Below are positions 1-64,000 of a stretch of DNA of 64,000 nt, in pieces (the stretch's first letter is position 1; each line of letters starts with the position of its first letter). This stretch comes from Octopus bimaculoides. Taxonomy: Eukaryota. The DNA is taken from assembly GCF_001194135.2 (NCBI RefSeq), contig NC_068990.1, positions 30,176,203-30,240,202 of the forward strand, in the 5' to 3' direction. The position numbers and the translations under genes are program-made. Under the pieces are notes generated by a model. That model was not told the origin of the DNA. It made no database searches and saw nothing but the letters and a program-made list of their open reading frames with translations.

Positions 1-297
1 GGATGAAAGACAAAGTCAACCTTGGCAAAATTTGAACTCAGAATGTAACGACAGACAAAATACCGCTAAGCATTTTGCCCAGTGTGCTAACATTTCTTAT
101 TTCTTTATTGCCCACAAGGGGCTAAACATAGAGGGGACAAACAAGGACAGACAAAGGTATTAAGTCGATTACATCAATCCCAGTGCATAACTCGTACTTA
201 TTTTATCGCTCCTGAAAGGATGAAAGGCAAAGTCGACCTCGATGGAATTTAAACTCAGAATGTAACGGCAGACGAAATACCGTTAAGCATTTCGCCT
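1..297 (-). mobile_element. Two tandem copies of SINE family B
   Basis: Reverse complement of the GTTCTGAGTTCAAATT...GGTCGACTTTGCCTTTCATCCTTTC...GATAAATTAAGTACCAG consensus seen more than 10 times in the window. Confidence 0.85.
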
Positions 298-1014
298 TCC
301 CTCGGTGTCTATTTTACTGAAGTTTAGGCAAAAGAGTAGTAGTAGTAGTAACAGTATGGGGGGGGGGCATGTGCTGTAAGAGTGGATTACTGCATCCACC
401 ATTTGTTGGTGGTTGCGTGCTACTCCAGGTGAATGACACCTTTGCACCACTCAAATGACAACCTTCCAACCTATGGGTTGTTGCTGTTGAAGAATGTTAC
501 GAGGCTAGAGTGCCAATCCTACTTCAACCTCTTTTAGTTGCCTTTGTCAACACAAGAAACATTGGGTCTATTCGTCGACGACATGCCAGTCTCCACACAA
601 CACAAAACAAAAGAGGATAAAACAGAATTATTCCTTTTAAAATTTATTTTTAGCTTTTGTCTGATGTCAGCTGTGTCTCGCAAACAAATAAAACCTGACT
701 AATAAAGAGAGACAGGCTTAACAAAACAAATGTTTACAATGTCAGCCAGTTTTAATTACTGTTTAATAAATTATGGAGTTTGTTATTTTTCCACTGCAAC
801 ATATTGTGTAAAAGTTCTTTCTATTTTGATTGTTTTTCATTATGGAGGGAGAGGGAAGGGGGTATTTGTATTTTGTCTGAGGTAAATAAGTTGCCAGCTA
901 AGTTTTGTTTGAGACCTAGATGACCATCTGATTTCCCAAAGGGCCTCTGTTATGTAGAGAATACCATCTTTCACTCCTGTTCAACCTTCAACACACAAGT
1001 GTCTTCTACACACA

Positions 1015-1048
<34 letters not shown>

Positions 1049-1627
1049 GCCTAATCACTTTATGCCATGAAGAACAACCTTGAAAATATCTTTCAAGAGG
1101 GTCATGATGACATTTTCTTTTACAACACAAAAGATATATCCTCTACTTTATATCAACAAAGCAATCTTATATTATGTCCTTCTTAACACATAAAACCACA
1201 CCTATATCTAAAGATCTCGCAATCACCACAATTTCTGAGATGCACAATCTCTGATGATCTTTAACGATAACTTCATGATACGCTAACAAAAAATATATTT
1301 CACCATGTTCAATTGCTGACAAAGCTTATGTAATATTTTCTCTTCAACGTTACTCACATGTATAGGACAGTCTTGTTTGCTCTCTCTCTCTCACACACAC
1401 ACACATCTCAAACTGCATCCAATAGAATCGTTTGACTGAACTGCAAAAATCCAATTGCCAACACTCTACACCAGTTGTACTCAACTGGGTTCCACATGTT
1501 CTTAAAGTTTAAGGTCCAAATAAACTGGTTCTATTTCTACAATACTCAAAATATTTTTAACAATTTTTTTTTACACAATTCTTCATAATATTTAATTATA
1601 AAAATATAATGAAATTTTTTAAACATA

Positions 1628-2009
1628 GTGGCTGTGTGGTAAGTAGCATGCTTACCAACCACATGGTTCTGGGTTCAGTCCCACTGCGTGGCATCTTGGG
1701 CAAGTGTCTTCTACTATAGCCTCGGGCCGACCAAAGCCTTGTGAGTGGATCTGGTAGACGGAAACTGAAAGAAGCCTGTCGTATATATGTATGTATATAT
1801 ATATATGTATGTGTCTGTGTTTGTCCCCACCAACATCGCTTGACAACCGATGCTGGTGTGTTTACGTCCCCGTAACTTAGCGGTTCAGCAAAAGAGACCA
1901 ATAAAATAAGTACCAGGCTTACAAAGAATAAATCCTGGGGTCGATTTGCTTGACTAAAGGTGGTGCTCCAGCATGGCCACAGTCAAATGACTGAAACAAG
2001 TAAAGAGTA
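1628..2009 (+). mobile_element. Full-length tRNA-derived SINE, family A
   Basis: A/B-box-like head (TGGCTGTGTGG ... GGTTCAGTCCC), internal (TA/TG)n, nearly identical to 40094-40490. Confidence 0.9.
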
Positions 2010-2739
2010 TTGAATGTGTATGAGAGTCCAGTAGAATAAACTAGGGATCAAAGGAGTCCAGAAGGGAAAAAAAGGGTTGCAAAACACTTCTCTGTTGCCC
2101 CTAACTCCCAAATACATCATCTCCTTTCTCTGACTCTACTATTGCTTCTACAAGTGTCTCTGCTTCTTTGAACTCAGCCAGTTGCATCATCCTCCCAAGC
2201 TTTCTTTCCCTTTTTCTGGGTTGGTTGAAATTACATTGTATTTTTGGACAGTTGTCATGCTACCCAGCTATAGAAAAGGATTTCTTGATTTCTTTCAACT
2301 AACACATGTATAAAAGGCAATTTTCTGTAAAACATTCATGATGAATCTCTGAAATGAGATGAAACACTAAATAATTATCCAAAATTCTGACCCCCTCCTT
2401 CTTATATATATATATATATATATATGAAATTTTATTTGATGATGGTGGATGATATATCATGATGTAATCTTTTGTGACTGCATTAAATAAATAAAATTCT
2501 ACCAAAATGGCTGTTGTAAATTTGAAATACCATTTGTGTTTACTTTTAATACCTACACCACACCAAGGACTCATCCTTGAGTCAGATCTATGGTTTAAAT
2601 TGGATTTGGTACCTGCATGTCCACAGTATCCTACCACCACTTGGTGCATTCAATGATGAACCATGTTATTGCACCTAGCCATTTCTGGTAGCCTATCAGT
2701 TGACATGCCTTGATTCTTATGAATCCATACAGAAAAATT

Positions 2740-2821
2740 ATTATGGGTGTGTATGTGTGTGTGATTGTATATATGCATGTATGTATATGCATATGTGTGT
2801 ATTTATATGTATGTATAAGCT

Positions 2822-2866
<45 letters not shown>

Positions 2867-2971
2867 ATGTATGTATGGGTGTTTATATATATATGTGTGT
2901 GTGTGTGTGTATATATATGAGTGTATATGCTTGTATGTGAATATATATCATTTAATGTCCATATTCCATAC

Positions 2972-3060
<89 letters not shown>
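2740..3060. repeat. Compound (TG)/(TA)/(CA)n microsatellite
   Basis: Visible dinucleotide runs, including about 43 CA units at 2975-3060. Confidence 0.95.
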
Positions 3061-3062
<2 letters not shown>

Positions 3063-3429
3063 ACTTATGTGTATATGTTTATGAAAAACTATATGCCACT
3101 CGTTGGGAAATAGTGATTGCAGGTATGTCCAAGGATAATTAAATAGTCTTCTGTGTAGACATTATTCTAAACTTAAATTCTAAATAATAATACGGTAAAC
3201 ATTGCAAAGTCTGCTGGCATCTAAATTACAATGGCTAATAAGCTCTTTAATATTAGAGTTGCGTCATATCTGCCACACCTTTTGTGAGGCTGTCTATCGC
3301 AGACTTTTGTTTTAGACACTTTTTTCTCATGTTTGTGTATAAGAGTGTATATTTATGAAACTGCCTACCTGTATGCACACACACATGTATATATAAATGC
3401 ATATTTATATTTATGCATATATGTATAGA

Positions 3430-3745
3430 CATCGCCTTCCTGGCACTTATGCCGGTGGCACGTGAAAAGTCATTCGAGCGAGATCATTGCCAGTGCTGCT
3501 GGCACGTAAAATACACCATTTTGAGCATGGCTGTTGCCAATACCGCCTGACTGGCCTTCGTGCCAGTGGCACGTAAAAGCACCCACTACACTCTCGGAGT
3601 GGTTGGCGTTAGGAAGGGCATCCAGCTGTAGAAACACTGCCAAATCAGATTGGAGCCTGGTGTAGCCATCTGGTTCACCAGTCCTCAGTCAAATCATCCA
3701 ACCCATGCTAGCATGGAAAGCGGACATTAAACGATGGTGGTGATA
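3430..3745 (+). mobile_element. Family C retroelement ((ATG)n-tailed, SINE-like or RTE-related)
   Basis: GGTTGGCGTTAGGAAGGGCATCCAGCTGTAGAAAC...CATGGAAAGCGGACATTAAACGATG, repeated many times in the window. Confidence 0.85.
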
Positions 3746-4129
3746 TATATTTATGTGTGTGTGTGTGTCCATTGACATCACCAATAGTTGAATACAAAAA
3801 TAGCTTTTCTTAGATTATTTCATCTTGGCAGTCTTTTTTGTACATTCCTGTACTGGAACTATTTTCTTTAGTTCACTTTGAATTTAACTAATTTTGGATC
3901 ACCTTGAAAACATGTTAACATGTATTTTGGGAAATATTAATTTTAATGATATTTTCTATATCTAAATATGTTAATACAACAGAAACAATTGTCAGCTTTG
4001 TAAGGTGAATTCTATAATTAAAGATGTGATTTTTCTCTATACGTATCTTTCTTATCTATTCATCCAACCAACCAACCAACCAACCAACCAAAACCCTTCC
4101 ACAATCTGAAGAATATACCACTGGCATTG

Positions 4130-4400
4130 TCCAAATAATCTTAACATCGGATTCAGAATTCATCCAAGACTGGGTTCACATGCCATATGCCCTCTACACA
4201 ATTCAGGTTCACAACACATCAATTCGCTGCAATACAATTACTTTTCCTCAACAGGCCCTGCTCTATTTGATATTATCTACAAAACAAATCAATGAAAGGA
4301 AAGATCCCATCACCTTCAAATGATATTTGGACAAATTTTACTTCAAGGGATACCAAATAAACCACCTATACTTGGATACAGTTCAATTAACACTTAAATG
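4130..4400 (+). mobile_element. Degraded 3' end of a CR1-group LINE ORF2
   Basis: Frameshifted translation TGPALFDII...KDPITFK*YLDKF...GIPNKPPILGYSSIN resembles the C-terminus of CR1-like RTs (GPxLFN...FKxxLDKFLxxIPDxP). Confidence 0.5.
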
Positions 4401-4822
4401 GACCGTGATATGGTCAATTCAGTCAACCATGATACCACTTGTACTTGACTGAATGGACCATGATACCACAAAACTTGACTTAAAAATGCCGTGATAGATT
4501 CTATCAGGTGGTGCTATTATGTCAGACTTGATCTCTGGCCAATCTTTGGCTGGAACATATCTAAGTTATATATGTAATGTATATACACACACACATTATA
4601 ACTTAAGTTTATGAATCCATTCAGTAACTTGTTTCGGGTCCTCAGCAGGCACAGTTTACCAGTTGATGATCAGAAATGAGTAACTCAAGAGAACTGGAAA
4701 TAGGAACGTTTAGTATCAAAGAATATTCTACACTTACTGAGTCCTGTAATGTATCGTTTTTCTTGAATCAACAGATATATAACTAATAGTGACCTAAGCA
4801 GTATTAATACCAAAAGATAATG

Positions 4823-5078
4823 TTTATCTCCACTTAAAAGTGGATGCTGTGCTAGAACACAAAACACTGCATTATTTAAAACCATGAGAGAAAACCCTCA
4901 TATGGACTTGTGGCACGTATAAGCACTTGTGTTTATACTGCTAGAAGGAGATAATTGTCTGCCACCACTGCCAGAACTGACAGATCACCGCAAGTGTGTG
5001 CATATGAGAGGTCCTCTCATGATAAATTATGCAGTATTCTGGGTTCTAACACAACATTCAGTTTTAAGTGGGGATAAA
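4823..5078. mobile_element. Foldback/MITE-like element with about 65-bp inverted arms
   Basis: 4823-4890 is an imperfect reverse complement of 5014-5078. Confidence 0.65.
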
Positions 5079-5301
5079 TATATTCATATGTATCCTTATT
5101 TTATTTTATAATGAATTTTATATATATAATTTTTTTTTCCATACTGCCATAGGTTGGACAAGACCTGTTGAGGCTGTATTCTCTTGTTGTTCACATAATG
5201 AAACTCCTCAGCAGCAGAAATTTTTTTCACAGCAAAATGCAAACAATGACAAAGTCACCTTAGTGGCCATATTGATTTATGCTTAGTGCCCAAACAATGT
5301 C

Positions 5302-5332
<31 letters not shown>

Positions 5333-5655
5333 NNNNNNNNNNNNNNNNNNNNNNNNNNNNNNNNNNNNNNNNNNNNNNNNNNNNNNNNNNNNNNNNNNNN
5401 NNNNNNNNNNNNNNNNNNNNNNNNNNNNNNNNNNNNNNNNNNNNNNNNNNNNNNNNNNNNNNNNNNNNNNNNNNNNNNNNNNNNNNNNNNNNNNNNNNNN
5501 NNNNNNNNNNNNNNNNNNNNNNNNNNNNNNNNNNNNNNNNNNNNNNNNNNNNNNNNNNNNNNNNNNNNNNNNNNNNNNNNNNNNNNNNNNNNNNNNNNNN
5601 NNNNNNNNNNNNNNNNNNNNNNNNNNNNNNNNNNNNNNNNNNNNNNNNNNNNNNN
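5333..5655. other. Assembly gap flanked by (CA)n and (CT)n
   Basis: N run. Confidence 1.
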
Positions 5656-5694
<39 letters not shown>

Positions 5695-5959
5695 TACAAT
5701 CAAAGGATCCTTCTGTGTCAATTGATGCCCTTAGCAGTATGACATGACACTGTGAGCATCATTTGCAACATTATGGAGGAGTGTGGTGAAGGCAACCCAG
5801 CTAGAAGGATTCTGAAATCCAGAGAGAAAACAACCTGTCGAGAATAGGAATTCAAAATATATTTGTACGAAGCAGATATGGACTCCTTAATGCACAAGGA
5901 TGGTAACTCATCTGAGAAGGCAGCAATTCTGAATCCTCATCATCATACATCCATTTTCC

Positions 5960-6260
5960 TTGTTGGAGGCAGACAAGGCTACAAGTGGCACCAAACTCCA
6001 TTGTTTTTGTCCCAGTTTCTGTGGCTGGGTGCCCTTCCTAATGCTGACCACTTCACAGAGTGTTCCGGGTGCTTTTTACATGGCACCAGCATGGGTGTGA
6101 TATATGTGGCATGAGCTCGGATGTTTTTCACACAGCACTGGCACAGATGCTATTTGTGTGACACTAGAACGGGCGTTCCTTATGTGGCACTGGCATGGGT
6201 GCTTTTTATGTGGAACTAACTGAATGTAAACTGATATAGTGTAGAGAGGACATTTCAGTC
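5960..6260 (-). mobile_element. Degraded family C copy
   Basis: GCCCTTCCTAATGCTGACCACTTCACAGAGTG... plus repeated GGCAC(C)AGCATGGGTG sub-units. Confidence 0.65.
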
Positions 6261-6527
6261 CAGTTGGTCAGTTTCTTTACTCTCCGGTGACACAAAGAAG
6301 TGCTCTCAACCCATGAAGTGATGTGTGATAGGAAATATGTCCAGCTGTGAAAAAAACACAGAGAAGACAGAGTCATTTCAATGATGAAAGCCTGATTGTG
6401 TCAACAGGGTTAATCAGGTTAGTATTACCTGTAGTAGTGAGGTGGTAGCCAGGTGAGAAAGTCTAGCCATGTTATAAAAGGCCTTTGACCATCTGCTAAT
6501 GATTGCACCCAATTTCTTTTTTTATAG

Positions 6528-6779
6528 ATCCTCCTTTCTGATTGGAGGCACTACTTCAGGGCTACTCATATCAATGTTGGTATTGATGAAGGATCTGGGG
6601 AGTAATGTGAATGCTAAAGGGTTTGGGGATGACAGCAGTCATCTCTGTGTCTGTGATACTCACTATATGCGCCAATGAAACACTAATTTTTGTTATTTCA
6701 TTACTCAACAGTCCCAGCCAGAGTACTCCCCAATCATCTGAACTGTATGAGTCGAAGGTAAAGGATACAGCTGCACCAT
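6528..6779 (+). CDS. ITPRID-like putative first coding exon (5'UTR part plus start at ATG 6611 or 6629; alternative acceptor at 6712)
   Basis: Strong acceptor TTTCTTTTTTTATAG ending 6527 and donor GTAAGA at 6780. The open frame ...SPSQSTPQSSELYESKVKDTAAP ends in phase 1, which matches the next exon. Confidence 0.5.
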
Positions 6780-9700
6780 GTAAGAAAGTACCCCACAATA
6801 CTCCTCATGATGTACCCCATGGGGTTGATGATTTACCTTTGGGTGTTGAAGGTTTGTATTGCCCTTCACATACTTCTCTTTCTTTCCTCCTTCTCTTTTA
6901 CTCTTCTCAACCCTTGTTCTTCACACTTGGAAGTGTTTTCAAACTTAGATATTTGAATCAATTTCTTATAACAAGTGTTTTTATGACTACATACCAACAC
7001 CCATTCTCTCTCTCAGAAAATATGTATTTTTAACTTTGACCCATAAATAATAATAATATTAAGATAAATAGCCTGAGGACACACTGGTAGATTTATGTAT
7101 TAGTTGTAGCCTTGATACATGCCCCAACAGTGCAGACACATGTGTAGTGTTGATTAGAAATACATTCTTTCTTCACAGACTAATAATAGGTAAGTTATAT
7201 ATTTTTTCAACTGATTTTATTGTATTTTATAGTAGGTTATTTTAATTGCTTATATTATTTTATTAGATATAACTTTCTATGTGTATTCCATACAATAAGG
7301 TTATCCTGAAATAGGAGTTGCAGTTCTATTGGTAAAATCCCAAATTTGTAATAATATATATATACACACATATTTATAAGCATTTTTTTCTGATAGTTAC
7401 AAATAATGTGTCACAGTTCACCTTGGTGAGGCCAGTGAGCCAATGATAAGGACTGAGTCAGTTCAGTGCATTTTTCTAGTAGAAGATGAACTGGAAATGT
7501 ATTATTGGTTCCTTGTTCTTCACACAGACATGATTGAGACTCAAGAAGTGGTACCCCTTGAATGAGTCTCTCAAAAATAATTCTACTCAGTATGTTCCCA
7601 AAAAAGCTGAGGAGAGAGAATTACTTTGAGAATTATTGCAAATGTCTTTTACCACCTTTTCATTTCTACAACACCATCAGCAAAAGTGAGTTAACTTTCT
7701 AAACTGGTTTTGTTAGCCTCCCCGCACCCGCTAAGGTTACATATATCAAAGCAAGTTAATGGTAGGTCCTCAGTCATGTAATAAATGTTGTATTTCAGTT
7801 GTCATGATTCTGTGATGCATGGAACTGCGAAGAGACTTATGTAAGGGTTGTGGTAAAAGTTGTGCATCATGAGCTAAGTTAAGATGTCATCTTAGTTTCG
7901 TAGCTCACGAAACAATGGTCAGGCTCATTAATCAGCTTCCATCATCATGTGTATTTCTCTGTGTGTGTGAGAGAGAGAGAAAGAGAGAGAGCTTGAGAGC
8001 AAGAGTAAGCAGTAAAAGACTAAGTGGTTTTGTATAATTGATGTTTATTGTTGTTTACCAGCCAATACCCTCAATGAAATACCAGCGAGTAAACTGAATG
8101 AAATGTCACCCTCTAAGCCAAATGAAACAACAGCCTCTACCATCAATGAAACACCAGTCAATAACTTGAACAAAATGACCCTCAGTTCTACTTCAGATGA
8201 AAATGAGAGGTAGGTGTGGCAAGAATATGAAATATTCTCTTTAAATTTCACGAAAATTGAATTTAAGGTAAAAAAAAAAAAAGACTAATATTGATGAAAA
8301 ATGTTGAAGTTGTTAAACTGTTGACTGTAAAATTATTACGTCCTGATCTTGTACAACAACCCAGGCCCTGGTACCACCTTCTTTTACTATTAATATTTTG
8401 TTCATGAAATGATTGATCAGAAGTATTGTCTGCCAAAGAAACAGTTACTTGTTACACAGTGCTCCTGCTGTCTACAGCAATATATTGTACTTCCTCATGG
8501 GACCTATTTTGCGTATTAACATTAGAAGGGTAGTATGTTTTTATTTTCTATATATTTTACCCTTACTTGTAGTACTTGATGCCATTAGATAGTGAGACCA
8601 GTATATTATTAGCAGTATTTTGTTTGTCTTTATGTTCTGAGTTCAACCTCTGTTGAGGTTGACTTTGGCCTATTCATCCTTTCAGGGTTGATTAAATAAG
8701 CACCAATGAAGCATTGGGGGTCGATAGAATCTACTATCCTCCTCCCATAAAAATTTCAGGCCTTGTGCTTTTATTAGAAAGGATTATTAAAATAAGTACC
8801 AGTTGAATACTGGGGTTGATGTAATTTACTTGTCCTCTCCCTTGAAATTGCTGGCCTTGTGCCAAAATTTGAAACTATTGTTTTTGGCTTTGTAAGTTCG
8901 TCAAAGGTAAAGGATCTGATCATCCCATGCTTGTGAGACAGGTGCAACTGATGCCTAGGCTGGATATCTGAGAAAGTTAGTGTCTACAGGTGAGAACTGG
9001 GAGATGGGAGGTTGGAAACTGATGGATGGTGTTGGGTTCAATTATGCTAGGATAAGGTGGAGGTGTTTAACTTGGCTGGCATATTAGGACTTAAATACTC
9101 AACTCAGCCCATTCATGGACCACATATTATTGTTGCCGTGGTTATTTAGACTTAATTAAGCAAAAAATGTAATCAAAGACATTCCAGCCTTGACTATCTT
9201 TTTTGTTTCTTATTTGTATATCAAGAACCATATGTTCTTCTAATATAATAAGTGCGAAAACTAATTTCAGTGTGTCACACTTCGACCCCTTCTACTCCTA
9301 CTATTGCTCATGTTAGGATGAGAGTTAGAGTAGGCATAGAGAAGGTAATAGATTGACGGTTGTGATGGTAATGAGGTGATAGTAATAGTATGAGCTGTAG
9401 TTGTGATAGAGGCGGAGGTGACAGTGATGATGGTGGTGGTGGTGGTGGTGGTAGTGGTAGCTGAAGCAGTCAGGGACAATGGTGATAGTAAGCAATGTGA
9501 AAGACAGTGGTGATGGTAGTGGAAAGGAAGGCTGCGAAGTCAAAGGTATTGATGGTGGTGGCGTCAGAAGTCTGAATGGTGTGTGTATGGCAGTTGTGGT
9601 GGCAATGATGGTGGTATTGGTGATAGTGATGGTGATGGTTGGAAACAATCAACAGAGAGAGAGAGAGAGAAAAAGAAAGAGGTTAGACAGACAAAAAAAA

Positions 9701-10507
9701 GTGTACTGAACCCCGAATAGGAAGACGAAACATGTTGTCTATCATGCAGCTTTGCAATAAGTTCCAAGTCAACAAATTATATCATTGTTTTGATGAAAAT
9801 TGTTCATTGCTTGAAAAATATTGGTCAAGTTTAATAAAATTAATATGTACTCAATGCATGAAGTGTCATTGTAGGGCCCAGGGCCAATGAAGAGCTCTCC
9901 ACAGGAGCTGGCTTAAAAAGCCACCCAATAGGGCAGCTATTAAGCTAGTCTTTTATATGATAGACTGTGATTTAAAGGAGATATAACTACTGTTTCTAGC
10001 AGATCAAGCAACTGCCTAGAGGTTCCTTCATTGATTTGTATAAGTGTTAAAATGGGAGAGGTGTGGGTGGGGAGTTATTAGGTCACTCACTCAACTAAAA
10101 GCAACTATTGTGTTTATAGACTGAACTAATATAATATATGTTAATTTATGTATAGTTTGATCCTGTTGCATATTCATAATGCTGCTCTGTCATGCTGGTT
10201 GTTTCTCATTACCAGCAACCAGTCTATCAACCAGTCATTTCTCTGCTGGAACTGGTTTCTTTCTCTAACTTGTTCTGGGCAAAAAAAAAACGAATGTCAT
10301 GAATTTCTATTTCTGAAACTTCAAAGATTCAGAAGAATCAAGTTTTGGAAGAAATTATCATTTCTAGGTTTGCTTCCCAACCGCATGGCTCTGCGTTCAG
10401 TTCCACTGTATGGTACTTTGGCAAGTGTCTTCTAGTGTAGCTCCAGTCTAACCAAGCCTTGTGAGTAAATTTGGTAGACAGAAACTGAAAGAAACCCTTT
10501 GTGTATG

Positions 10508-10552
<45 letters not shown>

Positions 10553-13500
10553 CATTGCTTTATGCAAACGTGTTGTAAGTCCCAAATATTGCTTTTTCAG
10601 AAAACAAAAAAATACTTTCACCATTCCATTTCTTTTTACATTAGCAACAGTTGGGTGCATAAAATCGTAACGCCATACATGTATGATATTTTCAGTCAGA
10701 AATATTTTTGCAAAACTGTTGTTTGTGGGGCTTACCACACTTTAAAAATGTTAAACCATTGTACAATTTTCATATCTTGGCATCTGAAGCAGCTGGAGAT
10801 ATGATAGTTTGACCAAAAGAACTGGCTATTGCAGGCAAGATTAAATATTGAAAAAAGTGCATTTGACCAAATTTGGACATACAACAGTTTAACATAATAG
10901 CAATGGTAACACGCTAGCTCAATTTGAATCATTCTCAGTGGAAAGAGGCCTGTTGTTATTTCTTGTTGTTTGTATTCATAATTTTGTACCACGTTCTCCA
11001 TTTTTTTGTATTTGTTTGTTTTTTTTCATCTTTGTTGCCTTACACATTCGCTAGCTTTCTTACAAAGGGGTCTAATTCTCTTAGCTAAGACATTTTTGGG
11101 GGCAACCAGATCGAACCATCTCAAGTGTAACTGTCCGAAATGGTCATGACTTCTGGAACTTGACTGATGAAAGAAAGCCAAGAGTGACTTGTCTTTTTTT
11201 GCTTGTCCTTCTAATTGTTGTTTCTCTTGTCCGCCTTTGTGTCACCTATCTGTCCAAATGTTTTAATACCTTCCATTGCATTTTTGTTCCATATATATAT
11301 ATATATATATGTATGTATATAAATTGTCGCCATTTCATATTGCATCTGAACATTGTTTTTGATTTTGCCAACTACACAGTATAGTAGGGTCAGTTGGGCA
11401 CCATCTGTGAGAGAAGCAGCACCATGACACAATTCACTCTGTCACAAAATTTGGAAACAACATGCTGTACTGCTTGGCATTCGTGCAGGAAACTCCAATA
11501 TGAACATTTCAGAGAGTTTGGGTGTCAATCTGAGGACAGTGCAGAGGATTTGAAAAGAGTTGGATGAGTTTAATGGTGATTACGAAGCTACAGCAGCTTG
11601 GAAAACACACTGTGATTGTTTTGATAAGAAAAGCACTCCTGAATTTGTTGGTGAGATCCCAGCCATGATTGACAATGATCCCTCCAATCAGGTCCATCAC
11701 CAGGGACATGGGAGTGTCTGAGTTCCTTATCAGGCAGGTAATGCATGAAGACATTTGGTATTCCTCATACCATTTGTCTGTGATACAGGTGCCTTTCACA
11801 TGTCACCAGCATGAGTGCCTTTTACGTATCGTTGGCACTGGCCACAACCAGGATTTCACTTAGCTTGATGCGTCTTCTGAAGCACAGCAAATTGCTAGAA
11901 GTCTCAGTCACTTGTCATTGCTTCCTTGAGTCTCAACAACTGAAGATCATATGTCACCACTTCATCCCACATCTTCCTGGGTCTACCCCTTCCACACTTT
12001 CCCTCCACAGTTAGAGATCAGCATGCTGGCTTCATTTCTTTCACGCCTTCACATGTTCTCTCCAGTCAAGGCCCATATTTCACTGCCATTTTAAAAGTAG
12101 GAATATATATAATTATTAATAACAGTTTGACTCAGCTCCACATGACTTAAAGTTTTGCCTGTGTATAGGACACATTCATCTCATTTAGTATCTGATGAGA
12201 CAGACATGTCGTATGTGCCCACAAAACTTTGTCATGTGCAGCTAAGTCAAAGTCAAATTGCATACACCCAACTCCAAACCACTGGGCTCACTGCTACTTT
12301 CTCTCCATCTCTTCACTCATTTGTATGTGTGTATTCATGCGTGTGTTGATATATGTGTGTGTATTAAATTCTGCTGAGGTCGACTTTGCCTTTGTTCTTT
12401 TGGGGTCGATAAATTAAGTACCAGTTGTGTACTGGGGTCGATCTAATCGACTGACTCCCTCTCTAAAACTTTTGGGCCTTGTGCCTAGAATAGAAAAGGA
12501 TATATGTGTGTGTGTATACAAACAAACACACACGCACAGACTCGATAAATGTTGATCCGGTTGCCTATTTTTATTGGTTCGCTAGTTAGAGGCATAAACC
12601 TATGTAATGGGAATAATTATTTAAAAGACTGATTGTATTTTTAATGTTGTTGACATTGATGTTGCTGCTGCTGTTGTTACTCAGACCTCTAGCACCAAAG
12701 CAGTCAATCAACGCGTTTCACTAACAAACAAAAACCTTCCTCACATGTTCCAACATGACTGAATTTTTATCATTTTGATTACCTTTCACCAAAGCTGGTC
12801 GTCCCAGTTAAGCTGACCAGTTTATTCTCTGACCTATCGTCTAAAACGTAATCTTCCCTTGGCAGCCAGACTATTAATCAGTGATTTCTGGTATTCTTCA
12901 AGTCATAAATACATTCTTATTTCATTTCCTTTTAAAATGTTCCAAGCTTGTTTCTAAATCTGCAACATTCTAGCCGGTTGTTTCAGCTCAGGTGAGTGTT
13001 GATCTGCTTATTTTTCTGGTTTTGTTTTAGACATTGTGTATTTAAGACCACATTATTAATGTGTCCACCCTTTTTAAAAGACAGTAGGAAAATTTGGTCA
13101 TTATTTCTAGCATGTCAAGTGGCCACATTATGGCTCATTTGTTTCCAATGTATCCACATAATATTCCTTTTATGTTCATAATACTAATGTTCAGATCCAT
13201 TATACTGATGCACACACACAATGTGGTTGCTTTGAAGTTATAGGAGACACTTGTTCAAGATGCAATGGGGCTTGGTTACAAAGCAAACTTACTTACCACA
13301 TGGCCATGACTGTGCTTATATATATATATATATATATCTCGATCATCATCATTTAACATCGGTTGTCTGTGCTGGCATGGGTTGGACTGTTTGACCAGGG
13401 CTGGTAAGCTAGAAGACTGCACCAGATGTCAGTCTGATTTGGCATGGTTTTCTGTGGCTGGTTGCCCTTTCTATATATATATATATATATATATNNNNNN

Positions 13501-16500
13501 NNNNGTGCAATGGGTAAATTGTTGCCATTTTATATTTTTAATTCCGTGCACGTGCATTGTTTGTTTTTGATTTTGTTGACTACACAATATAGTAGGGTCA
13601 GTTGGTCACCGTCTGTGAGAAAAACAGCACCATAGCACCATGATGCAATTCACTTTGCCAGAAATTTTGAAACAACATGCTGTACTGCTTGGTGTTCATG
13701 CCAGAAGCTCTAGTATAAACAGTTGGTGAACACAGAACAACCGTTGGCTTGCCATGTCCCCAAAACGTACCGAGAGTGATAAAAATCAAACATCCAATCA
13801 ACATCATGGTGTTTCGATTGATCACTAATGATGGTGACATTATACCTCCATTCATAACATCCTCACACTCACGTGGCCGCACACTCCCCATAGCCCCACA
13901 CTCAACACAGAGGCCTACATCAAGTACCTGGAAGAGGTAGTGCTGCCGTGGGTCAAGATGGTGGCTGTTGGAAGACCCTATATCTGGCAACAGGACTCTG
14001 CACCATGCTACACAAGCAAGAGAACCCAGCCATGGCTTACCTCTGTGAGGACCAACACTCGAAAGAAACTCGACAACTTTGCCCCCATGGGGCCCAATAC
14101 TTGAAAGGAACTCAGCTACCTTACCTCTGTGAGCCTAACACTCAAAACGAACTCAGCCACTTGCGTCCATGAGGCCCAATGTCCAAAGGAACTCAACCAC
14201 TTGCCTCCATGAGGCCCAATGCCCAAAGGAACTCAGTCACCTTGCCTCTGTGAGGTCCAACACTCAAAACGAACTCAACCACTTGCCTCCATGAGGCCCA
14301 ATGCTCTATGACTCACACATAAATACAGGTACATACCTACCTTGATTCACTGAATTTTTAGCTTACATGCTGTTTGTGTACAGAAAACTTGAAACCATCA
14401 AACCAACAGTAATATTCAAGTTAGAGTTTACCTACAGGTAAATTAAGAAGCATTTACTGTAAGCTGTGTTGTTCATAGACAAAATGGTACAATTAACTCT
14501 TTAACCTTTAAACTGGCCAAATTCCAGCCTAAATTTTCTACTTGTTTTATGTTCAAACTGGACAGATGTGGCCTTTCACACCTACCCTACAATGTCATTC
14601 TAAAGATATGTAATCTCATCACTGGAATCTCAAAGCTAGAGATAATGCATGATTAATTGAAAACAATCTAAATAAATAAGGATTACATTTGTCAAAGAAA
14701 TCTGAAATGCTAAAGGGTTAAGCTGAAACTGAAGTAGGGTAATGATCCAGGGATTTTGTCATGAACTTGGGGTCATATCCTGTCAAGTGTACACCAAACT
14801 ATAGGTGAAACAGTCTCAGTAACTATAGTTAGATTACCACTGTTGCCATTTATTGTCTTGTCAACAGTGTTATCTCAGCAGCAGTGGCAGACATAGCAGC
14901 AGCACCAGAAGAAGAAGAAGAAGCAGACTTGTAACAGAACTCATAGAGTTGTGTGGAAAGCTTGAAGTCCTTTATAACNNNNNNNNNNTATTACTAAGAG
15001 TGAGAGTAATTCTAGTGTAGGCTAAGATTATCTTAGCTTTCATTGAAGCCATCCATCTATGACTGTTTACTGTGTCATGTATGGAATGTGGCTCCTGCTG
15101 GATGAGTGACAATGCAAGAATAGACATAAGCTTAACACTTAAAAATACTTGGCTATAATGAAGTTTTAATTTTCAAGGGGTGTTTGGTGTAACGAGAGTT
15201 TTTAACTGAAGTAAAAATTTATTTTATGTTGAATTTATAGTTACGAACGAAGGCTTTCATCAGATTCTGTAACAATGTAAAAGAGTTATAGTAGATCCTT
15301 TGTGATCTTGGACAGAAATAACACGTTTTAGGGTGAGACACTATGTGAATAGGTTTATTAATTAAGACAATCATTTTATGCTCTTGTAATTACATAATCA
15401 ATCTTGGTGTATTTGTTCAATGTATATAAACTTACATGTTGAGATAGTTGGATAATTTGTCATTCTGTTGCCTGGTGTTTGCCTTTTATATCAGCTTTGT
15501 TATCTTATAGTTTGGTTTAGGCTTGCTTTATGTGCTCAAACAATACCTGGTGTAGGTGTTTCTATTCATGGAGAGACATAGCAGTGAGTGTTGCTCTTGC
15601 AATAAGCTGGTTAAGTTTTGCTACTCCCTTACTTCTTTACTTCACTTCCACACCATCATCATTTAATGTCCATTTTCCATGCTGGTATGGGTTGGATGAT
15701 TTGACAGGAGCTGGTAAGGCCAGGGGAGGGGGGTCACACCAGGCTCCATTGTCTGTTTTTGCTATTGTTTTTACAGCTGGATGCCCTTCCTAATTCAAAT
15801 CAATTTACAAAGAGTACTGGGTACTTTTTACATGGCACCAGCACCAATGCTATTTATGTGGCACCAGCACTGACAGGGGCACCAAGTAACTTGCAAGACA
15901 AGACTCCTTCGTTTGGAGTAGAGGTGGAGAGTAGTATTGAAGCAAGGGTGGCCATTTGAGAGATTAAAGATAAAGAAGGACAAGGATAGGTGTCTTACAT
16001 GTATACCCCAGTTGGAAGAGAAAGGATAGCGAATCAACTTCTCTTCATCTCAGAGAGATAAAATGGGGAAGGAAATGAGAAAAGTAATTTGTGACACACA
16101 ACTCTGAAAATCGAAACTCTATTAATTATTTTTTTCACTGAAATCGATTCCTGCATCATGCCATTGCTAAGACAATTCTTGATTTTGTCTCTTAGCTGTA
16201 ATTAAGTGCCATGGGTAGATAAAGATCCCTATCTGTTGCCAGGGATTAACTTGCAGTGCTGAATTTAAAGCCTACCACAGATTTATCTTGGAGATGAGTT
16301 AGATATCCCAGATAAAAATGAAATTGTTAATAGTGTTCCCAGAAGAGTTAGATATTCTAAATAAAGATAAAATTGTTAATGGTGTTAAAAGACCCAATTA
16401 GCATGACTGATTATAGTTATGTTCAACGAGCGCTCTCCTGTGGCTAAACAGCAACAACTTTCAAAATAATATATTTTAAACTGAGCATAGCAGGCCACAA

Positions 16501-18038
16501 TCAACTGGTCCCAACTTGTATGAAGGATGGCAATGTCATTTGAATGCCAAACATGAATGGATGTGAGGAACTAAAAATATTGCATGGCATTTTCTCTGCT
16601 GCTTTCGCTCTCCATTTTACATCAGTCCACCATCTTTACAAAATAATAAAGAAAATCACTTATGACGTAGAATTCTTCTGATTTTCTTTCAGTAAACCCT
16701 TTGAAAATTCTACAGATGTGGCCGGAGAGAAACCAGCCTCAAAAGATACCACCCAACTGGTCATTAATCCACAGGACAAAACTCAACAATGGCTACACAC
16801 TCTTACAGGAAGACAACACAGTTTTGGCTCTGATCTCTCAGCTGGGACCAATTCCAGTAGGTCAGTTATCAAATTTAACACTTAACTTATTATTGTTAAT
16901 TGTTTGGTTTATTGGCTGGTTGAGTGGGTTGGTGTCTTTCTCTGGCTCAGCCAGTGGAGGAGCACCATTGATCCTCTTTGATGCCTCCATGACTGCTAAG
17001 GAGAAGAAGAAGGAGTGGAGTAAGTTTTCCTTTAACCTTGAGACATAACCTGAATGGTTGCAACAGAGTGGCCACCACTGAAGCTATTCAGGACACCACA
17101 TGGAGTTAAACTAAGCCATGGATTAGATCTACCTCACCTCCCATGCAGGTTATATCTTGGTGGTATTGAGATAAGCCTGTATAATCTCCCACTGTCTTTT
17201 ATCAAACAAACTGCAAAGCTATCTCAATAAACTCTACCACCACTACAGCTACTGTGACCATAGCATCATTACCAACATCATCATCATCGTCATCGTTTTA
17301 ATGTCTACTTTTCCATGCTTGCATGGGTTAGACACACTTCATTGAGGCAGATTTTTTATAGCTGGCTGTCCTTCCTATTGCCACCCCTCACTGGTTTCCA
17401 AAGTAGGTAATATTTTCCCAAGGTTGGACATATTTACAAGGAAGATTGGAAATGAAGGCCCTACCTGTAAGATGATGATGATGATGATGATGATGCTTAT
17501 TTACAACTATTATGGAATGTCAGGGCAAGGAACCCCCACCCCTCTCGGAGTGGTTGGAGTTAGGAAGGGCATCCAGCTGTAGAAACTCTGCCAAATCAGA
17601 TTGGAGCCTGGTGTAGCCATCAGGTTTCACCAGTCCTCAGTCAAATCGTCCAACTCATGTTAGCATGGAAAGCGGACGTTAAACGATGATGATGATGATG
17701 ATGATGATGATGTATATACATACATATTTTTATGAGACACGTTCGTGTCCGTAGAACATGATCAATGCTTTATTTTGCTGAACTCTCATTTGTCGTTCAC
17801 AACAAGAGAATCAATCATCATCATCATATATATAAATATATCTTCTGTGTTTTACATGTTTCAGTTATTAGACTGTGGCCATGCTGGTGCGCCACCTTGA
17901 AGAATATTTAATCAAATGAATCGACCCCCAGTACTTAGTTTTTTAAGCTTGATGCTTATTTGATCAGTGTCTATTGCCAAAGAGCTAACTTACAGATATG
18001 TAAACACAACAACAGCATTTGTCAAGTGGCAGTGGTAG

Positions 18039-18073
<35 letters not shown>

Positions 18074-19066
18074 ACACACATACACACATCTATATGATTG
18101 GCTTCTTTCAGTTTCTGCCTACCATATCCACTCACAAGGCTTTGGTCAGCCTGAGACTATAATAGAAGAGACTTGCCCAAAGTACCCTGCCCTAGGACTG
18201 AACCCGGAACCATGTGGTTGGGATGCAAATTTCTTACCACACAGCCACACCTGCTCTTAACATTTGTACCTAAAACAAACTACTACTGTTCTTATTATTA
18301 TGGTTTAAACTGTTATTATCTGAGACAACAGAGCCTGTCAGTTGCATCTGTGAATCGGAATGTGGTAGGGGCTCTGATATTAATGGGGTTTATCAATGTT
18401 GAAAGGTCTGGCTACCATCAACAGCACTTAATTGTGAACCTTTCTCACTCAATGTAGTTTAAACTACAAAACAAATAATACCTACAAGTTGATGTTGAAA
18501 CCTGGCCAATGTTAATCTTGATTGAGTAGACCTATAATTAAAGGCATTCCACCTGTGACCATCCTGTCTTTCTTGAAATGTAATTTATCTTGGATTACAT
18601 AATCAAGCATGTCCTTCCATTTATCTTAAGATGTGATATGAGGAAGATTGGACTGCTATTTCTAGCATCTTGAGTGACTACATTGAAGAACTGTTATTGC
18701 TTCATAAGATTACAGTATTGTAAATTGGAGTGGAAGGAGTTAAGCCAGGCTGCCTGTGCTCCAGATATATGTCACCTTGAGAAGAGGTGTTCTTATGTGG
18801 ATCAGGTTACTGGAAGACCAGACATTCTTTCATAATTATGTAGGTGAATGAGTCTGGAGAGGAGAACAAGACAGCTTTGAATGAGTCTGATATGCATTGT
18901 AAGATTTAGAGTAATAAAGATCAAAGGAAGAGGCTTCTGCAGGTTGTTGCCACTCATATCGGTCAACCTCTTTTATCTTGACATGACACTTGTAATTTTG
19001 TTTGGTTTTCTACAAGTTTACTCAACAGTCTCTCTCTTTCTCTCTTTCTCTTTCTCTCTCTCTCTT

Positions 19067-19129
<63 letters not shown>

Positions 19130-20394
19130 AAGTCAATTTGTCGTTCACTAATTATTTTTATCGATGGTTTATTTGAGAAAATAAAATGCAACACCTTGCT
19201 TTTGGATGGTTTATTAACTAATTGGTTCTTTTTTTATGTTTTTTTTTGCCTTTCCATTCCTTGGCAGTTGTATAACAATTGATTATGTCCGTATCCTGGA
19301 TTGTTCTCCACTACATAAAACACTTAGAATTTCAGTGACCTATTCATTTCCCTGCTTTAACCCTTCTGCTACCAACCCATCCATGACCATCCCTGCTTCT
19401 TCTTTTAAAGTGATCTAAATTAAAATTTCGTATTGATTTATGTTTCAAACACCAGGTTTAATAATGACAATTTTATTTCATTAAATTCCTCATTGTTCTC
19501 AAAATTAATTAGAACAAGGCCACATATTTCATTAGAAATATAATGACAAAAGGGTTAACAATGTTGCATTGATTTGCTCCATTTCAAGTGATTTCCCATA
19601 TTTTAGATTCCTGACAATGATTCTCTCATTTTCACAACTTGGTTGAGTTTCATTTTGCCAGGTTCACATTGTGATGATTCTGGAATGCTACGAATTTTTT
19701 TTTTTTTTTTTTTAATTATTTCATGATTCCATTTGATATCAACAAACTATGCTGTGTACCCGTGCATAACAAGGGTATCATTTGCTCAGGCGTGTGACTA
19801 CAAGTTGACAATCGATATACTTGTCTGTGACTTACCCTGAAGGGTTCAAGAGATGAAACAAATCGTTTACTTTGTTTTTATTGTTGTCTACTTTTATTAT
19901 TTCATTTGTAAACAATATTAAACACTCATGATAAGCAATCATTAGTGACAGACAGAGCAACCCATGTCCATGCACCTCTTGCATGTTTGGCAATCACATA
20001 ACCAGCTACACTTCAAAACGGCGACCATTCCATTTTCTCAAATTAGGTACAGTATACTGCTTTTGTTCTTCTAAAATCATAAATTGCTTAACACTAACAA
20101 AACCAGTTCCTCATTCTACAAGGTGGCCTTTTCCGCTTTCCCTCTCTCAAACTACTATCTATGTTGCCTTAATGTCGTTTAGGAGCGTGGCTGTGTGGAA
20201 AACAGCTGGCTTCCCAACTATGTGGTTTTGAGATCAGTTCCACTATGTGACACTTTATGCAAGTGCCTTCTACTATAGCCCCTGGATGACCAAAGCCTTG
20301 TGTGTAGATTTGGTAGATGGAAACTGAAAGAAGCCTATTGTGCATGTGTATATATGTGTGTGTGTATATGAGTATGTATATATGTGTGTATGTA

Positions 20395-20433
<39 letters not shown>

Positions 20434-20849
20434 TTGTCCCCCACAACTGCTGACAACTAGTGTTAGTCTGTTTGTCTCCTCATAACTTAGCAGTTCAGCA
20501 AAACAGACTGATAGAATAAGTTTCAAGCTTAAAAACAATAAGCCCTGGGGGTCAATGCATTCAACAAAAAATTGTTCAAGGCAGTGCCCCAGCATGGCCA
20601 CAGTGCAATGAGTGAAACAAGTAAAAGCAAAAAAGATGAGAGAATAGAATGAAACCCTATTAGTTGATACGATCAACATTGTGGCAGTTCATTCGTTCAT
20701 TCATTATTCAATTGTTCTTGTTATTGTTTTTATTTATTTTGGTGAGTGTACCCGGAGGGGGGTCGGGTGGGGTGGTCAGTGTATTGAGCTCGTCAGGTTA
20801 TTTCATTTCAAAACTGCAAATCATAAAACTACATTCAGCTGGTGTTCTA

Positions 20850-20890
<41 letters not shown>

Positions 20891-22241
20891 GCATCATCAT
20901 CATCATCATTTAACGTCTGCTTTCCATGCTGGCATGGGTTGGACAGTTTGACTGAAAACTGGTAAGCCGGTGGTGGTGGGGCCGCACCAGGTCCCAGTCT
21001 GATTTGGCCATGTGCCAATAACCTGACACTGTCATCAGTCACGACTACGGTCTCACTTGGCTTGACAGGTTTACACAAACACGATATATTGCCAAAAGTT
21101 TTGGTCACCTGTCACTGCCACCATGAGGCCCAACGCTTGAACGGTGCTTTTTTCGTGCCACTGGCACAGGTGCCATAACAATAACATTTGATAACAGGAC
21201 TACAGTTTCTGTGATAGTATTTGCAACATTTCAAGGGCAGCAAGCTGGCAGAATTGTTAACATGTGGACAAAATGCTTAGCAGCATTTCATCTATCTTTG
21301 GGTTCTGAGTTCAAATTCCACCAAGCTTGACTATGCCTTTTATTCTTTCAGAGTCGATAAAATAAATACCAGTTACATACTGGGGGCAATATAATCAACT
21401 TAACCGCTTCTCTGAAATTGTTGGCCTTGTATCAAAATACGAAACCAGTATTTATAACATTTTGTGCGATACTGCTGTTTGTAAACTTCCTGTGATAATC
21501 TTCTGTGTGAACCCAAGTATGAGAGTAATCTGTGTAACTCCCTGTGTGACAGTCACTTAAAAAACCCATTGTTGTAACATTGACTGGAGTAATAAACTGT
21601 GTCATAACATAAGCATTTGATTTGTGTCTAACATATGCAACATATTGTAGGATTCTGTTGTGTAATTCTGATGTCTGTAACACTATATGATAACATATAT
21701 ATAACCTACAGTGTGATATATTTAACCTAATTATTTAACCTATAAATATTTATATATTTAACCTATAAATATTTATATACTTAACCTATATATTTGCATG
21801 AGACCCAACTCATGTAAAATTGTGATTCTTCAATTTTTATATTCATATGTGGCTACGTATAACTGGAATTAATTTACTACAAGACTTAGAAGACTTTCTT
21901 ACATAGAATTAATGATAGCAAGATGTTTATGAATAATTCTGAGAATGTCTCTGGCATGTAACTTTACTGATATGAACCAGAAAATTATCACCATCATCAT
22001 CATCATCATAACATCCAATTTTTTTTGCTGACATGGGTCAGATGGAATTTGTTGGGGCAGATTTTTCTGTCACCAACCCTCACTTGTTTCCAAGTAATAC
22101 TTAGGCCATGACCAGCTGTGTTTTCACAGAATATTGGAAATGACACTGCTTGTATGATGGTGATGCTCATTTACAATCATCACATGACGTCAAGACAAGG
22201 AAACACACACACTCATGCACATACATACATACACACACACA

Positions 22242-22295
<54 letters not shown>

Positions 22296-22334
22296 NNNNN
22301 NNNNNNNNNNNNNNNNNNNNNNNNNNNNNNNNNN

Positions 22335-22407
<73 letters not shown>

Positions 22408-23925
22408 TTATATATATTCCCTCTTCTTGTATTATAATTTTTGGGGATGAATTCTGTTGATATTAACAGATTTCCACATGTATATTCAGTAAAAGGAGAA
22501 TTCCTTCTGTATGATATGATAGCATATGGTAGCCAATATCTGAGGAGGAGCGTTGTAAAGCATGCTATAAGGTTATTACCCACATAATATTAAATCACAC
22601 ACACAAACACATATGAAGGACTTCTTTCAATTTCCACCTGCCAAATCCACTCACAAGGCTTTGGTTGGCTCAGAACTATAGTAGAAGACACTTGCCCAAT
22701 GTACCATGCAGTGGAACTGACCCCAAAACTTTGTGGTTGGGAAGCAAACTTTTAAGCCAATATCTTATCTACAGCTATGCCTATGACATAGGTTTCATTT
22801 GTCCCTGATTTGCTGTTCTTTATTTTTCAATAATTTTATTGCTACTTATTATAATATGATTTATTGCTCTTGTGTGTGTGTGTTGCCAATATTACTGTCT
22901 GCTGTCGGTGACATGTGGCCTGCTTATAGAAGTCATACCAAGAAGCTGTAGACATTCCACCTTCACCCTGTTTAAAATGCTGAAAATTTATTTAGAGGTT
23001 AATATTCTTGGTACTGGAGTATTGCATCTTATAGTATTGCTCCACATCCGTACTCTCCCATCAGAACTAACCTGCACTGGTTCCATCTTAACCAGAGTAC
23101 ATGTCTGGAAAATTTGCTGTAAGAAACTTTGCCATGCAAACAATGAAAAAACATATTATATCGACATTTTTAAAAATAGAACAAAATAATGGTAAACCAC
23201 TCTGTTGGGGTGGTTGGTGATAGGAAGAGCATCCAGCTGTAAAAGCTTGCTGAAACAGAAACAAAAGTTTGGTGCAGGCTGCTGCTGCCTGGCTGGCTGG
23301 CTCCTGTCAAACTGTCCTACCCATGCCAGCATGGAAGGTGGACATTAAATGATAATGATGATGGTGATACCAAGTACACCTGGCATGAGGAAAAGAGAGA
23401 TGTGAGGAATTTGAGAGTGGCCAGTAACATTGGTCAAAAAGCAAGACTTGTTAACTACTTCCAGATACATCCATGAAGTGCAATTTAAAGCCGGTGAGCT
23501 GGCAGAATCATTAGCACACCAGGTGTAATGCTTAGCGGTATTTCATCTACCGTTACGTTCTGAGTTCAAATCCTGCCAAGGTCGACTTTGCCTTTCATCC
23601 TTTCAGGGTTGATTAAATAAGTACTGGGGTCGATGTAATTGACTTAATCCTTTTGTCTGTCCTTGTTTGTCCCCTCTATGTTTAGCCCCCTGTGGGCAAT
23701 AAAGAAATAAATATTTAAGTGCAATTGTTGGGCAGTGAGCAAATGCTTGGAGGCATTTCGTCTGTCTTTACATTCTGAGATCAAATTCTGCCACCATTGA
23801 TTTTGCCTCCCATCCTGGGTGGGGGGGGTCAATAAAATAAATGAGTTGAGCACTGGGGGTCAGTGTCATCAACTTACCCCCTCCCCGAAATTGCTGACCT
23901 TGTGCAAAAATTTGAAACCATTATT

Positions 23926-23978
<53 letters not shown>

Positions 23979-24310
23979 TATTATTATTAAGGCGGTGAGC
24001 TGGCAAAATCATTAGCCTGCCAGGTAAAATGCTTGGCAGCATTTTTGTCAACCTTTACGTTCTGAGTTCAAATTCCATGAAGGTCAACTTTGCCTTTCAT
24101 CGTCTCATTGATGAGATAAGTACCAGTCACGTACTAGGGTCAGTGTTGTTAACTCCCCCCCTCCTTTACAATTGCTGGCCTTGTGCCAGAATTTGAAATC
24201 AATATTTCAGTGTCATCCAAATGACTATGATGTGTGATGTGCGTTGTAGTTAACAGCTGCTGCAGTGTGTGTCTCTGTGTATGGACTGGATGTTTCTCAT
24301 ATTTACTCTC

Positions 24311-24353
<43 letters not shown>

Positions 24354-24461
24354 TATACACTTGCAGGCACACAGACATAATTGCAAATATTCACACTTGT
24401 TGCCATAACAATTAATGAGTATTTACATATTTTTTCACTGTCATTGCCATACAGAAACATG

Positions 24462-24495
<34 letters not shown>

Positions 24496-26576
24496 CATAA
24501 ACACACTGATACACTTACTCATACATACTCTCACACTCTCTCATATATACACACACTTTACAAAGTCACCCACACGCATACACACACAATGATACATACT
24601 CTCACACTCTCTCATATATATACACATTTTACAGAGTCATGCACACACACATACACATACAGACATACTGATACACTTATACATACTCTCACACTCTCTC
24701 TCATATACACACTTTACAAAGTCACACACACACACACTAATTTATTATTGGAAGCAGCTGGAAGACTTCATTAAAAGACACTAAACTGTCTTCTTATATT
24801 ACTTCTTAGAAGGAATCCAATATTATGAAGATCAATTATTGATTTTTAGCTTTGAATGGAGATCATAAATTTATGGGAGAAATGTGTAGTTAGTTCAATG
24901 AACTCCAGTACATGATTGATGCTTCTTTCATTGGCTAAAGGGGTAATGTGAACTGGACAATAAGGGATATAACTCATCTCTGTCATCCTACTACTTGTGC
25001 CCCTCTTCTATCATCCTGGGTTAACTATAATATTATTGTTTCTTTATGCCAGATCAGACTGGTGCCTGGTGCAGCCTCCTGGCTTCCCAGACCCCAGTAG
25101 GACTGTCTGACCCATGCTAGCATGGAAAACGGATGTTAAATGATGATGATAATGAAGATGATGTCACTCACTAAAAATGTTTTTGTTTTTATTTCCAGCA
25201 TTGACATTCTTTTACAGAGCAGAGAAGCAAATCCTGAAGAAATCCTTCGAAGTCTTGGATTTGGATCTTCCCAAAACGATGAGGTCAAGGCACGGATTCC
25301 GCAACGTTTCTTTTCTGATTCTAAGTTCTGCATTGACGACTTTAAACAAAGATCCGAACTACAAGAACTTTTTGATTCCTGGAAATCTGAAAAAAATTCC
25401 TCAGGTCAGTTTTTAAATCCAGTCCATGTTAGTGAAACCATTCAGTTTTTTTCAGTGAATGAAGTCCCTTCACGTTACATGCAACCGAGCAGTTTGACCA
25501 TGCGGTCAATCATGGGTGCGCAGAAAAAAATTGAAGAAGAAAAAGAAAAGCAACAACAGCAACAACAACAACAAAAGCCATCAGAAGACAAGACACAAAA
25601 TGCAGAAAAAGCTGCTTTATCTTGCAAACTGGAAGAAAACCAGAAATCTCCAAAAAAGTTTGTAAAGCCTTCAGATGTTAATAAACGAATTTTAGAAGAG
25701 ACAAAGGCTTCGGTCAAACATTCTACAAATAAGTCTCACAGTCCTTACCATTCTCCCATACGGAACCCACTCCTTTCAGATCTCACTTTAAATGAAGAAG
25801 CATTCGATGATGTCAGTTGGTCATCGGAATCTAGTATTGCTATCACATCTTACATGAATATCCGTCTCGCTCCAAATGAGACTTTAGTATAGATGGATGT
25901 ACACCTGTTTCTTTCAGTCGTAAGTAGACCACCAAAGTGGTACCATCTCACAGAGCTGCTACTGTCTGTTGCAACATGTAGATTACATAGAGTGCACCCT
26001 CACTTCTCCTCCCAGCATGCAACATTCCAGTAAAATGCTTAAGCAGAGCAAATTTTGTCCTAGAGAAGAGAACATATTTATTACAAAGAGAAAAAACAAG
26101 CAAGCAGGATTGGTATGTCACAGAATAATAGTGTCTATCACAAATTCTTGACAATATGGCATCAATCTGAATTCCTTACCTGAGACAACAAAAGAAAAAC
26201 CAGGTACCACTACATCTGGTACCCTTTGACCTTTGGGTGGTGCGCAGCCAGTATCATATCTCCCTGCAAAATTATGTTTTACCAAAGATTTGCATGTTCT
26301 CCTTCCTGTCTGTGGTAGAATTAGTGCAAAAAAAATGAAGGGAATTTGCAGATATTTTCGTTATTTTGGTTCCATGTCATCTAGATGTGCATGATGGAGA
26401 ATAGTGAAGAAGGTATTGTATTTTTGTCCAGCACCTATTGTTGTTGTTATCATTATTGTTGTTGTTGCAATGATACCTTCGTTTGACTTGAACATTAAAA
26501 CATGTGGAACATCCAATTAAATTCTGGAATGTTCACTACACAGCATTCAAAGAAACTACAACTCCAAATAGACATA

Positions 26577-26608
<32 letters not shown>

Positions 26609-29600
26609 TACATATATGTATATATATATATATATGTATATATATANNNNNNNNNNNNNNNNNNNNNNNNNNNNNNNNNNNNNNNNNNNNNNNNNNNNNN
26701 NNNNNNNNNNNNNNNNNNNNNNNNNNNNNNNNNNNNNNNNNNNNNNTATACATATATATACATAAATATATGTGTGTGTGTGTGTATATATATATATAGA
26801 GAGAGAGTATGTGAGTGTGTATACATCCACATGTACACGCTCCAATTCACATATTTGTAGACGTGTGTGTGTGTATGAAGAGTTTGATTGCAAAGCGCAA
26901 TAAATCCATTTTTACTGAATTGAGAACAATAAGATTTTCTCTTACAAATATTTCTTGAAGGGTCACACCCATAATTTTATTTGTGATTATCTAAACTCTA
27001 TGAAAATATCAAAATCACACATTCCGCTATAATCTAAGTATGCAAGATTTCAAGGAAAATCAATGTATTTTATTGGTTTTTAGTCAAAACGCAATAAATC
27101 CGTCATGTCCTTTTATTGCCAAATGCAATAAATCCAAGCTGTCCATTATACAAGGGTATTTATTAAATTTTAACATTGGGCAGCAGGTAGATCTCACACA
27201 CACACACTGGTTGGAGCAACCGGACATGCAGAGACAATCATTTGTACACAAGACAGTGTACATCTCACACAAACACATGCATGTGGACATGCACGCACAC
27301 ATACACACACACAATGCAAAGATTAAGGGCAGTGGAACAACCAGACAGATTTACACACACATTATGTAATACAACATTGCACACACACACACCCGCACTC
27401 GCTCTTTTTTCTCTCATGCACGCGCGCACACACACACCACACGTGCCATGCCATGCGCTCACGCGCGCACACACACACCACACGTGCCATGCCATGCGCT
27501 CACGCACACACACACACACACACTGTGCCGCATGCTCACACTCCAACACACACACATACTTTATTTTTGTTATAGCCATAAACTGTTTAACTATATCATT
27601 CTAAGTCAACTTAGAATATTAAAATTTGTGTGTACATCCATACATATTTAAGGGTTAATAAGAAAAAAAAGTCCTGCTGTTTTACTTAATGTTTTCAATT
27701 TTCTAGCTTGATGTTCAAATTTGGTCTGTCTATTGACAGAATTCCCACCTGACAGTTACATGTGTGTAATGCTTTCATGAACAAAATTCTAGACTTCTCA
27801 TGTTACTTGATATAATTCAGATTTTCAAAGTATTGGCACAGATAAGCCTTCTCTATTTATGTCATAATACGGATCATTGATATGTGATCAGGATTCCAAG
27901 AACAGTAAAGAATATTCATTTTATTGCTGTTATCCCTGCTTCAACACTCACAGCATGTGTCAATAGACCAGTTCAATAACGTATTCAGATTTTAATGTTT
28001 TATCCTGACAGCCCTGGTAGCCAGCTTTTTTATATGTGGCAGCTAACTGCTTTTCCCCAAAAAAATAATGACAATGCATGTTGCACACATAAGTAAACTG
28101 TTGCTATGTCGGGCTGAGACAAACCTTTGTGGTTGTCAGAAGCATATGGTGTGTTTCACAGGTAGTGTCTTTTTCCAATGGTAGGCTCTTTCCATTGCTA
28201 TGTAAATTTTTGTGGAAAAAGAATCCCGCAGTGTACTTTTTCCTTTTTCCACTTCATATGTTACTTCATCCCTCACTACCCTAAGCGTATGCATTACATC
28301 TGAATTTATTCGTGAACTGGTATATTGGCCTTGAATCTATGGTTCATTTTCTCTCTCATCATCATAGGAAGTGTTACTATTTTCCTCTCGTCGTGTATCC
28401 CATGTATTGCTGAGAGCATGGATATAGAATACATCTTCACGAATACCAATTTCAGACAGCAGCTTTTCCACATCTTTTTTTTTTTCAGTTAACTGTCACT
28501 GTGGGGCTTTAATACTTTATGGTTAGGTTTCATTGCTAACTTGGGAAAATGGGCAGTCCTAAGACATAAAGGTGGGCACAGGAAATGACCCCTCAGAATA
28601 CTGCTTCAGTGAAAGAGAAATTCTAAATTGGTGCTGAGGAAAGTTTAAACTAAAGTCTAGCACAATGATTTGCAACCATTTTTTGTTTTTATCTATAGAT
28701 CCCTTTGATTCCTATTTTATTCTGATGGATCCCCAGAGCTATTTGATATTTTACAGATTCTTCTTTCAAAATCCCTATTTTGTCTCCCACCTAACCACTT
28801 GTGTAAGTCTGCAGTTACGCTCTCATTCAGTGGCCAGAAACATGTTGAGTTATGTAAAACATTAAAGAAAGAAATCTTGCAGTTTCTTGCAATAAATATT
28901 TCTAAAGCAAACTATTTTCTCATGGACCTGTAAACTAGAGTTTACTATTTTGCTTGCATGGACCCCTAAAAATCTTATATGGACCACCAGTTGAGAACCA
29001 CTGGTCTAGCACAAAGAGATATTAAAGGAAAGTTGAGGAAAAAAATAAAATGTTGTTGTTCCCTCTGTTGAACAACAAATGATTTCTCTCTTCAAGAATA
29101 TAAAAGTTCTCTGTATAAAGCATGATTAAAAATGGTTATGTTTTACGGCAGCAAGGAATAGATATGGATTGTGGATGATTTGTGGAGGCTAGAGACAATG
29201 AGATGTGGGTATGTATGATCTAATAGATGTGTAAAGTTTATCAGAATGAGCATCTGGGCATTAAAGACATCAACAAGAGTGTGAAGAAGAGACAACTTCA
29301 CATGTATGGCATGAATGGTCATGTGATGCACTTGAACAATAAGTATGGCATGTAAAGTACCATTAGTGGAGAAAAGATGTCTGGATTTCACACAAGAGCT
29401 GACAAAAGACCCCCAAGACAGCATTGTGTGTGTGTGTATCATAGTACTGACCACGTAAAAAGCACCATTCGAGCACGGTCGATGTCAGTGTCACCTGACT
29501 GGCTCCTGTGCTGGTGGCACGTAAAAAGCACCATTCGAGCACGGTCGATGCCAGTGTCACCTGACTGGCTCCTGTGCTGGTGGCATGTAAAAAGCACCAT

Positions 29601-30473
29601 TCGAGCACGGTCGATGCCAGTGTCACCTGACTGGCTCCTGTGCTGGTAGCATGTAAAAAGCACCATTCGAGCACGGTCGATGCCAGTGCCACCTGACTGG
29701 CTCCTGTGCTGGTGGAGCATAAAAAGCACCATTCAAGTATGGTTGATGCCAGTGCCACCTGACTGGCTCCTGTGCCAACGACACGTAAAAAGCACCCAAT
29801 ACACTCTCAGAGTGGTTGGCGTTAGGAAGGGTGTCCAGCTGCAGAAACCTTGCCAGATGAGATTAGAGCCTGGTGTATCCTTCTGGCTTGCCAGTCCTCA
29901 GCCAAACCATCCAACCCATGCCAGCATGGAAAGCAGACATTAAATGATGATGATGATGATGATGATGAACGACCTTATACACACATATGTGTGTGTGTGT
30001 GTGTTCTTTTACACTGATTGACAACTGATGTTAGTTTGTTGACATTCCCCTGACTTAGCAGTGATAAAAGAGACAGATATACATTACGGTTGGCCTGTTC
30101 AGTGATGTGCCGCAGCAGCAGCAGCAGCATCATGTCTGAAGTCCAATGAATGAAGCTTTGATAACAGGTAGGCTAGATCAAGGCTAACCTGCAGTTGGTT
30201 AATATTTAATTGAGCTACACCATCAGTAACAGAACTAGAGATTAGTAATAAATCCTTATTAAGTCTATCAAAAGTTTATCTCTGAACTTTGATCCAGATA
30301 TGGTATCTATGTTGGTGTTTTATAGAAGAAACAGTCTGCTTGTTTCCATCATGATATTGTCCATTTAATATGGGGATTAAGGTAGACTATGGTTTACTTT
30401 CAATTATAATACCCAACGTGTATACTAAGATATACATATGTCAGGTGTGTGATACTTTCTTTACCTTTGGCTA

Positions 30474-30524
<51 letters not shown>

Positions 30525-33500
30525 CATTTAAACAATATATTATCTAAAATTAAATTGTAAATTAGAAGCAATCTAAACGTTAACGCTGTCACATGTATAT
30601 ACAATGTATATATTTTGTTTAAACATTTATTAGCTGCGGTATTTTGTCCAGGGAAAATTCCCTTTAACCCTTTCATTACCAACCTGGCTGAAACCAGCTC
30701 TGGCTCTGTAGTGCAAATGTCTTGTTTTTATAAGTTTTGAATTAAAATCTTCCACCAAACTTTAGTCACAATTTATGTTCCTAACACTAGCTTAATGATA
30801 ACTAAGTTATTTTACTAAATTCTTTGTTATATTTAAAGTAATTGAAAGAAACACAGCATCTCAACAGAAATACAGTAACAAAAGGGTTAAGACATCAAAT
30901 GTTATAAAAAAAAACACTGAATATCTCTGAATACCAGACAAAACAAAAGGTGAATGAGGATGGTGGATATCAATATTTTGTTGTTATTTCAGCTCGTCAG
31001 CACCGTATACTTGAATCTCACCTCAAAACAAATTTGGATTACTGGTCTGTGGTATATATGCAAATAGTGTAAAATCTATCTGCTGATGTGTAACAATGCT
31101 GCACAAGTGAAACAAAATTCAATTTTGAATCAGAAGTAACTCAAATAATGTACACATTCACTGTGTGACATTGGTCATGTTGACAATATTATTACTTGTT
31201 TCCCATCTTCTTTTAGTCCTATCTCTTGTCCTCTGAGATTCTTCTTTGTAATCCACTCTTCGTTCTCTTCTTTCCCCAGCTTTCTCTTCTTTCCCCAGCT
31301 TTCTCTTCTTTCCCCAGCTTTCTCTTTTTTCACCATTGTTCCTTGTATTTCTTGGTCTTCTTCTTCTCTTTACCTTCTCCTTTCTTTCTCTCTCTCAATA
31401 ATCCTATTATCATTGTGATTACGTTATTAAAAGCGACATGTCAGAAGTGTTCTGTAAGCTTGGCTCTGGTTAAATTCCTAAAATATTCATAATCTTTTGT
31501 CATTTGTTGTTGAAAGAATGGCCTCCAGCTAATAATAGTAATACTTGGGTGAAAAATGTCAAGATTTTCTTTTTCCCGCTCTCTCTCTCTCCCTCTCTCT
31601 TCATCTTTCTGTCTGTTGTCCCTCTCTACCAGTCTCTTTCTTTCTTTCTTTCTCTTCTCTTTCTCTCTATCAGTCTATCTCTGTCTTCCATCTCTCTCTC
31701 TCTCTCCCTCTCTCTGCAATGACAACAATAGTTTATGAGCCAATGGTCTTTCAAATTGCTAGAAGCATCGACCAAATTATCCTAAAATATTAGACCCTAT
31801 CACCTTAAAAAAGGAAGGACACATTGGACATTGTATTCCTAGCTACACTATGTCTGAACAAAAGATGGAATGGGCATGGTGGAATGCCTTTCATCGAAGC
31901 TTTCACTTGATTAGAGCTGACCTACTCCTCCACTTGCCACTTCTAGTAGCTCCAGCTGGGAGTGAAACCACAACTGCTTCATTCAGTTTCCCGCACCCTC
32001 CCACCATTGGTGACTTTTCTGTCCTTGAAAATATCTTGTCTTTTAGTTGTTTCAGTCAGTGTGCTGCAGCCATGCTGGAGCACCACCTTGCAGGGTTTGA
32101 CTGAACAAATTGGATCCGGTGCTTATTTTCCAAGTCTTGTGCTTTTGGTCTCCTTTGCTGAACTTCTAAGTTATAGGGACATAAATAAACCAATACCAGT
32201 TGTCAAGTGATGGTGGGGAACAAACACAGACATGCGCGCGCGCACACACACACACACACATATAGATAGATAGACAGACAGACAGACAGATAGATAGATG
32301 GGTTTTTGGGTGGGTGGGTAGAGAGATAGATGGATAGGTAGATAGGTAGGCAGGTAGGCAGGTGGATAAGTGGATAGATAGATAGATAGATAGATAGATA
32401 GTGGGATATATANNNNNNNNNNNNNNNNNNNNNNNNNNNNNNNNNNNNNNNNNNNNNNNNNNNNNNNNNNNNNNNNNNNNNAGAGAAATACATGGGTAGG
32501 TAGGCAGATAGATAGATAGATGGGTAGATAGGTAGGTAGATAGATATTAGGTTGATGATGCTACCATATTTAAAGAGTTTATCTCAAACAACTGCCACAC
32601 TTTGTCCTACAATAAATTTATTCTTGTTATTCAAGAGATTTGCCTTTCTGCTTAAGACTTTATCTAAAAATCACACAAAGACTGCCTTATGAAATATTTG
32701 TCTTTGAAACATTTTTTTTCTTTTTCTTTTTAACTTTCTATTTTGGAAGTGCCTTACAGTTTCTGTGATTATTCAAGCTAGTTCCTGTTTTAGTTCTTTC
32801 TGTTTTTTAATTTTTTGTCATAAATTATTTATTAATTTTAGTGTCCTATTCCAAGTAGAAGCTTATTTGTTGGTTTTTTTTTTTGTTTCTTCCCATACTA
32901 CCAAGAATTATTAAAGTTTTCAATGCCAGTCAAAATGTAATGATGTAATGGCTAAAACAGACACAGCCAAGTGCCAAGAGATTCTTCAATGATTACATAA
33001 AAGAAATAGCTACTGACAAACACCCTTCAGTCAGTTATGCTTCATTAACCTTTAACCATTGTACTGTGATCGGAGTTTTCTGTTTCTTTTGATAGTCATC
33101 CACATTAGAATAGTACTCTCATAATCTAATTAATTCTCTTAATTTAACTCTGAGTATCTGTTGTTCCTATTTCTTAAACAGAATACACAATAATGTAGAG
33201 GCTGCAAACCTGGGTATTGCTGCCCATTATGCAGACGAGAAAAATAAACAAATACAGGGTCCTGACCAGCTATTATTTGTTTCTGCAGTCGGAAACTCAG
33301 GTGTTCTCAAACCTCACACTGCTTATTTCCTCTGCAAAATCAGAAGAGTTACAGCCTGTCTGAGAAATGCAGACGATCATCAGTTTATTTATTTTATTTA
33401 TTTCAAGATATTACTGTTATAATCTGTCTTGTAGTGTGTGTGATCCCTGTAGCAAATTCTCAGTAAACTAAGTCTGTGACTCAGGTTTCGTCAGTGATTA

Positions 33501-36500
33501 TAGCTATTTCATAATCTCAAATGATACTATTCAGGAAATTTATGAACATCACATCTACCCGTCTGCTGTCAACTATATCGTGGTACTCCATCAGTTGCAA
33601 CGATGAGAGTTCCAGTTAATCCAATCAATGGAACAGCCTGCTTGTGAAATTAACATGCAAGTGGCTGAGCACGCCACAGACGCGTGTACCCTTAACGTAG
33701 TTCTGGGGGAGATTCAGCACGACACAGAAATACAGGTACAACAGAAATAGGAAGAGAGAAAGTTGTGGTGAAAGAGTACAGCAGGGTTCGCCACCACCCC
33801 CTGCCTGAGCCTCATGGAGCTTAATGTGTTTTTGCTCAATAAATACTCACAAGGCCCAGTCTGGGAATTGAAACTACAATCCTATAACTGCAAGACAGCT
33901 GCCCTAACCACTGGGCCATTGCACCTCCATGCCGTCTACTTAAAACATGAAGAATGATCCATTTGTGATTATATATCTTCAACAATGGAATGTGAGGCAA
34001 TTGACCTAAAATATTTCACTTATCAATGAGATAAAATTGTTTCCAAGAAAAATTCATTCTCTTCTCATTATCAGTGTTTTAAATTTGTTCAAATGTCACT
34101 TTTGAGTTCTGTGTCAAATTTGATATTAACTAATGTTTAAAATTTGTTTCTTTTCCAAGAATTCGATATGTAAATAATACAGTGGTTTTAATTTCCCAAA
34201 ATAATGCTATTAATATATTTTGGTAAAAGTTAAAAGTGGTGTATTTTAAGTTGTTGCAATATGAGGAAATTTAAACTATTGAGTAAAGTCCTTGAGATAT
34301 GTCATGGCTGGGTCGTCTCTGATTGTCAGTCTGCTCACTCAGGGCTGACTTGGGTTTAGAGCTAAACAACAACAATAATGGTGATAAGACTTTTTTTTTA
34401 AGTATAGGGTTATTAGTAACCCTTCAGCACTCAAATTCCTCTCTCAAATGTAATGCTTATGTATTTAAATTTTTTAAAATTAATCATGTGTTACCTTGTA
34501 GCTTTGATATTTCAAAGATGTGATTATTTTTAGAATGACATTGCAGGATAGGTATGAGAGACTGGATCTGTCCAGTGTGGACATAAACCAGTTAAAATTA
34601 TTGGACCAAATATGGCTGGTTTAAATGCTAAAGAATTAAATGGCTGTTTGATTTTCACAAAGGGTAAATAAGAGACAAAGTATTGTTCCTATTAAGCTTA
34701 TATTGTAATACAAACCCCTGTAAAGAATTACCTTACAGACAATGGATAAGGGAAGTTAATTGGCCCTTTTCACTTTCATTGCTGTCTTTCTTGATTTTGC
34801 TGCTTCCTGTCCCCTCTTTTACTATTCTAATAAGTTGTGTACCTGAGCACTGCAGGCAATAAGCTCGTTATTATTGTTCTTGTTGCTGATGTTGTCATTA
34901 AAGCAGCAAGCTGGCAGAATTATTAGTGTGTTGGGCAAAGTGCTTAGTGGCCCTTCTTCGACCTCATTATATTCTGAGTTCAAATTCTGCCAAAGTCACC
35001 TTTGCTTTTTATCCTTTAGAGAGTCAATAAAATAAAGTTTCAGTCAAGTACTGGTGCCAATGTAACTGACCTCTCCCCTCCTCTAAAAATTGCTGGCCTT
35101 GTGCCAAAATTTTTATTATTATTATTATTGTCTTAAGGTGGCAAGCTGGGAGAACTGTTAGTACCCTGGATGAAATGCTTAGCAGTATTTCACCCATCGC
35201 TACATTCTGAGTTCAGATTCTGCTGAGGTCAACTCCACCTTTCATCCTTTCGGAGTCGATAAATTAAGTACCAGTGAAATACTGAGGCTGACGTAATTGA
35301 CTAATCCCCTCCCCTACATTTCAAGCCTTGTACTTTTAGTAGAAAGGATTATCATCATCATCATCAATAAGCAACTGATATCATTATTATCAATAAGCAG
35401 GAGATCAGGCCTAATTCCTTTGTCACAAAAACAGTCTGATAAAATGTGAAGGTGATAAAGAGGTAGAAGATGAAAGAGTGGGATCATTTTTTTTTAATTT
35501 CAGTTTTTGTAAACAGACTCACCACTAACGTCAGGTTTGCAGTGCTCCCACTGCTTGCAGTTGTGGGCCATACAACTCTGTGATACCTATTTACAGCAAG
35601 TTAGACTGGAATATTGAGTTTCAAAAAGTATTAGGGATTGGTACTGTACCATACTCAGAGATAAGGTACTGGCTATCTGGTACCATTGGCTTTTCTGTAA
35701 TCCCTGCAAATTATAGACTCACTTCTGTTTCAGCAATGTTAAAATTATAAAAACCCATCTCTTTTAGTAAGAAGCCACCTTTTGTTGTGATACTTCAAAA
35801 GAACTTGTGTAGCATTCACCTGCAAATACTGTCCAAATGACTGTGTATCACCGTCTTTAGCATCGATGACTTTATGGCCATTATTTGTTGTTTCTGCATT
35901 GTCACATTTACCATTTTTTTATTTTGCTTCTTTAGTTTATGTTTGCTTATGTGTGCTTTTCATTTCTTATTTTTCCTTATTTCTGTGGCATGTTTGTGCT
36001 TTTTTTTCTACTTGTTTGTCTAGACCAATTGATGCAGCACCCCTCGTTAGGGCCCTGCCTTCACCGTCTAGGGCTTTTGTCGTCTGTCCAGTCACAACCT
36101 TGTAAATTGCCAAGAAGTAGTCTTACATCACCACAAAGCATATTGATTCCAGACAACCAGAAGGCCCTTGCTGCTCAGGGTTACTATGAATACCCTTCAG
36201 TGATGGGTGGCTTAAGAGAGAACTCAAAACAATCAATCCTTCCAGCTTCTGAACGACGCAAGAATTTCAGGAGTACACGCACCCAACAGACCTGGTCTTT
36301 GATAGAACCAGAACAAGAGGCAGAATCTGAATTGCAGAAGTTAAAACAAAATAAGCATAATTTTGGAGCTAGTATTGATTCTGCTCTAAGCAGTGACCTA
36401 GAGAACTCTTTAGAGAGAAGAAATTGGCAAACCTATTCCAGATGGGGTTTCCGGAACCAGCCAAGTAAAGACAGTGAATCCAGTACTTCCAGCCTTCGAG

Positions 36501-37201
36501 ACCTTCGCTTAGGACATGTAAATAAATTAATGAGTTTTGAAGAAACTGATGATGACTGTGAGGTGTTTTCTCCTTCAGAGAATCACAGAAGAAATTTAAA
36601 TAACAAAAGTAATGGTTTCCAAAATCCAGAAGCTGAAATATGTGATAATTTTCAAAAGACTTCTTTAGAAACAGATCTTAATTCTGACAAACAAACTGAA
36701 AGTGGATTTGATTTCAGGCATGGTGCCATCATTGATTCTTTAAACAATATCAATGACTTAATAAAATATTCAAAGTCTACAGAACCTTCTGAACTTGAAG
36801 TGTCTCTGGCTTCTGCTGCTTCCATGGATATATTACACAATGGTGGATTAACAACAATATCTGCAGAAGAGGCTGATTTTAGTGATTATCCTGCAAACAC
36901 GGTGAGTCATTCCATTCCTGTTCTTTGTATTTTGTGATGACTTTTATTGTTGGTGTCATATTTGGTTCATATTTCTGTAAAACTTTTAACACCTTTTCTT
37001 CTCCATCTTTAATTGTTTCTTGAGTTTCTATAGAATATGTGTTCTATAAATGCTCTTAACACACCTTACACTTGTAACATTTTCATATTCGAAAAATACA
37101 ACAGTAAGCTACCAATTTAATATGAAGAATCTTTATTAGAAATCTAACTTTGAACCCCTCCCCCTCAAAGTAAAGGATGAAATAGAATTCAACCTTTTCA
37201 C

Positions 37202-37277
<76 letters not shown>

Positions 37278-37340
37278 ATATGTATATAACAAATTTAACT
37301 CTCTTTCTCACTCTTCTCTATTTATACAACATATTTTAGC

Positions 37341-37377
<37 letters not shown>

Positions 37378-40300
37378 ACAATTTCCTTTGTACACTTGAT
37401 TTATGCTGTTCTTTTAGAATGTGTAAACATATTTAGTTTTAGTGGAGGTTTTTGCGACACTAAAAAAAAGAAAGAAATAAGAAAAGAAAAAAGAAAGAAA
37501 TTCTTTGATAATTAGTTACAAATTTATTTGTTACTGCTGCCTAAAACTTTTGTCTTTTATTTTATTATACCCTTTTTTTGCTTTTCCTTATTCCTCCTCC
37601 TCCTCATAATCCTCATTCATTAATTTACTCCATGTTTGTCTGGATTGTATGTGTCTTCTCCTTTGCAGTACCATGCCACATGTTGCTGTCCTTTGTCACC
37701 ATTGACAATGTAAGATCAGCCGTTATCACTTTCCCCTATATCTTCCCTGGTTTTCTCCCATTCCACAATTTCCTGCCACTCAGATTGCTTAGACCTTCTT
37801 TGCTCAGCTCTTTCCCTCCATATCTATCAGGTGTCTCTACCTGCAGAGTCTCTACCTGCAGAGTCTCTTCTCATCTGATTCCTCTTATATCTAGTTTTTC
37901 TCCCAATTCATTTGTGCTCCAGCATTCAATCCCACTTTGCATTATGCATCCAGTGGAACATGCTGACCTCATTTCTTTCCAGCCTCTTGACACACTTTTT
38001 CAAGAAATTCTTTGACATGTTAATCTACTGAGAATTGGGTTGGCAACAGACACAAGTTACCATGAATTTCATTTTGGTGTTTATGGCCTGAAGAACTTAG
38101 AATAAACAAGACAGACTGAGAACTGGGTCACCAGCATTCTGAAATTCCCATGTATAGCTGATCTTAAATTCTTGTGCTTATTTCTTTATAACTTGGACCA
38201 TCTCACATTTCTGATTCTGTTGTTGCAGAGTATAGGTAACCCTCTTAAGTAATGTGTCATTTCTCTTCCATCAACTCGATATTGTTCTTTGTTTCCCCTC
38301 TGATTACCAGTATTTCCAGGCCTGCATCTTTTAGCTTTTATGACTGGCCTACATACAACCTTCTGAAAACAAACCTTCATACTCTCTGTCAACAGATCTG
38401 ATCTGAGATTTTTACGGAAGATTGTTTCAATCAAGCCCTATCTCTTCTTTCTTCTCATCACATCTATCTCCTGGTCTTTCTATAAACCCACTTATGACTA
38501 AGGGGTCCTTTCACCTTCATACTTTCCTTCTCTACATCATCCGTGTCTATCTAACCCCTCATGTTACTAATTGACTTGTTCTATTGCTGTATTCTTCACT
38601 GGATAAAAACTGTATTTACAGCCAATTGGCTTTCTTCCTTGCTGAAAAGTATGAAACCTATCTGGATTGCATGTTTACCTGATATCCAGGTGATCAGATG
38701 ATTGACCAGTTTCTTGAAATTAGTGTTGCAAATGATTAGGTCATTTCCATTACAGAATTCCAAAAGATTCAGCTGTCTTCATTCCTTGTATCATATCCAT
38801 TCAGTTAGGCATTCTGGTGTTGCCCAACATCTCCATTAACATCATTGGTTGTGATAATGAATCTCATAAAAACCTCAGAAGAAAGTTAGAGAAATGGTTC
38901 TTTTGCACGCCTGTTAGACTTGTTTGCAGTACATATGCAGATGTGACCAATGCTATCATGTTGCCTATGGCTAGTCTTGGCTTAGTCTGTCACACATTCT
39001 GACTACCTCAATTATTCTATCAATTTCTTGTCAACAGTATACCTACTTCACCCACCCAGAAGAATTTGTACTTGTATTTTTTGCCTGTGAGATGTCTGAT
39101 TGAGGCTCTCCTCCATCTTGCCACTTGCACACCACTTGCATCTACTCATTTCTACTCTAGTAACTCTACACTCTTTCTAAACCATCATGACTGTGTTGAT
39201 GGTGGTGTCTATTAAATTTAGCACCTTGTAGGAAAAGAAGAGTTGTACAATGTTCATCTTCTGGGTGCAGTCATTTGATGACAATTGAGAAGTTTTCACA
39301 TCTGGCCCTCCCACTAACATGGTGTTAGTGTTGTACATGCAATGACAGCTTCCTTTTTATTTTATGATTTTATGATTGCCATATTTTTTGGTATGTATTT
39401 TGTTTTGTTTTGTTTTGTTTTTTTACAGCTGGATGCTTGGTTATCAAATTCTCTACAAAATAGACTAGACATACTATATTGTGCCATGAAAGTATTCTAA
39501 ACAGTTTGTTTTCAGAGTTACTGTGCTGCTAGGTAGGTTGCCTTCCCTGCAGCTTGTGGAGCCTATGTCTCTGTTGTGTGATAAGGCAGAACTCTTATTG
39601 TTAACCGTTGGGCCTGTTTGGATTTCCTAAAGTGCTTGATGGATTACCTCTGTTCCTGCAAAACCATGCTTCTCCATTGTGTTGTGGGAGGAAAAGGTTT
39701 GTGCAAGATGGCAGACACCTCTTAGTCTGCAGCTGGAGTGAAGGCATGTGGCCAAGTGGTTAGGCTATTTAGCTCACAGTCATAAAGTTGTAAGTTCAAT
39801 ACCTAGTAGCAGTGCATTGTGTCCTTGAGCAAACGTATGATCAAAGGCATTCCAGGCAAGAATAGCTTGTCTTTTATTGAGCCATAGTGTATCTAGGATC
39901 ACATTATCAAATATGCTTTCCCTTATTTAAGATGACTGGTAGGGAGGCGAGAGAGATTTGACTGCTATTTCTAGCAGATTAAGTGACCTTGTAGAGGCTC
40001 TCTCATTATTAATCTGGAGTTGTCTGCGTTGTAGGTACAAATGTGAAACAACTTCAGAGTTGTTTTGAGTTGATTAAAATAATAATTTACAAGTAGGCGT
40101 AGGAGTGTCTGTGTGGTAAGTAGCTTGCTTACCAACCACATGGTTCCGGGTTCAGTCCCACTGCGTGGCACCTTAGGCAAGTGTCTTCTACTATAGCCTC
40201 GGGCCGACCAAAGCCTTGTGAGTGGATTTGGTAGACGGAAACTGAAAGAAGCCCGTCGTATATATGTATATATGTGTGTGTATGTATGTTTGTGTGTTTG

Positions 40301-43300
40301 TGTTTGCCCCCCCCCCCCCAGCATCGCTTGACAACCGATGCTGGTGTGTTTACGTCCCCGTAACTTAGTGGTTCGGCAGAAGAGACCGATAGAATAAGTT
40401 CTAGGCTTACAAAGAATAAGTCCTGGGGTCGATTTGCATGACTAAAGGTGGTGCTCCAGCATGGCCACAGGTAAAAGAGTAAAGAGTAAGTGTTGAAACT
40501 GGTTTTTGCTTTATTTGATTAGTTATATTTTATTAATGATAAATTATTTGACCAAGCTTGGATTCAGATTTATCAAAAATTGATGTAGCAAAGAAATTCC
40601 ATTTTCCATATTTTTCCTTTTTAACAACTTCTAGAAAGAAGTACGCAGACTGAAGATTGGCGCTCAAAGGAACCGTGAGTATTTAATTTACTGATTGAAG
40701 TTTATTGGTGTGACACATATACGTATCATCATCACCATCATCGTCGTTTAACGTCCGTTTTCCATGCTGGCATGGGTTGGACAGTTTGATTGAGGACTGG
40801 CGAGCCAGATGGCTGCACCAGGCTCCAATCTGATTTGGCAGAGTTTCTACAGCTGGATGCCCTTCCTAACGCCAACCACTCCGAGAGTGTAGTAGGTGCT
40901 TTTACGTGCCACCGGCACGAAGGCCAGTCAGGTGGTACTGGCAATGGCCACACTCGAAATGGTGTATTTTACATGCTACCTGCACAAGAGCCACTCCAGT
41001 GTGTGTGTATGTGTGTAGGGATGTATGTATAAAGTGTGTATATTAAGCGTTTTCACATCAACCTACCTGACATCACCCCTGGTTCTTCAATGTCAACTTC
41101 CTGTTTTAAAGTGAACTAAATTAAAACTTTCCATCATAATTTCTTGTTAATTTACATGCAGGTATGGCTGTGTGGTAAGGAGCTTGCTTCCCAGCCACAG
41201 GGAATCCCACTGCGTGGCACCTTTGTCAAGTGTCTGCTACTACAGCCTCAGGCCAACCAAAACATTGTGAATGGATCTAGTAGATGGAAACTGAAAGAAG
41301 CCCATCGTATTTATATATTTGTGTGTGTGGTTGTCCCCCACCACTGCTTGACAACTGGTGTTAGTGTGTTTACATCCTTATAACTTAGCAGTTCAGCAGA
41401 AAAGACTGATAGAATAAGAACACCAGGCTTCAAATAGAAATAAGTTATGGGCTCTAACCATTTAACTAAAAATTGTTCAAGGCAGTGCTCCAGAATGGCC
41501 ACAGTCTAATGACTGAAACAAGTAAAAGATAAAAGATGGAAGATAAGCTCCAAACACCAGTTTAAGAAAGACAAAATTATTTTTTACTAAATTCTTCATT
41601 ATTTCCAAAATTAATTGAAATACAGTGTATTTGAAGAGAAACAGGTTAGCAAACGAGTTAATTAGCAAAAGAGTTAATTAGAGATGTATATTTAAATGCA
41701 ATGGCATATCTTCTGCACAAAAAATGAATTTGTTGAACATTATAAAATGGTAAGCCTAGACATTATTTTAACAAAGATAGACTTGTGTTGTATGAAATAA
41801 ATGTCAATTTTCACTGACACTGTTTTGTACTTCAAAGAATGTTGGATTAACCCTTTCGTTACTGTATTTATTTTGAGATGCTCTGTGTTGTTTCTTTCAA
41901 TTAATTTTAAATATAACAAAGAATTTAGTAAAATAACTTAGTTATCATTCAGCTTGTGTTAGGAACATAAATTGTGACTAAGGTTTGGTGGAAGATTTTA
42001 ATTCAAAACTTATGAAAATAAGACATTTGTACTACAGAATCAGAGGCGGTTTCAGCCAGGTTGATAATGAAAGGGTTAAGAATTGTTTCTCTATTATATA
42101 TTTTAAGCCTTTTGTGACCATATTTCTGTTGATATGCTCTGTGTTTCTTTCAATTTAGTAAAATAACTTGGTTATCATTAAGCTAGTGTTAGGAACATAA
42201 ATTGGGACTAAAGTTTAGAGGAAGATTTTAATTCAAAACTTATGTGAACAAGACATTTGTATTAAGAACCAGAACAGGGTTAATGAAGATAAAAGAGAGA
42301 TTAGTGTATAAAGGGTTAATGAAAAGAAAAGAGAGATTAGTGTATAAAAAGAAAGAAGGATGGGATTAACAACTGAATTTTGTTGTTGAGTTTCTTAGGT
42401 GTTAGAGAGAGAGAAGAGGTCAAATCTCAATGTGGAGAGGCAATTGGATCCTTGAGAGGCTGTGATTGTGAAAGGCAGACAGACAGTTTGGTGCTGCCAG
42501 GCCTAAGTAGTGTTTGGTCTGAAGTTTAGAACACTTTTGTCATCATATTTCTGTTGAAATACACTGGCTTTGTTTTAATTAATTTTGAAAATAACAAAAA
42601 AAAATTTAGTAAAATAACATTGTCCTCATTAAGCTGATGTTTAGAGCATAAATGAGAATGTAGTTTTGATGGAAGGTTTTAATTGAAATCACATTAAAGT
42701 GGGAAGTTTATATCATAGAACAAGGGACAGTTTCAGGTGGGGGGATTGGTATTAATAGAGTTAAGTTTGAAAACCTCTGTCAAAATGTCTCACAACCTTT
42801 TTATGAGCTCAAACATTAAAATCTCAAGGATAGACATATAATTCTATGTAGTATCTGCTTCTGCTTTACTGGTTTCTCATCTCACCACCAGGTGGATTTT
42901 ACCTTCCATCTCTTAGACAATCAATCAACAATAGCTCTTCTTTGCTAATGAGGAGTCAGTGTAATTTTGTGTTGATTTTTATGATGCTGTGGAGTTCATG
43001 GGATGCCAATGTATCAGTTTGTACTGAGATAGATTAACCGTTTAGCATTCAGGTTACTCTGTCAGATGTGGCTGGCACCCCAATGGTTACGATCACACAG
43101 GTTCCAGTTGATCTGGTCAACAGAACAGCCTGCTTGGGAAATTAACGTGGCTGAGCACACCACAGACATGCATACACTTGACACATTTCTCATGGAGATT
43201 CAGATTGAGACACAGCATGTGACAAGACTGGCTCATTTTGAATTACTGGTCCTACTCAGTTTTGCCAACTGAATGGAGTGGAGCAATGTGAAATAAAGTG

Positions 43301-43925
43301 TCTTGCCCAAGAACAGATCGCACTGTTGGGAATCAAACTCACAACCTCACAATCCTGAGGTGAATATCCTCACCACTAAGCCATGGCCCCTTCATATTGT
43401 TTTGAATGAATCATGAATTTACCTCAGTTTTGAGACTTCAATGACAATGTAGAGTAGGGGTGAGAGGCCAGATCTGGCCAGTTTGAACAAAACCAGATGG
43501 AATATTTCGACCAGAAATGGTTGGTTTAAATGCTAAAGAATTAAGAGACTGACCATGAAAAATTGAGGACAGTGGGGATGTCTGAAAGCAAGAAAGAATG
43601 TGTTTACTTGGGTGTCTTAAAAACCATTTTCTAAGATCTAAGTTAATGTCCTAAAGCATTTGGGAGAGTGTGCCAGTTTGTCAAAGATACCATTTCCATG
43701 AAGGTCTGGTGCTTCTTCCTCAGTAACATGAGTTTGGGCATCTTGAATGGTTTAGACAAAACAAAGCACATGCAGTAGATTTGAACTCAGAACCCTTAAG
43801 CTAGCAACTCAATACTTTATCTGTTCAACCAGTTTCCTTTCACAGCAGAAAACCTGAAATCAATTACTTTGTCTAGATGCCGCTACATGGGCTAAGTATT
43901 TCTTCAAGTTACACACACACGCGCA

Positions 43926-43980
<55 letters not shown>

Positions 43981-43990
43981 NNNNNNNNNN

Positions 43991-44036
<46 letters not shown>

Positions 44037-46254
44037 CCTCCCTCTTTTATGACTTGACTTTTATAAAATTCCCAAAATCAAATGCCACTTCTGTAGGTGC
44101 TTTTTAATCAGTTAAAGTTGCAATCTCAATATATTATCTCTACTTAGGTTTGCTAATTTTATGATAAAGGTCACAAGTTAAAAATCTTCTCATCATTATA
44201 ACAGTGTGTCCTGAAACAAAAGACACATTACTTGTTAAAATCTAGAGCAAAAAACTTTGAAAAATAATTATTGTTAAAATGTTAAAACCCCTGACACTAA
44301 ACTGAGAGTGACCTTGAAGGCAGGACTAGCTTCTCTCTGGGCACTGCTGCTGTTACTGCTGGTGGTGATGGTGATGAAGCAGAGAAAGAGAAGAGAAAAA
44401 AAGATGCATTTGTCCAAATGTGAATTAATTTCTGGGATTTAGCTAACTGATGTTACCCACATTGGTAAATAATTTTTTTTTTTTTTTGAAAGTTCATATA
44501 AAGCACAGACACTAGAACTTAAATGTTGATGCTACGAATGGGAAATGATGAAAGAAATGCAGGACTGCACAGGTAAAATCCATGTTGGTCTGTAGATGCG
44601 AGTGTTCTGGTACTAATTTGCAGAAAAGGTCAAGAAGACATTTGGAGCTTTTCCCCAAAACACATATTGTGTACAACCTACAAATGAATGAAGCGAGTTT
44701 GACTGAGATCCATGCTACTACTGTGGCAACTTATGAGCTGCCAGAGGAACATGTAAGGGGTTGCTTGATACATTAACTCACACTTTGAATATGTGTGTGT
44801 GTGTGTGTGTGTGTGCCAGTTGTACGTAAAAAGCACCCACTACACCCTCAGAGTGGTTGGCATTAGGAAGGGCATCCAGCTGTAGAAACCTTGCCAGATC
44901 AGATTGGAGCCTGGTGCAGCCGCTGGCTTTCCAGACCTCAGTCAAACTGTCCAACCCATGCCAGCATGGAAAACAGACGTTAAACGATGATGATGATATA
45001 TATATATGCACATACATATATCTGTCCACTGATTTATATATATTTATAGATATATACACATACATTCATTTGTCCACTAACCTACATACATATATCTACC
45101 TAGTGACCCATACACACACACACACACATGCACATGCACACACACACACACACACATGCACACACACACACATACATATATGGGTCAAGGGCAGACAACA
45201 ACTAGTAGGTCTCTTGGCATCAGTGATGGAGACAGCAACCTATGTTGTAGAGTGGAATCTGGTAACGTATCAACAAAGAAGATGAATCTGTTATTATGGC
45301 CAACAGATAATGTGGTGGAATGGGATGCGAGTGAAGAGACGATACTATTGTTCTGTCATCCACTCTTGTGTATACACTGTAATAATAATAATAACAATAA
45401 TAATTTACATACCGGACCCCTTCAATAAGCTTGAGTATCTTTTTAACTACTTAGTTGCCATAAAACTTTATGCTTTCAACTTTATCTCCATGTTGTCACT
45501 GTACATGCTTATTTATTTTCATTGGAAATGTTAAATTGCACTAATTATACAACAATAAATGGTTTTTCTGTGTTGTGGGCCATTTTCGTTGTCTGTTTTG
45601 GGGAGAAGGTGTTTTTCATTATTTTTTGTTTTTATTTGTTATTCGTTTGTTTATTCATTCATTTGACATTTCTAAAAAGTGTCCTCTCTTTATTTGACTC
45701 ACTACATTTTTGTTTTTGCACAGCTTCTATCTACCGTATTGGAAGTGCTCAGTCTGATAGCAGTGGTTATGTAGAATCTGACAGTCTGGTGGAGCCACCA
45801 ATGTCGTATCTTGATGCATTATCAGCCAATGATGTAATTATGGGTTTTTTTTTTACTTTCTTCTTTCATTTAAGACAAAAAAAATTATTTTACAGACTAA
45901 ATTAATATTAATCTGTGTTTTAATTTTACTTCAGATTCTGTCTTTAATCCTTTTTGTTTTGCTGCTGTCACCCCACATCATCATCATCATCATCATCATC
46001 GTCCTTAAGCTTAATTTTGTGTCTTTTGTTCCCTGAGTGGCCCTAATTGTCTCCCTGCATCACCTCCACCTCTTTTCCACCCGACCTTTGCTTTACCCCT
46101 TATGTACATGCTACTCCCCTCACAATGGTAAAGGTTAATCCTGTAGGCTCCCAAACTGCTGCTTATCTCATTAAAAACAAGAAATATATCCAGGTTTATA
46201 TTGCATACAAATCAGGTATACACATGCACACATATGAATTTGCACCTAGCCATG

Positions 46255-46288
<34 letters not shown>

Positions 46289-46342
46289 CAAATCTCTCTC
46301 TCTCTCTCTCTCTTCACATATATAACAAACTTTATATCTCTA

Positions 46343-46381
<39 letters not shown>

Positions 46382-49300
46382 CTCCTCTCTCACTCATCAT
46401 CGTCTCTCTCTTCCTGTCTGTTTCTTTCTTTCCCAGCAAAGATGTCCATTCTCATCTTATCTTGTAACTTCCAGGTCGGTGATCGAGGAGCTTATGACAG
46501 CAGCGAAGCCATCCATGCAGGAATCTGCAAACGACTCAGCATCAATTCAGACACAACAGTCAAAGACCTTGCTGCTTCTTCATCTTCATCTTCTTCCCAG
46601 TGTCCTTGTGATAAATCTGTTGGCACTGAACAAATCTTTAAATCTGACAGGGCTGTTTCTACTGATCCCTTCCAAAAACAAACTATGGCCAGTCAGACGG
46701 ACACATGTTGTTTCTGTACTTGGTGTGCTAACCCTAACCAAGTATGTGCACACCTACACTCTTCTGTACCTTACCAGTCTACAGTTTCTACTGCATATGG
46801 TATGTCTCTCCACATCGATGCCTCTAATAATTTCTCCCACATAACAGACCCAACTTCAGAAACGAGCCCTCGCTCGGCGAGCAAAAAGGAAACTTCTGTT
46901 CTCAATTTGTTCATCTCTGACGGAAATATTTTGTTCTGTGATAATGATTCTAACAATAATCAAAAATGGAATAGTGATGATGCCGATGGTTCTTCAAGAT
47001 CAGGTTGCAGTTACAGGGAGCTGGAATCCACTGTAACTAATCACCCGAAGAGTCAAATCTGTATGGGACATCAGAACTACCATTACAAAGATACTGATTC
47101 GCCATTTGGTCTGCTGAGTAGTCGTTCCATAAGCTGGAGAGAAGAGACAAGCAAAAATGTGATAGAATACAGAAAACTTCTAAAACTCACGAATCGGAAG
47201 ACATTTATACAAGTAAGTTGATAATGTTTTTGATTTGTGTACATGTGGCACATCTACATGCAAGTGTGTGTATGTGTGTGTGTGTGTGTATGTGCATCGT
47301 TCTTTTTCTCAGGGCTCCGCTTTGAAGAATTTTGAGTCAAATGAATCAACCCTAGAACTTATTTTTTTAAAGCCTGATACTTATTCTGTTGGTTTCTTTT
47401 GTTGAACTGCTAAGTTACAGGGACATAAACACACCAACATCTGTTCACAAGCAGTGATGAGGCACAAGCACAGACTCAAAGACACACACTCACAATGGAC
47501 TTCTTTTACCGAATTCACTCACAAGGCTTTGCTCAGCCTGAGGCTATAATAGAAGACACTTGTCCAAGGTGTCATGCATTCCACGCAATGGGACTGAACC
47601 CAGAACCATGTAGTTGGGAAGCAAACTTCTTAAAGCCAAGCCTGTGCTTATAATGTTGACTTCTAACCTAGACACAAAACCACAAATCTTAGACACGAGA
47701 GAAGTCAATGAAATCAACCCCAGTATATGTCTGGTATTTTTTTTACCAGATCTTGAAAGATCAAGATGAAAATCTGTTTCAGTCAGAAAATAGGAAAGAC
47801 TTAACCTGTGGACTTTTTTTGTAGATATTCAACAAAATAATTTGAGAACTAAAATTATTTTTAAGTGTCAGTGCAGCACTGGGTTTGATGTGACTGGTCC
47901 CTGTTACAATGTGTATGTTATAAATCAATTATATTATTAATGTGGCAAGTTGGCAGAATCGTTAGCATGCCAGGAAAAATGTTTAACAGCATTCCATTCA
48001 TCTTTATGTTCTGAGTTCAAATTCCGTTGAGGTCAACTTTGCCTTTCATCCTTTGAGGGCCAATAAAATAAGTACCAGTCGAATACTAGGGTTGATGTAA
48101 TTGACTTAACCCCCTCCTTGAAACTGCTGGCCTTGTGCCAAAATTTGAAATTCAGTATTATAAGATAATGACTATGTAAAGTTTTTTTTTAAATTTTATT
48201 TCTGTTTCTAGTCTTTTGTAAATAATCCATTCCTGCCATACACTCCTCGTGTCAAAATTGAAATTTGGGCAGAAAAACCAATCAACATGGTAAATATAGT
48301 TGGTTTCTTCCTTTTTTGTTATATACAGTTTTTAAAAAAATGTAATTTTTGAGTGTCTCCCTGCATGTGTTTATATATTTGTGTGTGTCCTGTATGCAGC
48401 CCTGTGCATAAATGATGTATGCCTTGTCTTACCTTTTTCTGTCCTCATTGCTGAGGGACCATGAATACATCTTTCTCCATCAATTTCTAGCTCTGGCCAT
48501 GGGTGTACATTCAGACAGTGATCTAATGGTCCATTCTTTGATGTCATCCAGCTAGCATCTTCTCAATCTCCCCCCTTTTTTTTGTTTCCCATTGACTTTT
48601 CCTCTTAGGATGTGGGCCCTGATGACATGCCCAGAATCCTGCTGCTTTCTCTTCCTAACAGTTGCTAAAAATTCTTTTTGTTCCCATTTTCTCAAGCACT
48701 AACTTGTTTGTTCAATGGTCAGTCCAGCTGATCCTCAGAACTCTTTGGTTCCAAATACTTTGAGTTTGGCAATGTCGTTTGTTCTTAGGGTTCAGCTTTC
48801 ACAGCCTTACAGTGCAACAGATTGTATGGATGGACAGATGGACCTACCATAATTCAATCACCTGTGAGAAAAAAGCATGAACATCACAACATCCACAATT
48901 CAACTTAATTAAAATTATGAAACTTGTGATAAAACAATTTAGGGATCGAGTTTGTTGTTGTCATACATATTATCCAGGAAAATCCAGAATCTTTATGAAA
49001 TGATCATCCTCTTTTAATGTCCATGTGCGCTGCTGGTATGGGTTGACAATTTGACACTGGGTCTGAAAACTGCATCATGCTCCAGTGTCTGCTTTAGCAT
49101 TGTCTCTAGAGCTGGATGTCCTTCATAACACCAACCCCTTCACAGAGTGAACTGGAGACATTTTTCATGGCACCAGCACTAATGAGGTTGCCACATGTCT
49201 TGCAACGCTATGAGCCCTGAGGGAACCGGTTTTATATGAGGAGATGAAGGCAAAAATGGGTAAAAGGATGCGAGCCGGGGCCAGAGCAGAGGAGCTACAT

Positions 49301-52300
49301 GGCTACTCATATTTTAGAAGAGGGCGTGGCAAAGACCAGGATGTAGTCAGAGAGATAAAATTGTGGTAAGGAAGTGTCAAGGAGGACTTAAGTGTCAAAT
49401 CTTTTTATTCAATCACGTTTTAAGTTTGAAAACTTCTATGTGTGTGTTGTTTGTTTTGTTTTGAAACACCTAAACATCCTGGCAATTTAATTACAGCACC
49501 TGCAGGAAGAGAACCAGCTAATGCAACATGCTGTTCAACGTTATAAGTTTGATTTGCAAATAATAGAAAGTACATTTTTATCATGTTATAACCACATGGC
49601 TGAGTTGTTATCTGACGAAGAGACGTAAGTGGCTTTCTCTCTTCCTTCTTTCATTTTTATCTTTTATCTCTTGAAATTTTTCTCTGCCTTGGGCTGGAGC
49701 TTATCTATGTTTCCAATATGTTGTGTGAATGTGCTTTATCTCTAAAGCCCCAGGATGGTGGAGTGGTGGTGGAGCATTAGTGATGTTATCAAGAAAATCT
49801 ATTATTGAATAGAAAATTGTCTTCCAGGTAATAATTGCAATTCCTGGTAACTCAGTGGACTGAAGCAGTGCAGAACAAATTGTTGCCCAACTCTTGAATC
49901 AGGAATCATTAGCTTAATTAACTCTTAATCCATGGGACTATTTTGCCATTGTAATATTATTATTTATTATTATTATTATTATTATCTTAATATAAAATAT
50001 GAAAGCTTTTGCAAATTGCAAGGAATCAGCTCCATATTTCATGGTACCTTATCTAGTTTCTTAAAGAAGTCTGGCTCATTTGAGGCTGGGGTGTTAATTT
50101 AGTCTCGTTAGCAATAATATCAACTAATACAGATTCATATATCAGTCACCTTTTTTCCAAGAAGTGTTCTTCTTAGTAATCAAGGTGTGTTGGAATATTT
50201 TTTAGTTGAATTAAAAGAAGAGACCTTCCTGAGATTCTTCATACCTGAGACAACTATCCACCACACAATCTTAAGACAAAAAGACACACACATGTATCTA
50301 TACGTGTGTGTGTGTGTGTGTGTGTGTAGGTATCAACAAATCACTCATCAATGATGTTACACTTCAACCCTGCCCCATCAAAGCTTCAAGACAAGCTGTA
50401 ACTACTTTTGTTGCTTATCATCATCATCATCATCATCATAATATAATTTCGTTTTCCTTGCTGGCATGGGTTGGATGATTTGATAGGAGCTGGCAAGGCT
50501 GGAGGGCTGCACCAGGCTCCAGTTGTCTGTTCTAGCATGGTTTCTATAGCTGGATGCCCTTCCTAATGCCAACCACTGTACAGAGTATACTGGGTGCTTT
50601 TTAAATAGTACCATAACTGACAGGGTCACCAAGTACCTTGCAAGACAAAAATCCTTCGACTGAGAGGTGGTGGGGTAGTATTCAGTGGGTGTGGTTTTGT
50701 GCCTGTTGAGGGATTTAAGGTGTAGAGGGGACAGATAATGGTGTCTTGCTGTAGAATAAATACATGGAAATCCTAGCTGGAACACAAAGGTGAATGAGTT
50801 GGAGGTTGAGTAAATCATTAAGAACCAAATACACTTTACTAAGACTAAAACACAATGCAATTGATGGGATATGAACTCTTTACCTTTCATTCTGCAAACT
50901 GCTGTTGTAACAACTTTACTAGTTGTGTACAACTAGTAAGTTGAACTTGATTACAATTTATAAGCAGGGCTTTTCAGCTGATCTGTCACTTCTTTCTACG
51001 TTGATTGTTAAACAAATGTTTATGTTTGTTACATTTCTAGGTTAATGATGGATGAATTGTATGAGTTGTGGACAGCTGTTAACATTGAGGTGGGTCATCT
51101 CGAGAAACTCTTAGCTGAACGACAATATTTTGTGAGGAATGGGAACAGTCAACTGACCACTTTGACATCACTCCAAGTTATTCCATTGGTAAGTCAGTAG
51201 CAATTTGTATTTAAATGGCTGCTGGTTTGTTACTGGTTGTCCTTTAATTCTATTTAGCTTCAAGATTTGTAAAACAGGCTTGGGAGATCAAATCTTATCA
51301 AAGTAGTTATAGTCATGTAAAATACAGTACACTAGAAAAATGTAAATTTTAGCTCTTAGAATGTATAAAATGAAGAAAAAAAATGTAGTATTTGGTAATA
51401 ATATAGTTCTATATTTAAGAGATGAGGAATTATGTACATTATTTACATTTGACGGATATTTGTCCTTATCTTGATTGTTGTTGACACGTTTTGGCTGATA
51501 TACCCTCCAGCCTTCATCAAATGTCCTGAGAGAATTTCGAACCTGGGTTCTCATTCCTAAGGTATTTTTCCATGTTATTATTATGTTATTATTACAAACT
51601 AGTCTGTAGATGCCAAACCAGCAAGGGGCAGCAGCTGACCTCCCCTGTTCGAAGGTTATAATGGACACAGGTTCATGTGTCACATAGCTAGCTAGAGGTG
51701 ATGGCCTCTTGGAGCTAATCAACAGCAGCATTTGTCCTATTTTTTTGGACTGCCATTTTGGCTTGGTGATATCTATTAATGTCTACTACTGCTGCCAGTC
51801 TCCTTTAGAGAGACTTAGAAATATTAATATTTCTAGTTATATAAATATTTTATTTATTTATGTGTTTCAGCCAAGTGGCTGCGGTCATGCTGGTGCACCA
51901 CCGTGAACATATATATATTCTTTCTTTCTTTTTATTCTTTTACTTATTTCAGTCATTTGACTGTGGCCATGCTGGAGCACCGCCTTTAGTCAAACAAATC
52001 GACCCTAGAANNNNNNNNNNNNNNNNNNNNNNNNNNNNNNNNNNNNNNNNNNNNNNNNNNNNNNNNNNNNNNNNNNNNNNNNNNNNNNNNNNNNNNNNNN
52101 NNNNNNNNNNNNNNNNNNNNNNNNNNNNNNNNNNNNNNNNNNNNNNNNNNNNNNNNNNNNNNNNNNNNNNNNNNNNNNNNNNNNNNNNNNNNNNNNNNNN
52201 NNNNNNNNNNNNNNTCTACAAAATCCACTCACATGGCTTTGGTTGGCCCAAGGCTATAGTAGAAGACACTTGCCCAAGGTGTCATGCAGTGGGACTGAAC

Positions 52301-55300
52301 CCCGAACCATGTGGTTGGTAAGCAAGCTACTTACCACACAACCACTCCTGCACCTATATATATATTTTAAACAAGATATTACGTTTCATACACTGACTTT
52401 ATGTCCACTCAGAATTATGAATCTTAACGAAATAATTAACTCCAAATATATTTCAGCATTACTGTACTTCATTGTGCCTGTCCCCTAATTTCCTATTTCC
52501 ATCCCCTAAATCAGGATTTCTGCCTGTCATAAAACAGTATCATTTTTTATATTTCTCATAAGTATGGGAAACAACCCTGGACATATTTCATTTTGTTTTA
52601 ACCTCATCAGCAAAGCATGATTTTTTTTTTCCCTCTCCTGATATTTATTAAAATAAATACGTTACCAGTCAATTACTTGCTTACTTGTCATTGAAAGTCT
52701 CAATTTTAATACTAACATTTCTTTCTCTTTTGCAGATGACTGAACTTCTTAAGGAACAATTGTGTGCTTTCCAACTAAACAATGACATTTTTGAGTTGAC
52801 TATGGAACCTCGCCGTTCTAATCCAATGCCGTTCTATCAGCAACCAGGATGGCAAACTCTCTCAGTACAAATGCAAAATTTGCAAAGTCAAATTACTGGC
52901 CATAATAATATGCAATCTGTTCGTTTTAATAGATCAATGGAAGAGGTACAGTCTAAGATTTTAACTAGTAATCACACACACACACACACAGGTTATCAAA
53001 CAGATGGCTATGGTTGGCTTGTCCTACCAAACTATCTTGCTGGAGGACACAAGTAATGTAAGAGTCCTTTGTATAACCTGTTTGTTGGGAAACACACCTG
53101 GCTTCATTCACCTGAGTTGCTGGGGGATAGGTGGTGGGGGGGAACACATTATTTATTTATTTTATGTCACAGTTTATGAACAATCTTGAAAATAGAGACT
53201 CTCAATGGTTCACTGCATTTCTGATGGTGAGGAATGACAAGGGAATACGTAACCCAGTGTGAGGAACTTCATTTCTAAACAAACTTTAGGTTTATTAAAA
53301 TGTTTTTGACATATTTTAACTTCTAAAGACAAATTCACTGCAGCAACCATGGAGAAAAAGTTTCTCTCTTATGGTAAGGGGGTGAAAACTCCATATCTTC
53401 CCCGTGCTTCTCTCTAGCAGATTTCCAGACCCACTTTAGCCTTCCTCAATGGGAAATACCAAGGGGAGATAACCCTAGGCAGATTCAAAGCTGTAGCTTT
53501 AACTAAAAGGCAGTCAGCATCAGTGACTGAGCTGTGCTAGTGGACCACCTGGTCGAAATAATAATAGCAGCAGTTCATTTATTCCTAATCACTGTTTGGT
53601 GCTGATGCTGCTATTGTCATTTGTAAAGCCTGTGGGCTTTGTTGGTTTCTTTATTTTTCTCTTACCAAAGTTTATAGTCCCTGCTGATATAAAACAACAA
53701 AGGGGATACACACACAGACTGTTTCACACAGTTGTTGTTTACTAAATTCCATTCCCAATGTACTAATCAGTCCAGAGCTATGGTTGAAGACTCTGGCCAA
53801 AAGTTCCAGACAATGGGTTTAAATATAAACCAAATGATTCTGAAATCAACACATTAATCACACTCATTTAGTTTGAATGTCTTCTGTGTGTAATCGTCAA
53901 GGGACACATTTGGTTTTACTGCCCTCACTCTACCTTGTTGCAGTATGCGGTTGAGCGTCCTCTATTGAAATATTTTACTGCAAAAGAAAGATTGATTCAA
54001 TAGTTTAAGTTTCACTCACCCAACTCTTAGCTACATTGAGGGTCGAGACCTCATGGGTCTGTTTTCTTATTAACAAAGAATGGATAGATAGACATGTTAA
54101 TCCTACCATGCCCCTCACTCAATCAAAAGCAGAAGGTGAAACCAAATCTTAGGAGTCTATGTAATAGGGGAAAACAGTGAGATTAACCCGATCAGTTGCT
54201 ATAAAGAGGAGCAGAAAGACTTGTCTGTCCTTCAAAGCTTCATCATCATCCATTTCCCATGTTGGCATGGGTTGGACTGTTTGACAGGAGCTGGCAAGTT
54301 GAGAGAGCTGAACCAGGCTCCAATTGTCTGTTTCGGCTGGATGCCCTTCCTAATGCCAACCACTTTATAGAGTGTGGACTGGGTGCTTTTTACATAGCAC
54401 CATCACATTATGTTGAAAGAAGAAAGACTGCTTTTCCCCACTTGCCCAGTCCTTCATCCTCTGCAATGGATTCTGCTGCTTGAAGTAATGTTTCTTACTT
54501 TTATCTCTGTTTTCAGCTGAAAGACTCAATGATGGTGGAAATTCAAAGAAACATAACCCAAAATTTTAACCAACTCTTCATGGTAAGTCATGCTAACTTG
54601 TAGCGGGGTCTACCTAGGGCTGTGGTTTATAGTAGGTTACCAGGTAATAACGGATTTCCAATGAGATAATATGCTAAAATGGAATATCAATTTTGACTGG
54701 TCTCAGGTCTTAAACTTTAAAGCAAGGTAAAATGTGGAAGATGTGGCATTTATTCCTTTCTCAATAGCATAAAAGTCACAATAAGAGAAGTGACAATAGC
54801 TTGAACTGAAAATCAAAACTAAATTGTAATCTCAGATTGTAGGAGTCTATTTTTGGTTTAAATCATAGTATGAAGGATAAAAACAGAAAAATCTTGGAAG
54901 ATAGGCTTTGACAGGTGTAAAAATACCCAGAATCCAAAGAATTTAGTCATTGGTCTTTCAAGATAAATTTGGAAAACAAAATATGGTAAAAACTACAACA
55001 ATGAACAACACCATCATCATCAGCTTCATCAACATCATCATCATTTAGCATCTTTTTCCAGGCTGCCATGGGCTGGTTGGTTTGAAAGGAGCTGGTAAGG
55101 CTAGGCCCTGCACCAGGCTCCAGATGTCTGTTTTGGCATGGTTTCTATGACTGGATGCCCTTCCAACGCCAACCACTTTCTAGAGTGGACTGGGTGCTTT
55201 TTATGTGGTACCATCACTAATAGGGTCATGTGATAAAGGAGAACAAAGATATCAATGCCTGATGTAAAGTCATTTATCATTATAAATGAAGCAAAAAGTA

Positions 55301-57195
55301 GGTTATAGCTATTTTGTGGTTAGTAATGGATACTGAAGGTGGGAATGTGGTTTCTAGTTGAGGAGAGTAAGCTATAAAGATGAATGGTGGCAGCTTTTGA
55401 TCAGGTGTGGGAGAAAGAGAGGGAGAGGAGGTGGATAGTAGTTGGAAGTATTAGTGTGTGAGTATGGTTGTGTGTAGGTATGAGCAGGAGAGGGGAGGAG
55501 TAGACGTTATGAGGTAATGGTGTTAAATGGGAGTGGATCAGAGCAGGTGACTGGGAGGTTCTGAGAGTCACACATGTGCAGATATGACATTATGTTTGAA
55601 AAAAGGGGGAAAGGAGATGGTTTGTCTGTATGTGAGTGGGAGAGGGAGAAGAAAAGAGTTGGAGAAAACCCTTTTCAATTATTGATTCCTGTGTTGGTAG
55701 ACATTTCCAATTAGTAAATTAATCAGTTTGTGGATGTGTTAGATTTGCTAGTGAGCCATTGTCTTTGGGAAGTGTTATGGGAGTGCCTAGTGGAATTAAA
55801 AAGTCAGGTTAAGAGTTACATGATTGTACAATCAGCCAACCTTGTGATTCCTTTCACCAACATATAAAACACAAGAAATTTGGCATTATATGTAATGGCG
55901 TCACATTAAAAAGCACCCAGTACACTCTGTAGAGTGGTTGGCATTAGGAAGAGCATCCAGCCATAGAAACCAGTGCCAAAGCAGACAACTGGAGCCAGGT
56001 TCAGCCCTCCAGCCTTGCCAGCTCCTGTCAAACTGTCCAATCCATACCAGCATGGAAAATAGATGTTAATTGATGATGATGATTCTGGGAGATGCCAGTG
56101 AAATGTCAGCAAGTTGGAAAGTAGAACTGGGGCCATGCAAAGTATTGAGGTAGTGAGAGCTGGGTCAGGTATGGAAAGGATTGTGGGGGCAGAATGTCAT
56201 GGATTTTGTAATGTCTGATGATGTGAAGAAGGATTCTGGAATGGTGGAAGAGATAAGCAGAGTCAACAGGGCCAACAAGATCAGACTGGTAGAAACAAAA
56301 ATTATAGAATGTGGCATGCTGAAGAGGTTGTGTGGTGGGTTGGAAGGAGGGACAGATCAAAGGAGTGCAGTTAAATGGGTTGGAAGGCAGAAATGTAATG
56401 GGAATGGCAAGGGTTTGAAAGCTGATTAGAAGAAAGTGGAGTATTTGGTGGGACTTGAAGATAGAACCTCATCAAGTGAGGTAGAGAAATTACAAGAAGA
56501 CTATGAATAATTTTGTGTGATTTGGGTGGAAGGAGGAGAAGTTGAGGTGTGGACGAGAGTCAGTGATTTTGTAAGAGACACTGAGGAAGAAGATGAATGG
56601 AAGTGTTGGAGATGATGGATGGGAAAATGTCAAGACAAGATTAAGAAAGAAAATGAAGGTGAGTTGTTTGTGAGTAATAAAAGTGGTTCAAAGATGTCAT
56701 TGATGATTTAGTGACCTGTCGGCCCCCATAGATACTCTAATGTTTTACTGATAAAATCTCTTTGAAGAGAGAAAAATCATTCAGATGGAGCAGAAAGAGA
56801 GGATATTTGATTCGGGTGTCAACATGGTCCAGCAAAAATTTAAGAGTTAGGGGTCTGTTATCATGGGATGGTGTCTTGAGGGAATTGACATTTAAGGTAT
56901 GAAGTAGCTGGGAAAAGCCAGGAAGTGGTTGAGTTGAAGAGGCAGAGGACCTATTTGTGAAAGAAGGATGAGTTAATGAGAAAGGACGGGGGCTGGAGGG
57001 AAGAATTAAGGGTTAGAAGAAGAGTTATTGTTAAGAAATAGAAAACTGTAAGGAAGTTTAACATGTTTTATATGCTTTACAATTTCTTACTTTTTCATTT
57101 TATATCCTGGAACTGATTACTTTCCAAACTAATCAACTATAAAAAATTATACATTGATCACTTTTTTCTTTCTTTTTTTATTGTTTCAGGGATGA
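6629..57195 (+). CDS. ITPRID: ITPR-interacting domain protein (ITPRID/SSFA2/KRAP/TESPA1 family), multi-exon. Model: join(6629-6779,8062-8209,16693-16860,25199-25404,36024-36901,40635-40674,45724-45833,46475-47212,48212-48289,49497-49624,51041-51188,52736-52945,54517-54582,57190-57195), about 1024 aa
   Basis: Hand-spliced GT-AG exons with matching phases. SSIDILLQSREANPEEILRSLGFG...ARIPQRFF resembles the KRAP IP3R-binding domain (vertebrate DPEEILYNLGFG...KIPSRFF, recalled). Also RIGSAQSDSSGYVE and a C-terminal LSDEETLMMDELYELWTAVNIEVGHLEKLLAER / MTELLKEQ / LKDSMMVEIQR resembling SSFA2_C. The start codon and last exon are less certain. Confidence 0.85.
8062..8209 (+). CDS. ITPRID-like exon (phase 1 to 2): NTLNEIPASKLNEMSPSKPNETTASTINETPVNNLNKMTLSSTSDENE
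   Basis: TTTACCAG acceptor, GTAGGT donor, open frame, phase matches exon 16693. Confidence 0.75.
8590..8880 (+). mobile_element. Two partial family B SINEs
   Basis: TTCTGAGTTCAA...CATCCTTTCAGGGTTGATTAAATAAG; GCTGGCCTTGTGCCAAAATTTGAAAC. Confidence 0.75.
10365..10500 (+). mobile_element. Family A SINE 5' half
   Basis: TTGCTTCCCAACCGCATGG...GGCAAGTGTCTTC...GAAACTGAAAGAA followed by (TA)n. Confidence 0.8.
11320..11770 (+). mobile_element. Tc1/mariner remnant: 5' leader plus N-terminal HTH region of the transposase (stop and frameshift)
   Basis: KQHAVLLGIRAGNSNMNISESLGVNLRTVQRI*...STPEFVGEIPAMIDNDP/SIRSITRDMGVSEFLIRQVMHEDIWYSSY. Confidence 0.75.
12360..12500 (+). mobile_element. Family B SINE (partial)
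   Basis: GAGGTCGACTTTGCCTTTG...GGGGTCGATAAATTAAGTACCAG. Confidence 0.8.
13505..14030 (+). mobile_element. Tc1/mariner remnant: same 5' leader, internally deleted, DDE catalytic region
   Basis: NTQNNRWLA...KHPINIMVF..ITNDGDIIPPFI...LNTEAYIKYLEEVVLPWVKMVAVGRPYIWQQDSAPCYTSKRTQ; the QQDSAP motif is typical of Tc1/mariner. Confidence 0.8.
14036..14305. repeat. About 40-bp minisatellite, about 7 degenerate units
   Basis: Units such as CCACTTGCCTCCATGAGGCCCAATGCCCAAAGGAACTCA. Confidence 0.8.
14493..14721 (+). mobile_element. TTAA-flanked piggyBac-like MITE (subfamily ending GCTAAAGGG-TTAA)
   Basis: TTAA-CTCTTTA ... TGCTAAAGGG-TTAA; related copies at 34417-34639 and about 43370-43543. Confidence 0.65.
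15655..15900 (-). mobile_element. Family C copy
   Basis: CATCATCATTTAATGTCC...TTCCATGCTGG...GCTGGATGCCCTTCCTAA. Confidence 0.8.
16693..16860 (+). CDS. ITPRID-like exon (phase 2 to 2): KPFENSTDVAGEKPASKDTTQLVINPQDKTQQWLHTLTGRQHSFGSDLSAGTNSS
   Basis: TTTTCTTTCAG acceptor and GTCAGT donor; joins in frame to SIDILL at 25199. Confidence 0.85.
17280..17712. mobile_element. Two family C-related copies in opposite orientation (17280-17500 on -, 17540-17712 on +)
   Basis: (CAT)n start and (GAT)n end; shared TTCCATGCT...GGGTT motif in inverted orientation. Confidence 0.7.
17851..18250 (-). mobile_element. Full-length family A SINE
   Basis: Reverse complement of the family A consensus, ending ACCACACAGCCACACC. 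Confidence 0.85.
19357..19558 (-). mobile_element. TTAA-flanked piggyBac-like MITE
   Basis: TTAA-CCCTTCTGCTAC ... ATGACAAAAGGG-TTAA. Confidence 0.7.
20184..20635 (+). mobile_element. Full-length family A SINE
   Basis: GGAGCGTGGCTGTGTGG head through GAAACAAGTAAAAG tail. Confidence 0.85.
20895..21175 (-). mobile_element. Family C copy
   Basis: (CAT)n TTTAACGTCTGCTTTCCATGCTGGCATGGGTTGGACAG... Confidence 0.75.
22590..22745 (-). mobile_element. Family A SINE 5' half
   Basis: CCAAATCCACTCACAAGGCTTTGGTTGG...GAAGACACTTGCCCAA. Confidence 0.8.
23488..24200 (+). mobile_element. Cluster of three family B SINEs separated by an (ATC)n tract
   Basis: GGTGAGCTGGCAGAATC heads at about 23492 and 23993, a degenerate copy at about 23720; (ATC)n at 23925-23980. 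Confidence 0.85.
24500..24740. repeat. Three about 80-bp higher-order repeats built from CA/CT/TA-like sequence
   Basis: GATAC..CATACTCTCACACTCTCTCATATA..CACTTTACAAAGTCAC recurs at about 24508, 24591 and 24670. Confidence 0.75.
25050..25160 (+). mobile_element. Family C 3' end with (ATG)n tail just upstream of the IP3R-binding exon acceptor
   Basis: CCCATGCTAGCATGGAAAACGGATGTTAAATGATGATGAT. Confidence 0.8.
25199..25404 (+). CDS. ITPRID-like exon encoding the IP3R-binding core (phase 2 to 1)
   Basis: TTTTATTTCCAG acceptor; encodes IDILLQSREANPEEILRSLGFGSSQNDEVKARIPQRFFSDSKFCIDDFKQRSELQELFDSWKSEKNSS. The GTCAGT donor at 25405 is in phase with 36024. Confidence 0.9.
25405..25919 (+). CDS. Alternative coding extension of the IP3R-binding exon (polyQ-containing, stop at 25890-25892) followed by a 27-nt segment and a strong donor
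   Basis: The frame stays open for 488 nt past the 25405 donor. Internal acceptor TTTTTTCAG ends at 25455; GTAAGT donor at 25920. See findings. Confidence 0.65.
29452..29968 (+). mobile_element. Family C element with five tandem 66-bp units at its 5' end
   Basis: Unit CACGTAAAAAGCACCATTCGAGCACGGTCGATGCCAGTGTCACCTGACTGGCTCCTGTGCTGGTGG at 29452, 29518, 29584, 29650 and about 29716, then the standard body and (ATG)n tail. Confidence 0.9.
30664..30890 (-). mobile_element. TTAA-flanked piggyBac-like MITE (about 220 bp)
   Basis: TTAA-CCCTTTCATTAC ... GTAACAAAAGGG-TTAA; reverse complement of 41847-42079. Confidence 0.85.
32040..32545 (-). repeat. Family A SINE 3' part followed by a (GATA)/(GACA)/(GGTA) compound satellite containing an N gap
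   Basis: GCCATGCTGGAGCACCACC motif, then tetranucleotide runs. Confidence 0.8.
33560..33930 (-). mobile_element. tRNA-derived SINE, family D (second copy at about 43030-43390)
   Basis: Minus-strand head GGAGGTGCAATGGCCCAGTGGTTAGGGCAGC...TTCAATTCCC; shared GGAACAGCCTGCTTG(T/G)GAAATTAAC core. Confidence 0.75.
34905..35350 (+). mobile_element. Two tandem family B SINEs
   Basis: Consensus motifs twice. Confidence 0.8.
36024..36901 (+). CDS. ITPRID-like large Ser-rich exon (phase 1 to 0)
   Basis: TTGTTTGTCTAG acceptor, GTGAGT donor, 878 nt open (part of ORF 35939-36937). Confidence 0.9.
37660..38470 (-). mobile_element. Degraded RTE-clade LINE reverse-transcriptase C-terminal region
   Basis: KVCFQKVVCRPV...EMTHYLRGLP...RIRN and GRK..GK..TADL....DSNMW resemble RTE motifs (KVYxxVVRP; EMRMLRW...RIRN); many stops. 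Confidence 0.45.
40094..40490 (+). mobile_element. Full-length, young-looking family A SINE
   Basis: Near-identical to 1628-2009; intact A/B-box-like head. Confidence 0.9.
40635..40674 (+). CDS. ITPRID-like 40-nt exon KEVRRLKIGAQRN (phase 0 to 1)
   Basis: ACAACTTCTAG acceptor and GTGAGT donor. It supplies exactly the 0-to-1 phase bridge needed between 36901 and 45724. Confidence 0.85.
40730..40995 (-). mobile_element. Family C copy, well conserved
   Basis: CATCGTCGTTTAACGTCCGTTTTCCATGCTGGCATGGG...GATGCCCTTCCTAACGCCAACCACTCCGAG. Confidence 0.9.
41158..41535 (+). mobile_element. Family A SINE
   Basis: GGTATGGCTGTGTGGTAAG head through GAAACAAGTAAAAGATAAAAG tail. Confidence 0.85.
41847..42079 (+). 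mobile_element. TTAA-flanked piggyBac-like MITE, with a partial tandem copy at about 42105-42283 and a diverged copy at about 42525-42765
   Basis: TTAA-CCCTTTCGTTAC ... GATAATGAAAGGG-TTAA. Confidence 0.85.
44815..44995 (+). mobile_element. Family C copy
   Basis: AAGCACCCACTACAC...GGAAGGGCATCCAGC...ACGTTAAACGATGATGATG. Confidence 0.88.
45724..45833 (+). CDS. ITPRID-like exon with SIYRIGSAQSDSSGYVESD motif (phase 1 to 0)
   Basis: TTTTTGCACAG acceptor, GTAATT donor; matches the family SxQSDSSGF/Y motif. Confidence 0.9.
46475..47212 (+). CDS. ITPRID-like large Ser/Thr-rich exon (phase 0 to 0)
   Basis: AACTTCCAG acceptor, GTAAGT donor, 738 nt open. Confidence 0.88.
47300..47630 (-). mobile_element. 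Family A SINE
   Basis: Reverse-complement motifs CTGCTAAGTTAC, CTCACAAGGCTTTG, GGGACTGAACCCAGAACCATG. Confidence 0.8.
47940..48150 (+). mobile_element. Family B SINE
   Basis: GGCAAGTTGGCAGAATCGTTAGC ... GGCCTTGTGCCAAAATTTGAAA. Confidence 0.85.
48212..48289 (+). CDS. ITPRID-like exon SFVNNPFLPYTPRVKIEIWAEKPINM (phase 0 to 0)
   Basis: TTTCTGTTTCTAG acceptor, GTAAAT donor, 26 open codons. Confidence 0.75.
48450..48850 (-). mobile_element. Degraded RTE (BovB-like) LINE RT C-terminus
   Basis: ...EKSMG...RGRLRRC*LDDIKEWT.RSLSE...ARAR..WR resembles the RTE motif RGRPRxRWxDDIKEWTG. Confidence 0.55.
49497..49624 (+). CDS. ITPRID-like SSFA2_C-region exon HLQEENQLMQHAVQRYKFDLQIIESTFLSCYNHMAELLSDEE (phase 0 to 2)
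   Basis: TTACAG acceptor (an in-frame alternative CAG lies 9 nt downstream), GTAAGT donor, coiled-coil character. Confidence 0.85.
50420..50645 (-). mobile_element. Family C copy (others at about 13340, 23195, 49005, 54235, 55010 and 55900)
   Basis: (CAT)n ... GCTGGATGCCCTTCCTAATGCCAACCAC. Confidence 0.8.
51041..51188 (+). CDS. ITPRID-like SSFA2_C-region exon LMMDELYELWTAVNIEVGHLEKLLAERQYFVRNGNSQLTTLTSLQVIPL (phase 2 to 0)
   Basis: ACATTTCTAG acceptor, GTAAGT donor, phases match both neighbours. Confidence 0.88.
51850..52352 (-). mobile_element. Family A SINE spanning an N gap (52011-52214), with a duplicated 3' end
   Basis: GGCCATGCTGG(T/A)GCACC occurs twice (about 51885 and 51965); the head ends ACCACACAACC at about 52343. 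Confidence 0.8.
52736..52945 (+). CDS. ITPRID-like exon MTELLKEQLCAFQL...RSMEE (phase 0 to 0)
   Basis: TTTCTCTTTTGCAG acceptor, GTACAG donor, 70 open codons. Confidence 0.85.
54517..54582 (+). CDS. ITPRID-like exon LKDSMMVEIQRNITQNFNQLFM (phase 0 to 0)
   Basis: TCTGTTTTCAG acceptor, GTAAGT donor. Confidence 0.85.
55330..56760 (-). mobile_element. Highly degraded RT-like (possibly Penelope-type) remnant interrupted by a family C element
   Basis: Strand-biased composition; LTQLSLPQYFAWPQFYFP loosely resembles the PxFYxLPK motif. Weak. Confidence 0.3.
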
Positions 57196-57401
57196 AAAGA
57201 CTCCTTAGATGTGCTTTCTGCAGTCATTTATTATTGTTCACAGTTGATTTGATATACGGAGCTTGAATTCACATGCATACATGTGTGTATTGTGAAAACA
57301 TTTTTCAACTTGTTTCCCTGTGTGCTTTTAATTAACTCCAATGAAATTTGAAACAACAATAGGACCAAAAGTATATATATATATATATATAACCTTGTGT
57401 A

Positions 57402-57444
<43 letters not shown>

Positions 57445-58470
57445 GCAAATACAACCGTCATCACCACAGCCACATCATGGATTGAAATTAAACCTCATAT
57501 TTATATTTTCCTCTCTTTGATGTTGACAGTATTCCAGACTCGAGCATCTTCCACATCCCTTTTGAAGTTTAACTGATTTTTAAATCAGGGATCTCTTTTT
57601 AGTTGAATTTATTTAGTCTATTAAAGTCTTTTTTATTTTTCTAAAAAAACAGACATTATTACCAAAGTAACCAATTCTCTATTTTCCTATCAGCTCATTC
57701 AACCCCTTCACCTTTCATCCAATTTTGCTTAATCTTTAAATTTAAGGAATGATAAATGTTATTTAACTTTACATAGGTTTTACATCACCAAACGATATTG
57801 TTTTATTTTGCTTTTGTTCTCTCTCTCTCTCTCTCTCTTTTTTTTACTGTTCTAGCAATAAAGATCACAAAATATTTATTATATTCTTTAATTCTATTTA
57901 TTGCTGACTCAAAACTTATTTTTATATCAACATTTCCACATTTCCTGCAAGAATCTACCCTAAAATATTCTAAACACCCTTAACAAATGACCCTTCCTAA
58001 TTCTCAAATTCTTCTCGCCCTGTCTCTTCTTTCATCTTTGTTTTTATAAAATGAATTGACATCTTGTATCTCTTAAAGAATAAATCACATACTCTTGCTA
58101 AAAATTAGTTGTGTTGCTTAAATCCATTTTTTAAAAAACTCTTTCCATGTCTGTATCTATTCTATGTATTAGTTATTGAGTTGAGATAGTCTTTTGTAAA
58201 CTGATTATTGGAATCTTTTCACTAAGAACTTTACAGAACACTGCACCAGGCTGGCTTCTCATTGATGTTTTTGGTTCTGTGAATGAATTTAATTTTACGA
58301 CTGTCACCTAACAAACACTGGTCAATAATTGTGTAGTTTATTTCAGAGGTGAACCCCACAAACCCCTCACCATGTTAAACTTTAAATGTTTTTCTAATCA
58401 CTTAAAATAAAGAAACAATTTGAAAGAAAAATTGACTTTTAACTTCTCTTGCAGTTTGAAATAAACCTAA
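57190..58470 (+). other. Putative terminal exon of the ITPRID-like gene: Gly-stop (57190-57195) then an AT-rich 3'UTR
   Basis: Very strong acceptor TTTTTTATTGTTTCAG ending 57189; GGA TGA in phase 0. AATAAA hexamers near 57857, 58079, 58407 and 58461. The end point is not determined. Confidence 0.55.
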
Positions 58471-58854
58471 AATAGTTTTAGCTCAAGTTTTCCATAAAGC
58501 TGGCATGAATGACACAACATTCATGTGTTTATGTGAAAATAAGCATAAAATTTTTAATGTGATAGATTTCCCATCATCTCTGACTTGCAGCCCCTTGAAT
58601 GTCCTCTAAACCATTTATTAGGACTGGCTAATGACTTTATCTTCAATGATAACCATATTGAGTGATTTCCTTGTTTTTTTGGGGTTTTTTTTTCTTACTT
58701 CAGATCTTTGGGACAATTTCCATACCATATTGTGGTGATTGGTATAGAATCTCTATAACCTGGTTGAGTACTTTTCTTCTTAACATGGCTACCTGGGTAT
58801 TGTTGATTTAACAAAACCTCTGATAAAAGAGATAATGCAAATATCAAATTTTGA

Positions 58855-59750
58855 CACAAGGCCAGCAATTTCGGGGGAGTGTGTAAGTCTCTTACATTGA
58901 CCTCAGTGCTCAGCTGGTACTTACTTTATTGACCCCTAAAGGATGAAACACAAAGTCAACCTTGGTGGAAACTGAACTCAGAATGTAAAGACAGATGAAA
59001 TACTGCTAAGCATTTCGCCCGGCGTGCTAACAGCCCTGTCAATCTGCCACCTTAGTAGCAGCAGTAGTAGTATTGAACCTGGGAAATGATTTTTAAAGTG
59101 GGAGGTAAATTCATAAGGAAAACATCGCAAGACTTAGAGAGAGAGAGATGTAAAGAACTTCCATTAGAATAGGAAACAAAAATGAAACTCAAAAAACTAA
59201 ACAAGTACTCAATACCTGTTTAAATAGGTATTAAATACTGCTTTAAAAAGGAAATGAAAACATGCAATGGAAAAATAAAAAGAATACATAAAAATAATAT
59301 TAATTCTTTGTATTTATTCTTTATTATTTGGTTTTCATATTTCTTTTAAATCATCATCATCATCATCATCATTATTATTAAGGCAGTGAGCTGGCAAAAT
59401 TGTTCATCCTTTTGGGGTCAACAGAATAAGTACCAGTTACATACTGGGGTTGATGTAATCAACTAGCTGCCTCCTCAGAATTTCCGGCCTTGTACCTATA
59501 GTAGGAAGGGTTGTTATTATTATTGTTGTTGTTGTTGTTGTTGTAAGGTGGTGAGCTGGCAGAAACGTTAGCACACTGGGCGAAATGCTTAGCAGTATTT
59601 CGTCTGCCTTGATGATCTGAGTTCAAATTCCACCGAGGTCGACTTTGCCTTTCATCCTTTCGGGTTCGATAAATAAAGTACTAGTGAAACACTGGGGTTG
59701 ATGAAGTCCCCTCTCCCAAAATTTCAGGCCTTGTGCCAATTGTAGAAATG
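58855..59750. mobile_element. Family B SINEs between the two convergent genes: 58855-59050 (-), about 59380-59520 (+), 59545-59750 (+)
   Basis: Consensus motifs in both orientations. Confidence 0.85.
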
Positions 59751-59789
59751 ATTGTTATTGCTGTTGCTGTTGTTGTTATTGTTGTCACC

Positions 59790-59795
59790 TTTATT
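59790..59795 (-). promoter_or_regulatory. Candidate polyadenylation signal AATAAA of the PEBP4-like gene
   Basis: TTTATT on the + strand about 35 nt downstream of the stop codon. Confidence 0.4.
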
Positions 59796-59829
59796 TTGTT
59801 GTTGTTGTGAAACCAGGTAAGTATTCTAA

Positions 59830-60107
59830 TCAGGGAAATAGCATTCCCAGATACATTACAACCATATTGATCAGACAATCCTTCCCCCAGTTCTTCAGAC
59901 TGGTCGGTGCCGTATCATTGGCAAACAGAAGATATTGGTAATTCATTAATGGTTTCAGGTGGTTTTCATTCTCAAACTGAACCATTTTAAACGCTCGTGC
60001 TTCATCCGCTCTGTCTTGCAGTTCTATGATGGCAGGATAATACATCTGCTGATACAGCAAGAATTGTATTCGATAGACCCCTGAAGTCTGCTTGGGGGCT
60101 TCGTAGT
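59830..60107 (-). CDS. PEBP4-like terminal exon YEAPKQTSGVYRIQFLLYQQ...CLINMVVMYLGMLFP* (phase 1 start)
   Basis: Long pyrimidine tract plus CTAG acceptor; 91 codons to TGA at 59830-59832. Confidence 0.85.
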
Positions 60108-61138
60108 CTAGAGGTGGGGTGGGGGAGAGAAAAAGACAAAAGCATAATGCAGAATGAGTGATGCAGAATGAACTATTTGTGAATATAATAAAACTGGGGG
60201 GAGAAGAAGAAGAAGAAAGAAAGAAAGAGGATAATGACAAACAACCTAATAATTATGTTAATTGAAATGAGAGTGAGGCCAAATTGAAACAAGCATTTAN
60301 NNNNNNNNNNNNNNNNNNNNNNNNNNNNNNNNNNNNNNNNNNNNNNNNNNNNNNNNNNNNNNNNNNNNNNNNNNNNNNNNNNNNNNNNNNNNNNNNNNNN
60401 NNNNNNNNNNNNNNNNNNNNNNNNNNNNNNNNNNNNNNNNNNNNNNNNNNNNNNNNNNNNNNNNNNNNNNNNNNNNNNNNNNNNNNNNNNNNNNNNNNNN
60501 NNNNNNNNNNNNNNNNNNNNNNNNNNNNNNNNNNNNNNNNNNNNNNNNNNNNNNNNNNNNNNNNNNNNNNNNNNNNNNNNNNNNNNNNNNNNNNNNNNNN
60601 NNNNNNNNNNNNNNNNNNNNNNNNNNNNNNNNNNNNNNNNNNNNNNNNNNNNNNNNNNNNNNNNNNNNNNNNNNNNNNNNNNNNNNNNNNNNNNNNNNNN
60701 NNNNNNNNNNNNNNNNNNNNNNNNNNNNNNNNNNNNNNNNNNNNNNNNNNNNNNNNNNNNNNNNNNNNNNNNNNNNNNNNNNNNNNNNNNNNNNNNNNNN
60801 NNNNNNNNNNNNNNNNNNNNNNNNNNNNNNNNNNNNNNNNNNNNNNNNNNNNNNNNNNNNNNNNNNNNNNNNNNNNNNNNNNNNNNNNNNNNNNNNNNNN
60901 NNNNNNNNNNNNNNNNNNNNNNNNNNNNNNNNNNNNNNNNNNNNNNNNNNNNNNNNNNNNNNATATATAATTATATGTCTTACGGTTAAGTTGGTCCCTA
61001 TGTATTTCCCTGAAGAGAAGATTACATCTTTATCAACATCACCTATTCCTTTGGAAGGAACCATTTGTAATCTTCGAAACATATCTTGGAAATAAAAGAA
61101 TTCATTTAAAATATGCGTATTACTCCATTTATTAAATT

Positions 61139-61169
<31 letters not shown>

Positions 61170-61930
61170 TTGTGTGCACATGTCATTGTTCAGTTTTATT
61201 TCAAGATTTCTTGCCAATAGAGAAAGAGCTGGTTTCTAACCTAGATTCAAGGTTCCTTCACTGGAATTTCAACATCAACAACAGGGTATTTTTGTATGTA
61301 TATATGTATGTATGTATGTAGGATACGTGAACCATATGGAGTCACATGAAAATCGTAATACCCAGATAGGTAATGATCTTGGACACCAACTACCTCTTAC
61401 AATTTGTGTCACATGTCAAAAAACTTGTAAGACAATATATGGACTTAAAGAAAGACATATGCTAGTTCACAAAAACACTCCTTCAGAATCCAATTCCAAA
61501 GAGCAAAGATGTATAAGTGACTTGAATAATACCTGTCATTTGTGTTTTAAACCCTGTCAGTCGGCAGCTGGTTTTAAAAGTCATTTAAGGTCTCATCAAC
61601 AGAGTGATTGTACTGTGTGATGGGGTGTGGTGTGTGTGTTGATGGGACGGCTGTCATCTCCCAAGATGAAGCAATCGTCATGTATGATTGTTTGTATGTA
61701 TTGTGCATGTGTGCATGAATCAGTGCATGTTTCTGTTAACTCAAGCATGAATGACTGTGCATCAGACATGTGTATGCTTTATACTTACTGGGATGTTTGT
61801 CTTCATCCAATGTAACCAGACCCATTTAGAATCTGGAAATCTATCTGGATCGATCATAATCAAGATATATTTTTTTGCTTCATGTTTTGGAACTCTCTGA
61901 AGGAAAACAATCAAAACAAAAGCATGAATG

Positions 61931-61965
<35 letters not shown>

Positions 61966-62855
61966 CATGCATACATATATACACATGCCTACACACAGAC
62001 ACACGCACACACATAATGAAACCTTCCTAGATTCTTAACCAAGAGCTGAAACCTAGCCTCCATTTATCTACCGGTTGTTTTTCTATTCTCCATAATTGCA
62101 CTCAGAAATTTAGGAGAGCTAGCTACCACACTTTGTTACAGTTCTATTGTTTGAGTTAACATTCTGAGGTTAAATATGGTTGAGGCAGACAATACACAGA
62201 AAATCCTTTATCTAGCCTGACTTAATTTAGTTAACAGGAAATATAAATATGGAACACAAATTTGGTTCTTGCTTCTTTTATTTGGTACCAATGGAGGAAG
62301 TACCTTATACAAGGGCCTACACAACTCCATTCTCACCATCACCCTTTTGTAAGGAAACACAGCCACACATGAAAAAGGAAACCTTTTTAGAATGAGTCAA
62401 ACAGATTTTAAACAGGTTTTCTTTGAACGAACAATTTCATCTGCTATGACAATTCTTATTTATCTTTTATGACAGTTTTTTTTTTTTTGTCTTTGAAATT
62501 CTATCCATTTTGCGGATGAAAGAATGAAAGTCAAAATCGACCTCGACTTTCATCCTTTCAGGGTCGATCACTGGGTTCGACGTTATTGACTTCTCCCTCC
62601 CTTCAAAATTGCTGGCCTTGTGCCAAAAACTAGAAAGAATTATCATTGGCGACCTACCTCCACTTTCACTATAGGTGGTGTCAGTGCATCCTTTTTCGAA
62701 ACATAGGTACCACATATTGAGTATATCTTCTGAGGAAGAAGAGTAAGCTGCTTCCCAGTACAAAATGCATCCTTCTTCGAATAATATGCGAAACTATAAA
62801 AGACCATGGAGGAATACAACACGAAAAGCTTAGTGAAAATATTACGGAAGGACAT
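59830..62855 (-). CDS. PEBP4: PEBP4-like phosphatidylethanolamine-binding protein with signal peptide and hydrophobic C-tail, multi-exon
   Basis: Spliced pieces read ...TPPIVKVE | RVPKHEAKKYILIMIDPDRFPDSKWVWLHWMKTNIP | ... | YEAPKQTSGVYRIQFLLYQQ. They follow the recalled PEBP4 pattern PIVKF...YILVMVDPDAP...HWLVTDI...YQAPSP...GFHRYQFFVY. The middle exon is unresolved and an N gap lies inside the gene. Confidence 0.8.
60300..60962. other. Assembly gap inside the PEBP4-like gene
   Basis: N run; could hide an exon. Confidence 1.
60984..61084 (-). CDS. Candidate PEBP4-like middle exon (D)MFRRLQMVPSKGIGDVDKDVIFSSGKYIGTNLT, phase 1 to 0 (incompatible with neighbours)
   Basis: TTCTTTTATTTCCAAG acceptor, ACC|GTAAGA donor, open frame. 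Its tail resembles the recalled PEBP4 segment GKIQGQELS. Confidence 0.5.
61312..61690 (+). mobile_element. LINE 3'-end fragment with two C2H2-like zinc fingers, antisense in a PEBP4-like intron
   Basis: CVTCQKTCKTIYGLKERHMLVH and CHLCFKPCQSAAGFKSHLRSH, followed by a short tail and TATG-rich sequence, as in non-LTR elements with terminal zinc fingers. Confidence 0.55.
61789..61896 (-). CDS. PEBP4-like exon with DPD and HW motifs (phase 0 to 0)
   Basis: TTTTCCTTCAG acceptor, CCA|GTAAGT donor, 36 open codons. Confidence 0.88.
62520..62640 (+). mobile_element. Family B SINE (partial), directly beside the PEBP4-like exon 1 donor
   Basis: GACTTTCATCCTTTCAGGGTCGAT...GCTGGCCTTGTGCCAAAA. Confidence 0.75.
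62658..62855 (-). CDS. PEBP4-like first coding exon: MSFRNIFTKLFVLYSSMVFYSFA (signal peptide-like) ... CGTYVSKKDALTPPIVKVE
   Basis: ATG at 62855; GAG|GTAGGT donor in phase 0, matching exon 61896. Confidence 0.75.
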
Positions 62856-63541
62856 AATGATTACTTTTCATCTTTCACAATGACTTGCATCGATTTATTT
62901 CAATATTTTCGAAAAAGCTTCTATCAATGTAACCACTACTGTAGATATTGTTATTATTGCCTAAACTATAACCTTATAGCGAAAATTTCCTTCTTTATTT
63001 TTAAAATAAAGTTCATATTCCTTTGAGTAATGCCTTCCGTTTTGTAACATTCGGTTGTCATTCAAGATGGACGACGAAACTGATAAGCGTTTGCGTTTGA
63101 GTACAACGTATTGTTTTTAAACTGCTGATATCTATCAAGTGAATGCGTTGTATTAAGTACTTTGAATTTAATTCTAGCTCAGCATTAGATCAAACCTTGC
63201 CTAATTAATAGCACCACCTGGGGTTGAAGTCTTTAAACTCACATTTAAGCCATGTTATGTTGCTCCACAGCTCACTTTATTATTGACGTGGATGCTCCAT
63301 CTGATGTTGAAAAGTCTTATTTTCTTATATTGCTAGATACCAAGAGAAATCCGTCTGTCGAAAGACACAATATGGCTATTTATGCACCTTTTCTTTTCCA
63401 ATCTTGATAATTACATTTTTCACGTATATAACGTAGATAGGGTTCAAGCTGTGTCCCCCTTGAAGCATATCTGCTTGTTCCAGTACTCCAAATCCGTATG
63501 TAACTTATGTTTATGTGAGGTATGCATAAGAGTTGAAAAAT

Positions 63542-63596
<55 letters not shown>

Positions 63597-63604
<8 letters not shown>

Positions 63605-63741
63605 ACAGGCTTCTTTCAGTTTCTGTCTACCAAATCCACTCACAAGGCTTTGGTCGGCCCGAAACTATAGTTGAAGACTCATACCCAAGATTGCCCGCAG
63701 TGGGACTGAACCCGGAACCATGTGGTTGGTAAGCAAGCTAC
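63597..63741 (-). mobile_element. Family A SINE 5' half
   Basis: CCAAATCCACTCACAAGGCTTTGGTCGG...GGGACTGAACCCGGAACCATGTGGTTGG. Confidence 0.85.
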
Positions 63742-64000
63742 TTTATTTCATTTCAATTTGCCATAAAGGCAGTACACAGAGAGTAGCTACGGGCTGAACA
63801 AAAACATTAATGAGATGAAATGGATGATAAATATGATGGTATAATGAGAGAAGGCAAAAACCGCCCGCCGAACTTTGCTTCTCTATAACACTGTTATAAA
63901 TTAAGGCATTTGCCTCTTACGATTTTTCATTACACAATATGAGGCACTCGTCCTCTTACGTCTTTTCGCCCGATATAGCCTTCGCTTCTCTCAAGCAAAA

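Follow-up and report, generated by a model that had tools for sequence, protein, structure and literature searches.

KRAP immobilises IP3 receptors (IP3Rs) and 'licenses' them for Ca2+ puffs (PMC8302619), and Tespa1 has a related job in T cells (PMC5472764). A double-Phe motif in the N-terminal region of both proteins (F187/F188 in Tespa1, the N-terminal FF in KRAP) is needed for IP3R binding (PMC5472764, PMC11234384). The PDZ ligand of SynGAP is toggled by C-terminal splice isoforms, alpha1 among them (PMC3621422, PMC7314543). In GIV-L, the long isoform of GIV/Girdin (CCDC88A), a PDZ-binding motif, conserved across invertebrates and vertebrates, is encoded by the intron that follows exon 31 (PMC8042451).

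We analysed a stretch of 64,000 nucleotides of Octopus bimaculoides DNA (NC_068990.1, positions 30,176,203 to 30,240,202; hereafter the window), which carries a KRAP/ITPRID-like locus with an ORF of 250 aa at 25140-25892 (+ strand, frame 0). Its exon at 25199-25892 is quite likely a dual-use ('composite') exon, in which use of an internal splice donor would give a long product and read-through a short one, a putative switch involving a PDZ-anchored adaptor. Reading of the sequence places the exon start at 25199, after the acceptor ttatttccag/C (pyrimidine content upstream of 0.83). The 5' part of the exon, at 25199..25404 (+), would be common to both isoforms. It is spanned by the O. vulgaris model P0006 and encodes the N-terminal half of KRAP_IP3R_bind (NPEEILRSLGFG...RIPQRFF...ELQELF). 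This part belongs to the KRAP/ITPRID family by a narrow, borderline match to Pfam PF14722 (residues 4-40, 27.1 bits against a gathering cutoff of 27, E-value 4.7e-6). The O. vulgaris orthologue scores 31.2 bits. When this orthologue and the distant relatives were scanned, ten proteins in all, nine scored between 31 and 47 bits and the tenth (P0010) fell under the cutoff at 21 bits. RIPQRFF (25293..25313, +) is the most conserved block, with R-I-P-x-R-F invariant and R32, P34, R36 and F37 being invariant columns in alignment A3. This block is probably the counterpart of the double-Phe motif through which KRAP and Tespa1 bind IP3R, a putative match.

An internal 5' splice site, CAG/GTCAGT, is located at 25402..25410 (+). 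It is in phase 1, with its GT at 25405-25406, and agrees with the consensus at 8/9 positions (C at +3). The G/GT across the junction is part of a conserved Gly codon. The site has the character of a functional 5' splice site within a longer ORF: a phase-1 GT on the homologous Gly was found at 12/12 loci, as MAG/GTCAGT in ten and with GTATGT in two, and the O. vulgaris model CAI9729381.1 (1011 aa) uses it, joining the equivalents of 25404 and 36024 (...KNSS/DQLMQHP). The annotation behind that model drew on Iso-Seq and RNA-seq together with protein alignments and ab initio prediction. Just 42% of the Gly codons of these ORFs are GGT, and the locus offers a clean example of a splice donor limiting codon choice (GGT-CAG) across long evolutionary distances. 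RNA structure around the donor gave no signal (z = -0.19). A second, acceptor-like sequence (tttttttcag) ends at 25455 and closes an in-frame GT..AG unit of 51 nt (25405-25455), a candidate mini-intron or exitron. Its tttYtttcag is kept in decapods, the same stretch encodes a conserved QF[FL]S, and L006 shows no tract of this kind.

The next exon of the long isoform is predicted at 36024..36901 (+), behind a phase-1 acceptor (ttgtttgtctag/AC), the G at 25404 plus AC giving Asp. Residues 211-504 of P0006 match this exon with 93.9% identity (tblastn), and an orthologous ORF (P0004) is 80% identical to it. Phase-1 acceptors that open the homologous next exon were also found in L006 (at 14108) and L008 (at 11325), where G+AT likewise gives Asp, so that the matching acceptor is present in three taxa (octopus, L006 and L008). 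A tblastn search with the octopus downstream exons over 10 kb downstream of the decapod locus L001 gave no match; the next exon is not reached there.

We considered that the gene might end at 25892 everywhere, with the sequence from 36024 onward belonging to a neighbour and the 1011-aa O. vulgaris model being a fused artefact. That the O. bimaculoides models terminate at ETLV would agree with this, as would the Pfam results for the downstream exons. The earlier note had described the full-length form as carrying an SSFA2_C coiled coil, and Pfam detects no such domain in the long isoform: SSFA2_C had no match in the O. vulgaris long model P0006 (E<=0.01), in its last 211 residues (E<=10) or in single downstream exons, and no KRAP-related domain of any kind was detected in the downstream exons. 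A near-consensus phase-1 5' splice site that is conserved at the nucleotide level at 12/12 loci is, however, hard to explain if nothing is spliced to it. In three distant taxa the next exon follows on this strand behind a phase-1 acceptor, at a distance of only 0.4-3.4 kb in two cases, and upstream of it there is no separate start that is in frame at the acceptor. Vertebrate KRAP likewise consists of an N-terminal IP3R-binding region and a long C-terminal part (PMC8302619). We therefore consider two separate genes unlikely, and similarly unlikely the idea which that reading entails, that the conserved GGTCAGT reflects something besides splicing.

If the donor is not used, the frame stays open for 162 codons (a count that includes the split Gly codon beginning at 25404) up to the TAG at 25890-25892, and the segment translates as EEEKEKQ8KPSEDK...LAPNETLV. 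The earlier note had reported this open frame and judged it improbable by chance, and both statements hold. Stop trinucleotides account for 5.5% of the window, giving a probability of ~1e-4 for 162 open codons, and 0/20,000 shuffles of the segment were still open. The read-through ORF ranks third longest among the open frames of the + strand.

The read-through tail (25405..25889, +) is the predicted alternative C-terminal region of the short isoform. Colinear ORFs ending at the same place were found in two decapods, two other octopods and at least seven distant relatives. Seven distant metazoan loci are contigs from ENA and Logan assemblies (ERZ24900295, ERZ25069859, ERZ25072999, ERZ25072384, ERZ25069853, ERZ26052378 and SRR26493809). 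Tail open frames vary in length from 125 to 374 codons across lineages, and the twelve proteins or loci that share the stop position are 24-51% identical. A word-indexed protein search with the 12-sequence alignment, swamped by low-complexity words, added one match (P0030, from the second octopod).

Two blocks of the tail are conserved. Block 1 (IQFFSVNEVPSRY, 25440..25478, +) has the consensus [FY][LI]xxxxVPxR[FY], in which P90 is invariant and V89 nearly so in alignment A3. AlphaFold placed a helix at residues 74-86, just ahead of this block (mean pLDDT of 84 for residues 81-90), in a model which was built from the 12-sequence alignment and whose overall pLDDT of 58 was too low for a fold search. 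Block 2 (SHSPYHSPIRNPLLSDLTLNEEAFDDVSWSSESSIAITSYMNIRLAPNETLV, 25734..25889, +) shows codon changes among octopods and is nearly invariant relative to decapods: among three octopods, 0/52 codons carry non-synonymous changes and four carry synonymous ones, and the DNA just past the stop has 6-14% mismatches. Distant relatives carry the pattern SWSSxST...RL[SA]PxE[ST]LV. Between the two blocks, the Q8 run (25551..25574, +) is a lineage-specific low-complexity insert. The run is Q3 in another octopod and five codons shorter in the octopod L011, and decapods have polyP in its place; the polyQ of the 'polyQ-tailed' short protein is not conserved. Searched alone against Pfam with E-values up to 10, the tails matched no family. 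Peptides that fall within the predicted tail include SPYHSPIR, DLTLNEEAFDDVSWSSESS and LAPNETLV.

Divergence across the tail has the pattern of protein-coding DNA. In the C-terminal block, octopus and decapods differ at 0.21-0.25, 0.06 and 0.53-0.59 of first, second and third codon positions, respectively. Indels within the tail ORF are of 6 and 15 nt only, and the first indel past the stop is of 4 nt. Because divergence is biased to third positions, indels are restricted to multiples of three and the C-terminal block has no non-synonymous changes, the region after the donor is, on this comparative evidence, coding sequence under purifying selection that ends at a conserved stop, rather than an intron that is open by chance.

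This constraint bears on the idea, raised in the earlier note, that read-through yields an NMD-coupled 'poison' retained intron that merely lowers the output of the long isoform. Such an intron would have a premature stop in sequence without protein-level constraint and a tail peptide without function, and here strong constraint on the protein sequence of the tail extends all the way to the stop. A functionless tail would not be expected to hold an open frame of 125-374 codons or two conserved protein blocks, nor an invariant stop and third-position-biased divergence across lineages that are only 24-32% identical. The location of the stop far upstream of later exon junctions, if no polyadenylation occurs nearby, would suit a poison isoform, as would the finding that poly(A) hexamers are not enriched past the stop. 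Taken together, we find it very unlikely.

AATAAA and ATTAAA hexamers occur after the stop at background density in all loci, and in L008 neither is present in the 421 nt that separate the stop from the next exon. The first such hexamers in octopus lie 602-1235 nt beyond the stop (ATTAAA at 26494 and 26516; AATAAA at 26899, 27093 and 27127). The three AATAAA hexamers lie within exact copies of GCAATAAATCC at 26897, 27091 and 27125 (26897..27135, +), 1.0-1.2 kb past the stop, which are candidate poly(A) signals of the short mRNA. Only 0.05 occurrences were expected, and two of the three copies are exact in O. vulgaris. All three had been listed previously, the first at its correct position and the other two one nucleotide too far downstream (27092 and 27126).

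The short isoform would end in E-T-L-V (25878..25889, +), in agreement with the consensus of class I PDZ ligands, [S/T]-x-hydrophobic-COOH (free C-terminus, [S/T] at -2 and hydrophobic V/I/L at 0). All 12 of the 12 ends fit this consensus (...P-[NDG]-E-[ST]-[LMW]-V), with termini of ETLV, ESLV, ETMV or ESWV. E227 (-3) and V230 (0) are invariant, and the third base of the Val codon varies freely (A/T/C/G). The position of the stop (TAG at 25890..25892, +) is conserved at 12/12 loci and its identity is not, being TAG, TAA or TGA. We infer from the four-residue consensus that ETLV is a putative ligand of PDZ domains. The invariant stop position would then be explained, because PDZ ligands require that the carboxyl end be free. 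We also examined whether the final Val codon could conceal a phase-0 splice donor (L/GTN-stop) and rejected this: GTATAG, GTTTAA, GTCTGA and GTGTGA fit the 5' splice site consensus poorly, the third base of Val is free to vary, and a phase-0 donor would be out of register with acceptors in phase 1.

Cephalopods edit their mRNAs extensively, and in O. bimaculoides frame 0 is open for a further 46 codons beyond the TAG, both of which would favour recoding of the stop (A-to-I editing of UAG to UGG, readthrough or frameshifting) to extend the protein past 25892. Past the stop, however, octopods differ from one another by indels that are not multiples of three (4, 3, 2, 7 nt and others), and therefore no downstream frame is conserved. 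Decapods have TAA followed by unrelated sequence, and conservation stops exactly at the stop codon. We give hardly any credence to recoding.

An artefactual stop was proposed in the earlier note, in which a G missing from the assembly at 25880 would make 25199-25919 one in-frame exon (...PNEDFSIDGCTPVSFS) spliced at 25920. It is true that a base inserted anywhere in 25878-25889 links frame 0 to an open stretch that ends at GTAAGT and is in phase with exon 36024, and, as the note had it, this rescue frame is open only from 25880. We compared the orthologous exon in other cephalopods and beyond, and the stop falls on the same codon in each of 12 independent assemblies, among them the chromosome-level O. 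vulgaris assembly and those of another octopod and of two decapods. O. vulgaris and this other octopod have 4 nt fewer past the stop, so that the rescue frame is missing from both, and GTAAGT is GCAAGT in O. vulgaris. The conserved final residues E-T-L-V would also be lost. With the stop conserved in relatives, we see practically no chance of an assembly indel.

The same comparison bears on a proposed 27-nt microexon (25893..25919, +), for which the TAG at 25890-25892 would serve as acceptor and which would link 25404 to 36024 in the full-length mRNA. The features on which this was based are present in the sequence: the O. bimaculoides unit measures 27 nt, runs from phase 1 to phase 1, reads DGCTPVSFS in another frame and is followed by GTAAGT (GTC/GTAAGT, 25920..25925, +). 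However, ATGG at 25893-25896 is an insertion specific to O. bimaculoides that is absent from O. vulgaris and the octopod L011. In both of these the unit has 23 nt, which breaks the frame, and decapods have no counterpart. The supposedly perfect donor is not conserved either, being GCAAGT in O. vulgaris, where the preceding CAG is CAA, with nothing comparable in squids. The polypyrimidine tract upstream of the TAG is weak (pyrimidine content 0.44 vs 0.83 at real acceptors), and in the O. vulgaris model the exons on either side are spliced straight to each other. A conserved coding microexon is thus highly improbable, and 25893..25919 is best read as non-coding (3' UTR or intron).

The dual-use exon accounts for these observations as follows. 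When the donor at 25404/25405 is used, the exon would end there and join 36024, giving a long protein of ~1000 aa. When it is skipped, translation would run on to the TAG at 25890-25892, adding 162 codons of a largely disordered tail in which the two conserved blocks lie. The short product, of ~370-430 aa, would keep RIPxRFF, the putative IP3R-binding block, and end in -E-T-L-V-COOH. The 3' end of the short mRNA may form by cleavage and polyadenylation within the downstream intron, as opposed to simple retention of that intron. The ORF and its splice signals are conserved at both the nucleotide and the protein level, which suggests that both mRNAs are made in O. bimaculoides. If ETLV binds PDZ domains, the product may switch from a long scaffold to an IP3R adaptor anchored through PDZ.

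Each of the two forms is represented among public gene models. Three O. bimaculoides UniProt/UniRef models (371, 424 and 427 aa) have different 5' ends and share the ending APNETLV, and the long form is represented by the 1011-aa O. vulgaris model; this evidence comes from gene models that may be partly ab initio, for the short form in O. bimaculoides and the long form in O. vulgaris. The donor, the read-through tail and the stop position are all conserved from octopus to distant invertebrates, and therefore both proteins are probably made: a long scaffold and a short protein with a PDZ-ligand-like -ETLV end. The core proposal of the earlier note, that one locus gives a full-length and a short isoform, is thereby strengthened. 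As a lesson for annotation, the O. bimaculoides short models and the O. vulgaris long model may both be right, each describing one of two conserved outputs.

More tentatively, the invertebrate KRAP/ITPRID gene may carry an ancient bifunctional 5' splice site and conserved Gly-Gln codon pair that switches between the long scaffold and an undescribed short adaptor with a PDZ ligand. This possible route of IP3R positioning would be new and would predate the split of cephalopods from the other invertebrate lineages sampled. If true, the short form could tether IP3 receptors to PDZ scaffolds at the membrane or synapse, bypassing the C-terminal region of the long form, and the KRAP family would gain a new conserved module and the field a new means of positioning IP3 receptors. 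Should invertebrates make the short form from a single KRAP-like gene, this would be an unexplored way to place IP3 receptors at PDZ-organised sites, and the tail motifs VPxRF, SWSSxST and -E[ST]LV would become testable handles.

The secreted and membrane forms of immunoglobulin mu arise from a composite terminal exon, or intronic polyadenylation, switch. The proposed octopus switch is alike in opposing an exon-internal 5' splice site to read-through with downstream 3'-end formation, giving a common N-terminus and different C-termini. It differs in that the octopus donor is near-consensus (8/9) and not obviously weak, and its poly(A) sites are candidates. As in SynGAP, alternative 3' processing would decide whether the protein has a class I PDZ-ligand ending; SynGAP does this by alternative acceptor or exon choice near the normal 3' end, whereas the octopus donor is embedded in a long ORF. 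GIV-L is similar in that a scaffold gains a conserved C-terminal PDZ-binding motif only on intron read-through. It belongs to another gene family, and its read-through lengthens the protein slightly at the gene's 3' end, whereas in octopus a 162-residue tail would take the place of ~800 residues of downstream exons. The likeness to vertebrate KRAP/ITPRID2 (SSFA2), ITPRID1 and TESPA1 consists of the PF14722 match and the RIPxRF[FL] block in the octopus exon. The long form of ITPRID1/2 has a C-terminal SSFA2_C, which was undetected in the octopus long form. No Pfam model recognises the octopus tail, with its VPxRF block, SWSSxST block and -E[ST]LV end, and the KRAP and Tespa1 papers that we consulted do not describe a tail of this kind. 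In vertebrates, long KRAP coexists with a separate IP3R-binding paralogue, TESPA1, a pair which resembles the proposed long and short octopus proteins; unlike TESPA1, the octopus short form would come from the same gene as the long one, when the internal donor is left unused.

The exon that begins at 25199, preceded by ttatttccag, contains a phase-1 donor (CAG|GTCAGT, GT at 25405) beyond which the frame remains open for 162 codons (EEEKEKQ8KPSEDK...LAPNETLV) up to TAG 25890-25892, as an earlier note on this DNA had described. The 27 nt after the TAG, which encode DGCTPVSFS in a different frame and precede a GTAAGT at 25920, are also present, and the acceptor of the exon at 36024 is in phase 1. 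Stop trinucleotides make up 5.5% of the window, giving a probability of ~1e-4 for 162 open codons, and every one of 20,000 shuffled versions of the segment was interrupted by a stop. The protein encoded by the ORF is identical in sequence to O. bimaculoides UniRef entries named 'ITPR-interacting domain-containing protein'; the three models (371, 424 and 427 aa) vary in their 5' exons and all have the C-terminus APNETLV. The 427 aa model (P0029) includes as an extra exon an ORF segment at 16682-16882 (+), KPFENSTDVAGEKPASKDTTQLVINPQDKTQQWLHTLTGRQHSFGSDLSAGTNSS, which has no Pfam match and is missing from the two other O. bimaculoides models and the O. vulgaris model. Given this restricted occurrence, it is a possible alternative cassette exon.

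The open segment had been regarded as an intron, however comparison with relatives identifies it as coding sequence with a conserved stop. Two decapod-like cephalopod ORFs from the protein search (P0002 and P0003; 42-46% BLASTP identity to octopus) are colinear with octopus throughout the putative intron and stop at the same codon, with ...LRLAPNESLV followed by TAA. With DNA threaded on the protein alignment, octopus and decapods diverge by 0.21-0.25, 0.06 and 0.53-0.59 at codon positions 1, 2 and 3 of the C-terminal block (25734-25889), the hallmark of a protein under purifying selection. A profile search covering 1.84 billion representative proteins added nine more-distant relatives (P0007-P0015; 24-32% identity to octopus), all of them single genomic ORFs of 198-469 aa ending in ...[SA]-P-x-E-[ST]-[LMW]-V, and at the DNA level the homologous codon is a stop (TAG, TAA or TGA) in all 12 loci. 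This protein-level conservation of the tail contradicts an unproductive retained intron with NMD.

Among O. bimaculoides, O. vulgaris and another octopod (locus L011), the C-terminal block (52 codons) contains four synonymous and no non-synonymous changes, and mismatches reach 6-14% across the 600 nt directly downstream of the stop. Indels are of 6 and 15 nt within the ORF; after the stop, the first is of 4 nt, followed by 3, 2 and 7 nt. Together these differences indicate that coding ends exactly at the TAG. The downstream frame is not conserved, which argues against recoding of the stop via editing, readthrough or frameshift. A donor on the final Val codon was rejected for its poor consensus and wrong phase.

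The proposal that the TAG serves as acceptor for a 27-nt phase 1-to-1 microexon (25893-25919) did not hold up. Both O. vulgaris and L011 lack ATGG (25893-25896), leaving 23 nt and a broken frame; the supposedly perfect GTAAGT reads GCAAGT in O. vulgaris, with CAA in place of the preceding CAG; and the tract upstream of the TAG is 44% pyrimidine, against 83% at two real acceptors. In decapods the post-stop sequence is AT-rich and unrelated to octopus. An assembly error with one missing G is excluded by the octopod ATGG/GCAAGT differences and the decapod sequence, and would also destroy E-T-L-V, the most conserved residues. The Q8 run is not conserved, being five codons shorter in L011 and replaced by polyP in decapods.

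The donor coincides with a Gly codon whose residue hardly varies among the aligned proteins. This codon is GGT, forming a phase-1 5' splice site, in 12/12 loci: CAG|GTCAGT in five cephalopods and the distant relatives L008 and L010, AAG|GTCAGT in L006, L007 and L009, ACG|GTATGT in L016, and CAG|GTATGT in L017. Since just 42% of Gly residues in these ORFs are encoded by GGT, and 51% of Gln residues by CAG, the constraint acts on nucleotides, not amino acids alone; the conserved 'Gly-Gln' would seem to be a side effect of keeping the splice site. RNA structure near the donor gave no signal (z = -0.19). In L006, phase-1 GTCAGT sites occur at both 10254 and 10284, a spacing of 30 nt (CCA|GTCAGT and AAG|GTCAGT); they are possible tandem alternative donors, 10 codons apart. 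A 51-nt in-frame GT...AG unit occupies 25405-25455 (GTCAGT...tttttttcag) and both decapods share one (GTCAGT...tttctttcag); its third-codon-position divergence (0.28-0.33) is below that of the rest of the ORF (0.44-0.72). Candidate explanations for the unit are a mini-intron or exitron, sequence by the donor that regulates splicing, or simply the conserved QF[FL]S codons.

The next exon is reachable in three taxa (octopus 36024, L006 14108 and L008 11325), each with a pyrimidine-rich phase-1 acceptor and a G+AY (Asp) junction codon. The annotated O. vulgaris model CAI9729381.1 (P0006, 1011 aa) reads ...SWKSEKNSS|DQLMQHP..., equivalent to 25404 joined directly to 36024; that annotation drew on Iso-Seq, RNA-seq, protein alignments and ab initio prediction together (PMC10700109). 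A reading as two separate genes, with the O. vulgaris model a fusion, is unlikely, since in three taxa the exons are neighbours on one strand and the pairing of phase-1 donor with phase-1 acceptor is conserved. The remaining long-isoform exons lie on the + strand at approximately 36024-36901, 45723-45836, 46442-47212, 48218-48286, 49497-49625, 51042-51194, 52712-52963 and 54514-54582; an exon for P0006 residues 505-518 was not found among them. Pfam has no match in the 36024-54582 exons, so the SSFA2_C label given to the C-terminus of the long isoform is unconfirmed. Downstream of the gene, a 126-aa ORF at 61240-61617 (+) contains a pair of weak matches to C2H2 zinc fingers (E ~2e-3, under Pfam cutoffs) and may be a fragment derived from another gene or a mobile element.

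We propose that the exon is composite: use of the internal donor would give the long protein, and skipping it would give a short protein with the same N-terminus, including the RIPQRFF block at 25293-25313. This block probably corresponds to the KRAP/Tespa1 double-Phe motif, which is required for IP3R binding by both proteins (PMC5472764, PMC11234384). The tail, covered by no Pfam model, is mostly disordered by prediction (AlphaFold pLDDT 58; a single fairly confident helix, residues 74-86) and has conserved blocks at 25440-25478 ([FY][LI]xxxxVPxR[FY]) and 25734-25889 (...SWSSxS[ST]...RL[SA]PxE[ST]LV). In 12/12 sequences the tail ends in four residues that conform to the class I PDZ-ligand consensus, [S/T]-x-hydrophobic-COOH. 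PDZ ligands of this class require a free C-terminus, which for the putative ligand here would account for the fixed stop position. The most divergent relative, L008 (10001-10903), ends in TVTESWV and has no SWSS block; just 421 nt separate its stop from its next exon, an interval without a canonical poly(A) hexamer. The tail in this lineage may be evolving differently or decaying.

Poly(A) hexamers downstream of the stop occur at background density. GCAATAAATCC, each copy of which contains AATAAA, occurs three times within 240 nt on the + strand (26897, 27091 and 27125; span 26897-27135) against 0.05 expected, and is absent from the rest of the window; O. vulgaris has exact matches to two of the copies. 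The copies may be a local repeat or poly(A) signals. The window has nine N-run assembly gaps (5333-5655, 22296-22334, 26647-26746, 32413-32481, 52011-52214, 60300-60962 and three 10-nt runs), several bordered by (TG)n/(TA)n microsatellites; the one at 26647-26746 falls inside the candidate 3' UTR/intron of the short isoform, where the sequence is therefore incomplete.

Both the KRAP/ITPRID family and the read-through-exon switch to a PDZ-ligand C-terminus are already known. The literature searched contained no description of such a switch in this family, nor of the conserved tail and deep donor conservation. Precedents for the device proposed for the octopus short isoform are GIV-L, in which the PDZ ligand is intron-encoded (PMC8042451), and SynGAP alpha1, which acquires its PDZ ligand by alternative splicing.
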